Notes under the pieces: model-generated
Seen by the model: only the letters and a program-made list of their open reading frames with translations
What the model was told of the DNA's origin: nothing
Databases searched by the model: none
Translations under genes and position numbers: made by a program
Source: a virus
Reading direction: 5' to 3' (one strand)
Virus record (IMG/VR): IMGVR_UViG_3300044618_000993
Span: 2,940 to 66,939 of that record
DNA length: 64,000 nt
In this document: positions 1 through 64,000 of the stretch, in pieces
Position numbering within the stretch: the first letter of the stretch is position 1
How the letters are laid out: every line of letters starts with the position of its first letter

Positions 1-39
1 AAGAACCAGAACCATTTAAGCCACAAAAGATAAAATAAC

Positions 40-534
40 ATGGACAAAGTTACAATAGACAGGATATCTAACTTACACCCAAAACTAAAAAACGAAGCAT
101 TAGAAATTTACAAAGAAATATGTGAAGCCCTAACAGGCAGAGCATTGTGTAGATTTGCATTTACTCTAAGAACAATAGAGGAGCAGGATGAGTTGTACGC
201 TAAGGGTAGAACAAAGCCTGGCAAGATAGTTACTAATGCCAAAGGCGGTCAGTCTATGCATAACTATGGATTAGCAATTGATATTGTGTTATTAGTCGAC
301 AAAGATAAGAACGGATCATACGAATCAGCCTCATGGGAAACCAATGTTGACTTTGATGGTGACGGCAAGTCTGATTGGATGGAAGTTGTAAAAATATTTA
401 AACTACATGGCTGGGAATGGGGTGGTGACTGGAAGTTTACAGATATGCCACACTTCCAAAAAACATTTGGCAAGTCTGTTAAAGAGCTTCAGAAAATGCA
501 TAGATACGTAGGTACAAGTTACCCAATATTTTAA
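40..534 (+). CDS. Endolysin, M15-family (L-Ala-D-Glu type) peptidase
   Basis: R-T-x-E-E-Q-x-x-L-Y, SMHNYGLAIDI (SxHxxGxAxD) and WGGDW-x-F-x-D-x-P-H-F-Q motifs typical of Peptidase_M15 phage endolysins. Confidence 0.92.
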   Translation: MDKVTIDRISNLHPKLKNEALEIYKEICEALTGRALCRFAFTLRTIEEQDELYAKGRTKPGKIVTNAKGGQSMHNYGLAIDIVLLVDKDKNGSYESASWETNVDFDGDGKSDWMEVVKIFKLHGWEWGGDWKFTDMPHFQKTFGKSVKELQKMHRYVGTSYPIF

Positions 535-537
535 ACT

Positions 538-801
538 ATGATTAAAAAAATAATTTCATGGGCATCTAAGTTGTTCCACGATGAACACGGTGCTCCATCA
601 TCAAAAAGATTTGCAGGCATATTGTGTACACTTACACTATGCGCAGCCACAATCATTAACTCATTCTACCCAAACATTAATCCATCGGCTACATTGGTAG
701 ATGCGATTACACTTATTACAGTAGGAGCCCTAGGTTTCACATCTGTTGACAAGATATGGGGCAAACCTAAAACTACAAAAGAAGATGGCCAAAACGAGTA
801 A
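538..801 (+). CDS. Putative holin (2 TM)
   Basis: 87 aa, SSKRF followed by two hydrophobic segments, charged C-terminus; directly after the endolysin. Confidence 0.65.
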   Translation: MIKKIISWASKLFHDEHGAPSSKRFAGILCTLTLCAATIINSFYPNINPSATLVDAITLITVGALGFTSVDKIWGKPKTTKEDGQNE

Positions 802-1780
802 AAAAGGTGAAATAGCTAGAGAGTATCTAGCTCAATACCCATCCTCATCAATCAGAACATTAGCTCAATTGTTGATGGAGCATTATCCAACACTGTTTAC
901 AAACTATAATGCAGCTAGGACATTATTAAGTCAGCATTCAGGAAGGTGGTCAAAAATTAAAAACCCGATTAAAACCGAAAGAGTTCAATCTCGTGAAAAT
1001 CCATTTGGACTACCTGAGTCAAAAGCAAACGTTAGAAAGTTTGTAAAGCTAGAGGGAGCTACAAGAGTATTGTGGTTAAGTGACATTCACTTCCCTAACC
1101 AAGACAATGATGCCTTGACAGCTGCACTTCAATTTGGGCTAGACAATAAAGTTGATTGCATTGTATTAGGAGGAGATATACTTGATAATGAGCCATTTAC
1201 ATCTCATGATGCACCACCACCATTGTATTCTGAGGTTAGAGAGTGGTTTGAAATGGTTGACAATTTTTTGGATATGCTTAACGAAAGATTTAAGTGTGCG
1301 ATTCATTGGATCGAAGGTAACCACGACAATTGGTACAAAAGATATTTAATGAAAAAAGCTCCAGCTCTATTCCATGACGAGTATTACACACTGTCATCTA
1401 GACTAAAGTTAAGAGAAAAGAAAATTGTTTGGCACGATCAAAATGTGATCTTGATGGCTGGTAAATTACCGATGACCCATGGGCATATGGTTGTTAGAGG
1501 TGCATTTTCTCCAGTTAATCCAGCTAGAGGCGTGTTTACAAGACTTAAAGGCCCTATGCTAATAGGTCACTGTCACCAAACGTCTGAACACTCTGAGAGC
1601 ACACTAGAAAACGCAATTATCACAACGTATTCAACTGGTTGTCTTTGTACGCTAGCCCCAGACTACGATCCGTTCTGCGTAAAACATAACCAAGGTTTTG
1701 CTATGATTGAAATCCAAGAGAACGGTAACTACAAGGTACACAACAGAAGAATTGATTATTTTACAAAGGAGATATACTAA
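785..1780 (+). CDS. Calcineurin-like metallophosphoesterase with N-terminal helical/HTH-like region
   Basis: SDIH, GGDILD, EGNHD, THGH and IGHCH motifs; ATG at 785 (MAKTSKK) preferred over the TTG start at 746. Confidence 0.88.
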   Translation: MAKTSKKGEIAREYLAQYPSSSIRTLAQLLMEHYPTLFTNYNAARTLLSQHSGRWSKIKNPIKTERVQSRENPFGLPESKANVRKFVKLEGATRVLWLSDIHFPNQDNDALTAALQFGLDNKVDCIVLGGDILDNEPFTSHDAPPPLYSEVREWFEMVDNFLDMLNERFKCAIHWIEGNHDNWYKRYLMKKAPALFHDEYYTLSSRLKLREKKIVWHDQNVILMAGKLPMTHGHMVVRGAFSPVNPARGVFTRLKGPMLIGHCHQTSEHSESTLENAIITTYSTGCLCTLAPDYDPFCVKHNQGFAMIEIQENGNYKVHNRRIDYFTKEIY

Positions 1781-2208
1781 TGAGATATTTAATTGTTATT
1801 TTATTGTTGATAACTAGTTGTCAAGCTCTTAAAGATAAGAGAGCCAACAACAAAATGAACTGGTTAATAAAGAACCATTACCTTGGAGACACCACCCGTT
1901 GGGTGCACGATACAATCCAAGGCTTTAAAATAGATACAGTTTTTAAGGGTGATACCCTCAAAGAAATTGACACATTTACAATTGTTAAGGACGGAATTAA
2001 AACTGTCTCAGTTGTCAAGTGGAAAGAAAAAATTTTAGAACAAACCTTGGTAAAAACCGACACAATTATCTCGATAAAGGTAAAAGAAAAGGTTCTGTAT
2101 CAGACCGAAAAAAAGAAATGGTGGGATAGATATTGGGCAGGATTTGCGTTTGGAGTTGCCTTGATGATTTTACTTATCTTCTCAATATCGAGAATAGCCA
2201 AAAGCTGA
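1780..2208 (+). CDS. Putative unimolecular spanin (lipoprotein with C-terminal TM)
   Basis: Signal peptide with lipobox LLITSC, beta-rich middle, C-terminal TM (YWAGFAFGVALMILLIFSI); in the lysis cassette. Confidence 0.7.
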   Translation: MRYLIVILLLITSCQALKDKRANNKMNWLIKNHYLGDTTRWVHDTIQGFKIDTVFKGDTLKEIDTFTIVKDGIKTVSVVKWKEKILEQTLVKTDTIISIKVKEKVLYQTEKKKWWDRYWAGFAFGVALMILLIFSISRIAKS

Positions 2209-2243
2209 AAGTAATTTATCAAACAACATATCCTTAAAAATGC

Positions 2244-2251
2244 TAAATTTG
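2244..2251 (+). promoter_or_regulatory. Bacteroidota -7 promoter element TAAATTTG for the tail operon
   Basis: Matches TAnnTTTG; intergenic, 20 nt before ATG 2271. Confidence 0.65.
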
Positions 2252-2270
2252 TTCCCAATAAACAAATACC

Positions 2271-4472
2271 ATGGCATTTTCTGCTTCACAATTAGCAATA
2301 GCCCTTGAGTTTAACTACACAAACGGGCCAAAAAATTTCAGATTTACAGATAGCTCAAATTATGCTACCGTAGGTGGATACACCAACGTGCTAGGTAATT
2401 TAAAGGCTGTTGATCCATCAGGACTTCAGTTCTATAACAATACTTCGTATACCACACCAAACATCAATTATAACACGTCTCATACTTCAGCGTACTTAGG
2501 CGCATTGCCTTTGAACACTGACGGAACAGTTAAGACTGGTGACTATACGTTTACATACACAGCTAAGATTTTAAATGCTCAACAATCTAATTTAATCATT
2601 TCTAACGACTCAGCTGCAAAAACATTTACAATTTCTGGTGACTATACTTCAGTTATTTTAGATCCATCAGCTGCTAGTTTTTTTTGTGTTGACACGGTTA
2701 CTACGGCATTAACAATTGTATCTGCTACTTATAGCGGTTCAACTAACTTAACGACTATAACTGTAACCCAAACTTTAGGCACATTAACTGCGTTAGCTAC
2801 ATTAACTTACACAGTTAACCAAATCTTTACAAATACATTTGTACAAAACTATAGCTACGTATCACCTACAGTTTGTTTAAACTGGGTAACAGATGAGTGT
2901 TGCTCAAGCATGACAATCACAGACGTTACAGTTTACCCAACAGGTTCAACAATAACCAGAAGCCACACTGTTAGCTACCCTGTGGGCATCACTCCTGCTA
3001 AAGCTGACATTCTTAGCCCACTACAAGAGTTAACCATTACTCCAATCTGGACTGGTACTTGGACAGACATTTTTGTTTCCGATATCACTAGCACCACTGG
3101 AATAATAACTACAATTGATGAAATTAAAGGAGTTAAAGAACACTTAGTGTCTTCAAGCGATAGCTTGTGTCAAGTATATGGTTGCTTAACAAACATGGCA
3201 ACTAAATATGCTGCTTACTTAACTACTGCTCCACAAAAAGCCCTTGAGATGTCTAAATACATTTCTCAAGCTTCAGCTGCTTACATGGCATACACAGTAG
3301 GTAAGCAATGTGGTAAACCAGACTATGAGCAATACTTAACAATTATCAGCGACATTGCAAATACTTGCGGCTGTGGCTGTGATTGTGCAGATTGTGCTGA
3401 TGGATTGCCTCAAGAAGTTGTAGGCTGCTGCCAAAACGTAGGTGGTTCAGACTACACAATCGCAATGACTTCAACCCCTAGTGGTTCAATTGCAATAAGT
3501 GCAACTACAGTTGGAACAACTACTACATTCAACATTGAAGTAAGCGGCACCTGGTTAACAACTCAAATGAATACATTCATTGGGGCAACTAGCATCAATG
3601 CATTAAGCGATGTAAACACTGGTAATATTGCTAGCGTTACAGGCCAAGTATTAATTTGGAATCAAGGTACTGGTCAATGGGAAAGAGGTACTCCTCAATT
3701 AGCTTTGGTTAACTTAACCGACGTAAATAGCACAGGCTTATCTGATCAAAAAGTATTATATTGGGATGCTGCAACATCTAAATTTAAATTTAAATTGTTA
3801 GCATCACCTTCAATTGCAACTTGCACAGATGTAACTTTAACATCTTTAACTAACGGCCAAATATTAAAATGGAATGGCACTGCTTGGATTAACGCTAATA
3901 ACTTATTCGCCTCATTAGGCGATGTAAACGTTGGAGGTGTTGTTAACGGTCAATCAGTGAAATGGGATAGCGGCACATCTAAATGGATTGTATACACTCC
4001 ACCTACAACATTGGCTGCATTAAGCGATGTATCAATTTCTGGTTTAGCCAATGGTGACAGATTGCAGTATGTGACAGGTACAGGTTGGAAGAATGTTGCT
4101 CAACCTTCATTTGCAGCTATACCATCTGGTAATTTTGCATCTGGTTTTGGTAATGCTGTATCTGGATTTTATCAAGCATCGTACAAATTTGATGCATTGA
4201 CAAATACAACTTATTTACGTGGTGTAGTTAGCAATTCAAATCCTGCAATAGGCACAGTTGGAGTTTTGTTGTTTACATTACCAGCTGGATATTTTCCTTC
4301 AGCTACAGTTAATTTTGTTACTACTGTAGGTATTAATAGCACAAATTATATGGCTTTTGGATCAATTAACACATTTGGTCAAGTAAGTATTTTTAGATAT
4401 TATGACTCAAATGGTGTTATTCAAGGCGGCTTACCTTTAGGTGACATTAGCATTGACGGTATATACTTTTAA
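2271..4472 (+). CDS. Virion structural protein (tail hub/fibre-anchor type) with Cys-rich motif and fibre repeats
   Basis: S/T-rich beta N-terminus, CGCGCDCADC cluster, about 5 repeats of L-x-D-V-x(5-8)-G-Q-x-L-x-W, C-terminal LFTLPAGYFP fibre-tip-like domain. Confidence 0.7.
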   Translation: MAFSASQLAIALEFNYTNGPKNFRFTDSSNYATVGGYTNVLGNLKAVDPSGLQFYNNTSYTTPNINYNTSHTSAYLGALPLNTDGTVKTGDYTFTYTAKILNAQQSNLIISNDSAAKTFTISGDYTSVILDPSAASFFCVDTVTTALTIVSATYSGSTNLTTITVTQTLGTLTALATLTYTVNQIFTNTFVQNYSYVSPTVCLNWVTDECCSSMTITDVTVYPTGSTITRSHTVSYPVGITPAKADILSPLQELTITPIWTGTWTDIFVSDITSTTGIITTIDEIKGVKEHLVSSSDSLCQVYGCLTNMATKYAAYLTTAPQKALEMSKYISQASAAYMAYTVGKQCGKPDYEQYLTIISDIANTCGCGCDCADCADGLPQEVVGCCQNVGGSDYTIAMTSTPSGSIAISATTVGTTTTFNIEVSGTWLTTQMNTFIGATSINALSDVNTGNIASVTGQVLIWNQGTGQWERGTPQLALVNLTDVNSTGLSDQKVLYWDAATSKFKFKLLASPSIATCTDVTLTSLTNGQILKWNGTAWINANNLFASLGDVNVGGVVNGQSVKWDSGTSKWIVYTPPTTLAALSDVSISGLANGDRLQYVTGTGWKNVAQPSFAAIPSGNFASGFGNAVSGFYQASYKFDALTNTTYLRGVVSNSNPAIGTVGVLLFTLPAGYFPSATVNFVTTVGINSTNYMAFGSINTFGQVSIFRYYDSNGVIQGGLPLGDISIDGIYF

Positions 4473-4475
4473 TAA

Positions 4476-5159
4476 ATGAACGTAAATCAAATAAGAGACT
4501 GGGTCAACTTTGAGCTTAACAAGCATCAATCAGGGAATACTCTAAACAAAGAGGAGTACAATCTCTGTTTGGCTTGGGCTAATGCTGAATACTTTAAAAT
4601 TAAGTATGGCTTGCCAGAGGAGTATAGACCAGGTATGCCTTTGCCTAGACAGGCATGGGCTGTGTCTCAAAAAATAATAGACGATTTGAGAAGATTCTTA
4701 GTTGGCAAGGGTGGTAAAAACTTACCTCAGTTAACCGTAGATATTAACGGCTATGCCGATCTTCCAGATGATTATATTCACTACAGCTCAATCAGATATA
4801 ATGGCAGAGCGGTAGAAACTATTAGCAATGATGTTTTGGGTGACAGACTTCAAAGCAGCATTGTGTACCCAGACAAAAGTTACCCACTGTGTGTATTTTA
4901 TGACACATACCTTCAGTTTTATCCTAAAGATTTAGGTTATGTAGACTTTGATTATTTAAGAATGCCAATCACTCCTTATTGGGATGCTGTCATTGTTGAT
5001 GATGAATATGTTTACAAGCCATCTAGTAGCGTTCAATTGGAATGGCCAGACGATACTCACACAGATATCGCTAACTTAATTATTAAATACGCAAGTGAAA
5101 ACATCAGAGACTTCGGAATGACTCAACTTGCTAAACAAAGACAAAACGACGGACAATAA
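4476..5159 (+). CDS. Putative tail ring / head-tail adaptor protein
   Basis: LPDDYIHY, DYLRMP and LEWPDDTHTDIANL pattern recalls crAss-like ring proteins; first of three similar-sized genes before the muzzle gene. Confidence 0.65.
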   Translation: MNVNQIRDWVNFELNKHQSGNTLNKEEYNLCLAWANAEYFKIKYGLPEEYRPGMPLPRQAWAVSQKIIDDLRRFLVGKGGKNLPQLTVDINGYADLPDDYIHYSSIRYNGRAVETISNDVLGDRLQSSIVYPDKSYPLCVFYDTYLQFYPKDLGYVDFDYLRMPITPYWDAVIVDDEYVYKPSSSVQLEWPDDTHTDIANLIIKYASENIRDFGMTQLAKQRQNDGQ

Positions 5160-5803
5160 TGACTAAAGCACAATGGATAGAATTGATCAAGCGTAACCTA
5201 GACGGTGGCGACGCTCCAGCTGAACTTCGTGGACGAAATCACGAAAGAGAGATTGAGCTTTACTTGACAATGGCATTTGATACTGTATTAAACAGAAAGC
5301 AAACACAAACTCAAGAGATGCTTGCTGACATGGGTAAAGACTCATGGAGATACGATTCATTAACCAAGTCATTTGTCTTAGACATCTTAGAGGATACCAC
5401 TAGAAACAGATACTACTCTACACTTCCAGTGACTGTTATGTCAATTATTAATAACAACGGTATCAGAATGATCACACCGACTCAAGACGAGGGTGTAGCA
5501 TTTTTCCCAAGATGGCAAACAGATACATTCTTAATGGATGGATTAGATGTTAACCAAATGGTTGGTCTAATTTATTATACACTAGAAGGCAAGAAGCTAT
5601 ATTACTCTGGTGACATTGATTGTCATTGGAAGCAAGTATTAGCTAAGTTGGTTTTAAAGTTCAATGAATTTGAATTAACTGACGATATAGTAGTTCCTGA
5701 TGGTAAAGAACTTGAGATAGTTCAAGTTACATTAGGATTAATGGGTGCTAAGGCTCCGATGGATATTGTTGACGACGGCACAGCAATACAAACAACTAAA
5801 TAA
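5159..5803 (+). CDS. Putative tail ring protein
   Basis: YSTLP...GIRMI pattern, 214 aa, TAATG coupling, position in the ring cluster. Confidence 0.55.
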   Translation: MTKAQWIELIKRNLDGGDAPAELRGRNHEREIELYLTMAFDTVLNRKQTQTQEMLADMGKDSWRYDSLTKSFVLDILEDTTRNRYYSTLPVTVMSIINNNGIRMITPTQDEGVAFFPRWQTDTFLMDGLDVNQMVGLIYYTLEGKKLYYSGDIDCHWKQVLAKLVLKFNEFELTDDIVVPDGKELEIVQVTLGLMGAKAPMDIVDDGTAIQTTK

Positions 5804-5808
5804 ACGAA

Positions 5809-6567
5809 ATGGCGAACCAAGTAACATCATATTTAACTCTTATACAAGTAGTTAAGGCTTTCATGAATGAAAGAGGTGAGAAGACTCTTACCAACATGGA
5901 AAAGTATATCCAAATGGCTATAGAAGGCTATAGTGATATGCAATTATTTGAAATAAACACAATTGATGTTGCGTACTTAACGGTTAACCCAGATACATTA
6001 ACAGCCGAACTGCCTACAGACTTTGTTACAATGACAAAGATAGGTGTTAAGGTTGGCGACAGAATGTGGACTCTTACAATGAATAATGATATAATTATTC
6101 CCAGACAAGAGACAATCTGCCCATTGCCAATTGAGGAGGTTAACGAACAAACAATGATTGAGGGCGGATATTTCTTTGCTCCTCACTACAGATACGGTAG
6201 ATACACAAACACTCTTTATGGTGTTGGTGGTGGTTTTAATATAGCCTACTACAGAATAGACATGAACCGTCGTGTGATTTACTTCCACGGGAATGTGCCT
6301 AACAACGAGGTTATATTAGAATACAAATCAAGCGGAGTAAAAGCTGGCGGAGCATTAGTTCCAAGAGATGCGGCTCCTGCATTAAAAGCATATCTTCATT
6401 GGAAGACGGCTGAGTATGACTTCAGAATCCCAATGAACGAGAAAATTAGAAAAGAACAATTGTACGACAAAGAGCTATACAAGTTAAAGACTATTGAGTG
6501 TTCATTCAATATCACTGAATACCTTGACAATCAATATGCTACAATGTCTCAAGCACCTAAGCGTTAA
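5809..6567 (+). CDS. Putative tail tubular/ring protein (P22 gp4-like position)
   Basis: AELPTDFV, VILEYKSSG and ALKAYLHWK motifs; immediately upstream of the stabilization protein. Confidence 0.65.
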   Translation: MANQVTSYLTLIQVVKAFMNERGEKTLTNMEKYIQMAIEGYSDMQLFEINTIDVAYLTVNPDTLTAELPTDFVTMTKIGVKVGDRMWTLTMNNDIIIPRQETICPLPIEEVNEQTMIEGGYFFAPHYRYGRYTNTLYGVGGGFNIAYYRIDMNRRVIYFHGNVPNNEVILEYKSSGVKAGGALVPRDAAPALKAYLHWKTAEYDFRIPMNEKIRKEQLYDKELYKLKTIECSFNITEYLDNQYATMSQAPKR

Positions 6568-9500
6568 TGAAAGATCTAAGAGCATTCACTGGAGGATTAG
6601 ACTACGACTCTGATTACAGATTGGTAGGACCGACGGACTACGTCGATGCAGTAAACGTAACAACTGGTACGTCTGCAAAAGGTAGTTTAAAGAATATGTT
6701 TGGAAACGTAGAGATAAACTTTACGCTTCCAGACGGTGACAATACCTGTATTGGAACTCTTAGAAACATCAAGGCAAACTCAATAATTTATTTCGTATTT
6801 AACTCTTTAAACAATCACTCTATACTAGAGTACAAATGCGATACAAAAGTTATTGAGCCAATATTAATACCAGTTGCATCTATACCTTTTACTACAGAGT
6901 TCTTAGGTTTTACAAAAGACAACAAGATACACTCTGCAAATGTTATAGATGATATATTATTATGGACGGACAACAACGTTTCTCCACGTAAAATAAATAT
7001 TAAAAGAGCTAAAGACTTCTTGGCTCAATTAACCCCAAGTGCAATTACAACTCCATACGATAATTTAATTGCAACTGGAACTACAGCAGAAAAAATTCAA
7101 TTTATTGAATCTATTAAGTACAAGCCTTTGTACACTCCTTCAATAGAATTAAAATACGACCCAACAAGAAATACAAATTACATAAAAGAAAAAATGATAC
7201 AAGTTAAGTATCGTTATATCTATGATGACAATGAGTATTCTAGATGGAGTGATGGATCATATGTATCTTTGCCATTTGGTGACGAAAACGTACTTGGTCA
7301 AATATCTACTACAATAGCAAATAATTATTTGCAAGTAGCTTTTAATACAGGGCACCCAACAGTAAAATCAATAGAGTTAGCTTTTAGATTTAGCAATACT
7401 GGAGTTTGGGCTAAAATTGATTCACCAATACAAAAATACAGCGAAACTAATCAACGTATTTTACCTGATTATTCGACTCAATATTTTAATTTTTACAACG
7501 ATATTGTATTAATTGAAGTAATTGATGATTTAAATAATTATGACGCTGTCCCTTTATTATCTAAAACTCAAGATATAATTGACGAAAACAGATTGGTTTA
7601 TGCCAATAATGTAGAGGGTTATGAAAACCCTGTATTAAACGTTAAACTTGGCGTTCAGAATACAAGGACCGATATGGGGCAAGAGGTTGTGTATCCAATT
7701 AATGCAATACCAACAGCGCCATCAGAAAATTTTTATCTTTATAATGTTGAACCTTTTACTGGATTGTTTACAGGTGCGTTTTACATTCCAAACATAAAAC
7801 CTCAATACTTTGTAGTTGGCTCTGTTATATCATTCTCAATTGATGTATATGATGGGTCTGGATATAATATCAAATATCAATACTCTTTTAATGTTACTGA
7901 TCAAAGTTTATCAAACTATCCTAGATCTCTTGCATATGATATGCAATCAACCTTAAGAAGTTTGCTTGGGTTTAACGAAGTTTACGCAGCTCCATCTACA
8001 GCTGGTGGCAATAGTTATTGGGTAGTTACTATTGGTTTATCAAACAATAATGTATACGCTAAGGTTTCAAACGGAGTTATTGTGGCTCCAATTCGTAAAA
8101 TCACCTCTTTTAAAAAGGGGGCAAATCATACATTTGGTATAGTTTATAGAGATGCTCAAGGTAGAGATGGGGGTGTTGTAACTTCGGCTGATTTAACTGT
8201 CTATAATCCATATATACCTGAAGCATTTCCATTGGCTGCGGTTAATAACCAATATGCATATAAATCACAAATAAGTTTTGAAATAAACCATCAACCGCCA
8301 GAATGGGCCACTACATATGAAATTGTTTATGCTTTAAATGATTTACAAAAATATACTCAATTCGCAATTAAAGGAAATCCAACCTTAAATTTACAAGGCA
8401 ACATTGATATTAACTGTGATTACATTATAAACTATATAACAAAGGAAAGGGTTAGCTCTTCTGTAGATTTCCAGTTTGAAGTTGGCGATAGATTAAGATT
8501 TGTTTCTAATTCAGAAAAAGTAGTTCCTTCATATATAGAAGTAAAAGTATTAGCATTTGATACTACAACAAACATCTTAACAGTCTCTCAATATAGCAGA
8601 AATTTGGTTGAGCAAGGTATGATAACTAAGACCGAAGAAGGCACCTTAGTTGAATTGTATTCTATTAAAGCCAGATCAGATGTAGACAATAAGCCATATT
8701 TTTCTATTGGTCAAATATTTAATGTCTTAAATCCTGGCACTGCTCAAAGAGCCCATCAAGGCAATTCTCAAAATCAAACAAGTACCGCCCCAGCAATAGT
8801 TGATTTAAGCCGAGGCGATTGCTATATATTTAGAAGATATTTTAAAAATAACTTAATAATCAATATGGTTGAGTCTGAAAATTTCTCAGATTTTTATGAC
8901 TCTAAAAACATAGACATCTCGTCTATTTATGGTGTAATACCAGAAGGCAAGACAAAACGATACGAGCAAGGTATAAGATACGGTGGTAGATATTACCCAA
9001 ATACCAATATTAATGATATCTTACAATTTAATGGATCCGATTATGATACATTAAACACTAGATACGGACCAATCAACAAAGTAGCTACCGTAGGTTATGT
9101 GCTAAAGGTTCTTCAAACCAAAAAGAATACTTCAATTTATATTAATAGAAGTATGATATATAATGCTAATGGTGACGAGCAGTTGACTTTAACCGACAAA
9201 GTATTGGGCAACAAAAATCCAAGTTCTTTAGACTATGGTTGTGAGCATCCAGAAAGTGTTTGTGTTGACGACAGGCAATTGTATTTTTACGATGTAAATA
9301 ACGGTGTATTTATACAAGATGCGGCTAACGGTATGGTTCCTGTTTCTGAATATAAGGCTAAAACCTATTTTAGAAATATATCTGATAAGATTAAAAACAG
9401 CCCATATGTGTATGTGTACGCAGGTGTCGATAACTTTAACAACTATATCAACGTAACATTTATTGATCACAGCGAGTCTCCGTTAATCGAAGATCAAACT

Positions 9501-10037
9501 ATAGTTTATCATCCAATTGACAATAGATGGAAGTCTAGAATGTCTTATTTCCCAGAGTATTATGGTAGTAACGCTTTAGTGTTTGTATCTTTCATGGATG
9601 GCAAGCTTTATGAGCATAATAGAGTTGATGCCCCTAGATGTAATTACTATGGCAACCAACACTCAATGAAGGTTAAGCTAGTATCCAACAAAGACTACCC
9701 TAAAGTAAAAGTATACACATCAATTGCGGTATATGCTGACAAGACATTTAGTTCTCCAGTTTTAGGAGACATCTCAATTGAACCAAGTGTTAACTACCCT
9801 AACGGTATGGAGTCTAGACTTGTAGAAGGCAAGTGGAGATGGAAGGAAGGCGTTTTGTATGCTCAGTACTTAAGAGATGGCTTAACACCTAACTTTCCTA
9901 CAGTTGACGAGGCTATCATGGGTGGTCGTAAATTAAGAGGCGAAACATTAGTTCAACAACTAGAAAACACAGATACAGATGAGGCTACATTGTACTCGGT
10001 GATTGTGCACGGTGTGGACAGTGAATTGAGCAAATAA
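6567..10037 (+). CDS. Tail stabilization / muzzle protein (P22 gp10-like, crAss-type)
   Basis: N-terminal FTGGLDYD...YVDAVN, LLWTDNNVSPRKIN, YRYIYDDNEYS, RLVYAN, FGIVYRDAQGR, C-terminal KEG...LRG; 1156 aa, beta-rich. Confidence 0.8.
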   Translation: MKDLRAFTGGLDYDSDYRLVGPTDYVDAVNVTTGTSAKGSLKNMFGNVEINFTLPDGDNTCIGTLRNIKANSIIYFVFNSLNNHSILEYKCDTKVIEPILIPVASIPFTTEFLGFTKDNKIHSANVIDDILLWTDNNVSPRKINIKRAKDFLAQLTPSAITTPYDNLIATGTTAEKIQFIESIKYKPLYTPSIELKYDPTRNTNYIKEKMIQVKYRYIYDDNEYSRWSDGSYVSLPFGDENVLGQISTTIANNYLQVAFNTGHPTVKSIELAFRFSNTGVWAKIDSPIQKYSETNQRILPDYSTQYFNFYNDIVLIEVIDDLNNYDAVPLLSKTQDIIDENRLVYANNVEGYENPVLNVKLGVQNTRTDMGQEVVYPINAIPTAPSENFYLYNVEPFTGLFTGAFYIPNIKPQYFVVGSVISFSIDVYDGSGYNIKYQYSFNVTDQSLSNYPRSLAYDMQSTLRSLLGFNEVYAAPSTAGGNSYWVVTIGLSNNNVYAKVSNGVIVAPIRKITSFKKGANHTFGIVYRDAQGRDGGVVTSADLTVYNPYIPEAFPLAAVNNQYAYKSQISFEINHQPPEWATTYEIVYALNDLQKYTQFAIKGNPTLNLQGNIDINCDYIINYITKERVSSSVDFQFEVGDRLRFVSNSEKVVPSYIEVKVLAFDTTTNILTVSQYSRNLVEQGMITKTEEGTLVELYSIKARSDVDNKPYFSIGQIFNVLNPGTAQRAHQGNSQNQTSTAPAIVDLSRGDCYIFRRYFKNNLIINMVESENFSDFYDSKNIDISSIYGVIPEGKTKRYEQGIRYGGRYYPNTNINDILQFNGSDYDTLNTRYGPINKVATVGYVLKVLQTKKNTSIYINRSMIYNANGDEQLTLTDKVLGNKNPSSLDYGCEHPESVCVDDRQLYFYDVNNGVFIQDAANGMVPVSEYKAKTYFRNISDKIKNSPYVYVYAGVDNFNNYINVTFIDHSESPLIEDQTIVYHPIDNRWKSRMSYFPEYYGSNALVFVSFMDGKLYEHNRVDAPRCNYYGNQHSMKVKLVSNKDYPKVKVYTSIAVYADKTFSSPVLGDISIEPSVNYPNGMESRLVEGKWRWKEGVLYAQYLRDGLTPNFPTVDEAIMGGRKLRGETLVQQLENTDTDEATLYSVIVHGVDSELSK

Positions 10038-10063
10038 TTTAAACAAGAGTATAATAAATTCAT

Positions 10064-10071
10064 TACTTTTG
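10064..10071 (+). promoter_or_regulatory. -7 promoter element TACTTTTG for the cargo operon
   Basis: TAnnTTTG match in intergenic DNA before ATG 10093. Confidence 0.6.
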
Positions 10072-10092
10072 TAAAATAAACGATTTATTACT

Positions 10093-10953
10093 ATGGATCC
10101 AGTTACAATGATGTTGTTAGCTCAAGCAATCCCAACAGGGTTGCAGCTAGCCAAATCTTATAGTCAGTCTCAACAAGCTAAAGAGTTAGAGAAGGTTGGA
10201 AGACCAAAATATGAGATTCCTGAAGCTGTTGAACAACAAGTTAATCAAGCTAGATACCTAGCTGGCATGAGAGAGCTTCCTGGGCAAAACTTAATGGAAG
10301 CTAAATTGGGTCAAAACACCGCTAAAGGTATTTCTCAATTACAAAATGCTTCAGCTAACTCAGCTGACTTGGCTTCAAACATAGCAAGAATATATGGTGC
10401 CCAAAATGAAGGCGTTCAAAACATAGGATTAAAGGCTGGCCAAAACTGGCTAGGTCAACAAGGCCAACTAAGCAATGCATTGAGAATGTTGGGTCAATAC
10501 CAACAACAACAATGGGATTACAACCAAAAGCAACCATACGAAGAGGCCAAAGCAGCCGAAGCAGCATTAAGAGAAGCTTCTTACAGAAACTTAGCGGCAG
10601 CTTCAACAGGCATTGCAAGCGGAATCAGTGGAGCTGCAAATTTGCAATACCAAGACGATAGATTTAATAAAATGATGGATTTTTATAAGCAAAGTCCAAC
10701 ATATAGTTCAGTGACTGGCACTCAAAATACAACAGCAACTCCTGGGGTAACTGATCTTGGATATACTGATTTAAGAAGCGAAGGTTTTGTTGGGTATCCA
10801 TACGCTAACCCAATGCTACCTTCTTATAATGTTAGTAGAAAAAACTTAATATTTCCTTTAGATTTAAGGGATAGAGGCTATAAAGGGTATCCATATGCCC
10901 ATCCATATGAACCAGTAAGAACCAAGCCAAGCGGCATCTCATTCGTATTTTAA
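10093..10953 (+). CDS. Putative internal virion/ejection protein 1
   Basis: MDPVT-type start with hydrophobic N-terminus, A/Q/G-rich, no Cys; follows the muzzle gene as podovirus ejection genes do. Confidence 0.65.
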   Translation: MDPVTMMLLAQAIPTGLQLAKSYSQSQQAKELEKVGRPKYEIPEAVEQQVNQARYLAGMRELPGQNLMEAKLGQNTAKGISQLQNASANSADLASNIARIYGAQNEGVQNIGLKAGQNWLGQQGQLSNALRMLGQYQQQQWDYNQKQPYEEAKAAEAALREASYRNLAAASTGIASGISGAANLQYQDDRFNKMMDFYKQSPTYSSVTGTQNTTATPGVTDLGYTDLRSEGFVGYPYANPMLPSYNVSRKNLIFPLDLRDRGYKGYPYAHPYEPVRTKPSGISFVF

Positions 10954-10965
10954 TAAATAACAATA

Positions 10966-12525
10966 ATGTTAGACGGTAAAGGTTTAGTATATCAAAAAAG
11001 AGCAGGCACAGGTTCGGCAGTTTACACAGGACCAGCTGCTCAAATAGGAGCAAATCCTTTAGATGCCCTTGCTAATCAAATTAGAGTAGAAGGCAAATAT
11101 AAAGCGGCTGCTGCTGCAAAGCAAAAGGCGGAAGAAGCAAAAACTCTTAATGTTGATTTAACAGGTTGGGATTATGACAACAAAAGATTTTTTTCTGACC
11201 TAGAAAACAAATTAAAGCAAGAGGGAATGGCTTTAAAAATGGCAGGCAAAAGTTTAGATAATTATGCCGATAAAGAAGTATTAGATTGGCACAAAAAAGT
11301 CGATGAAGGTCAAAAAGCAGCATTAGCATCTGTGCATCAAGGCGATATGTATAAGGCGTTTGTTGATATGGTTAATAAAGATCCTGATAAATATGACAAG
11401 GAGCAAAGTATGACCAAAATTGGCACTTATATGCAAATGACCCCTGTAGAAAGATTAAGTGTTGACCCACAATCGTTAGCTGTGTTTAGGTATGATCCAT
11501 ACGGTCCAGTAGAAAAACTTGATATAGATAGATTTGGAAGCAAAGATGAGTGGAAAGGATTAACCAGTGAAGGCTTCAAAGAAACACTTCAAACCAAAAA
11601 GTTAAGAAGTGAAATTAACTCATTAGTTGAAAATCCTGAGAACTTAAAGTTCTATGAGTATAATAAGGATAAATACGGTTGGGAAAACTTAAATGACTAC
11701 AAGGAGTTCTTGTATAAGTATAAGAAAAACCAATTCGTAGCTGACTCTAAATATGGATTAATTAAACCTACCAATACATATGGATGGGGTTTCCAAGACT
11801 ACTACAATAATGTAGCAAATAGCGATGGATTAAATATCAATGTTGCTACAGCTCAACCTAGCGGTAAATCATCACCAACATTAACTCAAAATATATTATT
11901 AGATAAAGCCCAAGGCGTAGCTGGTGTAAACTTAGTAATCCCAGGTGGTGAAGCTAATATTTTAAAGAAAAATGAGTTAGGGGTTGGTGCTGCAAAAAGG
12001 CAAGGCAACTACACAATACAGAATGCTAACTTAGGTATAGCGTTAGTTCAAACCATGGATGGCAAATTACTACCAAGCAATCCTAATGGGATGCCAACTG
12101 GTGAATATTATGACATTAAAGATGCTAAAGGTGTCACTAAAAAGATGACTACTGCTGAAGCGTTTAAACAAGGTTTGGTAAGATACACACCAATAATTCA
12201 AGGTACTGGCAAATTCTTAAATGCATTAGGAATGCCTTTGTTTGATCCTATTGCTGCTCAGGCTGATAAATTTATAACTCCAGATATGGCTCAAAAATCT
12301 GCTGCTGAAAATGATGCATATCAAAAGTTATTAGCGTTGAATCAAGTATCTGATGAATACAACCAAAGAATGTTGCAACAAGCTAATGCAGCCATAGAGA
12401 AAAAACCAGCCGCAACAGAAATTAAAGCTAACACGGGAACTATGTTATATTGGCCAGAGTACAAAGCGGCTAATCCAAAAGCAACAAACGCAGATTATAT
12501 AGCATACAAAAAAACATTTAAATAA
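10966..12525 (+). CDS. Putative internal virion/ejection protein 2
   Basis: 519 aa, helical, no Cys; TAATG coupling to the giant gene. Confidence 0.55.
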   Translation: MLDGKGLVYQKRAGTGSAVYTGPAAQIGANPLDALANQIRVEGKYKAAAAAKQKAEEAKTLNVDLTGWDYDNKRFFSDLENKLKQEGMALKMAGKSLDNYADKEVLDWHKKVDEGQKAALASVHQGDMYKAFVDMVNKDPDKYDKEQSMTKIGTYMQMTPVERLSVDPQSLAVFRYDPYGPVEKLDIDRFGSKDEWKGLTSEGFKETLQTKKLRSEINSLVENPENLKFYEYNKDKYGWENLNDYKEFLYKYKKNQFVADSKYGLIKPTNTYGWGFQDYYNNVANSDGLNINVATAQPSGKSSPTLTQNILLDKAQGVAGVNLVIPGGEANILKKNELGVGAAKRQGNYTIQNANLGIALVQTMDGKLLPSNPNGMPTGEYYDIKDAKGVTKKMTTAEAFKQGLVRYTPIIQGTGKFLNALGMPLFDPIAAQADKFITPDMAQKSAAENDAYQKLLALNQVSDEYNQRMLQQANAAIEKKPAATEIKANTGTMLYWPEYKAANPKATNADYIAYKKTFK

Positions 12526-15500
12526 TGGATAATAAAATAAAAGAAGTATATCAATTTATTCCTCAAGGATACTTTAAAGACGAAGCTCAGTTTGAAAAAT
12601 TTGCTTCTGATCCTAAGAATGCAAAAGATTTATTTGCATTTATTAATGAAGGAACACCTGGGGCATTCAAAGACGAAGCTCAATTATCTAGTTATTTAGA
12701 CTTAAAAAAAAAAGAACCTACTCAATTGGGTTCTGGAGATGGCGAATCAGTTTCTCAATCGAAGTCGTTTGCTGAAAGGTTTGGTGAAGGGTTAGCTAAA
12801 AATAGGCCTATTATGGAAAAGGAATCTACAGTTCCTACTCCAACCAAATTGGGCATCGAAGGGGTTAAACCTGAGCCATTACCAAAAACAGAGCTACCGG
12901 TTAAGGCTAAAATTGAAAAAACAGTTCAACCTGTTACCGAAGAATCAAAGACAAAGTATCTTTGGGAATCTGTCAAAAAAGACGTTGATGCTTCTACAAG
13001 TATTACTACTCAAGAACATTTCAAAAGATTATCTGATGAATTTGCTAATGAGTATTTAGATGAAAGCCAAAAGCAAGAATACAGTTTTGTTAAAAACCTA
13101 AGGGATGCAGATGAGCTAGTTAAGAATTTACAAAAGGTATTAGAAAAGAATCCAAATAAACCAGCTGCTCAATTAAGTTTAAGCAAAGCAATAGCCGCCA
13201 AAGCAGTTCAAGAAACTGAATACACAAAGTATAAAGAGGCTAAGTATAAGCAAATAGACGCTGAAATTAAGGATCTAGAAGAAAAGGTAAACACAAGCCC
13301 ACTCTTCTCATCGTTTTGGGATAATGCTCGTAGAGACGATTACATCAACAAAATAAAAGAACTTAAATCACAAAAGGAAAATTTCTTCTTAGACGAAAAC
13401 GCATTAATTGAGAAAAAATATTCTGAGAACAAGACAGCTTTAGATAAATTTGAAATCCCAGGCAATACGCCTAAACAAAAATTACAAAACTATTATCTAA
13501 CCTTAAACAAGGAAAGAGAAATTGTATTAAATCAAATAGAGCGAAAATACAATGAATTGTCAGGGGATACTCTAGACAACTTAAAAGTTAATTTAACTAA
13601 CGTATTTGGAACTAATGCTGGAGTAGATAATTTCATTAAAACTGTTGACGCTGTATTAGGAACTGACAATGGGTTAACAGATAAACTATCGGCTTTAAAT
13701 GAAAAGATGAAATCTTTGGCCCCTGCGGTATTGATTAATAGAAACCCTATTAAAGATGTCAATGAAGGGTTTGTAGAATCAACTTTAAAAAGCGCTATTC
13801 AAACATTAGTTCCTGCTACTCAAAATTTAATATCCACGCCTAGCAAATTAGCTGAAAATATAAAAGAATCATTGGCATTGTCTAGTTTATCAGATGATTT
13901 ATTATCAAAAACGACTGGCCAAATAGTTACTGAAAAGGCAAAAGGGCCAGAAGGGTTAACTAGAGAATGGTTTGGTAATATAGCCGGTACTGCATTAGGT
14001 ATGAATCCATACTTTTCGGCTGGTACTAGCTTGGTAAAATCAGCCTCTATTGCAATGGATTTTGCAAAAATTAGCAAATATTTAGCTGGAGCAAAATATG
14101 GTAAATACCTTGTTTCTAAACCAGTTATGACTGGCTTGGGATACAAGGTAGCTGGTTACTTAATGCCGTCTAATTCCTTGGTCAAAGATGAAGCAACATT
14201 TTTATCTGGTTTCTTTGGAGGTATTGCTCAAGCAGGTATTGAAAAGGTTATAAATACAAGTTATATCGCTCAAACGTTTAATAAGCTATTTAAAGATCAA
14301 GCCGAATCAATGGCAATAAAAGTAGCTAAAATTGGCGAAAGAGTTGGTATGGGCTTGGGTGAATATGGGGAAGAGGTAGGTAACACCGTTGGAGAAATGA
14401 TTGGTACTTGGGCATCAACTGGAGACTTTAAGAAGTTAAAGGCTGACTTTGAGCAAAATTTTGGTGCTATGGATAAAAACTTAGAGTTATTTGTAGCCTC
14501 ATTTACAATGGGTGCTATCATGAGCTCTGGCAATGCTTTCGGCAAATCAGCTAATGCTAAAAGTAGAGATTACTACAACAACTTATCAGCTAACGATAAA
14601 AAGAAAGCAGATTCATTTGTACAAAGAGTAACTCAAGAAAGATATAATGCAATGGTAGCGGCTAAGAAAGCCGATATACAAGAAACTGGCATCAAGCCAA
14701 CGCCTGTAACGCCAAAAGACTTAGCAGACAAACAAGAGGCAATTGATATTTTAACTAATCCACAAAGCGGTGTAGATGAAAAGAAGGCTGCATTATCTGT
14801 ATTAGCGGATGTTGATTTAAAGATTGAGAACGACAAAATTACTAAGGCTGCTGAGGCAGAATTAAAAGCGGGCAACACATCGACAGAGGTTAAGCCGGAG
14901 GACGCTGTAATGGAGCCAATTCCAAGCGCTGAGGGTACAATAGTAACTAAAGAAGGAACCGTTGAGCCAGCGGTTGCTGAAGTTAAGCCATTAACCGAAG
15001 GTGATCAGGTTCAACTTGAGCCACAAATTAAAGGTGGTATGCCTAGAATCATGGAGTTCAAGGACAATACATGGCAACAAAAGGTAGGTAACGAATACAC
15101 AACAGTATCAAAAGAAGTACAACAAGAAGCACAAAATTTATATGATAGTCAAAACAAGCAAAGGGTATCAGGTGAAGTCGGAGTCGGGCAAGAACCTCTC
15201 CAAACCAAACCTATCGAAGGAGGCCGCCAAGAAGCGCCTAGCACAAGTGGAAATGTTCAAGCATCTGAAGAAGTAACCACACCAACTCTCGTTACCCCTA
15301 AAATAGTAGATAATTTTATCAACACTGGATTTGTAGGTGACGATGTATTAACAAGCATTGCCGAAAAGATTAAAAACAATGAGACCTTAACAAAGGATGA
15401 GAATACAATCTTTAATGGCAAAACATCTGAAATAAATGAAATTTTAATTGACCTTAAAGATCAAGCTGGTACTATTGAGCAAAAGTCTCTAGAGATGGCT

Positions 15501-18500
15501 AACAAAAACGTATCTAAGTTTTTGGAGAAATTAGGCGTTAGTGTAAATTTTGTAAATAGTCAAGAGGAGTTTGAGCAAGCGGCAAAAAATGAAGGCGTAA
15601 AAGCCGAAAAGGGTGCTCAAGGATTTTTCATTGGTGAATCAGGTAAAATATATATTAATAAATCAAACCTTCAAAAATCTTGGGCTAAGACGGTGTTGTA
15701 TCACGAGGCTACGCACCCTATTATTAATATTATTAGGAACACAAACCCGGAAAAATACAAAGCACTTGTTAATGGCTTGCAAGAATTATCTAAGACTAAT
15801 ACTCAAGTAAAAGAAGCATTAGATTGGGTTAAAAAAGAATACGATGGCTCACCAAGCGGCACTATTGAAGATGAAGGTATTGTAGAGGTAATCTCTGGTA
15901 TTGCATCTGGTAAAATACCATTTGGCCAAATTAATCCAACCCTAAGAGAAAGGTTAATTGATTTTATGAATCAAATCCTTAGGGCTTTAGGAAAGAAAGA
16001 AATTACACCTAAGACAGATACAGAGACATTCAAGAAGACTGCTAGAGAAATAGCCTATGCTATGAGAGAAGGTAAGTCTGCGGCTAAGATTGTAGGCAAG
16101 GAAAACGTAAAAGAGTACAAATACAAAGCAGTCTCTAATTTAAGTGGCCAATTTTCTATAACCAAATTTGGTAAATCAGGAATTAAAAAATCACCTGTTT
16201 TAGACAAAGATGAGTATAAGAAAAAACTTGAAAACGGCACATTAAAAATAAGCACTCCACAAGAAGCATTAGGTGACAGTACATTTATGCTTACATTCCC
16301 AGACGATTTATTTGTAGGGGATATCTTTATTGGAAACAATAAGGTTGCTGAGTTTGGTGGCGGTGTTGTTTATGCTATCGTAGAAGGTGAGAAAGGTAGA
16401 ATGTGGGCATCTGTTAGTGAAAAAACAGCCAAAGCATTTGCAGACAATGTAAATAAAAGCTTAAAGATGAACAACGGTACTTCTTATGTTGTATTAGTTA
16501 AAGGTGCTGATACTAAGCACGTATCATCTATGTCAGCAAAAGTAGGGTTCATGAAAACTTTGCTAAGATATGCTGAGAAAAATGAGTCTATGGCCAACGG
16601 TTTATTGACAGCTATTAAAGAAATATATTCTATAGGCAATGTTGCTAAACCAGAATTAGCGATAAAGAGATTTGACAACTATTTAGAAGGCGGTAGAGGT
16701 GAGGATGGCCAAACAATGAAAGAAGCTAAGTCAGCATATGATGGGCTTCGATCGGCGTTAATTAAATACGCAAACCCATTGATTACCAAGATGGCTTTAG
16801 AGATGGGATATGGAAATGAGTATTTTAATGGCACAAAATTAAAAGGTAAAAACCCAGTTTACGAAGCGTCAAATCTAACCGTAGATAAAATGTTTGCTGA
16901 CTTGCTGCAAGAAGATTTCCTTAAAGGCGTACCAGCTGGAGAGGCTTATGCAGTTATTAAAACAAATAGCGAAGTAACTATTAAAAATGATTTGTCTCAC
17001 CCATCATACCCTTGGGTTATATTAACTAAAGACGGATCCCCTGTCGCTCTTGAATTGTTTGACAAAACATTCATGACATTTGGTAAAAATGAAGCAATAA
17101 CAGGTAGATATAGTGAACCAACTGAAGGCCCAACAGGTGGATTTGGTCAAGTTTCATATACTGTACCTAAATTTAAATTAAACCCAAATAAAGAATTAAA
17201 AGGGCCAGGAACTACTGATTTATTAGGTGCCATAAATAAATATAAGGCAGTAACAGAATCAAAACAAACGGCTAAGGCTCAGTTATCTAAAGGCAAAAGA
17301 GAAACTGCTGTAGTAGACGGTGTAGCACAGCGTGTCGCCTCAGTGCCGGATAGTTTAAGCATTGTTGACGGTTTCTATTCACCAATAGAAAAGCGTATCA
17401 CAGAGTTTAAGCAACCTAAAGCGTCAGCCACTAAGTGGAAAGAAATTGTAGGCTCTAAATCTGACGAAGCGGTATTCTCTGGGATAGCTGATTGGTTAAA
17501 CACATTCAAGCCTGATCAACAAATCTCTAAAGAAGAGGTTCAAAACTTTATTAAAAACAATAGAGTTGAGATTAAGCAAGTTATCAAGGCTGATAATTGG
17601 AGAGAGTTCTATGATGAAAGAATGGCTGAGGTAGAAAAGGAAACAGAATACTTTAGGCAAAAAGGATTTAGCGGGTATCAAATAACTAGAACTCCAGACG
17701 AAATGTTTGATAAGCTAAGTGACGCTGATCAAGACAGATTAATTAATTTAAAAGCTGAAAAAGATTTTTTAAATGATGTTTATTATGATTATGGTAACTC
17801 AAGGCAAGTGTTAGCTGGTACCAAAGAAGAGGATATGCCTAAGTACATAAAGTACATCAATAGAGGCGATGCCCAAAACTACAAGGAAATACTTGTAACA
17901 GCTCCTGTTGGCAATAAATTAGAACAAGCTAACGCAATTATTGAAAAACGTTTAGAAGCTATAGACGATGAAATTGAGCAAACTAGAGAATATAAAAAGG
18001 TTGGCGATACTGGAACTGTTAACGATTTTAAATTAGTAGTTAATGACCAAGAAAGGTATGACAGCTTAGTTGCTGAACGCAAGTCTTTAATAGCTCAAGA
18101 GAAAGCAAACACTGAAAAGATTAGAGATTTAAAAAACAAGGAGTACAAATCATCTCATTACAACGAAAAAAACATTATAGTTCACACTAGAACAGATGTT
18201 AGACGTGATTCTGATGACAATAAGGTATTCTTTATTGAAGAGGTTCAATCTGATTGGGGTCAAGAGGGCAAGAGAGAAGGATTTATCGCAGAAAATAAAA
18301 GAGAAGCTCAGCGACAATATGAAATTGACAAAAATAGATATAGTAATATCCAACAAGACATTAAACAAGAAAAGTTTAATCTTGACAAAAACATAGAGCA
18401 AGATGCGGATATTAAAACTATTAAAAAATCTGGCATAGTTGCTTGGTTAGGATTAAAAGAGTTTAATGGTAAAACAGTTTTTACTAAAGATTCTGAAGGG

Positions 18501-19682
18501 GTTACGCCTCCTAAAAAAGAAGATATTATCCCATCAGAAGATTTACCAAAAAATTATGTAGATGCATATAACAGGGTAAAAGAAAGATCTAAAAAACTAG
18601 ATGAGTACATGGCAGAGAAAGATAGGTTGATAGCTAAGTATGGTCTTACGTATAATCCGTACGGTGTAACTTCTCTTACAGCGCCAGAAGGTATTTACGA
18701 AGGTCAAATTACTGAAGGACCGTATGTAACTAATACAAATTCTTGGACTAAATTAGGCTTAAAGATAGCCCTTCAACAAGCTGTTAAAGAAGGTGCTGAT
18801 AAAATTGCTTGGACCACTGGCGAACAACAAAATAAACGTTACGATTTATCTAAACAAGTAGACGCTGTTACCTATGAGAAAAATGATGATGGCACCTACA
18901 ATGTAGACGGCATAAAGAACAATAGATCCGTTTCTTACAAAGAAGATGTTCAAGCCGATCAACTTGAGTCTATGCTTGGCAAGGATGTAGCCGAAAGAAT
19001 CATTAATGATGAGGGCGATACATACTTTGATGGTAAATACATGGGCGGAGTAAAGGTATTAACTGGGGATCAGTTGACCGTTGGCGGCAAAGGAATGACC
19101 GCATTCTATGGTAGCATGGAAACCCCAGGTATACTAGGCAATGTAGCCAAAGCGTTAGTAAAAGAACTAACGGGTGTTGAGCCTAAAATTGAAGGCACGG
19201 AATTAGGTTATACCCCTGTTGAAGAAACTGAACTTATAACCACATTAGATCAATATGACAATGCGCTTAAAAAGGGTGGTATATTTTTTCAAAGAGGTGG
19301 CGAACTTATAACCAAAAAACAAGCATTTGAATTTATTGAAAAGGGCATGAAGATTGGCGTATCTTATCCTAAGGCTGACGTACAACCATCTATTGAAATT
19401 ACCCCAGAATTAAAGGCTGCCGTAGAAAAAGGTATGCCTCAATTCTCTAAAGGTAAAAAATCATCCGCAGCTGAGACTGAAAAAGTATTTAACAAAGCAA
19501 CTGACTTATTTTATAAAATCAAAGGGGCTGAAGGCTCTGCCAAAAGAAAAGCGTTAGCCGATGAGAGAAAAGCATTAATGGATAAAAACCCATCAATTAA
19601 ATTCATCGATGACAACGTTAAAGAGGTTTTAGATCAACTTGAAACAAAAAGAGTAGCAACAAGAAAAGGAAATTGTCCTTAA
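12525..19682 (+). CDS. Giant virion cargo / polyvalent protein with zincin metallopeptidase and C-terminal IEExQSDW domain
   Basis: 2385 aa; G/A-rich hydrophobic segment; QGFF...IYIN...LYHEATH (HExxH at 15702-15716); FYS...W...H-x-R...FIEEVQSDW...AVKEGADKIAW module typical of large polyvalent phage proteins. Confidence 0.75.
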   Translation: MDNKIKEVYQFIPQGYFKDEAQFEKFASDPKNAKDLFAFINEGTPGAFKDEAQLSSYLDLKKKEPTQLGSGDGESVSQSKSFAERFGEGLAKNRPIMEKESTVPTPTKLGIEGVKPEPLPKTELPVKAKIEKTVQPVTEESKTKYLWESVKKDVDASTSITTQEHFKRLSDEFANEYLDESQKQEYSFVKNLRDADELVKNLQKVLEKNPNKPAAQLSLSKAIAAKAVQETEYTKYKEAKYKQIDAEIKDLEEKVNTSPLFSSFWDNARRDDYINKIKELKSQKENFFLDENALIEKKYSENKTALDKFEIPGNTPKQKLQNYYLTLNKEREIVLNQIERKYNELSGDTLDNLKVNLTNVFGTNAGVDNFIKTVDAVLGTDNGLTDKLSALNEKMKSLAPAVLINRNPIKDVNEGFVESTLKSAIQTLVPATQNLISTPSKLAENIKESLALSSLSDDLLSKTTGQIVTEKAKGPEGLTREWFGNIAGTALGMNPYFSAGTSLVKSASIAMDFAKISKYLAGAKYGKYLVSKPVMTGLGYKVAGYLMPSNSLVKDEATFLSGFFGGIAQAGIEKVINTSYIAQTFNKLFKDQAESMAIKVAKIGERVGMGLGEYGEEVGNTVGEMIGTWASTGDFKKLKADFEQNFGAMDKNLELFVASFTMGAIMSSGNAFGKSANAKSRDYYNNLSANDKKKADSFVQRVTQERYNAMVAAKKADIQETGIKPTPVTPKDLADKQEAIDILTNPQSGVDEKKAALSVLADVDLKIENDKITKAAEAELKAGNTSTEVKPEDAVMEPIPSAEGTIVTKEGTVEPAVAEVKPLTEGDQVQLEPQIKGGMPRIMEFKDNTWQQKVGNEYTTVSKEVQQEAQNLYDSQNKQRVSGEVGVGQEPLQTKPIEGGRQEAPSTSGNVQASEEVTTPTLVTPKIVDNFINTGFVGDDVLTSIAEKIKNNETLTKDENTIFNGKTSEINEILIDLKDQAGTIEQKSLEMANKNVSKFLEKLGVSVNFVNSQEEFEQAAKNEGVKAEKGAQGFFIGESGKIYINKSNLQKSWAKTVLYHEATHPIINIIRNTNPEKYKALVNGLQELSKTNTQVKEALDWVKKEYDGSPSGTIEDEGIVEVISGIASGKIPFGQINPTLRERLIDFMNQILRALGKKEITPKTDTETFKKTAREIAYAMREGKSAAKIVGKENVKEYKYKAVSNLSGQFSITKFGKSGIKKSPVLDKDEYKKKLENGTLKISTPQEALGDSTFMLTFPDDLFVGDIFIGNNKVAEFGGGVVYAIVEGEKGRMWASVSEKTAKAFADNVNKSLKMNNGTSYVVLVKGADTKHVSSMSAKVGFMKTLLRYAEKNESMANGLLTAIKEIYSIGNVAKPELAIKRFDNYLEGGRGEDGQTMKEAKSAYDGLRSALIKYANPLITKMALEMGYGNEYFNGTKLKGKNPVYEASNLTVDKMFADLLQEDFLKGVPAGEAYAVIKTNSEVTIKNDLSHPSYPWVILTKDGSPVALELFDKTFMTFGKNEAITGRYSEPTEGPTGGFGQVSYTVPKFKLNPNKELKGPGTTDLLGAINKYKAVTESKQTAKAQLSKGKRETAVVDGVAQRVASVPDSLSIVDGFYSPIEKRITEFKQPKASATKWKEIVGSKSDEAVFSGIADWLNTFKPDQQISKEEVQNFIKNNRVEIKQVIKADNWREFYDERMAEVEKETEYFRQKGFSGYQITRTPDEMFDKLSDADQDRLINLKAEKDFLNDVYYDYGNSRQVLAGTKEEDMPKYIKYINRGDAQNYKEILVTAPVGNKLEQANAIIEKRLEAIDDEIEQTREYKKVGDTGTVNDFKLVVNDQERYDSLVAERKSLIAQEKANTEKIRDLKNKEYKSSHYNEKNIIVHTRTDVRRDSDDNKVFFIEEVQSDWGQEGKREGFIAENKREAQRQYEIDKNRYSNIQQDIKQEKFNLDKNIEQDADIKTIKKSGIVAWLGLKEFNGKTVFTKDSEGVTPPKKEDIIPSEDLPKNYVDAYNRVKERSKKLDEYMAEKDRLIAKYGLTYNPYGVTSLTAPEGIYEGQITEGPYVTNTNSWTKLGLKIALQQAVKEGADKIAWTTGEQQNKRYDLSKQVDAVTYEKNDDGTYNVDGIKNNRSVSYKEDVQADQLESMLGKDVAERIINDEGDTYFDGKYMGGVKVLTGDQLTVGGKGMTAFYGSMETPGILGNVAKALVKELTGVEPKIEGTELGYTPVEETELITTLDQYDNALKKGGIFFQRGGELITKKQAFEFIEKGMKIGVSYPKADVQPSIEITPELKAAVEKGMPQFSKGKKSSAAETEKVFNKATDLFYKIKGAEGSAKRKALADERKALMDKNPSIKFIDDNVKEVLDQLETKRVATRKGNCP
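15142..15276 (+). CDS. Nested 44-aa basic protein in the +1 frame of the giant gene
   Basis: ATG 15142 to TAA 15276 encodes MIVKTSKGYQVKSESGKNLSKPNLSKEAAKKRLAQVEMFKHLKK; AT-rich upstream; the host frame here is a low-complexity linker. Confidence 0.7.
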   Translation: MIVKTSKGYQVKSESGKNLSKPNLSKEAAKKRLAQVEMFKHLKK

Positions 19683-19687
19683 ATTTG
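19680..19687 (+). promoter_or_regulatory. -7 element TAAATTTG overlapping the giant-gene stop, 4 nt before the ferritin ATG
   Basis: TAnnTTTG-N4-ATG, same geometry as at 29793, 36066 and 54060. Confidence 0.55.
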
Positions 19688-19691
19688 TGCT

Positions 19692-20186
19692 ATGTTAAAA
19701 CCAAAAGTACTACCTCAGGAAATAGTAGACTTATTATTACCTAGGTTAAAGGATGAATTTAATGCTTACTACCTATATAGAGCAGCATCAAACTGGTGCC
19801 AAAACGTAGGTTTCTTTAAGGCTGCCGAGTTCTTTGCCGCTGAGTCTACTGACGAGTTAGCACACGCCAAGTTGTTAGAAAACTATCTAATAGATTGGAA
19901 CGTAACTCCAGAGTTGCCTACAATTGGTGAACCTAAGCTTGAGTTCTCAAGTTTAATTGACGTTATCGAGTCAGCCTACAAGGTTGAGTATGTATTATAC
20001 GAAGAGTACGAAGACACTTCAGCTAAGGCATTAAAGCTTGGCGACGTTTGTACCTTTAACTTTCTAGCCCAATTCAATGATTTTCAGCGCAAAGCAGTTG
20101 CTGAGTATTCAGATAAATTAAATATGTTAGAAGGTGTTTCTGGTAGTAAGTTTGAACTTTTATTGCTAGAGAAAAAACTATTCTAA
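19692..20186 (+). CDS. Ferritin-like protein
   Basis: DEFNAYYLY, FF...ESTDELAHA (E-x-x-H), AYKVE, D...FNFL...Q...E pattern of non-heme ferritins; 164 aa. Confidence 0.88.
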   Translation: MLKPKVLPQEIVDLLLPRLKDEFNAYYLYRAASNWCQNVGFFKAAEFFAAESTDELAHAKLLENYLIDWNVTPELPTIGEPKLEFSSLIDVIESAYKVEYVLYEEYEDTSAKALKLGDVCTFNFLAQFNDFQRKAVAEYSDKLNMLEGVSGSKFELLLLEKKLF

Positions 20187-20189
20187 TAT

Positions 20190-23100
20190 ATGGCAGGACC
20201 ATGCATCATATCATATAAGGGTAAGGACTACTCTTATGAAGAGTTTGCAACAATGCTGCATGACGGCTTGTTGGCTCAATTGGTAGACGACAATGTAATC
20301 ACAGGCATAGAAGCTGAACAGTTATCAAGAGGTGGCAGAGGTGAATACAAGCCTAGAAAATTACCTATAAGGGTTATAGAAGAGTTTCCAGAATTAGGTG
20401 AAATAATGACCGATGACGGAACATTAAATTATAGGGTAATACCAAACTCAATCACCTTAGAAGAGGCAAATGGTGTCATAAATTATTTAGGGGAAGATTT
20501 AGCTTTAAAAGAAATCAAAAACATGGACAATGGTATGTCCTGGAGGGTTAGGTTTACCGTTGGTCAGGTTTTGGCTAAAAGATTTAGAGAGTCTGGTGAG
20601 CTTGACAAGATGGTTGATGCTGTTGACGAGGTTAGCACTAAGGCCACTGAACTAGGTCAAGGCATACAAGCTTTGGCAATGTTTTCATTATTGACCCCAG
20701 AAGGATCGATAAGATACGCTGTTAAGCAAACCAAGGAAAAGATTAAAAAGCTAAGAGGCAAGAGAGAAAGTAAGTTTCAGAAAACTACAGACGATCTAAA
20801 GAAGGTTAATAAAGAAGTAGCCAAAGAGGTTACCAAAAACCTTGATAAAATCATTAACAAATCACAAGAGATCAAGCCTACTGAGACCACAGATACTCCA
20901 GAATATGGTGCTCAGAATAAGATTGTAACCAAAGAAAGATACAAAGACTTAAAGAAGGCCATAAAGGGCAAGTTCTTTTCTAACTTACCACCAGAATTGT
21001 TTGAGATTGCTGCCTATCACTTAGAGGCGTCTGGTAGACAGTTTTCTGGTTTTGCTAAGAAAATGATTAGAGACTTTGGAAACAAAGTTAAACCTCATTT
21101 AAAAACCTTATACGACAAGGCTAAAGCTAATCTATCAAAAGAATATAATGACTTTGAAGCAACCGAACAGGTTGATCAAGACTTTAGCACTATTGTAGGC
21201 AAAGAGGTTAAGAAATCAATATCAGCAGCTGGCGTTGATCTTAAAGAAATAATAGAAAGCCACTACACTAAATATGAAGCGGCTAAACGTTCGTTAACTG
21301 AAAAATTTATTCAAGACGCTGGATTAACAGCTAGCGAAGCTCAAGACTTGGCTAAAGTAGTTCAAGCTGAGTTTGATAAATTGGCTACAGAACGTAAGCA
21401 AAAGATTGTTGATAAATTGTTTACAACAAAAGAAAAGATTGCAGATAGAAAGAAGAAGCGTACAACAGAGGAAGAAATAGTTAGACTTAGCAACCTGGGT
21501 GTATTCACAAACGAAGAACTTATTAAGAAGTTTGGTGAAAAGATGGGTTGGCCAAGCATAACTAAGGAACAAATAAAAGAGATAGAAAAACTAGCTCAAA
21601 GAGTTCAAGACGCTCCAGAAGGATTAAAGAGGTTTAAGGCAGTAGAAGATCTAATGTCTTATCAAGCTAACATGAAAGGTGATAGTTTGATGGACGTGTC
21701 ATTAGCTGTATACTATGCTAATATCCTTAGCGGACCTTTGACTCACATTGTGAACATAGTAGCTAACATGGCAAGAGCCATCTTAGAATTTACTATAGTT
21801 GCTGCTCAAAATCCAAAGAACTCAAGACTAATAGTTAACGCATACCTAAACGGTATATCTCGTGGATTGCTAGAAGGTATTGCTACACTACAGACTGGTT
21901 ACTCGCCAATAAGAGGAAAGGTTGAGGTTCCAAACGTATTAGAAAGAACTCAATTTTGGGGTGGCTATAAAAACCCTGCAAACTGGTTAAAGTTTGTTAG
22001 ACGTGCTATGGTTGCTGCGGACGTTGTGTTCTTTGAAGGCGCTAAGGAAATGAGAATGTATCAGCAAGCAATTAAGTTTGCTAAGGATAATGATATCGAG
22101 CCAGGTAAATCAGCTAAAGAAAGAGCTGCCTATGTATTAGGTATCAATAATGATTTAGTATCTGATGCTCAAGCTCAAGCTCAAATAGAGTATGAGGCTG
22201 AAGTGGAAAGAATTAACAGTTCAAAAGAAAGCGATGTTAAGAAAAAAGCAATGATCGCTTCGGCTAAATTAGATGCCAAAAGACGTGTGTATGAGATAAT
22301 CGAGTCAGAGTATCCTGCAAATTCTCTTGCTGGAGCTCAGTCATATGCCGCAAGAACTACATACAACTATCCACCAGAAGGCTTACTAGGTGTTGCGGCT
22401 AATGCAATTAACTCGGCTACAACCACTGTCCCTGTGTTAAAGCTATTTGTTCCGTTCACAAATATTATTGCTAATATCATGAACGAGACAATTAACTACA
22501 CTCCTTGGGGTTTTGCTAGAGCGGCCGCAGACGGTTCAGTTACTGGTCTTAAATTAAAAAATGCTACCAGAAAGGATTGGGATGCATTATCAGAAGAACA
22601 AAAGAAACAAGAAAAGGTTGACTTAGTTTACAAAGCATTAATAGGCACGACTTTAATGGCTGCCGTATATATGCTTAGCAATATAAAAGATGATGACGAT
22701 GAGCCTATACTTAAGATAACAGCTGGAGGCACAGGAAACTATGCTAAAAACCAAGCGTTAAAAGCTCGCGGATATCAAGAGTATTCTATAAAGGTAGGTG
22801 ACAAGTGGATTTCATATAAAGAAACTCCGCTATTCATTCCTTTTGCTATTATAGGAACAATAAACGACTACGACGAGTACAACAAAAAGAGCCTAGAAGA
22901 TCCAGAAATGCAGTCTAAGGTTTCTGTTATTGTTAATCAGTTGAAGGATGTTATGTTTAATGCTACAGCTATTGCTGGTATGAACACATTCCTTAAATTA
23001 GTTACAGAGTCAAACAACGAAACGATGGGATCCAAGCTACAGACAGCTACAGCTAACTTAGCTAAAGGATTTGTTGTTCCGAACTTATATACACAAACAG

Positions 23101-23546
23101 CTAGAGAGATAGAGTCTGTCATGGGAATACCTATGAAAGAAACAAAGGGAACATTCTTTGGCCCTATGTTAGCTGATATTCCTTTTGCTAGAGATCAATA
23201 CTTTAACAAGGTGAATGTATTCGGTGAAGAGGTTATTCCAGACACCGATAGATTTGTATCTACGGCTGAGGATGACAAGTTAATCGACCTGTTTATAAAA
23301 CAAAAATACTACCCTGTAGTTCCATCAATCAAGTCACAAAAGGTCATAGACTCTGAGACCAACAAAGAAAGACTGATGACTCAAGAGGAATACTATAAAT
23401 ACGCCAAGAAAAGAGGCGAAACAATGAAAGAGTTTATGCTTGATATGTACGACACCTTGAATGATCAAGATCCTGCTATCTTTGCAAAAATTATGAACAA
23501 AATTGTTTCAGCATCTAATACCATGGGCAAACTAGAAATAAAATGA
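20190..23546 (+). CDS. Large internal virion/ejection protein (C-terminal part of polyvalent cargo)
   Basis: [36 protein letters not shown] and NVFGE motifs typical of podovirus large ejection proteins. Confidence 0.7.
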
Positions 23547-26500
23547 TTAGATTAAATACACCAGACGAATCACTAAGAATAACCACGATATACGCACAGA
23601 AAGTGACGTACACGGTGGTGTATACCTATAACTTTAGGGGCGTTCAATACAGCAACTCAACTGTTGGTACAATTACCACAGCTGGCAACACTGATATTGT
23701 GTTAAACGATACGCCTGCATCTTGGACAGACATTACCGACATTACAATCGTAAACGAGGGTACTGCGGCTAACACAGTTCAAATGTCAAAGGTATCTAAT
23801 GGTTCGGTTCAAATCTTTTCATCTAGTGTAACATTAGACATCGGAGAGACCTTACAATATAACGACCAAGGCTTTAGAAGATTTAACGCAGCAGGTGAGT
23901 TCATGACAGTCGGTGCAACAGGTGCCCAAGGACCAACAGGCCCAACAGGCCCAGTCGGAGCCACTGGAGCTACAGGACCAACTGGGGCTAACGGAACAAA
24001 CGGAGCAACTGGTCCAACAGGTCCAACAGGCGCAACAGGCCCTGCTGGCGTTGGAGGTGCCCTTGGTTATTGGGGTTCATTTTGGGACACCACTGATCAA
24101 ACAGCAACTCTTCCAAACACTCCATATGAAATAAAATTAAACAATACAGACCCTGACTCTAGTGGTATTAGTGTTGTATCTAATAGTAGAGTAACATTTG
24201 GATTTTCAGGCGTATACAGCTTGACATTTTCTATTCAGTTTAGAAATAGTGATACACAGATACACGACGTAAACGTGTGGTTGAGAAAGAATGATAGTGG
24301 AAGCACTGGTGATATGCCAGACAGCGACACTAAGTTATCTGTAACCGCAAGACATGGCGGTGTTGACGGCTTCCAATTGATGACCGTTAACTTTGTTTAC
24401 AAATTAGTTGCTGGCGACTTCATTGAAATGATATGGTCAACAACAAGTACTCAAGTTACAATTGACTCATCACCAGCTGGCACCACACCTATAAGCCCAT
24501 CTATCCCAGGCGTAATCTTTACAGCAACTCAAGTTATGTATACTCAAGTCGGCCCAACTGGTGCGACTGGTATTCAAGGCCCAACAGGCCCGACTGGATG
24601 GACTGGACCTCAAGGCATCCAAGGACCAACTGGACCGACTGGTTGGACTGGCCCTGCTGCAAGTTTAATAGTAGGCACAACATCTATAACAAGTGGCTCT
24701 ACTAACCGTATCTTATTTGAAGGCACAGGCAATGTGTTGCAAGAGAGCTCAAATCTTGTTTGGGATCAAACCAATAGCAGATTGGGTGTGGGTACAACTA
24801 GCCCATCATCAAAGTTACACATTAGTAGTGTTGCTGATGCGGCCAAGGGTCTAATAATGAATGCTACTACAGGCACATTAAATATTTATCCTTACTACAA
24901 TAGCTCATACGGTGTTATATTAGAGTCAAGAAACTCTACAGATACAGGTTATTTAGGCTTTACAATTAGTGGAAGTAAAATATTCTTAACTGATGGTAAC
25001 GTAAATATCAACACTGGTGGTACTGATGTAGGCGCAAAATTAACTGTTAAAGGTAGTGGTTCAACTAGTGCTACAACATCATTTAACGTACAAAATAACT
25101 TAGGTGTTACTAAAATATCTGCCAACGACGACTCGACTACATTAAACTTGCTAAGTGGGGTTAATGGTGGTAGTGCTGCTCAATTAACGCTAGGTCCAAT
25201 AGCAACTGGTACTCTATACATAGAAGCACAAGTAAATGGCGGAGGTAACGGTCATAGAATATATACAGATAGACAGAACACTAATATGTTCTTTGGTTGC
25301 GTGTCTGCAACTACACCTACGAATAATAATATAACGATTGGTAACTCAACTACAGCAACAGGCGCTACTCATAATATTTTATTTAGACAATCCAATGCGG
25401 TTGTAGGTGGTTTTCCTAATAGCGCAAACGTAACTTATCCATCAGCACAATTTTTTATTGAGTCAACGACTAGAGGTTTTTTAAAACCAAGAATGACAAC
25501 TGCTCAAAGAGATGCTATTGTAACTCCTGCTGCTGGTCTAAGCATTTACAACACCACAACTAATACACAAGATTATTACAACGGTACTTCGTGGGTTCAG
25601 TTACAACCTACAATCACAAGTCCTATAACTGGATCTGGTACTGCCAATTATGTTCCTAAATTTACAGGGACTAGCTCTATTGGAGACTCTTTGATTTATG
25701 ATAACGGAACTAACGTAGGTATAGGAACAACAAGTGCAACAAATGGAAAATTAGTAGTTAAAAACAACACATTTCAATTTATAGCAGAGCCAACAGATGC
25801 AACAACTTATGGCTATCTTGGAATTGGTCAATTTACAAATGGTGCATTTATAGGAACTATAGCAGGTACTAATACTGCTTCTGACTTGTTAAGATTAGGA
25901 ACAAGTGGAACTGAACGTATGCGTATTACCTCATCAGGTGACGTTGGTATAGGAACAACTAGTCCAAGTGCTAAATTAAATGTGTCAGGTGATATTCACA
26001 TTGGTGATTATGGTAGTGCTGTTGCAAGAATTTTAGATTTTAGGACAAGTAATTCTTTATTTACTATTACAACAGACGGCACATCGGGGGCATTAGGAAC
26101 TACAATTTCTTATAGTTGGGCAAATGGAGGACAAGGTGATTTGAAATTTAATAATGCAGGTGGAGAGGTAATGAGATTGTCTTCAACAGGTAACGTAGGT
26201 ATAAACACAACTACACCTTCACTTGCAAAACTACACGTAAAAGGACAAGACGGAAGTGCAATTGCTTATTTATATAATAATACAGGAACAGCAGGTCAAG
26301 TAAATGGATTGGCAGTTGAAGCAGGAACAAACACAAGTGATTATGCTTTATCTATCGGTTCATCAGCAGGAACGTCTTATTTAAGAGTAAGAGGTGATGG
26401 TAATATAGGCATAGGAACAACTAGTCCTGCTTATCCACTACAAGTAAACGGTTTAATATCTTCAAATAGGACATCAAACACAGATGGCGGCATTGTATTC

Positions 26501-29476
26501 GGTAGTCCTGCAAGTGGCAATTATATCTACGGTGCAGATCTGGGTAGTTACATTGCAACATATACATCTAACTCTGAGCGTATGCGTATTGGCTCAACAG
26601 GTAATTTGCTTATAGGTACTACTACCGATTCAGGCTATAAGCTAGATGTTAATGGCAACTTAAGAGTGGCAAGTTCTATTTTTGGCCCAGGAACTGCTAA
26701 TACTTATTATCAAATAGCAAATAGTGACTACAATCATAGATTCTTTACACGAACAGATGTTGGAGCAACCTTAGAACGTTTTACTATTGAAGGAGGTGCT
26801 GTAGCTGGAAAAGCTTACTTCCAAAACACTAACGTAGGTATTGGTACAACTTCACCAACTGCATTATTACATGTTAACGGAAATGCTGTTGTTGGTGCTG
26901 ATGATTTAAATATAGCAACTCAAAGAATAACAATATCCAACAATACATTAACAAATTCAAGGGGATTGTCATTTTCTGTTTTAGATGGTTCACAAAATCC
27001 GAGGGCTTGGATTAAACACGTCACTGCAAGTGGTAGTCAGAGAATGGATTTTGAGTCTACCTATTCAACCAGTTCAACTCTTGCAAATTGGTGTTTTGTA
27101 AGTGGTAACGTTGGTATAGGCACAACAAGCCCTGCTAGAAAATTGCAAGTTAATGGTGACGCTGAATTAGTTAGCGGTAATTTTTATCTTTCAAACAATT
27201 ATGGTATAATTTCTAAAACAAGTACAGGAACTGCCAAAGATGTATTCTATGTTGATTCCTCTAATAATGTTATTTTTGGCGCAACAGCAGGTGGTTGGAA
27301 TAGCATTCAATTTAGGAATGGTGCAACTGCACAAATGTACATCAATTCATCTGGAAATGTTGGCATTGGCACTACAAGCCCTGCTGGTAAATTGGATGTA
27401 AATGGCGATTTGTTTTCAAGAAGCGTAATATTTGGATACGCTGGAGCAGGTAACCAATATGGCGGATTAACATGGACTAGCACGGATAGCGGTAACTTAT
27501 TTTTAAAGTCAGCAAACATTACAAAAGTATTATTAGACTCTAATGGTGTTTCATATGTTAATAGCGGCAATTTATTAATAGGCACAACAACCGATGCAGG
27601 CGCTAAATTATATGTTAAAGGAAGTGGCTCTACTAGTGCAACCACTTCACTATTAGTGCAAAACAGTAGTGGTGCTGATGCATTTAAAATTACTGATGAT
27701 AAAAATGCTAATTTATTAGGAAGACTTTCAGTAGGATCAACATTGAACTCAAGCATTTGGGCTACTTATAATAGTATTTTACAAGTAGGACAATTATATA
27801 TGTTTGATTATTCACCTACACCGCAAGCAGGTCTTGTGAATAATCAATATTTTGATGGTACTAACTCAAGATATTTTAGAACTGCAGGCGCATCTGGCAT
27901 ACAATTTACAAATGATGGTTCAATTCAATTAGATACATATGTAAGCGGAACGGCAGGCACAGTTTTACCAACAGGAAAATCTTTTTATTTTAACTCATCG
28001 GGCAATATGGGGGTAGGGTTTTCAACGCCTACTGCACGATTACAAGTAAGAGGTAGCGGTGCAACATCTGCAACCACAGCGTTTTTGGTTCAAGATAGTG
28101 CAGGGTTAAATGCATTTTATGTAAGGGATGATAGATTTGCGTGGTTCTCTAAAGAAATTACTGTTGGTGGTAGTTCATCAGCAAGTATAACTATGGGCAC
28201 TGGGGGTTCAAATAACCCATACATTAATGCTTTTGGTAACGGGCTAGAATTAACAACATCAAATTCATATGGCGCAAATTCAAATATTCAGTTTAGACCA
28301 ACAACAAATTGGAGTGTAGTAAGCACAACAACTGGTACGGGTGTTTTTGCGATAAATACTAATGGTAATAATGAGAGATTAAGGGTAAATCAAACAGGCA
28401 ATTTGTTGATAGGCACCACCACTGATGCTGGCTCTAGATTGTTTATTAAAGGTTCTGGAACCACTTCATCTACATCTACATTTTTAATTCAAAACAGTGC
28501 AGGTACACAAGCTCTAAAAGTATTTGATGATACAACATCCATATTTGGAGATAGTACAACAACGGTTAACAACCTAAGCACATTCTATGGCTCAATAGAT
28601 GTAAAAGGCTCATCAGCCACAGGGGCTATTATTAATATGTCTTCTGCTAGTAACTCTGCAATAACATATGCAGGTGGATCAGCCTTGTATATTAAGAGTG
28701 GCTTGCCTAACTTAATATTTCAAACCAATGGCGCAAACGAAAGAATGCGTATTGATACTAACGGAAACGTAGGTATAGGTACTATAACTACAACAAATGC
28801 AAAATTAGAAGTATTTGTTGGCGCAGGAACTACTAGTGGATTAAGAATAAAAGCTTATTCAGATGCAAGTACTGCCTACTTATTGAGCGCAGGCACCGAG
28901 AGTTACCAAGACAACTTTAAGATCAAAATGATCAATGGAAATGTCACTATGGGGACTCAATTAAATGGTTACACATTTGGCTTATATACATTCAATGGCA
29001 CTGCACTAACGGTGGCTAACTCTGGCAATATCCTAATAGGAACTACAACTGACGCAGGGTATAAGTTAGAGGTGTCTGGCGGAACTTCTAAATTTCAAAG
29101 CATTATTGCTGATGGTAATATTATATTTAACGCTCCTTATTGGTTACAGTGGGCAGGTTCTAACGTAATGATTGCGGACGGGACTGATACTAAAATAAGA
29201 ACTAGTGGCGGTGGTATTACACAGTTTATAACATCTGGCTTCCAAAATCAATTAATATTAACGTCTGATAAACAAGCAGGTGTAAACACAAGTGCTGTTG
29301 ATCCTTCTGCTCAACTACAAGTAGACTCCACAACTAGAGGTTTCTTGCCTCCTAGAATGCTTGAGTCAGATAGATTAGCAATTGCAACCCCAGCTTTAGG
29401 TCTTATGGTTTATCAAACAGACATGACTGAAGGCTTGTACATATACAAATCAGCAGGATGGGTATTCGTAATATAA
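23543..29476 (+). CDS. Long tail fibre with collagen-like segments and GNVGIGTT repeats
   Basis: G-x-T triplet runs near 23910-24060 and 24550-24655; more than 10 G-N-[VL]-[GL]-I-G-T-T repeats; two STTRGFLxPRM modules. Confidence 0.85.
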
Positions 29477-29502
29477 ACAATTAAAACAAATAAATAAATA
29501 AA

Positions 29503-29766
29503 ATGACACAAATCGAACCAATCGTGTTCCCTACCATCGGAACAGCAACATTGTTAAACGTAACAGTTTTAAACTTTGAAACCAATGCTACAACTTGTAC
29601 AACTTACTATGAGTTGTGGTCAGAGAACGAAGACGGCACACCAGCTGCTAAATTAATTGACGGTAACTACACATTAACTCCAGAAGAGTTTGCTGCTTGG
29701 GGTACCGACAATTTCTATGTAGTTGAAGTTGTTGCCAACGCTAAAGGATTTGTAATTGTTGCATAA
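29503..29766 (+). CDS. Small acidic fibre-associated protein (possible chaperone)
   Basis: 87 aa, GNYTLTPEEFAAWG motif, follows the fibre gene. Confidence 0.55.
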   Translation: MTQIEPIVFPTIGTATLLNVTVLNFETNATTCTTYYELWSENEDGTPAAKLIDGNYTLTPEEFAAWGTDNFYVVEVVANAKGFVIVA

Positions 29767-29792
29767 TATTTTGCACAATTAAATTTTTATAC

Positions 29793-29800
29793 TACATTTG
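29793..29800 (+). promoter_or_regulatory. -7 element TACATTTG with TTTG -33 element at 29770-29773
   Basis: Both Bacteroidota promoter elements present; 4 nt before ATG 29805. Confidence 0.65.
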
Positions 29801-29804
29801 TAGT

Positions 29805-29960
29805 ATGACTAAAGAACAAATCTATCAAGTATTGTCAGCCGCATTAGATGCAGCTACTTTGAAAGGGGCTTTTAGTTTACAAGACACACGCACAGTAACT
29901 GATGCGTTGTTAGCCCTACAAAAAGAGTTCGGAATTAATCAAGACGAAGAAGCCAAGTAA
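29805..29960 (+). CDS. Small hypothetical protein, 51 aa (MTKEQIYQVLSAALDAATLKGAFSLQD...)
   Basis: Translated by hand; promoter upstream, TAATG coupling to the next gene. Confidence 0.7.
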   Translation: MTKEQIYQVLSAALDAATLKGAFSLQDTRTVTDALLALQKEFGINQDEEAK

Positions 29961-31123
29961 TGAAGCCTCTGTTCTCTATAGTATTAATTTCTAAGAACGA
30001 AGAAAACACATTGCCTAAGTGCCTAGATTCCTTAGAAGAGTTTAGGCAACTAGGTGGTGAGATTATTTTAGCCGATACAGGATCAACAGATAGGACGGTT
30101 GAAATCGCCAACCAATACGGTTGCAAGGTATTCAACATAAACGCCACAGTCTCTGTAAGCCCAGAGATGTGTGATGCTATAAACAAACAACTAGACGAAA
30201 GGGATTTACTAGTCATGCCAAGCGATGGTGTAAGCATATTTGACTTTGCCTCCGCCAGAAATCAAGCCACAGCCATGGCAACAAATGATTTCATTATTAG
30301 CCTAGACTGCGATGAGGTATACACAAGCCTTGACATTGAGGCAATAAACAAACTGATAGAGAGTGGCGTTGACCAATTAGACTATCAATTTATCTATGCC
30401 CACAACGAAGATGGCAGTCCTTCAATGCAGTTTAGGCAATCAAAGGCATTTAATAGAAAGAAGTTACAGTGGAGGGGAGTCATCCATGAGGTGTTACATA
30501 CTACTGAGCGTATCAATAGCGTATCTGTAACGGAGGATGTAATAAAGTTAGAACACTGGCAGGAGCCAGGTAAAGAGTCTAGGGGTAAGTATTTATTAGG
30601 ATTAGCATACGACTGCTATATCAATCCAGGCAACGATAGAAACAAGCATTACTATGCTAGAGAGTTAATGTACCAAGCAAGACCTTACTCAGCAATTAAG
30701 CACTTCGAGGAGCACATCCAAATGGATAAGTGGGATATTGAGAAGGCTCAAAGCTACACATACATTGGTGACTGCTATGGAATGTTGGATGATCAGCAAG
30801 AACAGATGGCCAGCTATGCCAAGGCAATCATCATTGATCCAAACAGAGCTGAACCATTTGTTAAGTCTGCATGGGCTATGCTAACCAACGGAAGCTTCAA
30901 GGCAGCGATAGGATACGCCAAGGCTGCGCAGGAAGTAGATTGGACAGACTACTATCAAAATCACATCAGTCACTACACTGATGAGCCGCATAGAATAATG
31001 TACTTAGCGTATGGTTATATAGGTAACGTATCTATGGCACAGTACCACATAAACAAATGCCTATGGTACAAGCCAAACGATCCTTACTACATAGACCACA
31101 GAAAGTACTATTTTAACGACTAA
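29960..31123 (+). CDS. GT2-family glycosyltransferase with C-terminal TPR repeats
   Basis: SIVLISKNEE, ADTGSTDRT, FASARN, LDCDE (DxD), WRGVIHE; helical TPR-like C-terminus. Confidence 0.9.
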   Translation: MKPLFSIVLISKNEENTLPKCLDSLEEFRQLGGEIILADTGSTDRTVEIANQYGCKVFNINATVSVSPEMCDAINKQLDERDLLVMPSDGVSIFDFASARNQATAMATNDFIISLDCDEVYTSLDIEAINKLIESGVDQLDYQFIYAHNEDGSPSMQFRQSKAFNRKKLQWRGVIHEVLHTTERINSVSVTEDVIKLEHWQEPGKESRGKYLLGLAYDCYINPGNDRNKHYYARELMYQARPYSAIKHFEEHIQMDKWDIEKAQSYTYIGDCYGMLDDQQEQMASYAKAIIIDPNRAEPFVKSAWAMLTNGSFKAAIGYAKAAQEVDWTDYYQNHISHYTDEPHRIMYLAYGYIGNVSMAQYHINKCLWYKPNDPYYIDHRKYYFND

Positions 31124-31184
31124 AAATAAATAACAACATAATCTTAAATTGGGTAAATTTGCTATCAGTAAATTCTTAAAACTT

Positions 31185-31700
31185 ATGGCTACAATAAATA
31201 AGGACCAAAACAACGCAATTATTGTCACTCCTGACAACTGCACCAGACCTTCAATTTTTTCTGATTGGAAATCTGCAAGTGTTTCATATTCAGCTAATAG
31301 CGTAACATTAAACATTGACAACAAAGGTTTTAAGTTTGGTGCTTGGCCTTATACTCCATGCGGAGTAATCACTAGCATTAACGGAGCTGCAATCGCAGGC
31401 TTAACCAATGCTCAGGTTGCTACCATCATTGAGAAAGCTGTGTTAACTGACGATGCATTCTCTGGTACTCCAACCTATGCAACTAGTGCTACTCCATACG
31501 TAGGAACATTTACTGCAATCCACGCTATAACTGATACAGTTATTGATACCACTAACTCATCTAACCCAAAGGTTACAGGTGGTACTAACCCATTGACTAA
31601 CTTGACAGGCGTTACCATCAAAGCTGGTGACACTATCTATGGTACATGGACTCAAGTTCAATTAACAAGCGGAACAGCAGTATTGTATTCTCCATTGTAA
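31185..31700 (+). CDS. Hypothetical virion protein
   Basis: T-rich with C-terminal IKAGDTIYG...VQLTSG..VLY beta motif; TAAATTTG at 31154-31161 supports the ATG at 31185. Confidence 0.55.
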   Translation: MATINKDQNNAIIVTPDNCTRPSIFSDWKSASVSYSANSVTLNIDNKGFKFGAWPYTPCGVITSINGAAIAGLTNAQVATIIEKAVLTDDAFSGTPTYATSATPYVGTFTAIHAITDTVIDTTNSSNPKVTGGTNPLTNLTGVTIKAGDTIYGTWTQVQLTSGTAVLYSPL

Positions 31701-31701
31701 T

Positions 31702-33864
31702 ATGAGATTAGGCTTAGGTTTAGGAGTTAAGAATAGTGGATTTGTTGGAGGCTATGACTCTGCAACCTCTGCGTTTTTGGCTGCCACTGGTATTACTAGT
31801 AAAACTGAATCTGATGCGGTAAACAATCTTGTTATAAGGCTTAAATCATACGGCCTATGGTCGAAGATGAAAGCTATCTATCCGTTTGTTTCTGATACTT
31901 ACAATCTAACAAGCTACACAGAGGACTTTGATAATTGGGGTAAAACTGCGGCTACTGTTAGCGTAAATACAATAGTTGCACCAAATGGAACTACAACGGC
32001 TGATAAAATAATTCCAAATACAAGTAATACGAGCCATCAAGTATCTTCAAGTATAATATCAGTTACATCTGGTATTCCCTATACACGAAGTATTTATGTA
32101 AAAAAAGGAGAATATTCAAATGTAGTATTATCGATTGGGGGATTTAGTGCCTATAATGATTGGAAATATGTAGCTTTTAATTTAGATACAAATACATTTA
32201 CTGCGGCTTCAAGTTCAACAACTTATACATCTACTATAATTGGGAATGGATGGGTGCGTTTATCATTTACAGTAACTCCAACAAGTACAAACAATGATAC
32301 ATTTGTTATTAAAGTTTCAAATGACCCAAATAATACAAGCCAAAATCCATCTTTTGCTGGTGATGGAACAAGCGGAATATATCTTTGGGGCGCTCAATGG
32401 GAACAAGCAAGTTCAGCTTCAACCTACCAACCAATAGCCACAACCCCAGCAAACAGATTTGTAAGCCAATTTAAATATAACCTTAAAGACGCCAGAGACC
32501 TTGACGCTGCATTCAGATTAGCGTTTAATGGTACTTGGACATATTCAAAACAAGGTGCAACAAGTAATGGAACAAACGCATATGCAAGAACTTACTTTGT
32601 TCCAAGTGTGCATTTAACTGCCCCTAATCAATCAGCTTCTTTGTATTCAAGAACAAATGTAGCTTCAACAAGTAATAGTTTTGACTTATCATCAGTAACA
32701 ACTGGAGTAGGAAATTTCTCCTTAAACATTGATGCATTTGTTGCAGGAATAAAAGCATTTGTTAGATTTGGTCTCACTCAAGATGTTAGAATAACTACTG
32801 CACAAAGAAATGACGGCTATTTTGTAGGCTCAAGAACATCTGCTACAATGCTTAAATTATATAGAAGCAATGTAATATTGGGAACTACTACAACAGCAGA
32901 TACTGGAATTTCTACAACCGAAGTCCCTCTTGGCGTTGAAAGTGTTGGCGGTACATTATCTGGATATTCTGCTAAACAATATGCTTTTTGTCATATCGGA
33001 GACGGCTTAACAGACACAGAGGCAACTAACCTATACACTTCAGTTCAATTATTCCAACAAGAATTAAGCAGATATGTAGGCGTGCCTATTGTAAGTGATG
33101 CAAATGCTCAAGCGTTTCTTGATGCTGCGGTTATAACTGACCAAACACAAGCTAATGCAGTAAACACTTTAGTAACTGACTTAAAGACCTACGGATTATG
33201 GACTAAAATGAAAGCCATTTATCCTTTCGTTGGCGGAACTGCAAGTACTCACAAATGGAACTTAAAAGACCCTCGTGATTTGGATGCGGCTTATAGACTT
33301 GCATTTAGTGGGGCGTGGACACATAGCTCAACTGGAGCTTTACCAAACGGTGCTAACGCTTATGCAAACACTTTCTTTAATCAACAAGGGAATTGGACAA
33401 GCACAAGCAATGGTGCAATGGGTTTATATTTGAGAACAAATTCAGTTGGAGCTTATTGTGATATGGGTGCAGGGACTATTTCAAGTGGTTTAAATAGCTC
33501 AACAATTTATTCTCGTTTTACTGGGGATGTAGTTTTTAGTGGGTTAAACTGTAGTGCTGTCACTCCAAGTTCAGCAAATACAAATTCACAAGGATTTCAC
33601 GCAGTAAGCAGAACAAACTCAACTTCATATAGCAGATATAAAAGAGGCACTTCAACTATAAATTTAACAAATACAGATTCAATAGGTACAAATATAAATA
33701 GGAATATTTATTTAGGTGCTGGCAATGACGCAATAACTGCTGCAAGTTATTCTAATAGAGAAATTGCATATAGTTTCTTGGGCGATGGATTAACACAAAG
33801 CGAAATAGATTTGTATTATACTGCGGTTCAAAATTTCCAAACTTCATTATCAAGACAAGTTTAA
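31702..33864 (+). CDS. Virion (spike/decoration-like) protein with duplicated lectin-like module and an inserted domain
   Basis: MRLGLGLG start; two copies of AFL...LKxYGLWxKMKAIYPFV...NLKDxRDLDAAxRLAF...GDGLT. Confidence 0.65.
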   Translation: MRLGLGLGVKNSGFVGGYDSATSAFLAATGITSKTESDAVNNLVIRLKSYGLWSKMKAIYPFVSDTYNLTSYTEDFDNWGKTAATVSVNTIVAPNGTTTADKIIPNTSNTSHQVSSSIISVTSGIPYTRSIYVKKGEYSNVVLSIGGFSAYNDWKYVAFNLDTNTFTAASSSTTYTSTIIGNGWVRLSFTVTPTSTNNDTFVIKVSNDPNNTSQNPSFAGDGTSGIYLWGAQWEQASSASTYQPIATTPANRFVSQFKYNLKDARDLDAAFRLAFNGTWTYSKQGATSNGTNAYARTYFVPSVHLTAPNQSASLYSRTNVASTSNSFDLSSVTTGVGNFSLNIDAFVAGIKAFVRFGLTQDVRITTAQRNDGYFVGSRTSATMLKLYRSNVILGTTTTADTGISTTEVPLGVESVGGTLSGYSAKQYAFCHIGDGLTDTEATNLYTSVQLFQQELSRYVGVPIVSDANAQAFLDAAVITDQTQANAVNTLVTDLKTYGLWTKMKAIYPFVGGTASTHKWNLKDPRDLDAAYRLAFSGAWTHSSTGALPNGANAYANTFFNQQGNWTSTSNGAMGLYLRTNSVGAYCDMGAGTISSGLNSSTIYSRFTGDVVFSGLNCSAVTPSSANTNSQGFHAVSRTNSTSYSRYKRGTSTINLTNTDSIGTNINRNIYLGAGNDAITAASYSNREIAYSFLGDGLTQSEIDLYYTAVQNFQTSLSRQV

Positions 33865-33877
33865 ATAATATAATAAA

Positions 33878-34102
33878 ATGGAAGGCTACCTTTTAGACAT
33901 ACCACAAAAAGATTCAATTCAAGGCGTAATGTACGCCCCTGACCAGTATTTCAATTGTGTGCAAGATATTAACGCAGATTGGTTTACTTTTTTGTCAGCT
34001 GATGACATCGTAATAATAACTAATTCAGAATGGGCTTGGATACTTGATTGCCCTTTCGTTGAGTATATCCCACCAATTCCACCGACACCGATAAATGAGT
34101 AA
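33878..34102 (+). CDS. Small acidic hypothetical protein
   Basis: FNCVQDINADWF, Pro-rich end; follows the previous gene. Confidence 0.6.
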   Translation: MEGYLLDIPQKDSIQGVMYAPDQYFNCVQDINADWFTFLSADDIVIITNSEWAWILDCPFVEYIPPIPPTPINE

Positions 34103-34104
34103 TT

Positions 34105-34173
34105 ATGAAAAAGAAATTATTTAACATACTAGAAGAAGTTGTGGCCTTCTTGACCACTTGGAATATACTATAA
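34105..34173 (+). CDS. Possible 22-aa peptide MKKKLFNILEEVVAFLTTWNIL
   Basis: Fills the intergenic gap; TAATG coupling to 34173. Confidence 0.35.
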   Translation: MKKKLFNILEEVVAFLTTWNIL

Positions 34174-34376
34174 TGAAAGACATTTTCATAAACAAATTAC
34201 ACGATTACGAGGGATTAATGGCCTTCAGCAGTTGCTTCCTTATGATGCAGACAATAGATTGGACTAACGAGATTATTAAATACATCGTCAGCTTCACTAT
34301 GTCGATCCTAAGCGCATATGTTGTAAACAGACTCAAGAAACGTTGGGATAAAAAAGAAAACAATACAGAGTTATAA
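34173..34376 (+). CDS. Small membrane protein (holin-like)
   Basis: One or two hydrophobic segments, basic C-terminus. Confidence 0.5.
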   Translation: MKDIFINKLHDYEGLMAFSSCFLMMQTIDWTNEIIKYIVSFTMSILSAYVVNRLKKRWDKKENNTEL

Positions 34377-34443
34377 CAACCTATTAATTAAATTGTTAAC
34401 TTTGAAATCTCCTGTTTTTTTCATTGTATCATGGCTAGAAATC

Positions 34444-34474
34444 CCCCTTGACTCACATCGAGGGGTTTTCTTTT
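34444..34474 (+). terminator. Rho-independent terminator
   Basis: CCCCTTG/CGAGGGG stem followed by TTTTCTTTT. Confidence 0.7.
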
Positions 34475-34484
34475 AGTAAACAAT

Positions 34485-34892
34485 ATGGCAAAGAAGTGTA
34501 CCGTCGAAGAGTGTAACTACCCAGTGTTTTCAAGGGGTTACTGCAAAATCCATCAAAGGCTTAGGAAGGATAAAAAGCCTAAGGCTCCTATCAAGCAAGA
34601 AACAATAGAAACACTTAACGGTAAAACAGAGATAGATATATTCAACGAGATATGGGAGGAAAGACCTCACGTGTCTGAGTTATCTGGCAAGCCCTTACCA
34701 TACGACAAAACAAATATGAAAATGTGGGTCTGTCAATTCCTTCATGTAATAAATAAGGGTCGTAGCCCATCGCTTAGATTGGATAAACGTAATATACTCC
34801 TAGGTACCCCAGAAGAACATAGATTCCAAGATCAATACGAAATCTTTAAGATAAGAAAGATTGAAATGTTGAGAAAATTATATGTTAAATGA
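34485..34892 (+). CDS. Zn-finger plus HNH-like protein
   Basis: CxxxxC...YCxxH N-terminus; SELSG...QFLHVINKG...LRLDKRNILL...EEH degenerate HNH. Confidence 0.6.
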   Translation: MAKKCTVEECNYPVFSRGYCKIHQRLRKDKKPKAPIKQETIETLNGKTEIDIFNEIWEERPHVSELSGKPLPYDKTNMKMWVCQFLHVINKGRSPSLRLDKRNILLGTPEEHRFQDQYEIFKIRKIEMLRKLYVK

Positions 34893-34933
34893 TGAATATA
34901 TGATTAAATGGTGTATATTTGCATCAATTAATT

Positions 34934-35650
34934 ATGTATTACGTTTATATTCACACAAAATCAGACATGACTCCTTTTTACGTTGGCGTTGCTAAAATAA
35001 ATGAGTCAAGATCAAAAGGCTTTCGCACTACTTATGAAAGAGCGCACGCATTTGCTAAGAGGCCATATTATTGGAAACAAATAGCATCACAAGGATATTT
35101 TATATCTATACACGGGACATATCAAACATTAGCGGAAGCTCACGAAATTGAAAAAGAATTGATATTAAAGTATGGTAGAATGGAGTATGATGCAAATGGT
35201 ATACTATGCAATAGGTCTGTTGGGGGCATAGATTTTAATGCGAAAAAAATAAGACAAATACCAATTCTCCAAATTGACATTAACACTAATGAGGTAATAA
35301 AAGAATGGAGGCAGCCACAAGACATAGAGACAGCTACTGGATACCTAAGGACAAATATTGTTAAATGTTGCAGGAAAAAACAAATTACTGCAAATGGTTT
35401 TAAATGGCAGTACAAAGAAGATACATTTAAACACATAGATGCCACAGCAGCTAGAAAGAAAACAACCAACAAAGGACAAATTTTATTGGCCCATAATTTA
35501 GTAACAAATCAAACTATGGAATTTAGGACTCAAGAAGAATGCTGTAAACATACAGGCGTCAACAGAAGTTTGATCCATGCTATTTTAAACAAAGGCAAAA
35601 AGCACGATGTTTGGTCGTTTAAATATAAAGGCTGGAGTCTTATGCGTTAG
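34934..35650 (+). CDS. Free-standing GIY-YIG homing endonuclease with NUMOD1-like DNA-binding repeats
   Basis: YVYIH...FYVG...R...E..LI..YG...LCN; ILQID...IKEW...IVKCC...TANGFKW; TATATTTG at 34914 supports ATG 34934. Confidence 0.8.
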   Translation: MYYVYIHTKSDMTPFYVGVAKINESRSKGFRTTYERAHAFAKRPYYWKQIASQGYFISIHGTYQTLAEAHEIEKELILKYGRMEYDANGILCNRSVGGIDFNAKKIRQIPILQIDINTNEVIKEWRQPQDIETATGYLRTNIVKCCRKKQITANGFKWQYKEDTFKHIDATAARKKTTNKGQILLAHNLVTNQTMEFRTQEECCKHTGVNRSLIHAILNKGKKHDVWSFKYKGWSLMR

Positions 35651-35987
35651 TATAGCGCTTGATATACTCAACACACTTATCATTTACCAATATAAACAGC
35701 TTACCCTTCTTCTCATCTGGGAAAGGGTTACACAAGGTAAACCAACACGAAGCGACACCATTTCTTTTAACGGATGGTACGGATGCATTCCTTAGCTGAC
35801 CCTCAGATACACCAGTGATCAAGGCTAATTGTGGAAATGTAATTATATTATAAGCTAAAACTTTTTTAACTTCAGCCTCAGTCAAGCTTCTTGATAGAGC
35901 TATTCTCTTTATTTGTTCGTCGTTAAAAACCGTAAGTGGCTGAATATCAACAAAGTTCTTAAGGTTCAATTCTCTTAGATTTGCCAT
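35640..35987 (-). CDS. HTH-containing hypothetical protein
   Basis: ITFPQLALITGVSEGQLRN HTH-like segment; start refined to MANLRE by the TATCTTTG element 5 nt upstream (35993-36000). Confidence 0.55.
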   Translation of the reverse strand: MANLRELNLKNFVDIQPLTVFNDEQIKRIALSRSLTEAEVKKVLAYNIITFPQLALITGVSEGQLRNASVPSVKRNGVASCWFTLCNPFPDEKKGKLFILVNDKCVEYIKRYTNA

Positions 35988-36077
35988 ACCTGCAAAGATA
36001 CTAATAATCTTTTGCATAGTAAGATATATTTTAATAAATTTTAAACAACTTGACTATCCTATGTCTATCTTTGTGTC

Positions 36078-36305
36078 ATGGCAAATTTAATCACTGTAAC
36101 CGCTGTAGGAAAGAATGGTATCGCTAGAACGTCTTTTACCATCTCTATCCCTGTATCTCAAATCAAAGAAGTAACTGCTGAAACTAAAGGTGTTGCTACT
36201 GCTTTGTCAACTATTTACTTATTTGACACTAAAGCTTCTGGTAGCACTAATGACTATCAAGTTACTATCAACCAAGCTGCTGTAGTAACAGCTGCTAACG
36301 CTTAA
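36078..36305 (+). CDS. Small A/T/V-rich protein in its own transcription unit
   Basis: TATCTTTG at 36066-36073, terminator at 36329-36359, mostly T/A-ending codons. Confidence 0.7.
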   Translation: MANLITVTAVGKNGIARTSFTISIPVSQIKEVTAETKGVATALSTIYLFDTKASGSTNDYQVTINQAAVVTAANA

Positions 36306-36328
36306 TCATTGATTTGATTAGAAAAATT

Positions 36329-36359
36329 AAGCCCCTTCACTAGATGTTGGGGCTTTTTT
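36329..36359 (+). terminator. Rho-independent terminator
   Basis: AAGCCCC...GGGGCTT stem followed by a T-run. Confidence 0.75.
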
Positions 36360-36771
36360 ATTCTGGGTAATATGTTCTAATTTGATGGCAATTAGCGCAT
36401 CTAATATCACATTTTCTTATTTCGTTTTTAATTTTTTTAAGGCTATAAGCTCCGCTAGCAAACGTGCTCACTAATCCATCTTTACCTCTAATGTGATCAA
36501 ATTGCATCACTCTGTAGTCGGTAGTCCCGCAATCAACACATTTGCCAAACATTTTTTTGTACCTAATGATAAAAGCTCTGTTTCTTGAAATGTTTACCTT
36601 GTTTCTTTCTATTCTTTCTCTAGGGTTTAATTGCACCCCTTTAAGATAACATTTACGATCACTCTCTCTTTGACAGGTTCTGCAAATTCGCTGAACACCA
36701 TCCTTGGTTCTTTTGTTTTTGTTGTAATCGGATAATTCTTTTTCCGTTTTACATCTACCACATATTTTCAT
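36358..36771 (-). CDS. HNH endonuclease with N-terminal Zn ribbon
   Basis: CGRC...CRTC; CVDCG...FDH...CANCH. Confidence 0.85.
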   Translation of the reverse strand: MKICGRCKTEKELSDYNKNKRTKDGVQRICRTCQRESDRKCYLKGVQLNPRERIERNKVNISRNRAFIIRYKKMFGKCVDCGTTDYRVMQFDHIRGKDGLVSTFASGAYSLKKIKNEIRKCDIRCANCHQIRTYYPE

Positions 36772-36898
36772 ACATTTAAAATTTTATCAAATGTACAAAA
36801 TAGATTTGTAACACGCAAGCATAATTACAAATTAATTTTAAAAACACCCAATTCACCTTGCAGGTGTGCACCCTTACAAGATTCCTATTCGCCCTGTT

Positions 36899-37153
36899 CT
36901 AATGGGAAGGGGGTTGGGTAATGTCTACATGTCTATTAAATATGTCTACTACCTTATTGTGAGCAATAGTTACCATGTAATTAAACTGATTGCTATTTTC
37001 TGCTTCTCGTACTTCATCCTTAAGGTTCTCTAAAATACTGACAACCTCCTCTTTAATATTAGAGTCGCACTCATCAAAGTGAGTGTCAATAAACTCCTCT
37101 AGTTCTATAACTGAGTCGTATAAACTGTCTGGTTGATCTGGTGTATCGAACAT
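36899..37153 (-). CDS. Hypothetical acidic protein
   Basis: ORF in a tightly packed leftward operon. Confidence 0.55.
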   Translation of the reverse strand: MFDTPDQPDSLYDSVIELEEFIDTHFDECDSNIKEEVVSILENLKDEVREAENSNQFNYMVTIAHNKVVDIFNRHVDITQPPSH

Positions 37154-37155
37154 AT

Positions 37156-37386
37156 TTAATCTTTATCTACAAATGTAATGAACTCTGGGTCTACTAAAAA
37201 TACCTTACCTCTGTTATCCCTACAAAGTGCTATGGTCTGAGAGTGGTATCTCCACTCACCGTTACTGTCCTGCTTAGAGACTGGAGTTAGGCCCCAATCA
37301 ATAAAGGTTAAGTCATCCCATCCTTCTGGGTCTAACTGCTCACCCTCGTCGTCAAAGACAGCTGGTCTGTATACTGATACTCTCAT
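37156..37386 (-). CDS. Hypothetical protein
   Basis: Tightly packed, ATGA overlap. Confidence 0.6.
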   Translation of the reverse strand: MRVSVYRPAVFDDEGEQLDPEGWDDLTFIDWGLTPVSKQDSNGEWRYHSQTIALCRDNRGKVFLVDPEFITFVDKD

Positions 37387-37622
37387 TTAATTGGTGCTCC
37401 TTTGTCTACTCTAATGACATATCTCATGTCATCGGTTGATCTAATTGCGCTCCACTTGGCTTGCTCATCGTAGCTAGCAACCACTGACATAGACTTGTCG
37501 TTACCTGCCGCATCCACATACCAAACAGTATAGTTAAATGTCGTAGGTATGTTAACGAAGTTTGTTTCGTGGTCGTGCTCGCCTGGTTGCAAGTCATCGC
37601 TTGGCCTTCTTTCGTTATTCAT
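37383..37622 (-). CDS. Hypothetical protein
   Basis: Tightly packed, ATGA overlap. Confidence 0.55.
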   Translation of the reverse strand: MNNERRPSDDLQPGEHDHETNFVNIPTTFNYTVWYVDAAGNDKSMSVVASYDEQAKWSAIRSTDDMRYVIRVDKGAPIK

Positions 37623-37837
37623 AGTAATTTAGTAATTTTATTAGGAATTGTTTTGTTTAACAAAGCCTCATGCAACTCAATGTAACTTACCTCAACGATA
37701 CTCTGTAAGTGTTGGCCATAGTAGAAATCTACCACATCCCCATAGATGTGAACGTTCGCATGGGTATGCTTGGCCTTCAACTTACTAAGTATTTCATTTA
37801 TAATAGGTTGTGTTTCATTGAGTTGCGACTTTTTCAT
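37619..37837 (-). CDS. Hypothetical protein
   Basis: ATG at 37837 follows a TATATTTG element at 37847-37854 (- strand). Confidence 0.55.
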   Translation of the reverse strand: MKKSQLNETQPIINEILSKLKAKHTHANVHIYGDVVDFYYGQHLQSIVEVSYIELHEALLNKTIPNKITKLL

Positions 37838-37882
37838 ATTTAATTGCAAATATAATAATAAAAAATTATATTATGTAAAATA

Positions 37883-38887
37883 TTAACTAATATAAGAAAA
37901 AATATGTGCAATCACATCCACAGTCCATCCATTCCCTAGCATCTTATATCTTTGTGTATCGCTTACACAAGCAGTATAATTATCTTTGACTGTCTGTAAC
38001 CTCTCGCATTCTATTGGGGTTAGTTTCCTAACCTTTAATTGATCAGGGCCTTGGTTTTTCATTTGCAATACTTGCTTAGGCTGTTTGTAATCTGTTGCGG
38101 TTAGGCAACTCATTTTGCCGTATTCACCAAACACCCAATCCCTTTGGCCTATGGTCCTAAAGTCTGGTCTTGTCGTGCCCACTATATTCCCTTTGTTATC
38201 CGTAAACTTAAACCTTGCATTAACTTCGTGGCTTAGGTAATACTTATCATCTACCTTATCCTCCAATACATTGACTAATAAAGCCTTCTTATCAGTTGGT
38301 TGCTGAATAGATGATACAAGGTCACCAAATAATCCAATAGGGTTTAATCCTATATTAGTCCAATATAATCTAGGTCTATTCTGAGCACTGACTAATGATG
38401 AGTTAATCATAATGGGTGCAACCCCAATTGCCTTAGTCAATATCTTTTCCCACTTAGAGCCCATCAATACATTTTCTAACAAGAAAAGCACATTGGGATT
38501 AGTCTCTCTTATCTCGTTAAGAATACGCATATACTCCCAAAAAAGATATGACTGCCCTTCAAACTCAAAGCCTTCGGCCCTTAACTGTAAGTAATGCTCT
38601 AAAGTAACAATCTCTTGCTCATCCTTTGTGCTCATACCTTTTCTTTTACCGGAAAATGAGAATGACTGACAAGGCGATCCACCAATTAACAAATCAATCT
38701 TTGGTAAAGATCTGGCATCCACGCCAATTACAGAGCCTAATTGTTTTGTGTTAGGGTAGTTAGCCATAGTAACCTGTATGGCATACTTATCAATCTCAGA
38801 GGCAAAGTAATTGTCAACCTTAATGCCTTGGCGTTCCAAGGCTTGTTGACCGCAGGACATTCCGTCGAATAGACTTAGTACATTCAT
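37883..38887 (-). CDS. DNA (cytosine-5)-methyltransferase
   Basis: LSLFDG, EID, GGSPCQ, LENV, QNRPRLYW, LTPIECERLQ and LGNGW motifs. Confidence 0.95.
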   Translation of the reverse strand: MNVLSLFDGMSCGQQALERQGIKVDNYFASEIDKYAIQVTMANYPNTKQLGSVIGVDARSLPKIDLLIGGSPCQSFSFSGKRKGMSTKDEQEIVTLEHYLQLRAEGFEFEGQSYLFWEYMRILNEIRETNPNVLFLLENVLMGSKWEKILTKAIGVAPIMINSSLVSAQNRPRLYWTNIGLNPIGLFGDLVSSIQQPTDKKALLVNVLEDKVDDKYYLSHEVNARFKFTDNKGNIVGTTRPDFRTIGQRDWVFGEYGKMSCLTATDYKQPKQVLQMKNQGPDQLKVRKLTPIECERLQTVKDNYTACVSDTQRYKMLGNGWTVDVIAHIFSYIS

Positions 38888-38890
38888 AAA

Positions 38891-39364
38891 TTACATACTT
38901 AAAGCTGGTTCAAAACTATGTTGAGAATACTCAGAGTTCGTCATACCAAATTGCTTTTGATGCTCAATGATATGCTCCTCTATTATGTTAACTAACTTGT
39001 CGTATTGCTCACGATATACTTTATTAGTTTCGTAATCGTCGCTATGTTTTCTCAATGCATTAACAATGGTTGAATGGTCTTGCATAAGATTTAATGACTT
39101 GCCAATCTCGGCTAAACTCATATGGGTATTGTTTCTTACCCAAAAGAAATACATATACCTTGCCCTTACATAATCAGACTGTCTAGTCTTAGTGTCTATG
39201 TTAATCCCAAAGAACTCACAGATTACTTCTTTAGCCACTTCGGCATCAGAAAACCTTCTCAATGGTGTTGGAAACATATTAAAGCCTTGCATTCGTCTCT
39301 TTAAAATCATAAGTTCTTGTTTTAGTCTCATGTTCTCGATTCTCAGTTCTTCTAATTTTTTCAT
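38891..39364 (-). CDS. DnaA domain IV-like (Bac_DnaA_C) HTH protein
   Basis: ICEFFG...KTR...VRAR...SLAEIG...DHSTIVNA matches the DnaA C-terminal pattern. Confidence 0.8.
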   Translation of the reverse strand: MKKLEELRIENMRLKQELMILKRRMQGFNMFPTPLRRFSDAEVAKEVICEFFGINIDTKTRQSDYVRARYMYFFWVRNNTHMSLAEIGKSLNLMQDHSTIVNALRKHSDDYETNKVYREQYDKLVNIIEEHIIEHQKQFGMTNSEYSQHSFEPALSM

Positions 39365-40644
39365 AATATACTTGTAAATTTTTGTGTTGGTTTGTTAAAT
39401 TCTAAATCTGTTGAAAGGCAAGCACCATTTCTATGCTTTGCCCATATAAATTCTATCTTGGTTGATTGCACACTCTTATCGTCAGCGTTCTCGTCGTATA
39501 GGAATATAACGATGTCAGCATCTTGCTCTAAACTACCAGACTCCCTAAGATCACTAAGCCTTGGTTTACCGTTGTTTCTTTTCTCCACATCCCTTGACAG
39601 CTGAGCAAGGGCTAGTATTGGCACATTTAATTCTTTGGCTACCATCTTAAGCGTTCTGCTTATAAAGGATACCTCCTGCTCACGATTGCCTTTTACATTG
39701 GCAGTCATCAGCTGAACATAGTCAACCACTATAAACTTCACTCCATACTTTCTCACCATTCTTCTAGCCTTAGCCTTAAACTCAAGCACCGATAGCCCTG
39801 AAGTGTCATCAATATAGAGCGGTAGATTAAAGTTTTGCTTATGAATCTCTTGCCATTGTCTTTCTCCCAAGTCAGCATTCCTTAACTTCTCTGAGCCTAT
39901 CCCAGCTGAGATGGACAATAGCCTACCCATCAATTCCCTTGTTGACATCTCTAAAGAAAAGAATGCAACGGGTATTTTTTGTTTTATAATATTGTAGGTA
40001 AAGTTCAATGCTGAGGCTGTCTTACCGGTCCCTGGCCTACCCGCCATAATTACCAAGTTTGGAGCGTGCCATCCATTAGTAATCTGATTAATCTTATGGT
40101 AGCCAGTATCAATGCCCGTAATCAATTTATCGGATGATTGAATGGTTTCCAATTCCTTTATGTAATCAATGGCCGCTTTGGATAATGACACAGCCTCTCC
40201 AGATCCTTTCAATTGTGTCTTCTCTAAATCTGTTAGCATCGTGGCTTGGATGTCAAATGGGTCAGCGTTCTCATTAAATGCCATATCAGCCGCTTGGCTT
40301 GACACTCTTATAATTTCCCTTAAATTATACTTCTGTATTACTAATGCTGAGTGGTATTCTATATTAGCCGTTGAGGTTGTCTTAGCCGTCAACTCTGCAA
40401 GGTAGGTCATCCCTCCAGCTGCATCCAATGTCTTATTCTTTTTAAGTTGTTGGCTAACGGTCAATAAGTCTATTGGACTGCTTTCAACAGATAAGTCAAG
40501 GATGGCTTGGTATACATATGAGTTACACTCTTGATAAAAGTGCTCTGGTCTTAGCATAGGCACTTTATCTATTGCATTTTTCTCTAGCATTAAAGCCCCT
40601 AAAATAACCTTTTCAATTTCAATTGCTTGTGGTTGTAATTTCAT
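39361..40644 (-). CDS. dnaB: Replicative DNA helicase DnaB
   Basis: Walker A AGRPGTGKT, FFSLEM, IVVDYVQL, AQLSR, DLRESGSLEQDAD, KHRNG. Confidence 0.96.
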   Translation of the reverse strand: MKLQPQAIEIEKVILGALMLEKNAIDKVPMLRPEHFYQECNSYVYQAILDLSVESSPIDLLTVSQQLKKNKTLDAAGGMTYLAELTAKTTSTANIEYHSALVIQKYNLREIIRVSSQAADMAFNENADPFDIQATMLTDLEKTQLKGSGEAVSLSKAAIDYIKELETIQSSDKLITGIDTGYHKINQITNGWHAPNLVIMAGRPGTGKTASALNFTYNIIKQKIPVAFFSLEMSTRELMGRLLSISAGIGSEKLRNADLGERQWQEIHKQNFNLPLYIDDTSGLSVLEFKAKARRMVRKYGVKFIVVDYVQLMTANVKGNREQEVSFISRTLKMVAKELNVPILALAQLSRDVEKRNNGKPRLSDLRESGSLEQDADIVIFLYDENADDKSVQSTKIEFIWAKHRNGACLSTDLEFNKPTQKFTSIL

Positions 40645-40856
40645 AGATTTTTAAATTGTTGTAATCTAGATAAGTATGGTCTATATCGTTCGTTCCCATT
40701 GTGCTCTCTGACTATTGCAAAGTGGCTTTTAAGAAACTGCATTACATCCATAATTATAACTTGTTCGGTTAATTTGATTGGTCCTTTAGGAAGTTTATGT
40801 GATTTAAAAAACATTTCCAATTCTCTTATATCCTCATCCCAAGGTCTTGGTTTCAT
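40641..40856 (-). CDS. Hypothetical protein
   Basis: ATGA-coupled between the DUF3310-like gene and dnaB. Confidence 0.6.
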   Translation of the reverse strand: MKPRPWDEDIRELEMFFKSHKLPKGPIKLTEQVIIMDVMQFLKSHFAIVREHNGNERYRPYLSRLQQFKNL

Positions 40857-41107
40857 AGTTCTCTATATTCTTGGTCGCATCTGTTTTTACTTAGTTCTTT
40901 TAACTTAGCCTCATACCATAAGGCCTTCTTTAAGTCTTGCTCAATTGGTTGATCAGGCTTGTTGCCTAATCTCATTCTGTATTTGAACGCACACATTTGG
41001 CAGTGCAACTTAAAAGCCTCTAGGCCCCAAATGTCAACCATCATTCGCCATACTTCTTTGTCGTTTTGTTTGTAATGATCTGGGTTTATGTAATCGTATT
41101 CTGTCAT
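40853..41107 (-). CDS. DUF3310-like protein
   Basis: INPDHY...AFKYRMR.G.K...DLKKALWY. Confidence 0.8.
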   Translation of the reverse strand: MTEYDYINPDHYKQNDKEVWRMMVDIWGLEAFKLHCQMCAFKYRMRLGNKPDQPIEQDLKKALWYEAKLKELSKNRCDQEYREL

Positions 41108-41628
41108 ATCTTTGGTATTATAATTTCTCTTTCTTGTGGTTTGTTGTTGTTAAATTGTTTGTTTCTGTTAGCCCAAGTTTCTAATCTCATACTGATGGAC
41201 CAGGTTTTCTCAAGTTCAAATTTCATTTTAGTATTGCTTTGGTTAGGCTCTGACCAATATCGATAGAAGTCATTTAGCATATCCTTACCATACTTTTCAA
41301 CATATGGTTTTAAACTATCTGTGAATGTTTGCCTTCTCTGTTCAATCGTAACTCGCTGATTATCATTCTGATTTTGCTTGCTTTTGCTTTGTTTTGCTTT
41401 GATTTGCTTCGTGTTTTTAAGCCCATTCTCACGCATCTTGTCTGACTTTTCTTTGTCCTTTTGGAATGCATCTATAAACATAGTATGCAATATCTTTAAA
41501 CCATTTGGAGCAATTGTAGTGTCATTGATATGGTAGTCATATAAAGACCTAAATAGCTGGCCTAATTGCTCGTCGGTTAGGTCCTCTATATACTTATAGG
41601 TATCTAATTTAATTGAGAATTTTTTCAT
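41104..41628 (-). CDS. Putative replication initiator (lambda O-like organisation)
   Basis: LTDEQLGQLF N-terminus (DUF6291-like), low-complexity K/Q middle carrying iterons, FYRYW...TW C-terminal domain; upstream of dnaB. Confidence 0.7.
   Translation of the reverse strand: MKKFSIKLDTYKYIEDLTDEQLGQLFRSLYDYHINDTTIAPNGLKILHTMFIDAFQKDKEKSDKMRENGLKNTKQIKAKQSKSKQNQNDNQRVTIEQRRQTFTDSLKPYVEKYGKDMLNDFYRYWSEPNQSNTKMKFELEKTWSISMRLETWANRNKQFNNNKPQEREIIIPKI
41347..41410. repeat. Intragenic origin-like module: IHF-like box plus 4 x 10-bp TTTGCT iterons
   Basis: cgtaactcgctgattatcat, then attttgcttg/cttttgcttt/gttttgcttt/gatttgcttc. Confidence 0.7.
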
Positions 41629-41636
41629 AGGGGGTT

Positions 41637-41662
41637 AAAAAAGGGGTGGCACTTCACCCCTT
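41637..41662 (-). terminator. Hairpin/terminator just upstream of the initiator gene
   Basis: AAGGGGTG/CACCCCTT stem with a T-run on the - strand. Confidence 0.55.
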
Positions 41663-41710
41663 ATACCTTAAACTTTTTTTTATTATGAACCTTATAAGTG
41701 CCTAAGTGTT

Positions 41711-42001
41711 TTACTTTCTGAGCACATATGTGTACTCACTGCTGTTTGTTTCTGGACAAATTGTTTTGCCTATTCTCACAATCTTACCTTCTTGATTTAA
41801 GAGAGTAATTACACGCCTACAACTAACAATTAAATAGCCAGTCTCTTTTTGTACCATTGAGCCACTATACAATCGATCAGGATTTGCCTCAAACAACTGT
41901 AGGATTATTTTCCTTTGAGCCTTTGCTTTAGAAATACTTTCCTCCAGCTTTGGGTTAACTTCCTTAGTGGTATTAAAAAATGCTACTATCTTGGCAAACA
42001 T
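41711..42001 (-). CDS. Winged-helix protein
   Basis: IILQLF...SCRRVITLL..EGKI..IG wHTH-like pattern. Confidence 0.55.
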   Translation of the reverse strand: MFAKIVAFFNTTKEVNPKLEESISKAKAQRKIILQLFEANPDRLYSGSMVQKETGYLIVSCRRVITLLNQEGKIVRIGKTICPETNSSEYTYVLRK

Positions 42002-42002
42002 A

Positions 42003-42434
42003 TTACACCTCCTTGTATTCTGATGTCGGCATCAATACTTTGCCACCCATTGACTTGATAATCTGAACTGCTCTCTCAAAGTCCATAGCATTGGCTTTAG
42101 TGTTAGCCTTAGTCTTAGCCTCGATGGCCTCTCTTAACTGCTGTCTTACCTTGATCGATTCTTTGTCTACTCGGCTTGCAATCTCTCTGTCTTCTAAGGC
42201 AAAGAAGTCATTGCTATTAACTTTGTACACGCCTCTTGTAATCTTGGTTAAGAAGCCAGCGCTAGCCATGTAATAAAACACATTGTTGTTTACATTGTTT
42301 TGTTTCATGAACTTGCTAATCTCGGCTACTTCAAAGCCGTTAACTTTTAAGAAGTGGTCTCTAAGTAATTTGGTTAAGACTAATGCATCTCTGTAGGTCT
42401 TAGTGTTTTTTTGATAATCTGCTTTTGTTGTCAT
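42003..42434 (-). CDS. Hypothetical protein (wHTH-like)
   Basis: GFLTKITRGVYKV wing-like motif. Confidence 0.5.
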   Translation of the reverse strand: MTTKADYQKNTKTYRDALVLTKLLRDHFLKVNGFEVAEISKFMKQNNVNNNVFYYMASAGFLTKITRGVYKVNSNDFFALEDREIASRVDKESIKVRQQLREAIEAKTKANTKANAMDFERAVQIIKSMGGKVLMPTSEYKEV

Positions 42435-42570
42435 TGTTTAAATTGTTTATATAATTGGTTTGATTTTCTTGTCTAATGTAGTTCAACCACTTGGCGAACT
42501 CGATTGGATTGATACCTACTGCACTGCAATAGTCAATTGTTTTGGTCTGAAGTTGTGCTATGTTACTCAT
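42400..42570 (-). CDS. Small hypothetical protein, 56 aa (MSNIAQLQTKTIDYC...)
   Basis: Translated by hand; ATGA overlap with the ATPase stop. Confidence 0.45.
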   Translation of the reverse strand: MSNIAQLQTKTIDYCSAVGINPIEFAKWLNYIRQENQTNYINNLNNDNKSRLSKKH

Positions 42571-43796
42571 TGCATTATTTCGATTGTTAGTTTTTCGTTA
42601 CCTCTGTCAACTTGCTCCATTATAATCTGCCAGTCATACTTCTGAGCCATCTCTTGTATCTCCTTTAATCTCTTAGCCCCTAATGACTCGCCTCTTTGGA
42701 TAAATAGTATGCCCAAATTCGGATTCTCAGCCATTTTTAATTTGCAACCTAAGTGCATTATCTCTGATGACGATAGATTGTGGCTTGTAACTGGTATGCC
42801 ATTGTAGATTAAACTATCGGCATCAAAGGTCAACCCTTCCACCATAACATCACAATCTCTGATGGCATCCTCGATGGCTTGTTTGCTTGACTCAATGAAT
42901 GCAGTCAATTCACCGCTATCATTCTTTAGTGATTCAAGTATAGCCTTCTGCTTTAAAAAGTCATCCCTCTTATCGAACGCTGAATTAATTTCATATGCAC
43001 TATCCTTTTGTGCCATCAATGACGATACATCAACCTCAGTGTTTGTACTTAACCAATCATTAGCACTCTCATTCATCTTCTCCAGCTCTTTACGCTTGTC
43101 TTCCAACTCCTTAATCTGAGCGTTTAGAATCAGCACTTCATTTTGGCGTTGGGCTAATCTTTCCTTCACCGATAACACTTTCTTATTGTGCTCAAGTGCT
43201 GACTCAATTTGCTCAGTCAATTGCTTAGTGTCGATTGGGCGATCAGGCATATCAAATATCTTTTTGAATGGATGCTCTGCTAAATAACCCTCCAACATCT
43301 TAGCCTCTCTGTTCTTTTCGGTTCTCTCATCGTATGCTTTCTGTACTCTCGCTTCTTGGGATGCCATAAACTCTCTAATCTCTTGAGGCAAAAATGATTT
43401 GTAAATCTCTATTTGCTTTTTGCGACCACTCGTTGAGTCTGACAATTCAACGAACTCATCAATGTCGAAATCCATTGCACCCACTACATTAGCCAACACA
43501 CTCTTGCGTGTATCCTTAAACCCTTCAGGGCTTACTAATGTAATCTGTGGTTTGCCTTTCTTAAACTCGACATTGAATGTCCATTCTTTACCATCCTTAT
43601 CAACCACAACTTGACCCTCGCCAGATCTAACTTCAGGCAAGTCACTTGTCTTACCAAGTGCAAGTTCGATGAATTGAATAAAGGATGACTTACCTACTCC
43701 GTTGTCTCCCAGCAACAGAATATTGTTCCCATTGATTTCTTTCTCGAGATTTTTGATTACCTTGTAATCTCTAATCTTAACTTTTAAAACTTTCAT
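42567..43796 (-). CDS. SMC/Rad50-like coiled-coil ATPase
   Basis: Walker A GDNGVGKS, coiled-coil middle, degenerate signature LSSSE, C-terminal QIIME. Confidence 0.8.
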   Translation of the reverse strand: MKVLKVKIRDYKVIKNLEKEINGNNILLLGDNGVGKSSFIQFIELALGKTSDLPEVRSGEGQVVVDKDGKEWTFNVEFKKGKPQITLVSPEGFKDTRKSVLANVVGAMDFDIDEFVELSDSTSGRKKQIEIYKSFLPQEIREFMASQEARVQKAYDERTEKNREAKMLEGYLAEHPFKKIFDMPDRPIDTKQLTEQIESALEHNKKVLSVKERLAQRQNEVLILNAQIKELEDKRKELEKMNESANDWLSTNTEVDVSSLMAQKDSAYEINSAFDKRDDFLKQKAILESLKNDSGELTAFIESSKQAIEDAIRDCDVMVEGLTFDADSLIYNGIPVTSHNLSSSEIMHLGCKLKMAENPNLGILFIQRGESLGAKRLKEIQEMAQKYDWQIIMEQVDRGNEKLTIEIMQ

Positions 43797-43825
43797 TGTA
43801 TTATTGGCTTAAAATTCCCCTTATC

Positions 43826-44542
43826 TTAAAATGGCAGGCCATCATCTTCCAAATCCGTTGGCTCGAATATAGATGACTTTGATTCATTAACTATTTGAGT
43901 CGGAACATCATACTTAATTGGCTCTTCCTGTTTACCCATATAAGACTCAAAATATTCTTGTAATAATTTATCCATCTCAACTGCTTTATTATTTGCCTCC
44001 TCTGATGCATCCCTTAAGGTAAAAGCTGGAGTTGTGTATTCAACCTTACCCTTTTTGCCTTTGTCAAATGATGCTATCTCGATAGCCTTAGTCATAATAG
44101 AGCCTTTGTGGTTGCGTGAGAAATCAGACCACGCTTGTAGTGATGCACCTTTAAATTGTAGGCAACCCATAGCATAAGCCTTGCCTTCTTTGTACGCAAT
44201 GTACACATTCGATGTGAACTTGCCACCTTGAGACTTAACTGAGTCTTTAATGTCTTGATAAATTCCGTTGGCTAATACGCCACCTTTAAAAGCCTTGACA
44301 ACTAACTTGTCATTCTTAGTTGACTTTACCTCGTTAGAGTAGATACCACTTTCGCTTGGCTCATTGTAACCAGTGATGGTGGCCGTTTGATCAAGCACAA
44401 GGAATGTAAACGGCAATTTCAAATAGATGTGTTTCTTTTCTTCTTTGTCGTAATACTTGATTGTGCTTTTGTCTGAGTCCCATTCAAACCATCTGTTTGA
44501 AGGGTTCTTTAATTGGTCGTTGTTGTTGTTACTTCTTGACAT
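43826..44542 (-). CDS. Putative ssDNA-binding/annealing protein
   Basis: Beta-rich core, acidic C-terminal tail ending DDGLPF; next to the ATPase. Confidence 0.6.
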   Translation of the reverse strand: MSRSNNNNDQLKNPSNRWFEWDSDKSTIKYYDKEEKKHIYLKLPFTFLVLDQTATITGYNEPSESGIYSNEVKSTKNDKLVVKAFKGGVLANGIYQDIKDSVKSQGGKFTSNVYIAYKEGKAYAMGCLQFKGASLQAWSDFSRNHKGSIMTKAIEIASFDKGKKGKVEYTTPAFTLRDASEEANNKAVEMDKLLQEYFESYMGKQEEPIKYDVPTQIVNESKSSIFEPTDLEDDGLPF

Positions 44543-44544
44543 AA

Positions 44545-44739
44545 TTATATTTTATTATTAATTGGTTTAATATCCTCGTAGTATCTGACTATCTCTGAGT
44601 GGATGCCTCCTAAGCTGGTCTTGATGTGGTATTCGGTGACACGCTTTTTAATTACTATTTTATATATAGTGCCTTGCCCCCATCTATCAAGAACCTTAAA
44701 CGAACGCCACTCAACGATATCATTTACTTTATATATCAT
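44545..44739 (-). CDS. Hypothetical SH3-like small protein
   Basis: YKVNDIVEW...GTI beta-barrel pattern. Confidence 0.5.
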   Translation of the reverse strand: MIYKVNDIVEWRSFKVLDRWGQGTIYKIVIKKRVTEYHIKTSLGGIHSEIVRYYEDIKPINNKI

Positions 44740-44823
44740 CCTTTTTGTTTTCCTTATAGATTTCTATTACGCCTAATATTGTAAATAGGATAAACATAAT
44801 GCTATAAAAGATTTCTGAATTGC

Positions 44824-45039
44824 TCATATGATGGTTACTTTAGTTACTTTAGATAGTTCTGGCTTATCCTTTTTATAACTTGTGATCAGGACGCATTGCT
44901 CTGTAGTTACTTTTGTCTTGTGTGCCTTTGCGTATGCAGTTACTACCTGTGGTGCTATTTCGGTTAAGAATGAGTCGCCACTCTTTAACTGAGGCATTAG
45001 ACTCATCATGCTATTGGTATAAGATTTTACTTTGCTCAT
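44824..45039 (-). CDS. Hypothetical protein
   Basis: Start refined to MSKVKS; TATATTTG at 45070-45077 (- strand). Confidence 0.55.
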   Translation of the reverse strand: MSKVKSYTNSMMSLMPQLKSGDSFLTEIAPQVVTAYAKAHKTKVTTEQCVLITSYKKDKPELSKVTKVTII

Positions 45040-45103
45040 TGTATTTATTAATATCGTTGTGGTTGATTGCAAATATAACATTATTATATTACTATGCAAA
45101 TTT

Positions 45104-45334
45104 TTATTTTAAATCTGTAAGGTAATGGAATGAGTCAATAAAAAAGAATCCTTCAAATAATTCCCCATCTAATCCATAGCCTTTTCGTTCTTTATATGCT
45201 ATCTCAATTGCTTCGTATTGTTCATTATGGTTGACTACTATTTTGCTTTGGTTAATCCACATCACACATAGAGTATCGCCATTGGGCAATACTTTATGTG
45301 CATCAGTGTTGAAATTGCTTTTGCTCCAAATCAT
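45104..45334 (-). CDS. Hypothetical protein
   Basis: ATGA overlap within the early operon. Confidence 0.5.
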   Translation of the reverse strand: MIWSKSNFNTDAHKVLPNGDTLCVMWINQSKIVVNHNEQYEAIEIAYKERKGYGLDGELFEGFFFIDSFHYLTDLK

Positions 45335-45624
45335 ACATCTAAGGAAACTTGAATTGTGGCGTTGTCTCTATGGTAAAATAGTACGGGCAATTGATTCTTT
45401 TTGCATACCAGCTCTATGGCTCTCTGCCTGGCCCCCCATTTAATGTCGTCGTCATTGTCCCTCATATCATCAATAAGATATAAATCGGTGGTTGTAGTCT
45501 TATATTTTTTTACAACTCCCAGATCATTCTTAAGAGTGATATTTAAAGAGTAAACTCCTACTTTGATTTGCACATAGCGAACATTGGCTATGTATGTGTC
45601 GTGGCTATATTGTGTATTTGTCAT
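45331..45624 (-). CDS. Hypothetical protein
   Basis: Tightly packed ORF. Confidence 0.55.
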   Translation of the reverse strand: MTNTQYSHDTYIANVRYVQIKVGVYSLNITLKNDLGVVKKYKTTTTDLYLIDDMRDNDDDIKWGARQRAIELVCKKNQLPVLFYHRDNATIQVSLDV

Positions 45625-45625
45625 A

Positions 45626-46678
45626 TTATTTTTTCTTTTTTGATTTTAAAAATTTCTCTGCTCTAACATCAGCAAAGTTGTGAACCTTAATGGTTATATC
45701 ATTGAGTTCTTTAACCCTATCAATATCCTTGTCTTGAATAGCCTCTTCTACATCAGCGTATAATTCTCTGTTAATTGTATTGGTAATGTATAAAAGTTCA
45801 TCGAAGGTCATAGAGTTAACCATAGTTGTCAATTGGTTACGCCACTCCAAAGTCTCATCAACAATACTACGCTCCCAACTGGCTTCAAAGTCATCGAATG
45901 GATTAATTTCTGTGGCATCATCAAATAAGTTACCTTTAGAGTCTACATAACTATCTCTATCAGAATCCCACTCAACCTCATCGCCATTGTCATTTAACCA
46001 CATAGGCTCGCCTGTTTCTTCACAAACTTCGCCATTTTCAGAATAGGCTACGCCAGCAAACCAAACCCCAGTTTCAGAATAAGTCAACTTAAAGTTTAAC
46101 TTAGGGAACTTGGCAACTACATACTCAAGCCACGCAATTGGGGGTGACCAAGCAGAGTCAAAATAGGCAACGAACTCATTAGTATCGATGCTATAATTAT
46201 CTGATGTGCAATCCCATTTAGTGCCCCAATTATTGATATTCCAATCGTACCAATTGTCAGTGCCATACTTCTTAATCAAAGCCTTTCTGTCCTTTTCAGT
46301 TCCATTAGCACAAGCCACCAGATCGGGTATTGTGATAGGCTTTTGTGCCTCTTCCAATATATATAATAAAGAATCTATTTCATTCTTCGGAGCGGTTTGT
46401 AAATCGGCTTTAATCTTAGCAATCCTTTCAGATTGAGTATCAATCATTTTTTGAGCGTGGTTTACCTCATATTCATTGACCCATTTAGCGTCACGAGCTG
46501 GAGATATTGTTCGTGTTAATGGTTCAGGCGTTGGATAGTATGCGGACATTCTCCACACAACTTCAGTCTCATTTTCTTTGTAACGCATTGGCTCGGTTTT
46601 AAGTCCAATCTTTAGAAACTTTTTAAGTTCTTTGGCATCGCCAGAAACTTGTAATCGGTTGTTGCAATAGTTAGGCAT
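45626..46678 (-). CDS. DUF1281/YubB (Api92-like) ferredoxin-fold protein
   Basis: MPNYCNNRL start; WYDWNINNWGTKW; FDSAWSPP; YSETG. Confidence 0.8.
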   Translation of the reverse strand: MPNYCNNRLQVSGDAKELKKFLKIGLKTEPMRYKENETEVVWRMSAYYPTPEPLTRTISPARDAKWVNEYEVNHAQKMIDTQSERIAKIKADLQTAPKNEIDSLLYILEEAQKPITIPDLVACANGTEKDRKALIKKYGTDNWYDWNINNWGTKWDCTSDNYSIDTNEFVAYFDSAWSPPIAWLEYVVAKFPKLNFKLTYSETGVWFAGVAYSENGEVCEETGEPMWLNDNGDEVEWDSDRDSYVDSKGNLFDDATEINPFDDFEASWERSIVDETLEWRNQLTTMVNSMTFDELLYITNTINRELYADVEEAIQDKDIDRVKELNDITIKVHNFADVRAEKFLKSKKKK

Positions 46679-46702
46679 AATTGTATTTTTTGTTTAAGGG
46701 TT

Positions 46703-46930
46703 TTAAATTGAAATTTGTTCTAAATTAGGATACATAATAATGGTCTCATTTGGGTATGCCTTTTCTAAAGCAATACATAAATCATAGTTGTCATAGTCCT
46801 GGCCATTATCCTTAATTGGCTTTAATGTAGTTTTGATTTGGTTAAAGTCTAAACTTGTTAATAAGATAAAATTTTCTTCATTGAATGCTGAGGTTGAAAC
46901 CTCGATTAATGTTAACTGGTTTTGGTTCAT
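46703..46930 (-). CDS. Early hypothetical protein
   Basis: Preceded by the ACCCTTAA leader. Confidence 0.55.
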   Translation of the reverse strand: MNQNQLTLIEVSTSAFNEENFILLTSLDFNQIKTTLKPIKDNGQDYDNYDLCIALEKAYPNETIIMYPNLEQISI

Positions 46931-47123
46931 AATATTTTTTTTGTTTAAGGGTTAAATTTGTTCTACTGAAATAATGTGACAAGATATGCCTTCGTAGGTT
47001 TCAAAGCAATCTTGCAGTTCCCAGCAAGCATCGTTTTCGCTTTCTGCTTTGATTGGCTTAGATTTTTGAACCTCGTATTCGCCATCGTTGTTAAATCCGA
47101 ATGTAATAATGTAAGTATTCATA

Positions 47124-48008
47124 TTAGTTGTTGTTTGATTTGCAAAAGTTTATTAATTGAGTTTTAAGTTCGTTGTCGGTAACATAAGCGTAATCGCATA
47201 TAATTGTCCACTCTTCCGCTAAAGATTGATCGGGATTGTGGGTGATGGTATACTCATTGTTATCGTATTCAACATCCCAGCTCGTGATGGTTAAAACCTC
47301 TTTGTTTTGTAGTTTGAATGGAGTCGTATTATCTTGGTTTGAAATTTCGAGTTCATCGACATCGGTTAATTTACCATCCACGATTACATATTGAGAGTCC
47401 TCGAACTCTGTCCAATAAAAGCCATCGCTTGTATCCTTGTCATCGTCATAAGCCTCTTCTAAAGTCATACCCCACTCACGCTTAACAAATGCCTCAGCAT
47501 CGGCCTCGTATTTAAAGTAGTAATGGCCACCATTGACTACCCATCCCTCATCCATACCTTCGCCAGTTATAGAGCACTCTCGTCCAAAGGTTTGGCCTTC
47601 GTATACTTTAGTGCCATCCTTATAGATGCTTACATAATCTTCCGACTGCTCATTTTCTGTTGAGTCAGATACTTCAAAGCCACCATTCACATCAATTGTA
47701 GCCGAGATGTCCCAACTAATTACATATTCATCATCTGATAAATTATATTGCTTTTTGAACTCCTCTAAGATATCAATATATAATTGGTTTGGGAGTACAT
47801 CAATATCAAGAGGAACTCGCTTAGGCTCTTGACCTCTAAGGATTATTTTAGTGTTGCCATCGACTACATTGTTTTGCTCCAGCTCTGCCAGATCTATTTG
47901 CCCATTTTTAGCCATAGCCATATAAATGTCTTTAGCATCTTGGTAGTTGTCAGCATCGATGTCAACGATGGTTTGAGTTGTTTTGGTGATGATTGCTTGG
48001 TATTGCAT
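47124..48008 (-). CDS. Acidic early hypothetical protein (multi-module)
   Basis: 294 aa, D/E-rich; RECSITGEGMDEGW...FYWTEF module. Confidence 0.65.
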   Translation of the reverse strand: MQYQAIITKTTQTIVDIDADNYQDAKDIYMAMAKNGQIDLAELEQNNVVDGNTKIILRGQEPKRVPLDIDVLPNQLYIDILEEFKKQYNLSDDEYVISWDISATIDVNGGFEVSDSTENEQSEDYVSIYKDGTKVYEGQTFGRECSITGEGMDEGWVVNGGHYYFKYEADAEAFVKREWGMTLEEAYDDDKDTSDGFYWTEFEDSQYVIVDGKLTDVDELEISNQDNTTPFKLQNKEVLTITSWDVEYDNNEYTITHNPDQSLAEEWTIICDYAYVTDNELKTQLINFCKSNNN

Positions 48009-48012
48009 AATA

Positions 48013-48219
48013 TTAATTGTTTAAAAAGTTAAGGGTTGAGGTTAAGGTTTCAAAGTCGTCGTTGTCATATTGCTCATAGTGGTATGTGTCATCAAGCCAT
48101 TCGGCAAAATCGGTTTGCTCTTGACCAGTTAAAGTGCTATAGATTGACTTTGCTTTGTCTAATAGTTGATTCTCTAAAGCATCAACGATTTGAATAAATG
48201 ATGGGTTAACTTGTGTCAT
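48013..48219 (-). CDS. Early hypothetical protein
   Basis: Small acidic ORF in the array. Confidence 0.55.
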   Translation of the reverse strand: MTQVNPSFIQIVDALENQLLDKAKSIYSTLTGQEQTDFAEWLDDTYHYEQYDNDDFETLTSTLNFLNN

Positions 48220-48220
48220 A

Positions 48221-48463
48221 TTAGTGGGCTTTAATTTGTTTGTCTAAAGTGATTTCATCAATGGCTTCAGCAATGGCAGTATGAACGGCTTCAGATTGAC
48301 TGAAAACGACATCCAAGATATCGTATGCCTCACTATCTGAGCAGTCATATAAGCCCTGTATGTCATCGATTGACCATAGGTTATCTACATAGTAGCCTTC
48401 AGATTTAAGGAGTGCCTTAGCACTTTCGATTTGAGCGATTGAGTTGGTTATTGAATTATTCAT
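48221..48463 (-). CDS. Early hypothetical protein
   Basis: LWSIDDI...SDSEAYDIL motif. Confidence 0.6.
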   Translation of the reverse strand: MNNSITNSIAQIESAKALLKSEGYYVDNLWSIDDIQGLYDCSDSEAYDILDVVFSQSEAVHTAIAEAIDEITLDKQIKAH

Positions 48464-48506
48464 AGGGCAATATTAAATTATAAATTTGATATAAAAAAAT
48501 TTATTT

Positions 48507-48890
48507 TTAAAATTGTAATGACTTCGCCAGATCATCAAGTGTTTCTTGGTATTTAGCGTTAAACTCGGCTTCGCTTATTTTGTCATAATCTTCGCCAACT
48601 ATATAACAATATGTGCTAATTGCGTTGTTATATACATCCAGCTGAATGGTATTATTTTCGTTTATAATGGCATAATAGTTTGAGCCGTCCTTTGTGTACA
48701 TAGGATATTCGATTTCAATATTATCGAAAGCCACTCTGTAGTGATTGGTTATGCTTATAAGTTCTTTTACAAGGTCATAATCGCTCATCATTGCGTAGCG
48801 TTTTGCTTCATCAACTGAGTTAATGTCATAAGTAGATAATCCAAAGATTGCCTCTAAGATAAGTTGTCTTGTGTTGTGATTTGTGTTCAT
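48507..48890 (-). CDS. Early hypothetical protein; N-terminus paralogous to 48964-49128
   Basis: MNTNHNTRQLILEAIF...AKRYAMMS vs MNTKQTTREKLIDAIF...AKKYAKMS. Confidence 0.65.
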   Translation of the reverse strand: MNTNHNTRQLILEAIFGLSTYDINSVDEAKRYAMMSDYDLVKELISITNHYRVAFDNIEIEYPMYTKDGSNYYAIINENNTIQLDVYNNAISTYCYIVGEDYDKISEAEFNAKYQETLDDLAKSLQF

Positions 48891-48912
48891 ATTAATTTGA
48901 TGTTTAAATTTG

Positions 48913-48956
48913 AAAGCGTGGGTGGAATCGAACCACCCTTTATTCCAAAACGCTTT
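48913..48956 (-). ncRNA. tRNA-like mini-element (acceptor stem plus T-arm, no anticodon arm)
   Basis: - strand reads AAAGCGT-TTTGGAATAAA-GGGTGG-TTCGATT-CCACCC-ACGCTTT. Confidence 0.55.
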
Positions 48957-48963
48957 GAGTGGG

Positions 48964-49128
48964 TTAATTAGTCCTAAAGTATTCCGCTATGTCGATTAGT
49001 TCATCTATTAATTGTTCTTCGCTCATTTTAGCATACTTTTTAGCGTCACTTACTTTTGCAATTTCATCTGATGCAAAGTCAAAGATTGCATCAATTAATT
49101 TTTCTCGTGTGGTTTGCTTTGTGTTCAT
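48964..49128 (-). CDS. Early hypothetical protein
   Basis: Start refined to MNTKQ after the ACCCTTA leader. Confidence 0.6.
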   Translation of the reverse strand: MNTKQTTREKLIDAIFDFASDEIAKVSDAKKYAKMSEEQLIDELIDIAEYFRTN

Positions 49129-49150
49129 AATTGTATAAGGGTTTAAGGGG

Positions 49151-49348
49151 TTATGCATAACGGCAGTTTTCAATTGCGGTCAAGTAATAGTCATACCATT
49201 CATTGAATAGGTCTTGAGCCTCATCGGTATAGTATGTTATAGCATCGGTATCGTTCACATAGATTTGTGACAATGTAGGGTCTTGCTCAAGGCGTTGGTG
49301 AGCCAATTCTGAAGCAAGTTCGAGGGAGTTTATTGTGATTGTTTCCAT
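49151..49348 (-). CDS. Early hypothetical protein
   Basis: METITINS...YTDEAQDLFNEWYDYY. Confidence 0.6.
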   Translation of the reverse strand: METITINSLELASELAHQRLEQDPTLSQIYVNDTDAITYYTDEAQDLFNEWYDYYLTAIENCRYA

Positions 49349-49376
49349 AATTATTGTAGGATCTGGCAAAGGGGGT

Positions 49377-49565
49377 TTAAAAATTTTCGATTTCAAGTTG
49401 TCTTAACATACATTCAAGTGCTTCCTCTCTTGTGATAACCTCACCGAACTCGGCGAGGCTATCTTCATCGTTGTAAGTGCCGTTGTGGTCATTCCATTCA
49501 AGCCACGCAATCATATCTTCACGAGACCAGTTTTTAAGCGATTCTTTAGTTATTTCAGTTGTCAT
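49377..49565 (-). CDS. Early hypothetical protein
   Basis: WSREDMIAWLEWNDHNG.Y.DEDS. Confidence 0.6.
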   Translation of the reverse strand: MTTEITKESLKNWSREDMIAWLEWNDHNGTYNDEDSLAEFGEVITREEALECMLRQLEIENF

Positions 49566-49601
49566 AATATTTGGTATTTGGGGTTAAGGGTTAAGGATGG
49601 G

Positions 49602-50066
49602 TTAAAATAGTTTATCGTATTGTTTAGAGATTAGGTTTAAGGTAAAGCATTCATAGTTATCGAATGGGCAATAGCCGTCATTGGCATTCACTTGGTATTG
49701 GGCTATGTATTCGTCAAGGTCAATAGGTTGGGAGTCATCAAGGTTATAGGATTCATTGAGTGTATCCATAAAGTTACGAGCCAATAAATCAATGTTGTCA
49801 TTTGTAGCCGTCAAGACTTCCAATGCACCATTTACTTCATCCCAAGATGTCAAGACTCCGTCATCTAAAAGGACTAAAGCATCAAGGGTTTTACGCTCGT
49901 TAGGGGTTAAGTCTTGCAAAGACTCAATGTAATGGATATGCTTTTGGTCAGCAACCTTACGCCATCTATTGTACTCAAGGTCATTAGGGGCATCATTTAC
50001 TAAATTAAGGCAATATTCATAGGCACTATGCTTGAAAAAAAGTGTGATTAATTTATCGTAGTTCAT
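49602..50066 (-). CDS. Early hypothetical protein
   Basis: Acidic ORF with ACCCTTAA leader. Confidence 0.55.
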   Translation of the reverse strand: MNYDKLITLFFKHSAYEYCLNLVNDAPNDLEYNRWRKVADQKHIHYIESLQDLTPNERKTLDALVLLDDGVLTSWDEVNGALEVLTATNDNIDLLARNFMDTLNESYNLDDSQPIDLDEYIAQYQVNANDGYCPFDNYECFTLNLISKQYDKLF

Positions 50067-50108
50067 AATATTATAGGGGGGGATTAAGGGTTTAAAATGA
50101 GGGGTTAA

Positions 50109-50774
50109 TTATTGAGCGATTACAAATGAAATGATGAAGTAAATGAACACTTCTTTTAAGGTCTTTCTATCGTTGTATTGAGCCTCGTGGGTAGTGTAGT
50201 ATTGCTCTTCGGCAATATAGACTACATTGTCACTTTCTAACCACTCGTTGAACTCCAATATATCGTGCACATTAGGGGCTAATAGTTTAGTCAAGGTCTC
50301 AAGGTTGTAGATTAAAATTTCTTGAGCACTCATACGAAGCCACAATATTTCTTCGTCATCTGTAGCCACTATAGTTGACCACACTTTATTGCACCAATTG
50401 TCAAATACTTCTTGCTCGTCATCGGCCATATCATCACTCCAAGATTGTCTAATAGCCAAACCTTGACAATAAAGGTCATAGATTTTATTGGTAACTTCAG
50501 AAGCAAACTTAATCTCAGTAGAATAGACGGCATTAAGGTATAAATACCTATTCTCATAGATTACATAGTTGTGTAGGCTTTGCTCATCAAATGCAACTAT
50601 GTGGGCATCCGCACCATATGGCATATCAGCATAGTATTGTTGAGCGTCATTAAAGTGCTCAAAGGCTTGGCCATTAGGGGTGATTAAATAACCTTTGTCA
50701 ATTGGTTGGAAGGTAATAGCGTCAATGTGTGCGAATGTGTCGCCGTTAGTTAGGGTGATTGATTTTGTGTTCAT
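50109..50774 (-). CDS. First gene of the leftward early array, hypothetical
   Basis: TATCTTTG promoter element at 50796-50803 (- strand). Confidence 0.6.
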   Translation of the reverse strand: MNTKSITLTNGDTFAHIDAITFQPIDKGYLITPNGQAFEHFNDAQQYYADMPYGADAHIVAFDEQSLHNYVIYENRYLYLNAVYSTEIKFASEVTNKIYDLYCQGLAIRQSWSDDMADDEQEVFDNWCNKVWSTIVATDDEEILWLRMSAQEILIYNLETLTKLLAPNVHDILEFNEWLESDNVVYIAEEQYYTTHEAQYNDRKTLKEVFIYFIISFVIAQ

Positions 50775-50929
50775 AATAATTTATCTTAACGGCAACAAAG
50801 ATAAAGTTATAGAAATCATATAAACAAATACTCACATAAAAAAAATTGAAAATAATTTGCAACTCGCTGAAAATCAGCCGAAAAAAGTTTAAAAAAATCG
50901 ATCCAAATTACCAGCTTTTTGACTAAAAT

Positions 50930-51577
50930 TTATAGTTTCTCAAGGTCATTTTGCCAAAAATTAGTTGTGGCATCTTTGTAGATTTTCGCAAACAAAATAT
51001 TGAACTCATCAAGGGCATTTGAACTCTCTCTTGATAGCCTATAGAACCTATGAGCAAAAGCGTGGGGACTTACTATCTTATTAGTATAGTTATTGACCTC
51101 CAAAGCGGACAACTCAACAAAGTGACCAAAGTATAACAACTCCCTAAACAATTGGGCAAAGTATTTCTTATCTGTCTTTTTAATCTTTAGCAATTGTGAG
51201 CGTTTAAATACCCCATCATTTAAACTACAAACTACCCAAGCATTGAGCAGTATTTCAAAGTGCCTATCGGTCAACCCTTTTAACCCCTCAACCTTACTCC
51301 TAACATCCCAAAGGTATTTCAATACCATAGACACTAAATACCCAAAGGCCAAAGATTGTTTGCCATAGACAACCCCCTCACTAACTGCCTTGACTTTCGC
51401 ATCCCTTCGTTCTAAAGCGTTCTTAACCTTCTTACAATCCATTATATAACGAATAGGGATACTATGCAATAAGGCTAAAGCCTCATCCTTTGTCATTGAA
51501 TCTGTAGGCATAGGATAACTACATTTACCAATAGGCTCAACCATATATGCCCTCTGTTTTATGCTCTTTTTACCCAT
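50930..51577 (-). CDS. Winged-helix (MarR-like) protein
   Basis: LTDRHFEILL...FRELL..G.FVE...FYRLS; start MGKKS after TACATTTG at 51598-51605. Confidence 0.5.
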   Translation of the reverse strand: MGKKSIKQRAYMVEPIGKCSYPMPTDSMTKDEALALLHSIPIRYIMDCKKVKNALERRDAKVKAVSEGVVYGKQSLAFGYLVSMVLKYLWDVRSKVEGLKGLTDRHFEILLNAWVVCSLNDGVFKRSQLLKIKKTDKKYFAQLFRELLYFGHFVELSALEVNNYTNKIVSPHAFAHRFYRLSRESSNALDEFNILFAKIYKDATTNFWQNDLEKL

Positions 51578-51828
51578 AGTCTTTACTATATGAATCGCAA
51601 ATGTACAAACAATATAGTATTTATAGGGTGAAAATTTTTCCAATTTTACGATAGACACAATGTTTGTGAGGGAAACAAGATTCTCTCAGTTAAAAAACCC
51701 TTTGTTTTCAACGCTTTTAGACCCTTCCGCCAGGCAAAACCCTTGTGAGAGTAGGGCTTCAATGCCAGATCTGGCGTACAACCCCTTATTTTATTGGGGG
51801 TTTGGCGTTGGTTCATTTGTCACACAAT

Positions 51829-51856
51829 CTGTCTTATAATCAACATTATGTTAACC
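51829..51856 (+). other. dif-like XerC/XerD recombination site
   Basis: CTGTCTTATAA-TCAACA-TTATGTTAACC; 11-6-11 layout, right arm 9/11 identical to the XerD arm TTATGTTAAAT. Confidence 0.65.
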
Positions 51857-52137
51857 ACTCTATTTCTGTGGGTCAAGCGTTTGCCTTACTCTCGCTTGGG
51901 TTTCCGTTTAGCCCCTCCCCCACTCTATCGGCTTTTTTGCATCCGCTTTGCTTTGGGCTTGAATTATTGAGGCATCCCTATTGAGCATACATAAGGGCTA
52001 AAGTTTTGGAAAACAAATAGGGGGTGGGTGCTATCGTAACTTCTTGTTTTTTAGGCAGTTACAGGTATGGCAGGTTATGTATGTCACCCCACCAGCACAC
52101 TTAGATCTAGGTTATTACATTCAGTACATACCCCTTT

Positions 52138-52224
52138 TGTGAATAACTTAGGTATCAAAAATCCAGCATAGGCTTTCCTTGCCACACGGTGGAGACAACT
52201 TTTTGCCAAATAGGCTGTTGATAA
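52138..52224 (-). promoter_or_regulatory. Two DnaA-box-like sites
   Basis: TTATTCACA (52138-52146, fits TTWTNCACA) and TTATCAACA (52216-52224, 1 mismatch); both share flanking CTTA on the + strand. Confidence 0.5.
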
Positions 52225-52290
52225 CTTAAATGAGGTGGGTGGGTTATGTAAAACAGGGGGTGGGTGTAGTAAAAAGGGGTGTATGGTATA

Positions 52291-52354
52291 CGTAACTGCT
52301 TGATTATCATGCAAAATTTGCTATGTTTTGCTTCCGTTTGCTTCAGTTTGCTTC
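52291..52354. repeat. Second IHF-box plus 4-iteron module
   Basis: cgtaactgcttgattatcat, then TTTGCT at 52317, 52327, 52337 and 52347; AATCAAGCAGTTA on the - strand fits WATCAANNNNTTR. Confidence 0.7.
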
Positions 52355-52415
52355 ACATAAATTATTTTTTAATACTATAGTATATGTTGGATTTTTAATA
52401 TATATTTGCTCCCAC

Positions 52416-52616
52416 ATGAAAACAACAGAGCAGATTGTTGAATTAATCCATCAGATTGAGTTTGATATGGATCAGGTAAATACTCTTATTACTAAACACC
52501 TTAGGAGCGCTGGTAAGGCTGATATAGTTAGTGATGCTTACTTTGATTCACTGGTTGAGGCTAAGGCTGTTTTAGAGGGTAAGATTGAAATACTTAAATG
52601 GGTTATTGAGTTATAG
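52416..52616 (+). CDS. Hypothetical protein (MKTTEQIVEL...LKWVIEL)
   Basis: Start refined by TATATTTG at 52401-52408. Confidence 0.6.
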   Translation: MKTTEQIVELIHQIEFDMDQVNTLITKHLRSAGKADIVSDAYFDSLVEAKAVLEGKIEILKWVIEL

Positions 52617-52623
52617 GTATACT

Positions 52624-52815
52624 ATGAACCAAGTTAGCTTTAAGAAGGAAGGTAACAAATACAGCATTTTGTGCAGCGGATGTGGGGCGGAAATTGTAAA
52701 GCACGCTCAGCTGTCTGACTTTCAACTTAAGAACCTTAAAGACAACCCAGGGATACTATTACCTAAATACTGTAAAAATTGCATAAATGACTATGGAACA
52801 AAGACAAACAGTTAA
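52624..52815 (+). CDS. Small Zn-ribbon protein
   Basis: CSGC...CKNC. Confidence 0.55.
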   Translation: MNQVSFKKEGNKYSILCSGCGAEIVKHAQLSDFQLKNLKDNPGILLPKYCKNCINDYGTKTNS

Positions 52816-52978
52816 ATACTGTATAGACAGATCATTCTCAAAAATTGATGCGGCGGTGGTTTATGCCATCTCTGGTACAAAGTTACTACCTATTATGTAT
52901 CTTAATAAGCCTCAAAGGATGTCTGATGAGGAGTTTAAAATATTGATAGACAAAGTTAGAATACAAATAGAAGAATGA
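52787..52978 (+). CDS. Hypothetical protein
   Basis: ORF in a packed rightward operon. Confidence 0.5.
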   Translation: MTMEQRQTVKYCIDRSFSKIDAAVVYAISGTKLLPIMYLNKPQRMSDEEFKILIDKVRIQIEE

Positions 52979-53121
52979 ATAATACATCTGAAGCAATCGA
53001 TTGGCTGGTAAGTCAGCTGGAAGAAAATGGCTTTCTTTGCATAGAGGGCTATGAAGAGGACTTTCAAGAATTGGTAGAACAAGCAAAACAAATTAAGAAT
53101 GAGCATCAAGGGGTTAATTGA
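52975..53121 (+). CDS. Small hypothetical protein, 48 aa (MNNTSEAIDWLVSQLEE...EQAKQI)
   Basis: Translated by hand; ATGA overlap. Confidence 0.5.
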   Translation: MNNTSEAIDWLVSQLEENGFLCIEGYEEDFQELVEQAKQIKNEHQGVN

Positions 53122-53368
53122 GGAGCACTACGCAGGTCACGTTGAGGATGGGCCGCTATTTGTGGATGGGTTTGATGATGCCCTTATCGGAATATGTCCA
53201 CATACACTAGTGGTGGTTTATTCTAGAAATAAGTGCGCTAAAATATTGAGTGATCAGGAAGGCGTATCTTTAGAGGAGGCTTTGGAAATATTGGAGGTAA
53301 ATTTATTTAGTTTATATAGCGGTGAGTACACACCATTATTTATAGAAGATTTTAATTGGAATGAGTAA
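53099..53368 (+). CDS. Hypothetical protein (DGFDDALIG family)
   Basis: Paralogous to 54482-54733. Confidence 0.65.
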   Translation: MSIKGLIEEHYAGHVEDGPLFVDGFDDALIGICPHTLVVVYSRNKCAKILSDQEGVSLEEALEILEVNLFSLYSGEYTPLFIEDFNWNE

Positions 53369-53780
53369 AATAAAAAATACATATTGGGCAATATATAGGT
53401 GGGTCAAGTGGGAACTGCCTTATGCGCACTACAGTCTATTCTATGGGGTCAAAAATTTGATCAAGTGGTTTAGGCTTATTTGGTCAGACAGAAACTATGA
53501 CTACTCCTTTATGCTTGACATTCTTAAGTTCAAGCTGGAGGGAATGGCGAGTTTGCACAGGGAGCATGGAAACTTTCACAGGGAGAGCAGGATTAAAATA
53601 TGCATCAAACTGATTGACAGGATTCAGAGTGACTTTTATTGGATGCCTCACTACGAGCAGATTAGAACTGACATTAGCATAGCGACTGATTTGGTAGATG
53701 CTTGCAGATCTAAACACAATAAGGCGGTTAAATTGTTATTTAAAATTATGGAGCAGGAAATGGAGACTTGGTGGATATGA
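53361..53780 (+). CDS. Hypothetical protein
   Basis: IWSDRNYDY...KL...TWW motif seen in phage proteins. Confidence 0.65.
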   Translation: MSKIKNTYWAIYRWVKWELPYAHYSLFYGVKNLIKWFRLIWSDRNYDYSFMLDILKFKLEGMASLHREHGNFHRESRIKICIKLIDRIQSDFYWMPHYEQIRTDISIATDLVDACRSKHNKAVKLLFKIMEQEMETWWI

Positions 53781-53989
53781 AAACAAGAACAACACCACTA
53801 GAGGATTTTATAGACGAGCTGGAGATCAGAGGGCTTAAGTTGCCACTTGACTTTGTCAATCACTATTTGCAAAGAGAAGAGGATGCCTTTATCGAGGCGT
53901 ATGACGAGGGCAAAAAAGATGGCATCTTAAACGACGAGGATGTAAACTATTGGGGAGAACAATATTATATAGATACATATGGAGAGTAG
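53777..53989 (+). CDS. Hypothetical protein
   Basis: IEAYDEG...EQYY..TY. Confidence 0.55.
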   Translation: MKTRTTPLEDFIDELEIRGLKLPLDFVNHYLQREEDAFIEAYDEGKKDGILNDEDVNYWGEQYYIDTYGE

Positions 53990-54071
53990 CGTAGAGCAAT
54001 TAGCGATATTTGTGCTTGTTATAATTTTATGCTTTGCAATAATGTCTATAGAAAGAGATTAACTTTGCAGG

Positions 54072-54317
54072 ATGAAAACTACTATGCAAGAATATGTGGA
54101 CTGGCTTAAGGCTCAGACCGCAGCAACAGACCTACACGACTGCCTTAAAAAAGCGCAGTCATTAATAGAAAAAGAAAAGAAGCAGATGATACAAATGGCT
54201 AATCACTGTTTAGCGTCAAGCAGTATATGTACCTGCGGATGCAACAGAATAAACGTAGCCGTTTCACCAGAGAAATATTATGATAAAAAATACGATCAAA
54301 AAGAAAAGACCATATAA
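54072..54317 (+). CDS. Hypothetical protein
   Basis: TAACTTTG-N4-ATG; EKEKKQMI...EKYY. Confidence 0.6.
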   Translation: MKTTMQEYVDWLKAQTAATDLHDCLKKAQSLIEKEKKQMIQMANHCLASSSICTCGCNRINVAVSPEKYYDKKYDQKEKTI

Positions 54318-54456
54318 GAAGTACTTTAAACAACAAGACCTAGCAATGATATTTGGATACAGCAGCCCCAAAAGTTTTTCAGCTACTTCATCTAAGAGAA
54401 GAATCTTAAAGGCTGTAGATGAGATTGTTAAACACATAGAAAAAAAATTACTATGA
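54280..54456 (+). CDS. Small basic HTH-like protein, 58 aa
   Basis: Translated by hand: ...KQQDLAMIFGYSSPKSF... Confidence 0.45.
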   Translation: MIKNTIKKKRPYKKYFKQQDLAMIFGYSSPKSFSATSSKRRILKAVDEIVKHIEKKLL

Positions 54457-54481
54457 AAAATTTTTTGTATATTTGCATCGG

Positions 54482-54733
54482 ATGAAGTTAGTTGACAAAA
54501 TAATGACTGATTACGCAGGAGAGGAGTTAGTATTTGCTAACGGATTTGACAGGGCGGTTTTGGGAATAGAGATGGACTCGTTAAGGATTATATACTCAGT
54601 TAAAAAGTGTATACATATATTAATGAGATCTGGTGACATGGATCACCACGAGGCGTTAGATTTTTTTGACTCAAAGATTGCCAACGTAGACTTAGGACCA
54701 AAGACACCAATATGGTGCGATGATTTAGTATAG
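54482..54733 (+). CDS. Hypothetical protein (DGFD family paralog)
   Basis: FANGFDRAVLG...YSVKKCIHIL...G.KTP; TATATTTG at 54468-54475. Confidence 0.65.
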   Translation: MKLVDKIMTDYAGEELVFANGFDRAVLGIEMDSLRIIYSVKKCIHILMRSGDMDHHEALDFFDSKIANVDLGPKTPIWCDDLV

Positions 54734-54734
54734 T

Positions 54735-54929
54735 ATGTTAGAATTTTCAAGACCAATACCAGTAATAGTAGAAGGAGGCAAGGATGGGTACGCCATATAC
54801 GTATCTGACTCTGGTCCATTTGAAAATGATATATGGTGCGTGGTTTTATGTGAGGGCGGAATAGTGAGACACTACGCTACAGACCAAATTAAAATTCACA
54901 AAAACAGTACATTAACAATAGAAAAATGA
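54735..54929 (+). CDS. Hypothetical protein
   Basis: GYAIYV..SG.FENDIW. Confidence 0.6.
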   Translation: MLEFSRPIPVIVEGGKDGYAIYVSDSGPFENDIWCVVLCEGGIVRHYATDQIKIHKNSTLTIEK

Positions 54930-55315
54930 AAGGCAAATTAAGAAAACAGGAGTACGGATGGGCTATTGAGTATATGGCCTATGACGAAATCTATGGCTCT
55001 AGCCAAGAAATCTATCCTATCACAAAAGATCAGTCAGAGAGAATCTACGACGAGCTTGTTGACTTGGATAAGTTTTATGACTTTGAAGTAAATAGCGCTG
55101 AGGGTGCTATCCTTAAAGATTTTCACTTGGTACCAAACCAATGGAAGATTAGCGTAACATTTAGCATACCTACACTTGGGGTAGCGGTGCCAGTGAAAGT
55201 GTCAGCAGACATGACCGACATTGATCCGTACAAAATACCGCAGGTTATAGGCGAGCTAATGGAAAGGTACAAGGAGAAAAGCCAAGAGCCAATAAACAGG
55301 TATGTCAAGTTATAA
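54926..55315 (+). CDS. Hypothetical protein
   Basis: ATGA-coupled ORF. Confidence 0.55.
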   Translation: MKGKLRKQEYGWAIEYMAYDEIYGSSQEIYPITKDQSERIYDELVDLDKFYDFEVNSAEGAILKDFHLVPNQWKISVTFSIPTLGVAVPVKVSADMTDIDPYKIPQVIGELMERYKEKSQEPINRYVKL

Positions 55316-55541
55316 TACATTGGTAAATTCTTCATACCAAACCTTTGCTATGAAAAAGAAAAACATCGTGGCAGAGGTACACGTTTCAGATAAATTGGTT
55401 AAGTTTGTATTTAATCAATATAGGGATAAGGACACCTACACTGAGTATTATTTTGACGGCAAATTAATAGCCAAAGTACCTAATAATCAGATAGTTGTGT
55501 TCTCAGACTACCAAGATGAGACCCAGACGCATAAAGGATAG
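55302..55541 (+). CDS. Hypothetical protein
   Basis: Packed ORF; start may be at MKKKN. Confidence 0.5.
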   Translation: MSSYNTLVNSSYQTFAMKKKNIVAEVHVSDKLVKFVFNQYRDKDTYTEYYFDGKLIAKVPNNQIVVFSDYQDETQTHKG

Positions 55542-55673
55542 AGACATTGAGCAAAAGGAAGGTAGCGGCTTCGAGTATAGAGGGTACCCAAAAAAGAAAC
55601 GAAAGACCAAAAAGAAGAAAGACAACCCACCACCAGATGGGCCAAATGGATTTATAAGTTTTTACATTATTAC

Positions 55674-55991
55674 ATGAAAACAATATACGGTGTCATAGAG
55701 CCTCCATATTATAAGGTGTTGTTCTATGCTCAAAACAGAGAAACCAAACGTAAGTTTGCAAAGGAGACGGAGATTATGATATCTACGTTCTTACCTATTG
55801 AGATGGAGTTCCTAGGATTATTGTTCGACGAGAACGGCTTATCTTACATGGAGCTATTTACCGCATTTAACACCATCTATAAAGATGAGTGTGATCGATT
55901 GAAAAAGGAACACAAGTTCGAGTACTTAAAATTAAAGCCAGACTATTTTTACAAAGAATACTACCCACATGAGAGTAAAGCCATTAAATAA
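55674..55991 (+). CDS. Hypothetical protein
   Basis: Packed ORF before the GroES-like gene. Confidence 0.55.
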   Translation: MKTIYGVIEPPYYKVLFYAQNRETKRKFAKETEIMISTFLPIEMEFLGLLFDENGLSYMELFTAFNTIYKDECDRLKKEHKFEYLKLKPDYFYKEYYPHESKAIK

Positions 55992-56790
55992 TTTTGTTCT
56001 GCTAAAGGTAAAAGCGGACAATTCAAAGATCAAATTACAAGGAGGACAGATTTTACAATTAGACACTAGCTATGCTGTTGAAAGACACAGTAATGTTGTG
56101 TGCGAGGTTGTTAGCGTTCCAGACAGACTAATCTTCGGTTATTCAACAGACATAGGAGACAGAACAGGCAAGCCATTGCCTAAGCCTCACACTATGGATT
56201 GGAAGTGTGACATGGAGTTAAGAGCTGGCGACGAGGTTATCATTCACTACATGGCCTACGTTAATGCGTTTGGCGATGATAAGCGTGCGTTTATCCTAGA
56301 CGACCAAGAATACTTCTTCTGTCCGTACAGTATGATCTATCTTGCAAAGCGCAGATGGACCAAGACTGAAGAGGATGTGTTTTGGAAGGTAAACACAACA
56401 GCCCCAACTAAAGAGCAAAAAGAACAGTTGTCTATTGTTATAGATGGCGAAAAGATATACAATGTAATTATGTTGAACGGTTATGTACTGTGCCAGCCAA
56501 TTGAAAAAGCATTGACATCTAAGTATCTTGAGCTTCCTGATCACCTAACCAAGACAAACAAGAAAAAAATCAAGGTTTGTTACGTAGGTAAACCTAACCA
56601 AGAATATTTGAACGGTGTATACTATGATATACAAGTAAGCCCTGGTGATGTTATTTATGTGGACAAGTCTATTGACGTTCCGCTAGAAGCAGACGACCAC
56701 AAATCATTTAACGGTGACGAGCCATATTGGAGACTTCAATCTTGCTTGATATATGCAGTCGAATCTAAAGAAGATGTACAGGTTCAATAG
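55969..56790 (+). CDS. GroES-like co-chaperonin with two tandem GroES domains
   Basis: MRVKPLNNFVLLK...VVSVP...LRAGDEV, and a second copy MLNGYVLCQP...VCYVG...VSPGDVI. Confidence 0.75.
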   Translation: MRVKPLNNFVLLKVKADNSKIKLQGGQILQLDTSYAVERHSNVVCEVVSVPDRLIFGYSTDIGDRTGKPLPKPHTMDWKCDMELRAGDEVIIHYMAYVNAFGDDKRAFILDDQEYFFCPYSMIYLAKRRWTKTEEDVFWKVNTTAPTKEQKEQLSIVIDGEKIYNVIMLNGYVLCQPIEKALTSKYLELPDHLTKTNKKKIKVCYVGKPNQEYLNGVYYDIQVSPGDVIYVDKSIDVPLEADDHKSFNGDEPYWRLQSCLIYAVESKEDVQVQ

Positions 56791-56958
56791 AAATCTTGTA
56801 TGGTATTCTAGACATTTGGGATTTAAATGTGTAAAACAGTTTAAGTCACATCCAAGGTTCAGAGATTTTGTAAGCCTTTATTGGGATTTTACGATGAATG
56901 AGTGTGGGTATGACTTAAGCATTCCAATTAGAAACATGGAAATAGAGCTAAGACAAAG

Positions 56959-57384
56959 ATGAACCACAACGAGTACAAACTACAGGTAGCCGTATGTAAG
57001 TTTTTGGAGATGCAATACCCAGAGGCTATATTCTATTCTGACTCAATCTCTAATATTAATCTAACCGTTCCACAGCGTGTTAGAAATAAAGCAATCCAAA
57101 AGAAAAACTTTTCATGTCCTGACTTATTAATATTAGAACCTAGAAATGGTTTTCATGGATTAGCCTTGGAACTAAAAAAAGAAACACCGTACAAACAAAA
57201 CGGTGAACTTAAGAAACAGGTAGTCAAAGTTACCAATAAGGAGAAAAAGGTTATTGAGATTTACGACCATCTTCAAGAGCAGGAACGTGCTTTAAGAACT
57301 TTAAAGTCAAAAGGGTATCAAGCCCACTTCTGTTGGAGTTTAGATATGGCTGTTAAATTAATCAATGAATATATGAAAGAATGA
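56959..57384 (+). CDS. VRR-NUC / PD-(D/E)XK nuclease (possible resolvase)
   Basis: E..LQ...CPDLLI...LALELK...Q......L...GY. Confidence 0.8.
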   Translation: MNHNEYKLQVAVCKFLEMQYPEAIFYSDSISNINLTVPQRVRNKAIQKKNFSCPDLLILEPRNGFHGLALELKKETPYKQNGELKKQVVKVTNKEKKVIEIYDHLQEQERALRTLKSKGYQAHFCWSLDMAVKLINEYMKE

Positions 57385-57944
57385 TCTATACGGACTTTAA
57401 TATATTTTTTAGCGACAACCCTACAGATAATTATAAAGAACTTCATGACCTAGCACAATATGTAGGTATTGATAGAGGTTACCATTGCAATTCTGGTGGT
57501 AGGCTTTATTATATGGTGCGTAAAAAAAGGCGAGTAATCAAAGAGCTTATGTTTAGGAAAGCTATGGTTGTAAGCAAACAAACTACAAAATATTATTTAT
57601 TGAGCGGTCATTTAAACGTAACACTCCATACAGATTTTGAACGATATAAAACAAAAAACTTTTACCAAGATTTGTTTAAACAGATATTAGATTTGTATGA
57701 TATACCATACACAAAACTTAGCATACAAGTCAAAACTTATGCTAATAAAATAACTGCCAAAAATTTCATTGATGATGATTATATAGTTTTTCAAGCTAGC
57801 AATCAATATCCAACTGGTAAATTATTGATTAATCGCAATAATACAATAGAAGAATTAGAGGTGCCATTGTTTGCTAAAAAGGCATTAATAGACAATGCTA
57901 AACCATTATCATTATTAGTTGCTAGAAACAAAATCAAGCAATAA
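57381..57944 (+). CDS. Hypothetical protein
   Basis: 187-aa ORF, ATGA-coupled. Confidence 0.55.
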   Translation: MIYTDFNIFFSDNPTDNYKELHDLAQYVGIDRGYHCNSGGRLYYMVRKKRRVIKELMFRKAMVVSKQTTKYYLLSGHLNVTLHTDFERYKTKNFYQDLFKQILDLYDIPYTKLSIQVKTYANKITAKNFIDDDYIVFQASNQYPTGKLLINRNNTIEELEVPLFAKKALIDNAKPLSLLVARNKIKQ

Positions 57945-57982
57945 TTAACCTATAATGAATTTAAATAGTTAAATTTGCAATA

Positions 57983-58609
57983 ATGGAATTTACACCAGAC
58001 GATTTTAAACGGTTAATGTTTAATGTGTTTGAGGCCGATATGAGCAAGAGTTTTCTTACTCAATTCCCTGAACTTAAATTATATTCTGAGTTTGAGAAAA
58101 AATTAGCTCCGCCATTAGACACAAATAAAATTATCAAATACATAGCATATGTATACGATAAAAACTCACCTTATCGAGTTAAATATAAAGACATAACCCA
58201 AAGAAAGGTTAGGGCAATTATAGACGCAGGCTATGAGCTGGAGGGCAAGACATTTAACAAGGAAGTTGAGGATGTTTTGCAGGGACGCAATCATAAGGTT
58301 GCCGATATGATAGTGGCGTTTATTAAACTACATTGTAATGTAGGGTATGCTCACGTTGTTTTGCTAGAAGCAATGTACTTTCAGATTATGAAAGAAGTAT
58401 TGCTAGGCCAAGTTGCTAAAATTACTGATCTTCAAAAAACAAAAGAGGCTTACGAAGAAGCAATGAACGATGTATTGCAAAATGATCAGGACAAAGGTCT
58501 TATGAAGTCTTTGTACAAATCAATTAACAATGACAAGTTAAGATTAAGTCCAGAAGATATAGCTCACGAATTAAAGGAAAAGGGTAAAGTAGATCTTTCA
58601 GATGAGTAA
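57983..58609 (+). CDS. Putative terminase small subunit
   Basis: Helical, YIAYVYDKNSPY motif, directly upstream of TerL; TAAATTTG at 57970-57977. Confidence 0.55.
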   Translation: MEFTPDDFKRLMFNVFEADMSKSFLTQFPELKLYSEFEKKLAPPLDTNKIIKYIAYVYDKNSPYRVKYKDITQRKVRAIIDAGYELEGKTFNKEVEDVLQGRNHKVADMIVAFIKLHCNVGYAHVVLLEAMYFQIMKEVLLGQVAKITDLQKTKEAYEEAMNDVLQNDQDKGLMKSLYKSINNDKLRLSPEDIAHELKEKGKVDLSDE

Positions 58610-60788
58610 GGAACTAGAAATCTATAAAAAATACAAAAGGTTTGGTATTAAACCAAAAGTACTTGAGGGTTACAAAAAGTCCGATAGGTTTATATTATTC
58701 AACGAAGAAGACCCAGATCTAGATACTATAACTGTTCAAATGCCTGACGAACCTGATTGGAATCTTATAGCAGGATTTGGCAAAAAGGCTGAAGATCAAA
58801 GATTTGAGCGTACACAAATACCTGTAAAACTATTTGAGCTACAGAACGCTCAGGATGAAGATGGTTTCTTTTTGACTCAAGATGAAATTTGGGCCAAGAT
58901 AGAGGAACAACCCGAATACTACAAAAACGAAATACAGTTTATAAAGCAAGAATGGCTTAGACGTGTCTATGGTCATTGGTTTTTTAACAACGGTGTGCCT
59001 ACATATATAGATGGGTGGCACTATATGTACCTAAACTACTACGAACTTGACATCGGGCTACCAGAATATCGTGATAGAGACAGGCGTTTCTTCCATTTTG
59101 CTAGATTTTGCTACAATGACCCTAAGTGTTATGGGTTTATATACCCTAAACATCGACGTGAGGGTGCAACTTACAAGACTAGTTGCATACATTACTGTAT
59201 TATAAGCCTATTAATTAAGGCAAGGGGTGGTATTCAGTCAATGACAGACGATTCTGGTCGAGACGTGTTTCAAAAACACATTGTCGATCCATGGAGATCA
59301 ATGCCATTCTTCTTCAAACCTAACCACAACGGTGGTGATGACCCAAAGGCTATCCTAGCTTTCAGAGCAAGCTCATCCAGGGGTAAGGCTGGTGTAAAAT
59401 ACAAGTCAGGTAAGTCGCTAGGTAGCGAGATTAGTTTCCGTGCAAGCGTAGAAACAGCATATGACGGAACAAAGCTATACTTCTACCATCACGAAGAGGT
59501 TGGTAAGGCTGTAAATGTAGACATCAATAAAAGATGGGAGGTTGTGCAGTTAACATTGTCAACTGGTGCTGGTGGTAGAATCCACGGTTTCAGCATACAC
59601 ACCTCTACTGTGGGTGAAATGGAACTTGGTGGTGGGGAACAGTTTAGAGATCTGTGCGAAAACTCGCAGTATGGCAAACGAAACGCAAACGGTCAGACCG
59701 CTACAGGATTATATGTACTATTTATTCCAGCTTGGGATGGACTAGAGGGTTATGTGGACAGCTATGGCATGAGTGTAATTGACACGCCAAACGAACAGCA
59801 GGCAAAAGAGATAGGAACATCAATAGGAGCTAGGGAGTTTATCTTAAACACAATAGAATACCTAAAGACTCTACCTAAAAAAGATAAGTTACTACAATTC
59901 CAACGAGAACACCCAACAACTTACAGAGGTTGTTTCAGATCTAACTCAAAAGATCCGTTTTTTAACATAGCCAAGATAGAAGACAGGCTGGATGAGATTA
60001 GAAAAGACAAGACAGCTGTAACTAGAGGTAACTTTGAGTGGATTGGTACACCTTATCAGACTGGAGTTAAATTCATTCCACACGAAAACGGTAGGTTTGA
60101 GATGTCTTACCAACTGTCGCCAGACAAAGCCAACAAAGTTATTTGGGATCAGTCACTTGAGTCGTTTGTAGCCAACAATATAATGTATTGCGCTGGCGCT
60201 GACCCATTTAAAGCAAATACAACTAAAGGCAAAAAACGATCAAACGGTGCAGGTGCTGTATTTTGGGGTCATGACATTATGATTGACTCGTATGAAAAGC
60301 CACTAGAGGAATGGGAGAGCTGTAGGTTTGTTTGCGTCTACTCATTTAGGCCAGACACCAAAGAAGAGTACGGAGACGACATGATTAAGATGTGCGTGTA
60401 TTGGGGTTGTCCAATGTTTCCAGAGACAAACGTACCTTTTGTAAGAGAACACTTTGAAAAGAATGGTTACAGCGGAATGTTGATACATAAGTTTTCAAAT
60501 GGTAAATACGATAATGCAGGTGGTGCCGATACAACCGAAAAGGTAAAGCAAAAAATATTTCAACTTTACCAAACGCACATTGAAAGACACGCTCACAAAG
60601 AAAAGCACGCACAACTTTTACAAGAGGTACGTGATATCAAGGGCGTTGACGATATGACTAACTATGACTTGTTTACAGCTGGGGGTTATGCCATGCTAGG
60701 CATAGACAACTATCTGCCAGACGTACAAAAACAACAAAAACAAGATAACGAAATTAACTATACCTTTGTGGAAACCTTTTATTATTAA
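58602..60788 (+). CDS. terL: Terminase large subunit
   Basis: YIDGWHYMYL, Walker A-like KHRREGATY, Walker B region YFYHHEEVGK, HTST, nuclease GADPF and C-terminal YD. Confidence 0.9.
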   Translation: MSKELEIYKKYKRFGIKPKVLEGYKKSDRFILFNEEDPDLDTITVQMPDEPDWNLIAGFGKKAEDQRFERTQIPVKLFELQNAQDEDGFFLTQDEIWAKIEEQPEYYKNEIQFIKQEWLRRVYGHWFFNNGVPTYIDGWHYMYLNYYELDIGLPEYRDRDRRFFHFARFCYNDPKCYGFIYPKHRREGATYKTSCIHYCIISLLIKARGGIQSMTDDSGRDVFQKHIVDPWRSMPFFFKPNHNGGDDPKAILAFRASSSRGKAGVKYKSGKSLGSEISFRASVETAYDGTKLYFYHHEEVGKAVNVDINKRWEVVQLTLSTGAGGRIHGFSIHTSTVGEMELGGGEQFRDLCENSQYGKRNANGQTATGLYVLFIPAWDGLEGYVDSYGMSVIDTPNEQQAKEIGTSIGAREFILNTIEYLKTLPKKDKLLQFQREHPTTYRGCFRSNSKDPFFNIAKIEDRLDEIRKDKTAVTRGNFEWIGTPYQTGVKFIPHENGRFEMSYQLSPDKANKVIWDQSLESFVANNIMYCAGADPFKANTTKGKKRSNGAGAVFWGHDIMIDSYEKPLEEWESCRFVCVYSFRPDTKEEYGDDMIKMCVYWGCPMFPETNVPFVREHFEKNGYSGMLIHKFSNGKYDNAGGADTTEKVKQKIFQLYQTHIERHAHKEKHAQLLQEVRDIKGVDDMTNYDLFTAGGYAMLGIDNYLPDVQKQQKQDNEINYTFVETFYY

Positions 60789-63286
60789 TGCAAAATTTTG
60801 TCGATAATAGCACGCCAAATCTTTACAATTTTCCAGCCCACGATGTGGACCCTTCTATTAAATTGAAAAAAGACTGGAATGTTCAGTACTGCCAAGCGAT
60901 CCATTCATTATACAGAAACAATCTGACTGGTATCAATTACTCAGATGTTGATATGTTCGCTAGATTCAGAGCGTACGGTAACGGTAACCAAGATAAGCTC
61001 CAATACATGGACTGGTTGGGTATAACAAAAAGACCAACGCCATCATTGCCTACACAAGCAACTGGTGTTAGTGGTCCAACCCAACAACCTTCTGACTTTG
61101 TTAGACAAGGTTTCATGAATATAAACTGGGAAATTTTATCCGTTGCCCCAAATTTTAAAAATGTAATCTTAGGGACATTTGAAGACATTGAACACGACAT
61201 TTATGCTGACGGTGTAGACGAGAAATCATCTGCTGAAAGAGAAGAGGCTAAATGGATGTTGTGGATGGAACGAGAAATGGAAAACTATATTAAAACTGTT
61301 AACCAAGCAGTAGGCCTTAAATCAAAAGGTCCAGATTACGTTCCAGAAACACTACAAGAACTTGAAATGTTTGCGTCTTTAGGTGGTTTTAGATTAAAGA
61401 GTGAGATATCTATTGAGGAGGCTTTAAGATATACCAAATACATATCTGAATGGAAAGAGATTAAACGTAAAATATTTGAAGACTTGTATGAGCTAGGTGT
61501 AGCCGTTACTAAAGATTATGTTGATCCACAAACTCAAAAGATTAAGGTAAGATATTGTGACCCAGCCTTGTGTGTTATTCCATATGTACAACAAACTGAA
61601 TTTGCTAATATGCCATTTGCTGGCGAATATATCTTCTACACAATTGCAGAAATCAGAGCGTTAAACAATCCTGACGGGACAGCTACATTTACAGAAGAAG
61701 AGCTACAAGAAATTGCGGCTAAGTCAGTTAATCAATACAATAACCCTGCAATTATCAACAATTGGTACATTGATCAATTTGGTCGTTACGAGTACGATAC
61801 ATTTAGGGTGTGTGTTATGGACGCTGAATATAAATCAGACGACTATAAATTTACAACCGAAAGAATTAACTCTAAAGGTGAAAAAATCGTTCACCAAGAC
61901 GAGTACGGAAAGGTAAGAACTGGTGACAAGAGAAAAACTCATATCACTAAGACACTTATGGTTTACAAATGTAAGTGGATTGTAGGAACTGAGTTTGCTT
62001 GGGACTACGGTCATCAATTTGACATTCCAAGACCAACCCCTTCACAAGCTAACTTAAGCTACCACGCCTACAGATTAAAGGGTGGCAGTATGATTAAGAG
62101 AATGATTCCTTTGTTGGATAGCATTCAATTATCTTGGCTTAAATTACAAAACGCAAAAGCAAAAGCAGCCCCAAGTGGATTAGCAATTGAATATGGATCG
62201 TTATTAAATATAAGTATTGGTAATAATAAATTATCACCATTAGAAGTACTTAAAATTAGAAACCAAACTGGTGATATTCTATATCAAGCTACTACACATA
62301 GAACATATATGCCTAGTCAAACTAACTACAAACCTATCCAAGAGTTACAAGGTGGTTTGGGTGTACAAGGCCAGGAGTTCTTACAGTTAATATCTCACGA
62401 TATTGATATGATCAGACAGATTATAGGTATTAATAGAATAGCCGACGCTAGCTCGCCTGTAAATGATCAGCTGGTAGGTGTATCAGAGATGTCACTTCAA
62501 GCTACATCTACAACGCTAAAACCAATGTATTCTGCCTATATTACATTAAAGGAAAGAGTATTTAGAAATGCAGCTTTAAGAATACAGTTAATGGTTAAGT
62601 TTAGCGGTGAGTATGAATTGAGTTATTTTAAAGCTTTAGGTAGCGCTATAACACAAACATTAAAAATTGGTTCAGAAGTAAACAATGCAATGTTTGGAAT
62701 TAGAATTGAAGCTAAGCCAGACGCTCAAGAAAAGCAAAACATTATCAATGCAGCTCTTGAAAGCTTGAGAGTAGGTAGACAAGGCACACCGTTATTAGGT
62801 TACGCTGACTACTTGATGGTTCAAGACTTTGTATCTAAAGGACAAATTAAGTGGGCTAAGGCTTACATAGCAAATAAAGAGCAACAGACCTTGAAGAGAG
62901 TAGAACAGGAGAAGCAACAAGCTATTGAAGCTCAAGGTCAACAACAACAAATGTTGCAACAACAAAAAGGTGAGCAAGATCAAATGCTATCTCAAATGGA
63001 AATTGATAAGATCAAAGTTGAAAACGAAGAAAAGAGAAAAACTATTGAGCTTCAACACTATTTAAAGATGGATGAAATCAGACTTCAAATGGGTATGAAG
63101 GTAGACGAACAGATGACCTTTAAATCAATTGAAATGCAGCACCAACATGATATGATGGAGAAACAAACCGAACAGGCAATGGTACAGCAAGCAATGATGC
63201 AGCAGCAACAAGCTATGCAACAACAGCAAGGTGCACCACAACCGCCTCAAGGTCAAGAAGTTCCACCAACTAATATTCCAGCATAA
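60788..63286 (+). CDS. Portal protein with Q/M-rich C-terminal extension
   Basis: 832 aa after TerL; YGNGNQ, RYCDP, FAGE, QTGD and IGIN motifs of crAss-type portals. Confidence 0.85.
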   Translation: MQNFVDNSTPNLYNFPAHDVDPSIKLKKDWNVQYCQAIHSLYRNNLTGINYSDVDMFARFRAYGNGNQDKLQYMDWLGITKRPTPSLPTQATGVSGPTQQPSDFVRQGFMNINWEILSVAPNFKNVILGTFEDIEHDIYADGVDEKSSAEREEAKWMLWMEREMENYIKTVNQAVGLKSKGPDYVPETLQELEMFASLGGFRLKSEISIEEALRYTKYISEWKEIKRKIFEDLYELGVAVTKDYVDPQTQKIKVRYCDPALCVIPYVQQTEFANMPFAGEYIFYTIAEIRALNNPDGTATFTEEELQEIAAKSVNQYNNPAIINNWYIDQFGRYEYDTFRVCVMDAEYKSDDYKFTTERINSKGEKIVHQDEYGKVRTGDKRKTHITKTLMVYKCKWIVGTEFAWDYGHQFDIPRPTPSQANLSYHAYRLKGGSMIKRMIPLLDSIQLSWLKLQNAKAKAAPSGLAIEYGSLLNISIGNNKLSPLEVLKIRNQTGDILYQATTHRTYMPSQTNYKPIQELQGGLGVQGQEFLQLISHDIDMIRQIIGINRIADASSPVNDQLVGVSEMSLQATSTTLKPMYSAYITLKERVFRNAALRIQLMVKFSGEYELSYFKALGSAITQTLKIGSEVNNAMFGIRIEAKPDAQEKQNIINAALESLRVGRQGTPLLGYADYLMVQDFVSKGQIKWAKAYIANKEQQTLKRVEQEKQQAIEAQGQQQQMLQQQKGEQDQMLSQMEIDKIKVENEEKRKTIELQHYLKMDEIRLQMGMKVDEQMTFKSIEMQHQHDMMEKQTEQAMVQQAMMQQQQAMQQQQGAPQPPQGQEVPPTNIPA

Positions 63287-63288
63287 TC

Positions 63289-63441
63289 ATGGCACCTAAA
63301 GGTAAAAAATCATCAGCAGTAGCATCTACTCTACACAAAGAAAAACCTAAAAAAAGACGCAAAGGCATACACGCTAAAACAAAGTGTTCTAAAACTAAGA
63401 CTAGTAAGAACTATGTAAAGCTTAGCCGAGGTCAAGGTTAA
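63289..63441 (+). CDS. Small basic protein, 50 aa, ending RGQG
   Basis: MAPKGKKSSAVASTLHKEKPKKRRKGIHAKTKCSKTKTSKNYVKLSRGQG, translated by hand. Confidence 0.7.
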   Translation: MAPKGKKSSAVASTLHKEKPKKRRKGIHAKTKCSKTKTSKNYVKLSRGQG

Positions 63442-63490
63442 AAAAAATACAAATTTTATTTGCAGTGTAATATTTTTTTATTATACTTGC

Positions 63491-63845
63491 AACACTTCTG
63501 CAAAGGGAAGGCGGTTTGAAGACTTAGCTGACCCTTTGTAGATTTGATATTTTAACTTGGTTCTTGTCCCTACACCAAGTGTAGCTAAAGCAGAAGTGCT
63601 ACGAAACAAAATGGGGGTAAAACAAATAGTTCAGTTCATAGCGACAAAACCTTCTAAGGCGTAAGGTTTTCGGCACTAGCAAACACAATGTACAGCCGAT
63701 AGCTAAAAAGTGGAGTTTATTGAATCCGTTGTTTGGCCACTCGAACGAGCATACTGCAAATGAGAAAACAATTATGGAAACGGTATACCTTCGGTATATT
63801 TATTCATAATCATTGTTTGCTTGTAATAGACCCCTTATGCCCTTA
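63491..63845 (+). ncRNA. Putative structured non-coding RNA
   Basis: No ORF >=60 aa, promoter-like TTTG...TATACTTG directly upstream, at least 5 complementary helices. Confidence 0.4.
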
Positions 63846-63942
63846 CAACAATATCTAACTTATTAATTAATAACAAATTATTTCACTTAAAAAAAACAAC
63901 TTAGTGAAAAATTTACTTACTTTGCATCCAAATACAATATTT

Positions 63943-64000
63943 ATGACAGGAAATATGGACCAAATGAAGGCTGACTTTCTTAGCGGTTTAGGTGTAGAAG
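63943..64000 (+). CDS. Start of the next gene (truncated; probable scaffold by position)
   Basis: MTGNMDQMKADFLSGLGVE..., open to the window end, downstream of the portal. Confidence 0.45.
   Translation, partial: MTGNMDQMKADFLSGLGVE

What the first reader, a model, noticed from the sequence alone, without database searches (positions are those of the whole stretch)
15142..15276. Complete 44-aa gene nested in the +1 frame of the 7-kb cargo gene
Seen: ATG..TAA encodes MIVKTSKGYQVKSESGKNLSKPNLSKEAAKKRLAQVEMFKHLKK, a coherent beta-hairpin plus helix basic protein. The main frame over the same bases is an odd linker (YDSQNKQRVSGEVGVGQEPLQ...) of locally higher GC. From memory it resembles free-standing small phage proteins of the G-Y-x-V-x-S-x-x-G-K-N-L...A-x-x-R-L-x-Q-x-E-x-F-K type (not verified). 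Inference: either a real overprinted gene inside a polyprotein linker, or a captured gene read out of frame. Standard gene callers would miss it.
Basis: partly seen in the sequence, partly recalled or inferred. Interest (0 to 1): 0.8.

Follow-up and report, generated by a model that had tools for sequence, protein, structure and literature searches.

The report
Small gene nested in giant phage gene
A complete, strongly conserved 44-codon gene for a small basic protein sits in the +1 frame of a 7-kb phage virion gene, both frames are kept readable by selection, and the same nesting recurs in many uncultivated phages that gene callers would miss.

Summary
ORF 15142-15276 (ATG..TAA, 44 aa) lies in the +1 frame of a 2385-aa ORF (12525-19682) in the virion module of a 67-kb phage.

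The peptide belongs to a large unnamed family: 309 close small homologues and 1382 50%-identity clusters.

In 60 of 80 rows examined (79 viral loci plus the window), the same small gene is nested in a 935- to over 3100-aa frame. It is always +1 relative to that frame, in phages of 32-67% GC whose giant genes are mosaic.

Both frames are under selection:
- Window versus relative L004: 16 of 16 differences are synonymous for the small protein and change the host frame.
- T at the small gene's third codon positions is 2% in nested copies, against 29% genome-wide and 18% in free-standing copies.
- Chance openness of the host frame is about 0.0005 for the window.
- Every nested copy keeps a start codon behind an unusually unstructured leader.

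Other copies stand free beside terminase or portal genes, directly after the giant gene, fused in frame, or in bacterial chromosomes.

I conclude that a pre-existing small gene was captured and read through by the giant gene as a hydrophilic linker, while still being expressed. Its function is unknown; a head-interior or nucleic-acid-binding role is inferred. Translation is not shown.

The parts
15142..15276 (+). Nested small gene: 44 aa, pI 10.3, about 5 kDa, predicted beta-hairpin (residues 2-12) plus helix (26-42). It is a member of a large unnamed small-protein family.
   Evidence: ORF; family; AF2 pLDDT 90.8; purifying selection in this frame; pI.
12525..19682 (+). Host gene: a 2385-aa giant mosaic protein in the virion module. 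It resembles a polyvalent or cargo protein. It has no Pfam or PHROG hit.
   Evidence: context: virion structural proteins upstream; DarB-like/internal virion protein and tail fibre downstream; mosaic similarity to relatives.
15141..15278 (+). Host-frame reading of the same bases: a 46-residue hydrophilic linker (residues 873-918), rich in G/E/Q/V/P and poor in hydrophobic residues.
   Evidence: composition (hydrophobic/aromatic 7.4% against 22.2% in the rest of the giant proteins); stop and T avoidance.
15112..15161 (+). Inferred internal translation-initiation region of the small gene: an A-rich leader with no predicted structure, ending in the ATG.
   Evidence: MFE of -30..+20 is 0.0 kcal/mol against a mean of -5.8 for the rest of the gene. 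Only 0.9% of windows are as unstructured. A content of -20..-1 is 0.55 against 0.37. One search shows the leaders.
14977..15280 (+). Conserved DNA island shared with otherwise different giant genes. Its right edge coincides with the small gene's stop codon.
   Evidence: inside the giant gene, window versus L004 is similar only at 14976-15280 (88%). Window versus L003 is 94% at 14977-15275 against about 77% in the flanks; contigs of run X10 pile up on 15097-15285.
15579..16208 (+). Conserved domain of the host protein with an invariant H-E-x-x-H motif. It is shared by many of the giant genes, at varying distances from the small gene.
   Evidence: (alignment A2). A zincin fold was not confirmed.

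Best explanation
Bases 15142-15276 are truly dual-coding. They carry a complete gene for a 44-aa, very basic hairpin-plus-helix protein. This protein belongs to an old and widespread family found free-standing in phages, fused to head proteins, and in bacterial chromosomes. In this phage lineage the giant mosaic virion (cargo-like) gene has been extended across that gene in the -1 register, so the small gene lies at +1 of the giant gene. The giant protein therefore reads the small gene as a hydrophilic inter-domain linker. Selection keeps the small protein's sequence. It also removes third-position T, so the host frame has no stop codons and few hydrophobic or aromatic residues. The small protein is inferred to be made by independent internal initiation on the late mRNA, at a conserved ATG/GTG behind an unstructured A-rich leader (a Shine-Dalgarno site in high-GC relatives). 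The likely origin is the arrangement still seen in relatives: giant gene, stop, one base, ATG of the small gene. Loss of that stop gives exactly the observed phase. The function is inferred with low confidence (about 0.3). All phage contexts are head or packaging modules or procapsid-interior proteins, and the protein is extremely conserved and basic. It is therefore most likely a head-interior protein that binds nucleic acid or helps load virion-internal proteins, made together with them. The sequence signatures, family and contexts are shown here. Translation, localisation and function are inferred.
For: 1. Family is real; 309 homologues of 24-77 aa with E<=0.01; 1382 50%-identity clusters at E<=0.001, 225 at E<=1e-10. 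AF2 pLDDT 90.8.

2. Recurrent nesting; of 80 rows (79 viral loci plus the window; L071 was dropped because the motif regex missed it), 62 have the host frame open across the small ORF. 60 of those are frames of 935 to over 3100 aa. The small gene is always +1 of the big frame, with flank GC of 0.32-0.67; 16 of 29 loci found through the host's HExxH domain are nested in the same phase; 7 of 51 loci in prokaryote genome bins are nested in frames of 690 aa or more, all +1.

3. Selection on the small frame; window versus L004 has 16 differences in 135 nt. All are at the small frame's third positions, all are synonymous there, and all 16 change the host frame. Window versus L003 gives 5 of 5. (47 unique nested copies): mean pairwise identity is 0.784 in the small frame against 0.446 in the host frame. 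Entropy by small-frame codon position is 0.55/0.40/1.07; differences between the window and L003 fall 76/44/171 on host-frame positions 1/2/3 upstream, then 4/0/0 inside the small ORF; all 13 listed variant places inside the ORF in independent metagenome contigs are small-frame third positions, whereas 18 of 27 listed upstream are host-frame third positions.

4. Selection on the host frame; summed over 63 unique copies, 0.9 open frames are expected and 47 are observed. The third frame is never open. The 16 free-standing copies have 1-9 stops (mean 3.8) in that frame; at sites where T is synonymous, nested copies use T at 0 of 567 stop-making sites and at 50 of 643 (7.8%) harmless sites. Free copies use T at 29.9% and 31.1%. 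One search gives the linker composition.

5. Initiation signals; of 48 nested rows, 43 have ATG and 3 have GTG at the aligned codon, and 2 have ATG one codon upstream. The 4 nested copies with flank GC of 0.6 or more carry GGAG(G) 6-10 nt upstream; in 38 of 47 unique nested loci the start region is among the least structured 10% of windows of its own giant gene.

6. Capture, not birth. Free-standing copies sit just upstream of the large terminase gene, or between portal and major head genes. The motif forms the in-frame N-terminus of a 466-aa head protein in Klebsiella phages. Copies flanked by ordinary cellular genes occur in Acidobacteriota and Planctomycetota bins. Six loci have the small gene immediately after the giant gene, as TAA-n-ATG or ATGA.
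Against: No direct evidence of translation exists. No RNA, ribosome-profiling or proteome data were available. No cultured phage in the collection carries the nested form; one search gave only 50 records, all under 60% identity, and none of those examined was nested.

The nested loci are not phylogenetically independent. Many are related 60-70-kb phages, so counts of loci overstate the number of independent events.

At least one complete relative with a homologous giant gene (the 73-kb record of L085) has no detectable copy. The small gene is therefore dispensable in some backgrounds.

The function is not supported by any named family or solved structure. The head-interior or nucleic-acid-binding role is inferred from context and charge only. 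The label 'polyvalent/zincin' for the host gene rests on an H-E-x-x-H motif and on mosaicism; the fold search did not confirm it.
Confidence: 0.85

Rival explanations
1. The small domain is made mainly by programmed +1 ribosomal frameshifting from the giant frame. This would give the N-terminal 872 residues fused to the 44-aa domain and ending at its stop, rather than a free 5-kDa protein.
For: The domain can be covalently joined to large proteins. L092 has an in-frame copy near the C-terminus of a giant protein. P0160 (395 aa) reads like a giant N-terminal part running in frame into the domain and ending at its stop. Klebsiella phages have the domain as the N-terminus of a head protein.
Against: All 48 nested rows keep a start codon at the family's first residue or one codon upstream. 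High-GC copies have a Shine-Dalgarno site and the others have unstructured A-rich leaders. Free-standing homologues begin at exactly that Met. No slippery or stimulatory element was looked for systematically. P0160 is a single database protein without DNA and may be a one-base assembly error.
Confidence: 0.05
2. The ORF is a recently captured, no longer expressed relic. It looks intact only because capture was recent, or because the host frame constrains it.
For: There is no direct expression evidence. One complete relative lacks the gene.
Against: Nested copies have diverged to 72% nucleotide identity yet keep 78% amino-acid identity in the small frame, against 45% in the host frame. Differences are 16 of 16 and 5 of 5 synonymous for the small protein and non-synonymous for the host. 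Start codons and leaders are conserved. A host-frame constraint would place variation at host-frame third positions, and the opposite is seen.
Confidence: 0.03
3. The conserved island works at the nucleic-acid level, for example as a recombination joint for shuffling modules of the giant gene, an RNA structure or a packaging signal. The open small frame would then be incidental.
For: Similarity between the window and L004 inside the giant gene is confined to 14976-15280, with everything else swapped. In run X10 many contigs match only 15097-15285. So the island does sit at mosaic boundaries.
Against: A DNA or RNA element would not concentrate variation on one frame's third positions while keeping the amino acids. 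The same protein is encoded free-standing, with different codons and many stops in the other frame, in phages and in bacterial chromosomes. The start region is predicted to be unstructured, not structured. A secondary role as a recombination joint is not excluded.
Confidence: 0.03

Closest known systems
Lambda Rz/Rz1 two-component spanin genes (embedded architecture). Kongari et al. 2018, PMC6139136; passages read.
   Same: A complete small phage gene lies wholly inside another gene on the same strand (that Rz1 is in the +1 frame is recalled, not read). Gene callers routinely miss it. The pair exists in embedded, overlapped and separated arrangements (182/228/118 of 528 systems in that paper), as here: nested, ATGA or one-base-spaced, and separate. 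That paper also discusses stop-codon loss as a route to embedding.
   Different: This is not a lysis gene. The 44-aa protein has no Cys, so no lipobox, and no signal peptide or transmembrane segment (sequence read directly). The host is a 7-kb virion gene rather than a 150-codon partner. Here the embedded gene is the old, highly conserved one with cellular relatives, and the host's reading is the derived, weakly constrained one. Interaction between the two products is not shown.
Polyvalent proteins of phages and conjugative elements. Iyer, Burroughs, Anand, de Souza, Aravind 2017, PMC5512222; abstract and term passages read.
   Same: The host gene is a giant protein of shuffled modules, in the virion module next to a DarB-like/internal-virion-protein gene. 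It has a conserved H-E-x-x-H domain. That paper names the zincin-like metallopeptidase as the commonest domain of such proteins.
   Different: No Pfam or PHROG domain was detected in the host protein. The zincin fold was not confirmed. The paper's main text has no occurrence of 'overlapping' or 'frameshift' and does not describe a nested gene (its supplements were not seen).
Overprinted genes of small viruses, such as the Microviridae A/B/K/E genes. Reviews appeared in the search listing (PMC8227390, PMC3494269); only the abstracts in that listing were seen.
   Same: Two proteins are read from one stretch in different frames on the same strand. One frame is strongly constrained, and the other is compositionally biased and disorder-prone.
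   Different: In classic overprinting the novel gene is born inside an older one. Here the short gene is the older, widely distributed one, and the long gene's linker is the newcomer. It occurs in a 67-kb dsDNA phage with no evident pressure on genome size.
Pfam DUF2188 and SPOR (small hairpin/helix domains)
   Same: They have similar size and a loosely similar pattern. Sub-threshold hits were found for relatives of the family: SPOR E=0.0054 and DUF2188 E=0.037.
   Different: All hits are below the curated cut-offs. The window's own peptide gave no Pfam hit at E<=1. It is not a member on present evidence.

Membership tests
Unnamed small-protein family (alignment A1; nearest library entry phrog_26216) | Length of about 43-60 aa with the conserved motif G-Y-x-V-x-S-x-x-G-K-x-L ... 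A-x-x-R-L-x-x-V/I-E-x-F-K from the first residue | tested here: met
   the window ORF scores 103.8 bits (E 1.7e-31) against the A1 profile, end to end. It is 73-90% identical to the 120 listed homologues. phrog_26216 itself is only E=0.087, so that PHROG is not established as the same family.
Unnamed small-protein family (alignment A1) | Common fold: beta-hairpin followed by one long helix | tested here: met
   pLDDT 90.8, E2-4, E9-12, H26-42; the best BFVD matches are uncharacterised phage proteins with TM 0.8-0.9 and probability 1.0 but E of 0.027 or more. They include small proteins and larger ones named prohead protease or XkdF.
Embedded same-strand overlapping gene pair (Rz/Rz1-type architecture) | A complete ORF with its own start and stop lies wholly inside another ORF, on the same strand and in another frame | tested here: met
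Embedded same-strand overlapping gene pair (Rz/Rz1-type architecture) | Both frames are maintained by selection | tested here: met
   Small frame. Host frame: (0 of 567 stop-making T; expected open 0.9, observed 47 of 63).
Embedded same-strand overlapping gene pair (Rz/Rz1-type architecture) | Both products are actually translated | not testable with these tools
   There are only indirect signals. No RNA run holds the stretch.
o-spanin (Rz1-like) | N-terminal lipoprotein signal with a lipobox Cys | tested here: not met
   The 44-aa sequence has no Cys and no hydrophobic N-terminus. It lies in the virion module, not a lysis cassette.
Polyvalent protein (Iyer et al. 2017), for the host gene | A giant polypeptide built of many shuffled domains, encoded with virion genes | tested here: met
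   (context). Relatives share only some modules, in different orders. Window versus L004 share the last 62 aa before the small gene and the last 74 aa.
Polyvalent protein (Iyer et al. 2017), for the host gene | Zincin-like metallopeptidase domain | tested here: inconclusive
   H-E-x-x-H is invariant in 11 of 11 aligned sequences. But there is no PDB sequence match. The AF2 model has pLDDT 72.9 with no Foldseek match at E<=0.001.
Pfam DUF2188 / SPOR | Score above the curated gathering threshold | tested here: not met
   none for the window peptide; relatives score 14.6 against a cut-off of 22 (DUF2188) and 17.5 against 21 (SPOR).

The most novel reading that the evidence does not exclude
The small protein is an ancient, near-invariant microprotein shared by bacteria and phages that binds a universal target: DNA, RNA or the ribosome. 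A large clade of aquatic phages expresses it from inside their injected cargo gene, so it is made, packaged and delivered together with that cargo. Because its DNA is the one near-constant stretch in a hypervariable gene, it also serves as the homologous joint at which whole halves of polyvalent genes are exchanged between phages. On this reading, one 135-nt stretch would be a gene, a linker and a recombination hinge.
Probability: 0.15. Interest if true: 0.9.

Novelty: new variant of a known kind. Interest (0 to 1): 0.78.

Why it matters
Embedded genes in dsDNA phages are known from a handful of cases, chiefly spanins, and gene callers suppress them. This case has an unusually clean signature of dual coding. 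It recurs in dozens of uncultivated phages across a two-fold range of GC. It involves the least understood class of phage genes, the giant mosaic virion or polyvalent genes.

It also reverses the usual direction of overprinting. The short gene is old and has bacterial relatives, and the long gene grew over it.

It gives three things:
- A ready marker, the conserved island, for finding and aligning otherwise unalignable giant genes.
- A natural experiment on how much a coding sequence can be re-coded to carry a second frame.
- A new, abundant and highly conserved microprotein family with no known function. Its contexts (terminase, portal, prohead protease, cargo gene) point to head assembly or DNA delivery.

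Annotation pipelines for viral metagenomes would miss it in most genomes that carry it.

Tried and rejected
Library and structure searches for a function gave nothing usable.
- Pfam and NCBIfam gave no hit for the peptide. Relatives gave only sub-threshold SPOR, DUF2188 and DUF6316 hits.
- A PDB sequence profile gave only spectrin at E of 0.19 or more.
- Foldseek against PDB gave nothing at E<=0.001.
- The ESM Atlas returned only 'hypothetical protein' clusters.
- Fused forms gave no informative domain (one weak DnaJ hit; the P0209 match is a low-complexity repeat protein and is discounted).
- The 'longer' word search found only 3 proteins of 85-113 aa.

Other ideas and checks that led nowhere:
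- I suspected a second, in-frame copy of the domain just upstream (14977-15141). The A1 profile finds only the one copy in the window, so the idea is rejected.
- Complex prediction of two copies of the small protein gave the verdict 'no answer'. It is not used as evidence either way.
- The look-up of sequencing runs listed no RNA holder, so nothing can be said about expression.
- Depth differences come from contigs. They are used only to say that contigs match the island, not as abundance.
- The sigma-70 promoter scan around the start found 5 sites against 2.4 expected, none placed upstream on the + strand. There is no evidence for an internal promoter, and Bacteroidota-type promoters are not covered by that tool.
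- A single-sequence search for relatives of the host's HExxH domain found none. It was repeated with an alignment.
- The zincin fold of that domain was not confirmed.
- The 164-aa gene after the window's giant gene is not homologous to the genes that follow the small gene in L090-type loci.
- Literature searches found no description of this nested gene or family (and term search within PMC5512222). That is six searches of the held library only. Supplements are closed and subscription journals are absent, so 'not in print' is provisional.
- blastn of the host gene against cultured phages found no match.
Full report
THE OBSERVATION. The window is nearly all (bases 2940-66939) of a 66,939-bp viral record judged 96% complete. 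It lies in the +1 frame of a 2385-codon ORF, 12525-19682. Local GC is 0.50-0.53, against about 0.30-0.40 around it. The host frame across it reads as a G/E/Q/V/P-rich stretch (residues 873-918).

The neighbourhood is a phage virion module:
- PHROG 'virion structural protein' hits lie upstream, at 4476-10037.
- A DarB-like/'internal virion protein' gene is at 20190-23546.
- A tail-fibre gene is at 23543-29476, and an endolysin at 40-534.
- The large terminase is at 58602-60788 and the portal at 60788-63286.

The 2385-aa protein itself has no Pfam or PHROG hit.

THE PEPTIDE IS A MEMBER OF A REAL, LARGE FAMILY. A word-indexed search found 309 proteins of 24-77 aa at E<=0.01 among 310 candidates. 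The 120 listed are 42-76 aa, 73-90% identical and nearly all full length. Their alignment has 15 invariant and 8 nearly invariant columns. An exhaustive profile search of 1.84 billion representatives found 1382 clusters at E<=0.001 and 225 at E<=1e-10. Most are 45-110 aa. AlphaFold2 predicts a hairpin (residues 2-12) plus a helix (26-42) at pLDDT 90.8. The protein is very basic: pI 10.3, with 12 K+R against 3 D+E. No library names the family and no solved structure resembles it.

THE NESTING IS RECURRENT AND ALWAYS IN THE SAME PHASE. Back-translated patterns found 269 relatives in IMG/VR, of which 80 loci were returned. I examined 80 rows: 79 loci plus the window. L071 was dropped because my motif regex missed it.
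- In 62 rows the frame one base upstream of the small ORF is stop-free across it.
- In 60 of these, that frame is 935 to over 3100 codons long. The other two, L059 and L062, are 119 codons.
- The small gene is +1 of the big frame in every case.
- The flanks range from 32% to 67% GC.
- The other 18 rows have stops in that frame and are free-standing.

I then looked independently, starting from the host protein's conserved H-E-x-x-H domain (alignment A2), which gave 29 viral loci. One search sorted them as follows:
- 16 have the small gene nested at +1.
- 6 have a more divergent homologue immediately after the giant gene, as stop, one base, ATG, or as an ATGA overlap.
- 1 has an in-frame copy near the giant protein's C-terminus (L092).
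- 1 has it nested in a separate upstream 935-aa ORF (L109, the same contig as L014).
- 5 have none. Three of these are cut contigs. One (L085) belongs to a complete 73-kb record with no match at all.

Among 51 loci in prokaryote genome bins, 7 are nested in +1 frames of 690 aa or more.

THE HOST GENES ARE MOSAIC; THE SMALL GENE IS AN ISLAND. BLASTP of the parts before and after the overlap shows patchy, re-ordered similarity. Eight of the 62 upstream parts have no partner at E<1e-5. L004 encodes a small protein 100% identical to the window's. Yet its giant protein resembles the window's only in the last 62 aa before the small gene and in the last 74 aa. At the DNA level, the window and L004 are similar inside the giant gene only at 14976-15280 (88%). 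The window and L003 are 94% identical at 14977-15275, against about 77% in the flanks. In both cases the right edge sits at the small gene's stop codon. In one freshwater run, many contigs match only 15097-15285.

BOTH FRAMES ARE UNDER SELECTION.

Small frame:
- Window versus L004: 16 differences in 135 nt. All are at the small frame's third positions, all are synonymous there, and all 16 change the host-frame residue. Window versus L003: 5 of 5.
- Over 47 unique nested copies, mean pairwise identity is 0.784 in the small frame, 0.446 in the host frame and 0.718 in nucleotides. Entropy by small-frame codon position is 0.55/0.40/1.07.
- The periodicity switches at the ATG. Window-versus-L003 differences fall 76/44/171 on host-frame positions 1/2/3 in 13692-14968, and 2/1/10 in 14977-15141. 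Inside the small ORF they fall 4/0/0.
- Contigs from independent lake and freshwater metagenomes show the same pattern. 18 of 27 listed variant places upstream are host-frame third positions. All 13 listed inside the ORF are small-frame third positions (16 further places were not shown by the tool).

Host frame:
- I kept each peptide and drew synonymous codons from its own locus's usage. The host frame then stays open with probability 0.0005 for the window. The expectations sum to 0.9 over 63 unique copies, and 47 are open. The third frame is never open (expected 0.33).
- The 16 free-standing copies have 1-9 stops in that frame, mean 3.8.
- The cause is a purge of third-position T: 2.3% in nested copies against 29% in their own loci, and 17.8% in free copies.
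- At sites where T would be synonymous, nested copies use it at 0 of 567 sites where it would make a host-frame stop. They use it at only 50 of 643 (7.8%) sites where it would be harmless. Free copies use it at 29.9% and 31.1%.
- The depletion at harmless sites means the host reading is also kept free of T-initial codons (Phe, Leu, Ser, Tyr, Cys, Trp). The linker has 7.4% hydrophobic/aromatic residues against 22.2% in the rest of the giant proteins. It is enriched in G, E, Q, P and V.

SIGNALS FOR SEPARATE TRANSLATION. Of 48 nested rows, 43 have ATG and 3 have GTG at the family's first codon. Two have ATG one codon upstream. Most free-standing copies, and the four nested copies in high-GC phages, carry GGAG(G) 6-10 nt upstream. 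Low-GC nested copies have A-rich leaders. The predicted folding energy of -30..+20 around the start is 0.0 kcal/mol in the window, against a mean of -5.8 along the rest of the gene. In 38 of 47 unique nested loci it is among the least structured 10% of windows of its own giant gene. These are the features expected of a real start site. They are not proof of translation.

WHERE ELSE THE GENE OCCURS, AND WHAT THAT SUGGESTS.
- Free-standing copies lie 4 nt or less upstream of the large terminase gene (L017, L038). Others lie between the portal and a major head protein gene (L073, L080).
- In 43 Klebsiella phage records, a 50%-identical motif lies under a feature variously annotated as hypothetical, capsid, coat or prohead protease. 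In the one record examined it is the in-frame N-terminus of a 466-aa protein just upstream of the decoration and major capsid genes. That protein has a weak DUF2213 hit.
- BFVD structure matches include proteins named prohead protease and XkdF (E values are weak because the domain is tiny).
- Tandem two-copy proteins exist (P0152, P0202).
- In Acidobacteriota, Planctomycetota and Omnitrophota bins, a close variant stands alone. Four loci were scanned (three Acidobacteriota, one Phycisphaerae). There it lies among ordinary cellular genes: M24 peptidase, a FadL-type porin, an HD-domain protein, a periplasmic binding protein and an aldo-keto reductase. The neighbourhood differs from genome to genome.

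So the family predates the nesting and is not phage-only. It is far more conserved than any protein around it. In phages it always travels with head, packaging or capsid-interior genes.

From this I infer, at about 0.3, a head-interior protein that binds nucleic acid or helps load internal proteins. The Dar proteins of phage P1, recalled and not checked here, are a loose precedent for small helpers of a giant packaged protein. Nothing computed here tests that function.

HOW THE NESTING PROBABLY AROSE. In six relatives the small gene follows the giant gene, in four of them as stop, one base, ATG. If that stop is read through, the giant frame enters the small gene in exactly the phase seen in all nested copies. 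Several nested copies even read Asp-Asp at the junction, as that arrangement would give. A stop loss or a recombination could therefore have created the nested form, followed by a purge of third-position T and fusion to downstream modules. The same island could then spread among giant genes by recombination at its conserved DNA. This is inference.

COMPARISON WITH WHAT IS KNOWN. The nearest precedent in genetic architecture is lambda Rz/Rz1 and the embedded, overlapped and separated series of spanin genes (PMC6139136, passages read). The present gene is not a spanin, because it has no Cys and no signal. The host gene fits the description of polyvalent proteins (PMC5512222, abstract and passages read). 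That paper's text does not mention overlapping or nested genes. Its hallmark zincin domain is supported here only by an invariant H-E-x-x-H motif; the fold was not confirmed. Six literature searches found no description of this gene. Supplements and subscription journals were not visible.

VERDICT. This is a genuine, selection-maintained dual-coding stretch. A captured, old small gene is still intact and apparently expressed, and a giant mosaic virion gene reads through it as a linker. The arrangement is shared by many uncultivated phages. It is a new variant of a known kind, the embedded phage gene.

The main gaps are direct proof of translation, the number of independent origins, and the function of the small protein. 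The search of earlier findings and the listing of cluster members were closed, so no earlier notes or source names could be consulted.

Noticed in passing
L131, L139, L145, L130 (around 6001-6132 of each locus); also L121, L116: Close homologues of the small protein stand alone in large chromosomal contigs of Acidobacteriota, Planctomycetota and Omnitrophota bins. Their central motif is G-G-P-Y-K-S-K instead of S-K-P-N-L-S-K. They are flanked by ordinary metabolic and transport genes, in different neighbourhoods. This looks like a cellular microprotein family of unknown function.
   Followed up: partly
L092:3031-3120 and the end of its 1109-aa frame (25-3351): An in-frame, partial copy of the small domain lies inside a giant protein about 100 residues from its C-terminus. 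That giant protein and the window's both end in a similar short basic ...C-P terminus.
   Followed up: partly
protein P0160 (395 aa; no DNA available): This protein reads like the N-terminal part of a giant protein running in frame into the small domain and stopping at its stop. The junction looks like a one-base shift just after the Tyr-Asp of the host frame. It is either an assembly error or a natural frameshift variant.
   Followed up: no
window 19478-20287 versus L004:10511-11320; window 9032-10673 versus L004:1-1642: The window and L004 are 91-93% identical in the genes on either side and at the very end of the giant gene. Nearly the whole interior of the giant gene is replaced, except for the 305-nt island. 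This is a clear case of module swapping inside one gene.
   Followed up: partly
window 34485-34892 and 34919-35650 (+): Two adjacent ORFs have HNH/homing-endonuclease PHROG hits just after the tail genes. They may be a mobile endonuclease insertion.
   Followed up: no
window 23913-24134 (+1 frame of the tail-fibre gene 23543-29476): A 73-codon alternate-frame ORF with low third-position T (0.08) and 56% GC lies in the region that hits collagen-like tail-fibre PHROGs. It reads as a Q/E/L repeat and is most likely a by-product of the Gly-X-Y repeat, not a gene.
   Followed up: partly
L002 (Aeromonas phage 1233, OR359403.1 54724-54852, minus strand): This cultured 67-kb phage has an unannotated free-standing homologue. 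It is 58% identical to the window's peptide and 72% identical to the G-G-P-Y variant. It could serve as an experimental handle for the family, though it is not nested.
   Followed up: partly
L085 / record G001 (73,169 bp, complete): This complete phage has a giant gene that shares the HExxH domain and C-terminal modules with the window's, yet it has no detectable copy of the small gene anywhere in the record.
   Followed up: partly

Follow-up and report, generated by a model that had tools for sequence, protein, structure and literature searches.

Ordered storage and ejection of very large proteins through a narrow tail is a question for short-tailed phages, and the locus described here poses it concretely: how might two large proteins, encoded on either side of a ferritin gene and each bearing a single cysteine at the facing end, be kept and delivered in order? 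The locus lies in a 64,000-nucleotide stretch of viral DNA (the window), whose source is probably an uncultured crAss-like short-tailed phage that packs the giant protein in its particle for ejection into the host.

A gene block nearly free of cysteine

A muzzle-like gene (6567-10037) directly precedes the cargo genes (Table 1); its product matches phrog_14478, 'virion structural protein' (E 1e-75), and the muzzle-domain family PF25729 of Pfam at 22.7 bits, under the cut-off of 27. The 286-aa and 519-aa proteins that follow matched no Pfam or PHROG family and, judging by gene order, are each probably an internal virion (ejection) protein. The original prediction held that the next two large proteins have one cysteine apiece, the penultimate residue in one and residue 5 in the other, and that the two smaller proteins have none; counts over the ORFs bear this out. 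Since the other 15 window ORFs listed contain 55 cysteines in 6837 aa (0.8%), about 35 would be expected in these four proteins (4308 aa), where 2 are observed.

Neither the 2385-aa giant nor the 1118-aa protein has a Pfam match at E up to 0.01 or a PDB sequence match at E up to 1. The 1118-aa protein shows weak PHROG matches to 'internal virion protein' (1.4e-8, a partial match) and to 'DarB-like antirestriction' (2e-15). The giant carries HEATH, an HExxH motif, at residue 1060, and its residues 2080-2385 are matched by 566 relatives, many with PolyVal-type domains (precomputed PF18760, PF18762, PF18763, PF18838 and PF18857, which we take to be families named ART-PolyVal, Kinase-PolyVal and LPD). 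Polyvalent proteins of phages and conjugative elements, giant mosaics delivered with the DNA, were reportedly described by Iyer, Burroughs, Anand and Aravind in 2017; the giant resembles them in its HExxH motif and in the domains of its relatives, and differs in having no Pfam match of its own at the threshold above. To our knowledge, that work describes no cysteine-tipped junctions and no ferritin insert. At the sequence level the giant showed no likeness to the two-barrel virion RNA polymerase of crAss phages, with no PDB match (E up to 1) and no Pfam family; the sole match to a D.D.D-type catalytic motif is DADQD, in a charged stretch.

Table 1. Features of the cargo gene block, in coordinates of the window
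Feature	Position	Strand	Basis or remark
286-aa Q/N-rich protein, 0 Cys	10093..10953	+	first gene after the muzzle-like gene
519-aa protein, 0 Cys	10966..12525	+	Cys count of ORF
2385-aa giant mosaic protein (upstream piece)	12525..19682	+	sole Cys is residue 2384
Internal QLSKG motif, residues 1586-1590 of the giant	17280..17294	+	
QFSKG, residues 2306-2310 of the giant	19440..19454	+	end of widespread domain; upstream edge of insert
75-aa C-terminal docking module (putative), ends Cys-Pro	19455..19679	+	alignment, HMM, AF2
Codon of Cys2384, sole Cys of the giant	19674..19676	+	...RKGNCP, penultimate residue
164-aa ferritin gene inside the insert	19692..20186	+	Pfam PF00210
1118-aa protein (downstream piece)	20190..23546	+	sole Cys is residue 5 (MAGPC)
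43-aa N-terminal docking module (putative)	20190..20318	+	alignment, HMM, AF2
Codon of Cys5, sole Cys of the 1118-aa protein	20202..20204	+	
QLSRG, residues 44-48 of the 1118-aa protein	20319..20333	+	downstream edge of insert

Edges of the insert and the ferritin gene

Six-frame translation of the window yields four occurrences of the motif Q[FL]S[KR]G. The three that lie in real reading frames (17280, 19440 and 20319) all belong to the giant and the 1118-aa protein, where 0.009 would be expected from composition. Two of them mark the edges of terminal modules of 75 and 43 aa, close to the roughly 80 and 45 aa that had been claimed. At the upstream edge the ending ...ITPELK..G.PQFSKG recurs in relatives. 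The boundaries between body and module in the window read QFSKG followed by KKSS and QLSRG followed by GRGE. The downstream QLSRG may have arisen by duplication of the upstream QFSKG; L052, a related locus, has QFSKGGRD at one edge and QFSRAGGRD at the other.

The ferritin gene placed between the two large genes by the original prediction was confirmed by Pfam PF00210 (E 2.8e-22, 79.6 bits against a cut-off of 24.5, residues 15-147). Its product has the ligand pattern of a ferroxidase centre (Glu, Tyr, Glu-x-x-His, Glu, Gln), with a spacing that is presumably that of E. coli FtnA, and E22, Y29, E51, E55, H58, E99 and Q132 are invariant in 10 ferritins from such inserts (22-74% identity), suggesting an active ferroxidase. 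The ferritin ORF is separated by 9 nt from the gene upstream and by 3 nt from the gene downstream. The proposal that it has its own promoter was not supported: a sigma-70 scan gave four sites against 4.2 expected, none of them before 19692, and a Bacteroidota-type two-box pattern matched nine times in the window, never before the ferritin gene. A lone TAAATTTG before the ferritin gene overlaps the stop codon of the upstream gene.

Terminal cysteines in relatives

Positional statistics of cysteine in the cargo genes of related phages had been suggested as a check, and they showed a strong bias toward the protein ends. Among the 120 relatives of the giant listed of the 566 matches, 57 cysteines occur in 352,181 residues, and 44 of the 57 lie within 10 residues of the N-end or 9 of the C-end, positions that account for 0.65% of all residues. 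By protein, 70 of these 120 have no cysteine, 23 have one at the C-end only, 15 at the N-end only, two at both ends and 10 internally. The 43 homologues of the 1118-aa protein behave similarly: in 25 the sole cysteine is among residues 1-10, in three a cysteine is internal, and 15 lack the residue.

The terminal cysteines also co-occur, with each other and with ferritin, two points that the original prediction had named for checking. A homologue with an N-terminal cysteine is present in 18 of 49 related viral loci, and in all 17 of these with readable upstream DNA it is preceded by a giant ending in cysteine, and a ferritin gene is present; of the remaining 31 loci, 29 have no cysteine in the homologue and two have a single internal one, and none of the 31 has ferritin at the locus. 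About six of the 31 begin less than 200 nt from a contig end, so some of the cysteine-free proteins may be truncated gene calls. As the loci are relatives, 17/17 against 0/31 should not be read as a tally of independent events; the separate changes of state that can be identified number about three, namely a deep split, the fusion P0096 and the fusions P0075/P0165. Viewed from the ferritin side, the trio of ferritin and two cysteine-tipped ends is found in 38 of 77 ferritin-centred loci (28 distinct ferritin sequences) and persists down to about 30% ferritin identity with differing tip sequences, for example ..KINCD/MTCTY, ..RINCK/MAETCTY and ..FIIKC/MATCQY.

Natural fusions

Unsplit relatives define the split and the boundaries of the insert. 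In P0096 (2014 aa, 0 Cys), sequence matching residues 2771-2826 of the giant at locus L008 runs straight on into sequence matching residues 45-1242 of the downstream protein of that locus (77% identity). What is missing is precisely the ferritin gene, together with the 74-aa tail before it and the 44-aa head after it. P0096 is thus a fused homologue without either module, of the kind that had been predicted: one chain, no ferritin, no cysteine. In P0075 (2913 aa) and P0165 (2813 aa) tail and head are both kept and are contiguous (..GIITKDKD-KVTYNG.. and ..GLISSDGK-KVVYEG..), and these proteins again have no cysteine. Both cysteines are therefore lost where a peptide bond joins the halves.

HMM matches of the 75-aa module sit at the C-ends of relatives and those of the 43-aa module at the N-ends. 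When the fused 130-aa piece was used as query in an exhaustive search, 45 representatives were obtained, of which two were fused and cysteine-free and three odd or spurious; all 26 tail matches at a C-end finish in ..CP, and all 14 head matches at an N-end carry Cys5.

Models of the putative docking ends

An AF2 model of the fused piece (alignment of 20 rows, mean pLDDT 79.5) has the secondary structure H6-31, H37-52, H54-72, E76-79, E82-85, E88-91 and H92-109, a predicted fold of three helices and a three-stranded sheet. The 75-aa module would contribute the three helices and its last β-strand, and the 43-aa module, following Cys5, a β-hairpin and a helix. The split point thus falls in the predicted hairpin turn between E76-79 and E82-85, within one small domain. 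In a Foldseek comparison of the modelled piece with the PDB the best hit had an E of 0.25, and none passed the threshold of 0.001.

An interface between the two separate ends had been predicted, and complex modelling of tail with head gave an ipSAE of 0.52 in all three runs against 0.02 for the best of three controls; at least 81% of contacts agreed between runs, and partner pLDDT was at least 64. The calibration of the tool rates this score as 'weak support', a mark that 58 of 80 solved complexes attain, as do 2 of 110 mismatched pairs; a mark at 0.60 or under was obtained by just seven of the 80 solved complexes and by both of the mismatches, and these counts hold roughly, because our own alignments were used. 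The models thus favour docking of tail and head while leaving the predicted interface at that grade.

The facing of the two tips in the model bears on whether the cysteines belong together. They might instead serve unrelated purposes, the N-terminal one acylation and the C-terminal one attachment to another part of the virion, and face each other through shared descent. Two exceptional loci fit this reading, as each has an N-terminal cysteine for which no C-terminal partner upstream was identified: in L061 the protein encoded ahead of the ferritin gene (1675 aa) has a cysteine at its N-end and none at its C-end, and in L004 a 1338-aa piece has the N-terminal cysteine and the preceding pieces have no C-terminal one. 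However, the two cysteines vanish jointly in the three natural fusions, mid-chain proteins carry both (P0097, P0153, P0200, P0202, P0206, P0208 and a 211-aa protein of L110), and the AF2 model sets the tips side by side, so that separate functions appear very improbable.

Comparison with other split genes

The halves could also be restored to one continuous polypeptide by a split intein, another splicing device or read-through. 'Fractured genes' with split inteins, described in 2009 mainly from phage metagenomes, have, according to the available text, the layout seen here: an added C-terminal piece on the first half, a free-standing gene and an added N-terminal piece on the second half (PMC2677866). 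The three ORFs of the locus in the window, moreover, lie in one frame with single TAA codons between them. Against this, Pfam finds no Hint or intein family on either protein at E up to 0.01; the modelled fold, whose best Foldseek match was given above, is not that of Hint; and the cysteines lie at the outer tips and not at the boundaries of body and module, where the nucleophiles of a split intein would be needed. With neither Hint domain nor Hint fold, and with cysteines so placed, the modules would not be removable by protein splicing. The frame relation is lost in relatives, in which the gaps on the two sides of the ferritin gene are -10/-1, -10/-8, 6/-1 and 9/-4 nt. We regard a single continuous polypeptide as extremely improbable.

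Docking with no covalent bond is a stronger contender. In that case the end-modules would associate as two parts of a domain, and each cysteine would be retained for a local reason, such as capping of the hairpin or, with the neighbouring proline, resistance to exopeptidases. The modules are conserved well past the cysteine and model as one domain, and the cytoplasm in which assembly takes place is reducing. There is also a precedent in NrdA of Aeromonas phage Aeh1, which, as far as the available text describes it, is split by the mobE gene and reassembled through C- and N-terminal tails derived from the insertion, with no RNA or protein splicing and no covalent bond (Crona et al. 2010, PMC3045599). 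As in that system, a free-standing gene here cuts a gene in two, and the new tails are absent from an unsplit homologue (P0096). The present locus differs from what that text reports in that the inserted gene encodes a ferritin and not a homing endonuclease, in that the tails are a conserved and widespread pair of modules, one cysteine each, found at various cut sites, and in that the link proposed for it is covalent. Against docking alone stands the behaviour of cysteine: the residue is otherwise purged (57 in 352,181 residues, 120 relatives listed of 566) yet is kept in 26/26 C-ends and 14/14 N-ends, and it is lost exactly where the peptide bond takes over in the fusions. Nor do the tips resemble a specific capping motif, as the residues around the cysteine vary freely (CP, CD, CK, CSW, CL, or C last). 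Purely non-covalent docking is consequently held to be unlikely.

Comparison with cyanophage A4 and crAss001

A disulfide between cargo proteins has been seen directly in the cryo-EM structure of the pre-ejectosome of cyanopodophage A4, where density between gp27 Cys1715 and gp26 Cys5 was built as such a bond; it is one bond in one phage, and no rule was stated (PNAS 2025, PMC12002296). The linking mechanism therefore has a precedent. In Anabaena phage A-4L (KF356198), gp27 (1717 aa) has its sole cysteine at 1715 and gp26 (1114 aa) its sole cysteine at residue 5, and the genes are adjacent, with a 5-nt gap and no ferritin between them. The likeness to the window is close: a giant has its only cysteine near the C-end (1715 of 1717; 2384 of 2385 here), the next product has its only cysteine at residue 5 and is of comparable length, the upstream Q/N-rich ejection protein is cysteine-free in both, and the second protein receives a C-terminal element of the first, as is predicted here. 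The systems differ in the ferritin gene, and in that a long C-terminal helix enters a cleft in A4, whereas the models suggest a small helix-plus-sheet domain common to both chains here. Sequence comparison yielded no likeness of bodies or modules: hhalign of a family alignment with A4 gp26 gave a probability of 0.8% (E 0.068), the module HMMs scored E above 0.2 against A4 gp25-gp29, and A-4L was not among the matches listed in a tblastn search of 50,697 phage records with the 1118-aa protein. A4 is hence an analogue and not a demonstrated relative.

The same structure informs the choice between a disulfide and a metal ion. The two thiolates might bind a metal, for instance iron that the ferritin of the insert delivers or buffers, with one centre perhaps common to several chain pairs. 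Cysteine-tipped ends are indeed accompanied by a ferritin whose ferroxidase pattern is intact in 38/77 ferritin loci and 17/17 split loci. However, no other conserved ligand (His, Cys or Asp) adjoins either cysteine in the module alignments, cysteine-tipped junctions exist without ferritin (A4 gp27/gp26; the first junction in L110), the A4 density was built as a disulfide (PMC12002296), and the cysteines of the ferritins themselves are not conserved. A metal bridge is accordingly thought quite improbable.

For crAss001, the proposal is that the cargo proteins gp45, gp46, gp47, gp49 and gp50 reside in capsid and tail until ejection and leave in a partly unfolded state, from a tail held together by disulfides; the authors see packing and mutual interactions as the likely determinants of the ejection order (Bayfield et al. 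2023, PMC10172136, available text). The word 'cysteine' does not occur in the main text of that paper, which is not known to describe links between cargo proteins through terminal cysteines. The gene order in the window resembles that of Crassvirales, as that text presents them, in having two smaller proteins and then giants ahead of the tail fibres, preceded here by the protein whose match to the muzzle family lies under the Pfam cut-off; the genome of this phage is 67 kb, against about 100 kb. In the literature searched, the single A4 bond was the only such link found, with no account of a rule for cysteine tips or of a ferritin insert. The original prediction was of an ancestral protein that had been split and was rejoined by a new system. 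Splitting and rejoining at the termini are supported by P0096, P0075, P0165 and the conserved cysteines, but 'new system' is too strong a term given the A4 disulfide and the published split genes with insertion-derived reassembly tails.

Proposed mechanism and significance

The data presented above have led us to favour a model, which we think fairly likely, whereby a docking domain and a disulfide relink the two halves of one giant split protein into an unbranched chain. An insert of about 0.9 kb would have divided one giant, mosaic, nearly cysteine-free protein into two genes, adding a 75-aa tail to the upstream half, a ferritin gene, and a 43-aa head to the downstream half. Tail (three helices and one strand) and head (a hairpin and a helix) would be two parts of one small domain, and docking would pair the strand that ends the upstream protein with the one that begins the downstream protein, bringing the tip cysteine of each half to where the fused relative has a two-residue hairpin turn. 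The host cytoplasm, where assembly happens, is reducing, so a disulfide could form only after packaging or release. By analogy with A4, the two thiols may form one in this phage once the particle reaches an oxidising medium. The two proteins, presumably located in the virion, would then be stored and threaded out in fixed order as one unbranched chain, and reduction in the cytoplasm of the next host would release the link.

The modules are not confined to one site. They occur after the conserved domain here and before that domain in other phages (15 N-tipped and 23 C-tipped relatives among the 120 listed of 566), and two-ended adaptor proteins of small size (139 to 211 aa) contain them as well. 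The insert might be a portable kit for cutting and relinking, in which the iron and oxygen chemistry of ferritin makes or guards the disulfide. We hold this idea only tentatively and consider it rather doubtful; under it, ferritin could supply a local oxidant in the assembling particle or keep iron off the lone thiols.

A compact docking pair that restores a cut protein, with cysteine-free fusions as natural controls, is of interest for protein engineering. For the biology of these phages, the proposed conserved end-to-end tether offers a concrete, testable answer to the question of ejection order. If the model is true, the tether makes the giants one unbranched thread and explains the purge of cysteine elsewhere in them. 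The constant company of ferritin could point to iron or redox chemistry in virion assembly, and, should the insert indeed be a portable kit, it would allow any giant ejected protein to be divided at a different point and delivered as one thread all the same.

Organization of the gene block

The window covers most of a 66.9-kb virus record whose completeness is estimated at 96%, and the genes considered here, apart from those for terminase and portal, follow one another in a single block (Table). Translation of the ORFs bore out the original prediction of a single Cys in each of the 2385-aa giant and the 1118-aa protein and of none in the two proteins encoded upstream, as well as that of a ferritin-like gene between the two. 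Together, the 286-, 519-, 2385- and 1118-aa proteins contain 2 Cys in 4308 residues, against 0.8% in the other ORFs tallied. The terminal modules said to be bounded by a Q[FL]S[KR]G motif could be placed by motif position as a 75-aa C-terminal module of the giant (the tail) and a 43-aa N-terminal module of the 1118-aa protein (the head). The motif is present in 3 copies, all within these two proteins (0.009 expected); the third, AQLSKGKRE at residue 1586 of the giant (window 17280–17294), is distant from both termini and may mark where a domain ends, where the protein is processed or where an older insert left a scar.

Table. Features of the gene block and of the remaining window
Feature	Position	Strand	Basis or detail
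Virion structural genes	First in block	+	Precede the muzzle-like gene
Muzzle-like protein	6567–10037	+	phrog_14478, E 1e-75; Pfam crAss_MUZ_C match under its cut-off
Two Cys-free proteins, 286 and 519 aa	After muzzle-like gene	+	ORF calls
2385-aa giant protein	After 519-aa gene (12525–19682)	+	Single Cys2384 within ...RKGNCP
164-aa ferritin	Between 2385-aa and 1118-aa genes	+	PF00210, E 2.8e-22
1118-aa protein	3' of ferritin (20190–23546)	+	Single Cys5 within MAGPC
1977-aa collagen-repeat tail fibre	23543–29476	+	Start overlaps stop codon of 1118-aa gene
Terminase and portal genes	58602–63286

The giant has an HExxH zincin-type motif (HEATH) at residue 1060 (window 15702–15716), a region for which no Pfam match was found and which we take to be perhaps a metallopeptidase domain of the polyvalent-protein kind. 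A protein atlas search with giant residues 1850–2310 returned only unnamed viral clusters (score ≤0.86), and PDB sequence and motif searches did not support the giant as a virion RNA polymerase. The collagen-like G-x-T/G-P-T repeats of the 1977-aa fibre, which has only 2 Cys, lie near residues 120–170 and 335–380.

Gaps of 9 nt on the upstream side and 3 nt on the downstream side separate the ferritin gene from the flanking ORFs, and the promoter of its own that had been proposed for it was unsupported in promoter-pattern scans. The whole window contains 9 copies of the two-box pattern TTTG-N17-21-TAnnTTTG, which we take to be a promoter type of Bacteroidota (for example at 29770–29800, 45070–45100 and 50796–50828), against 3.4 expected, and 0 of 100 shuffles gave as many as 9; this excess hints at a Bacteroidota host. 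No match was obtained by blastn of window positions 19000–21000 against 50,697 phage records or by tblastn of the ferritin against phage records, while tblastn of the 1118-aa protein against the 50,697 records gave partial matches (at most 52% coverage and 38% identity) annotated as PLxRFG or DarB-like. By these searches, no close cultured relative was found.

The giant, the ferritin and the 1118-aa protein are encoded in a single frame, with one TAA codon at each boundary (19680–19682 and 20184–20186). Read-through of a one-frame polyprotein was rejected, since relatives do not keep this frame: their ORFs overlap or lie in other frames (gaps of −10/−1, −10/−8 and 6/−1); the shared frame in the window looks accidental.

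Cysteines at the tips of split proteins

Database searches showed that the terminal placement of Cys extends beyond the window. The 1118-aa query retrieved 43 proteins, 25 with their only Cys within the first 10 residues, 15 with no Cys and 3 with a single internal Cys whose context is unrelated; in P0023, for example, it belongs to the catalytic Pro-Cys of a cytosine methylase fused to the protein. Residues 2080–2385 of the giant retrieved 566 proteins of 1300–4200 aa; the 120 listed contain 57 Cys over a total of 352,181 residues, and 44 of these Cys fall within the first 10 or last 9 positions of the chain, a placement beyond chance. The tips of these relatives read ..GNCP, ..EACP, ..DGCP, ..KVEC or ..DKKC at the C-end and MAVPC.., MANPC.., MAC.. 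or MAGC... at the N-end, and two of the giant relatives listed (P0097 and P0153) have Cys at both ends. Alignment A1, in which C5 is invariant, comprises 22 of the 43 matches, picked from the best 29, and leaves out P0001, P0011, P0013, P0014, P0022–P0024 and P0028, several of which have no N-terminal Cys; the invariance is therefore partly due to row selection, and the unbiased count is 25/43.

Searches of viral contigs with single proteins (the 1118-aa protein, or a 130-aa piece of the fused relative P0075) were empty, while profile queries were productive. A profile of the downstream protein found 49 viral loci, 18 of which encode a homologue with an N-terminal Cys, one of them without upstream DNA. 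In all 17 with upstream DNA, a ferritin gene and a giant ORF with Cys at its C-end (..GNCP, ..DGCP, ..ENCP, ..EDCSW, ..QDCL, ..IDCP) are found on the upstream side. The other 31 loci, in which the homologous region either forms part of a single ORF (at most 4329 aa) or is cut by the contig end (about 6), have no N-terminal Cys (0/31) and are entirely Cys-free in 29 cases. The predicted co-occurrence with ferritin was thus seen in 17/17 split loci versus 0/31 loci without N-terminal Cys, where the whole locus is free of ferritin genes.

A second profile, made from ten ferritins found between such split halves, gave 78 loci, of which the 77 newly fetched were analysed. The trio of a giant ending in Cys, a ferritin gene and a downstream protein with an N-terminal Cys is present in 38, representing 28 distinct ferritins. 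Two further loci have no downstream DNA, one has the partners at greater distance, and three have no C-terminal-Cys ORF upstream and downstream DNA too short to judge; the remaining 33 are other phage settings, among them contigs of 100–430 kb. The trio is kept at ~30% ferritin identity with divergent tips (..KINCD/MTCTY.., ..RINCK/MAETCTY.., ..FIIKC/MATCQY..). Since the loci are related, their counts are not independent events, and this kinship weakens the co-occurrence figures.

Natural fusions and the edges of the insert

The original prediction held that an ancestral polyprotein was split, and a fused homologue without both modules was indeed found. P0096 (2014 aa, 0 Cys) runs from a stretch matching residues 2771–2826 of the giant of locus L008 (62% identity) straight into one matching residues 45–1242 of its downstream partner (77% identity). 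What it is missing is precisely the 74-aa C-terminus of that giant, the ferritin gene and the 44 N-terminal residues of the partner. These boundaries define the insert, that is, tail, ferritin gene and head, as one unit.

The modules also occur joined. When HMMs of tail and head were run over all fetched sequences, one protein, P0075 (2913 aa, 0 Cys), had both internal and adjacent, with the junction ..QKGIITKDKD-KVTYNGVNYSSDEF.. With its 130-aa fused piece as query, HMMER was run exhaustively over 1.84 billion representatives and yielded 45 proteins: two are fused and without Cys (the P0075 cluster and P0165, 2813 aa), 26 have the tail at the extreme C-end, with a ..CP ending in 26/26, and 14 have the head at the extreme N-end, with Cys5 in 14/14; P0166, P0187 and P0205 are odd or spurious. 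Four of the 26 tail-ended proteins (P0200, P0202, P0206 and P0208) also begin with a Cys-tipped head. Where the modules are joined by a peptide bond both Cys are absent, and where the chain is cut both are present. Two mini-proteins, P0206 (139 aa) and P0200 (186 aa), are made up solely of a head and a tail, each tipped with Cys, and are possibly free linkers or remnants.

A domain shared by hundreds of giant proteins terminates in a conserved QFSKG motif (..ITPELKA.V..G.PQFSKG). Both in the window and in L052, the insert begins directly after this motif and the downstream edge repeats it (QLSRGGRG in the window; QFSKGGRD and QFSRAGGRD at the two edges in L052), which in sequence looks like a duplicated insertion site; the L008 insert lies ~55 aa beyond the QFSKG position and has no edge repeat. 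Among the relatives listed, a Cys-tipped head precedes the QFSKG-ended domain in 15 and a Cys-tipped tail follows it in 23, so cuts at different sites bear the same pair of modules, consistent with an insert that is portable or with mosaic proteins that are freely shuffled. Other genes occupy the gap elsewhere: a 445-aa ORF in L084, several ORFs in L019 and L110, and in L004 a 408-aa ORF whose Cys42 and Cys45 lie close together.

A predicted docking domain

AlphaFold2 was run on alignment A7, which combines the two fused pieces with tails lacking their last 3 residues and heads starting at the residue after Cys (mean pLDDT 79.5, pTM 0.58). The predicted fold has helices at 6–31, 37–52 and 54–72, a strand at 76–79 (ITKD), a KD turn, strands at 82–85 (KVTY) and 88–91, and a helix at 92–109. 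The cut site of the split phages maps to the two-residue KD turn, the tail supplying the helices and first strand and the head the hairpin partner, third strand and helix. In this model, the two Cys would flank the place of the missing turn, the geometry needed for a disulfide replacing it; as A7 omits both Cys, the fold is silent on the Cys themselves. A split intein was rejected: no intein Pfam family was found on either protein at E up to 0.01, the predicted fold differs from the Hint fold, and the best Foldseek match of the model in the PDB (RecA C-terminal region, E 0.25) is not meaningful.

Prediction of the window tail (alignment A3) in complex with the head (alignment A4) did give an interface, with an ipSAE of 0.52 in three runs against 0.02 for the best of three controls, contact agreement of at least 81% and partner pLDDT of at least 64; the prediction tool grades this as weak support. 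Of 80 solved complexes, 58 attain the ipSAE mark, as do 2 of 110 mismatched pairs, with values of 0.60 or less in only 7 of the 80 solved complexes and in both mismatches; these counts hold only roughly here because self-built alignments were used. Docking of tail and head is likely.

The main rival to a covalent link is that the modules dock without one. The N-terminal Cys of L061 and of L004 have no identified partner, which counts against the covalent link: in L061 (4084–9634), which departs from the trio, the ferritin lies 3' of a 1675-aa protein that has Cys7 but lacks Cys at its C-end, and is itself followed by small Cys-rich ORFs; in L004 (3–8864) the giant is split further, and a 1338-aa piece beginning MAC.. 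is preceded by a piece without C-terminal Cys. A disulfide between the tips has a precedent in phage A4 (below), and we consider the covalent link moderately probable. Three Cys-tipped proteins occur in L110 (1219–18019), where a 1504-aa protein ending ..KCCKGK, four unrelated ORFs, a 211-aa protein (Cys7, Cys210), a ferritin and a 2398-aa protein starting MAC... follow one another; the 211-aa two-ended protein looks like an adaptor.

The ferritin

Ferroxidase-type residues are invariant across the ten cassette ferritins, down to 22% identity, which suggests that the gene is kept as a working ferritin; the ferritin's own Cys is not conserved among them. The gene directly follows the Cys-ended giant in 38/38 trios. 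Cys-tipped junctions without ferritin are found in phage A4 and at the first junction of L110, so the bond cannot in general depend on ferritin. The protein might be a source of oxidant, a shield for the thiols against iron, or cargo, or it might merely ride on the insert. Related ferritins (~40% identity) in L089–L103, contigs of 100–430 kb, have neighbours that are not Cys-tipped and an adjacent conserved ORF of 176 to 189 aa.

Relation to known systems

The report on cyanopodophage A4 (Anabaena phage A-4L) describes a C-terminal helix of gp27 inserted in gp26 and stabilised there by a disulfide that links Cys1715 in gp27 to Cys5 in gp26 (PMC12002296). In its genome (KF356198), gp27 (1717 aa; ..NPCQF) and gp26 (1114 aa; MSKHC..) are encoded by adjacent genes and have these as their sole Cys, gp29 is Cys-free, and there is no ferritin. 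As in the window, neighbouring proteins carry a C-end Cys and then a Cys5; unlike in A4, a ferritin gene lies between the window genes. No sequence likeness between the A4 and window proteins was found by hhalign or with the module HMMs. Thus, the disulfide chemistry proposed for the window has already been seen once, in an unrelated-looking podophage. By eye, the ejection-protein blocks also start alike, the first protein in each being Q/N/G-rich, free of Cys and 286 to 380 aa long (window 10093–10953; A-4L gp29, L128:28510–29652). For crassviruses, the crAss001 paper describes intersubunit disulfides in the tail and proposes that cargo proteins exit in a partly unfolded state, their order depending on how they are packed and interact with one another (PMC10172136).

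The observation itself is real and conserved in relatives. The split of an ancestral chain stands on the fusions P0096, P0075 and P0165, and the rejoining is best read as a bipartite docking domain and a tip-to-tip disulfide that would relink the split giant protein, whose location in the virion is putative. In the literature searched, no account was found of the general rule, of the conserved pair of modules or of the insert with its ferritin; the arrangement is a variant of two kinds already described, namely the disulfide of A4 and genes split by an insertion whose products are rejoined through added tails.
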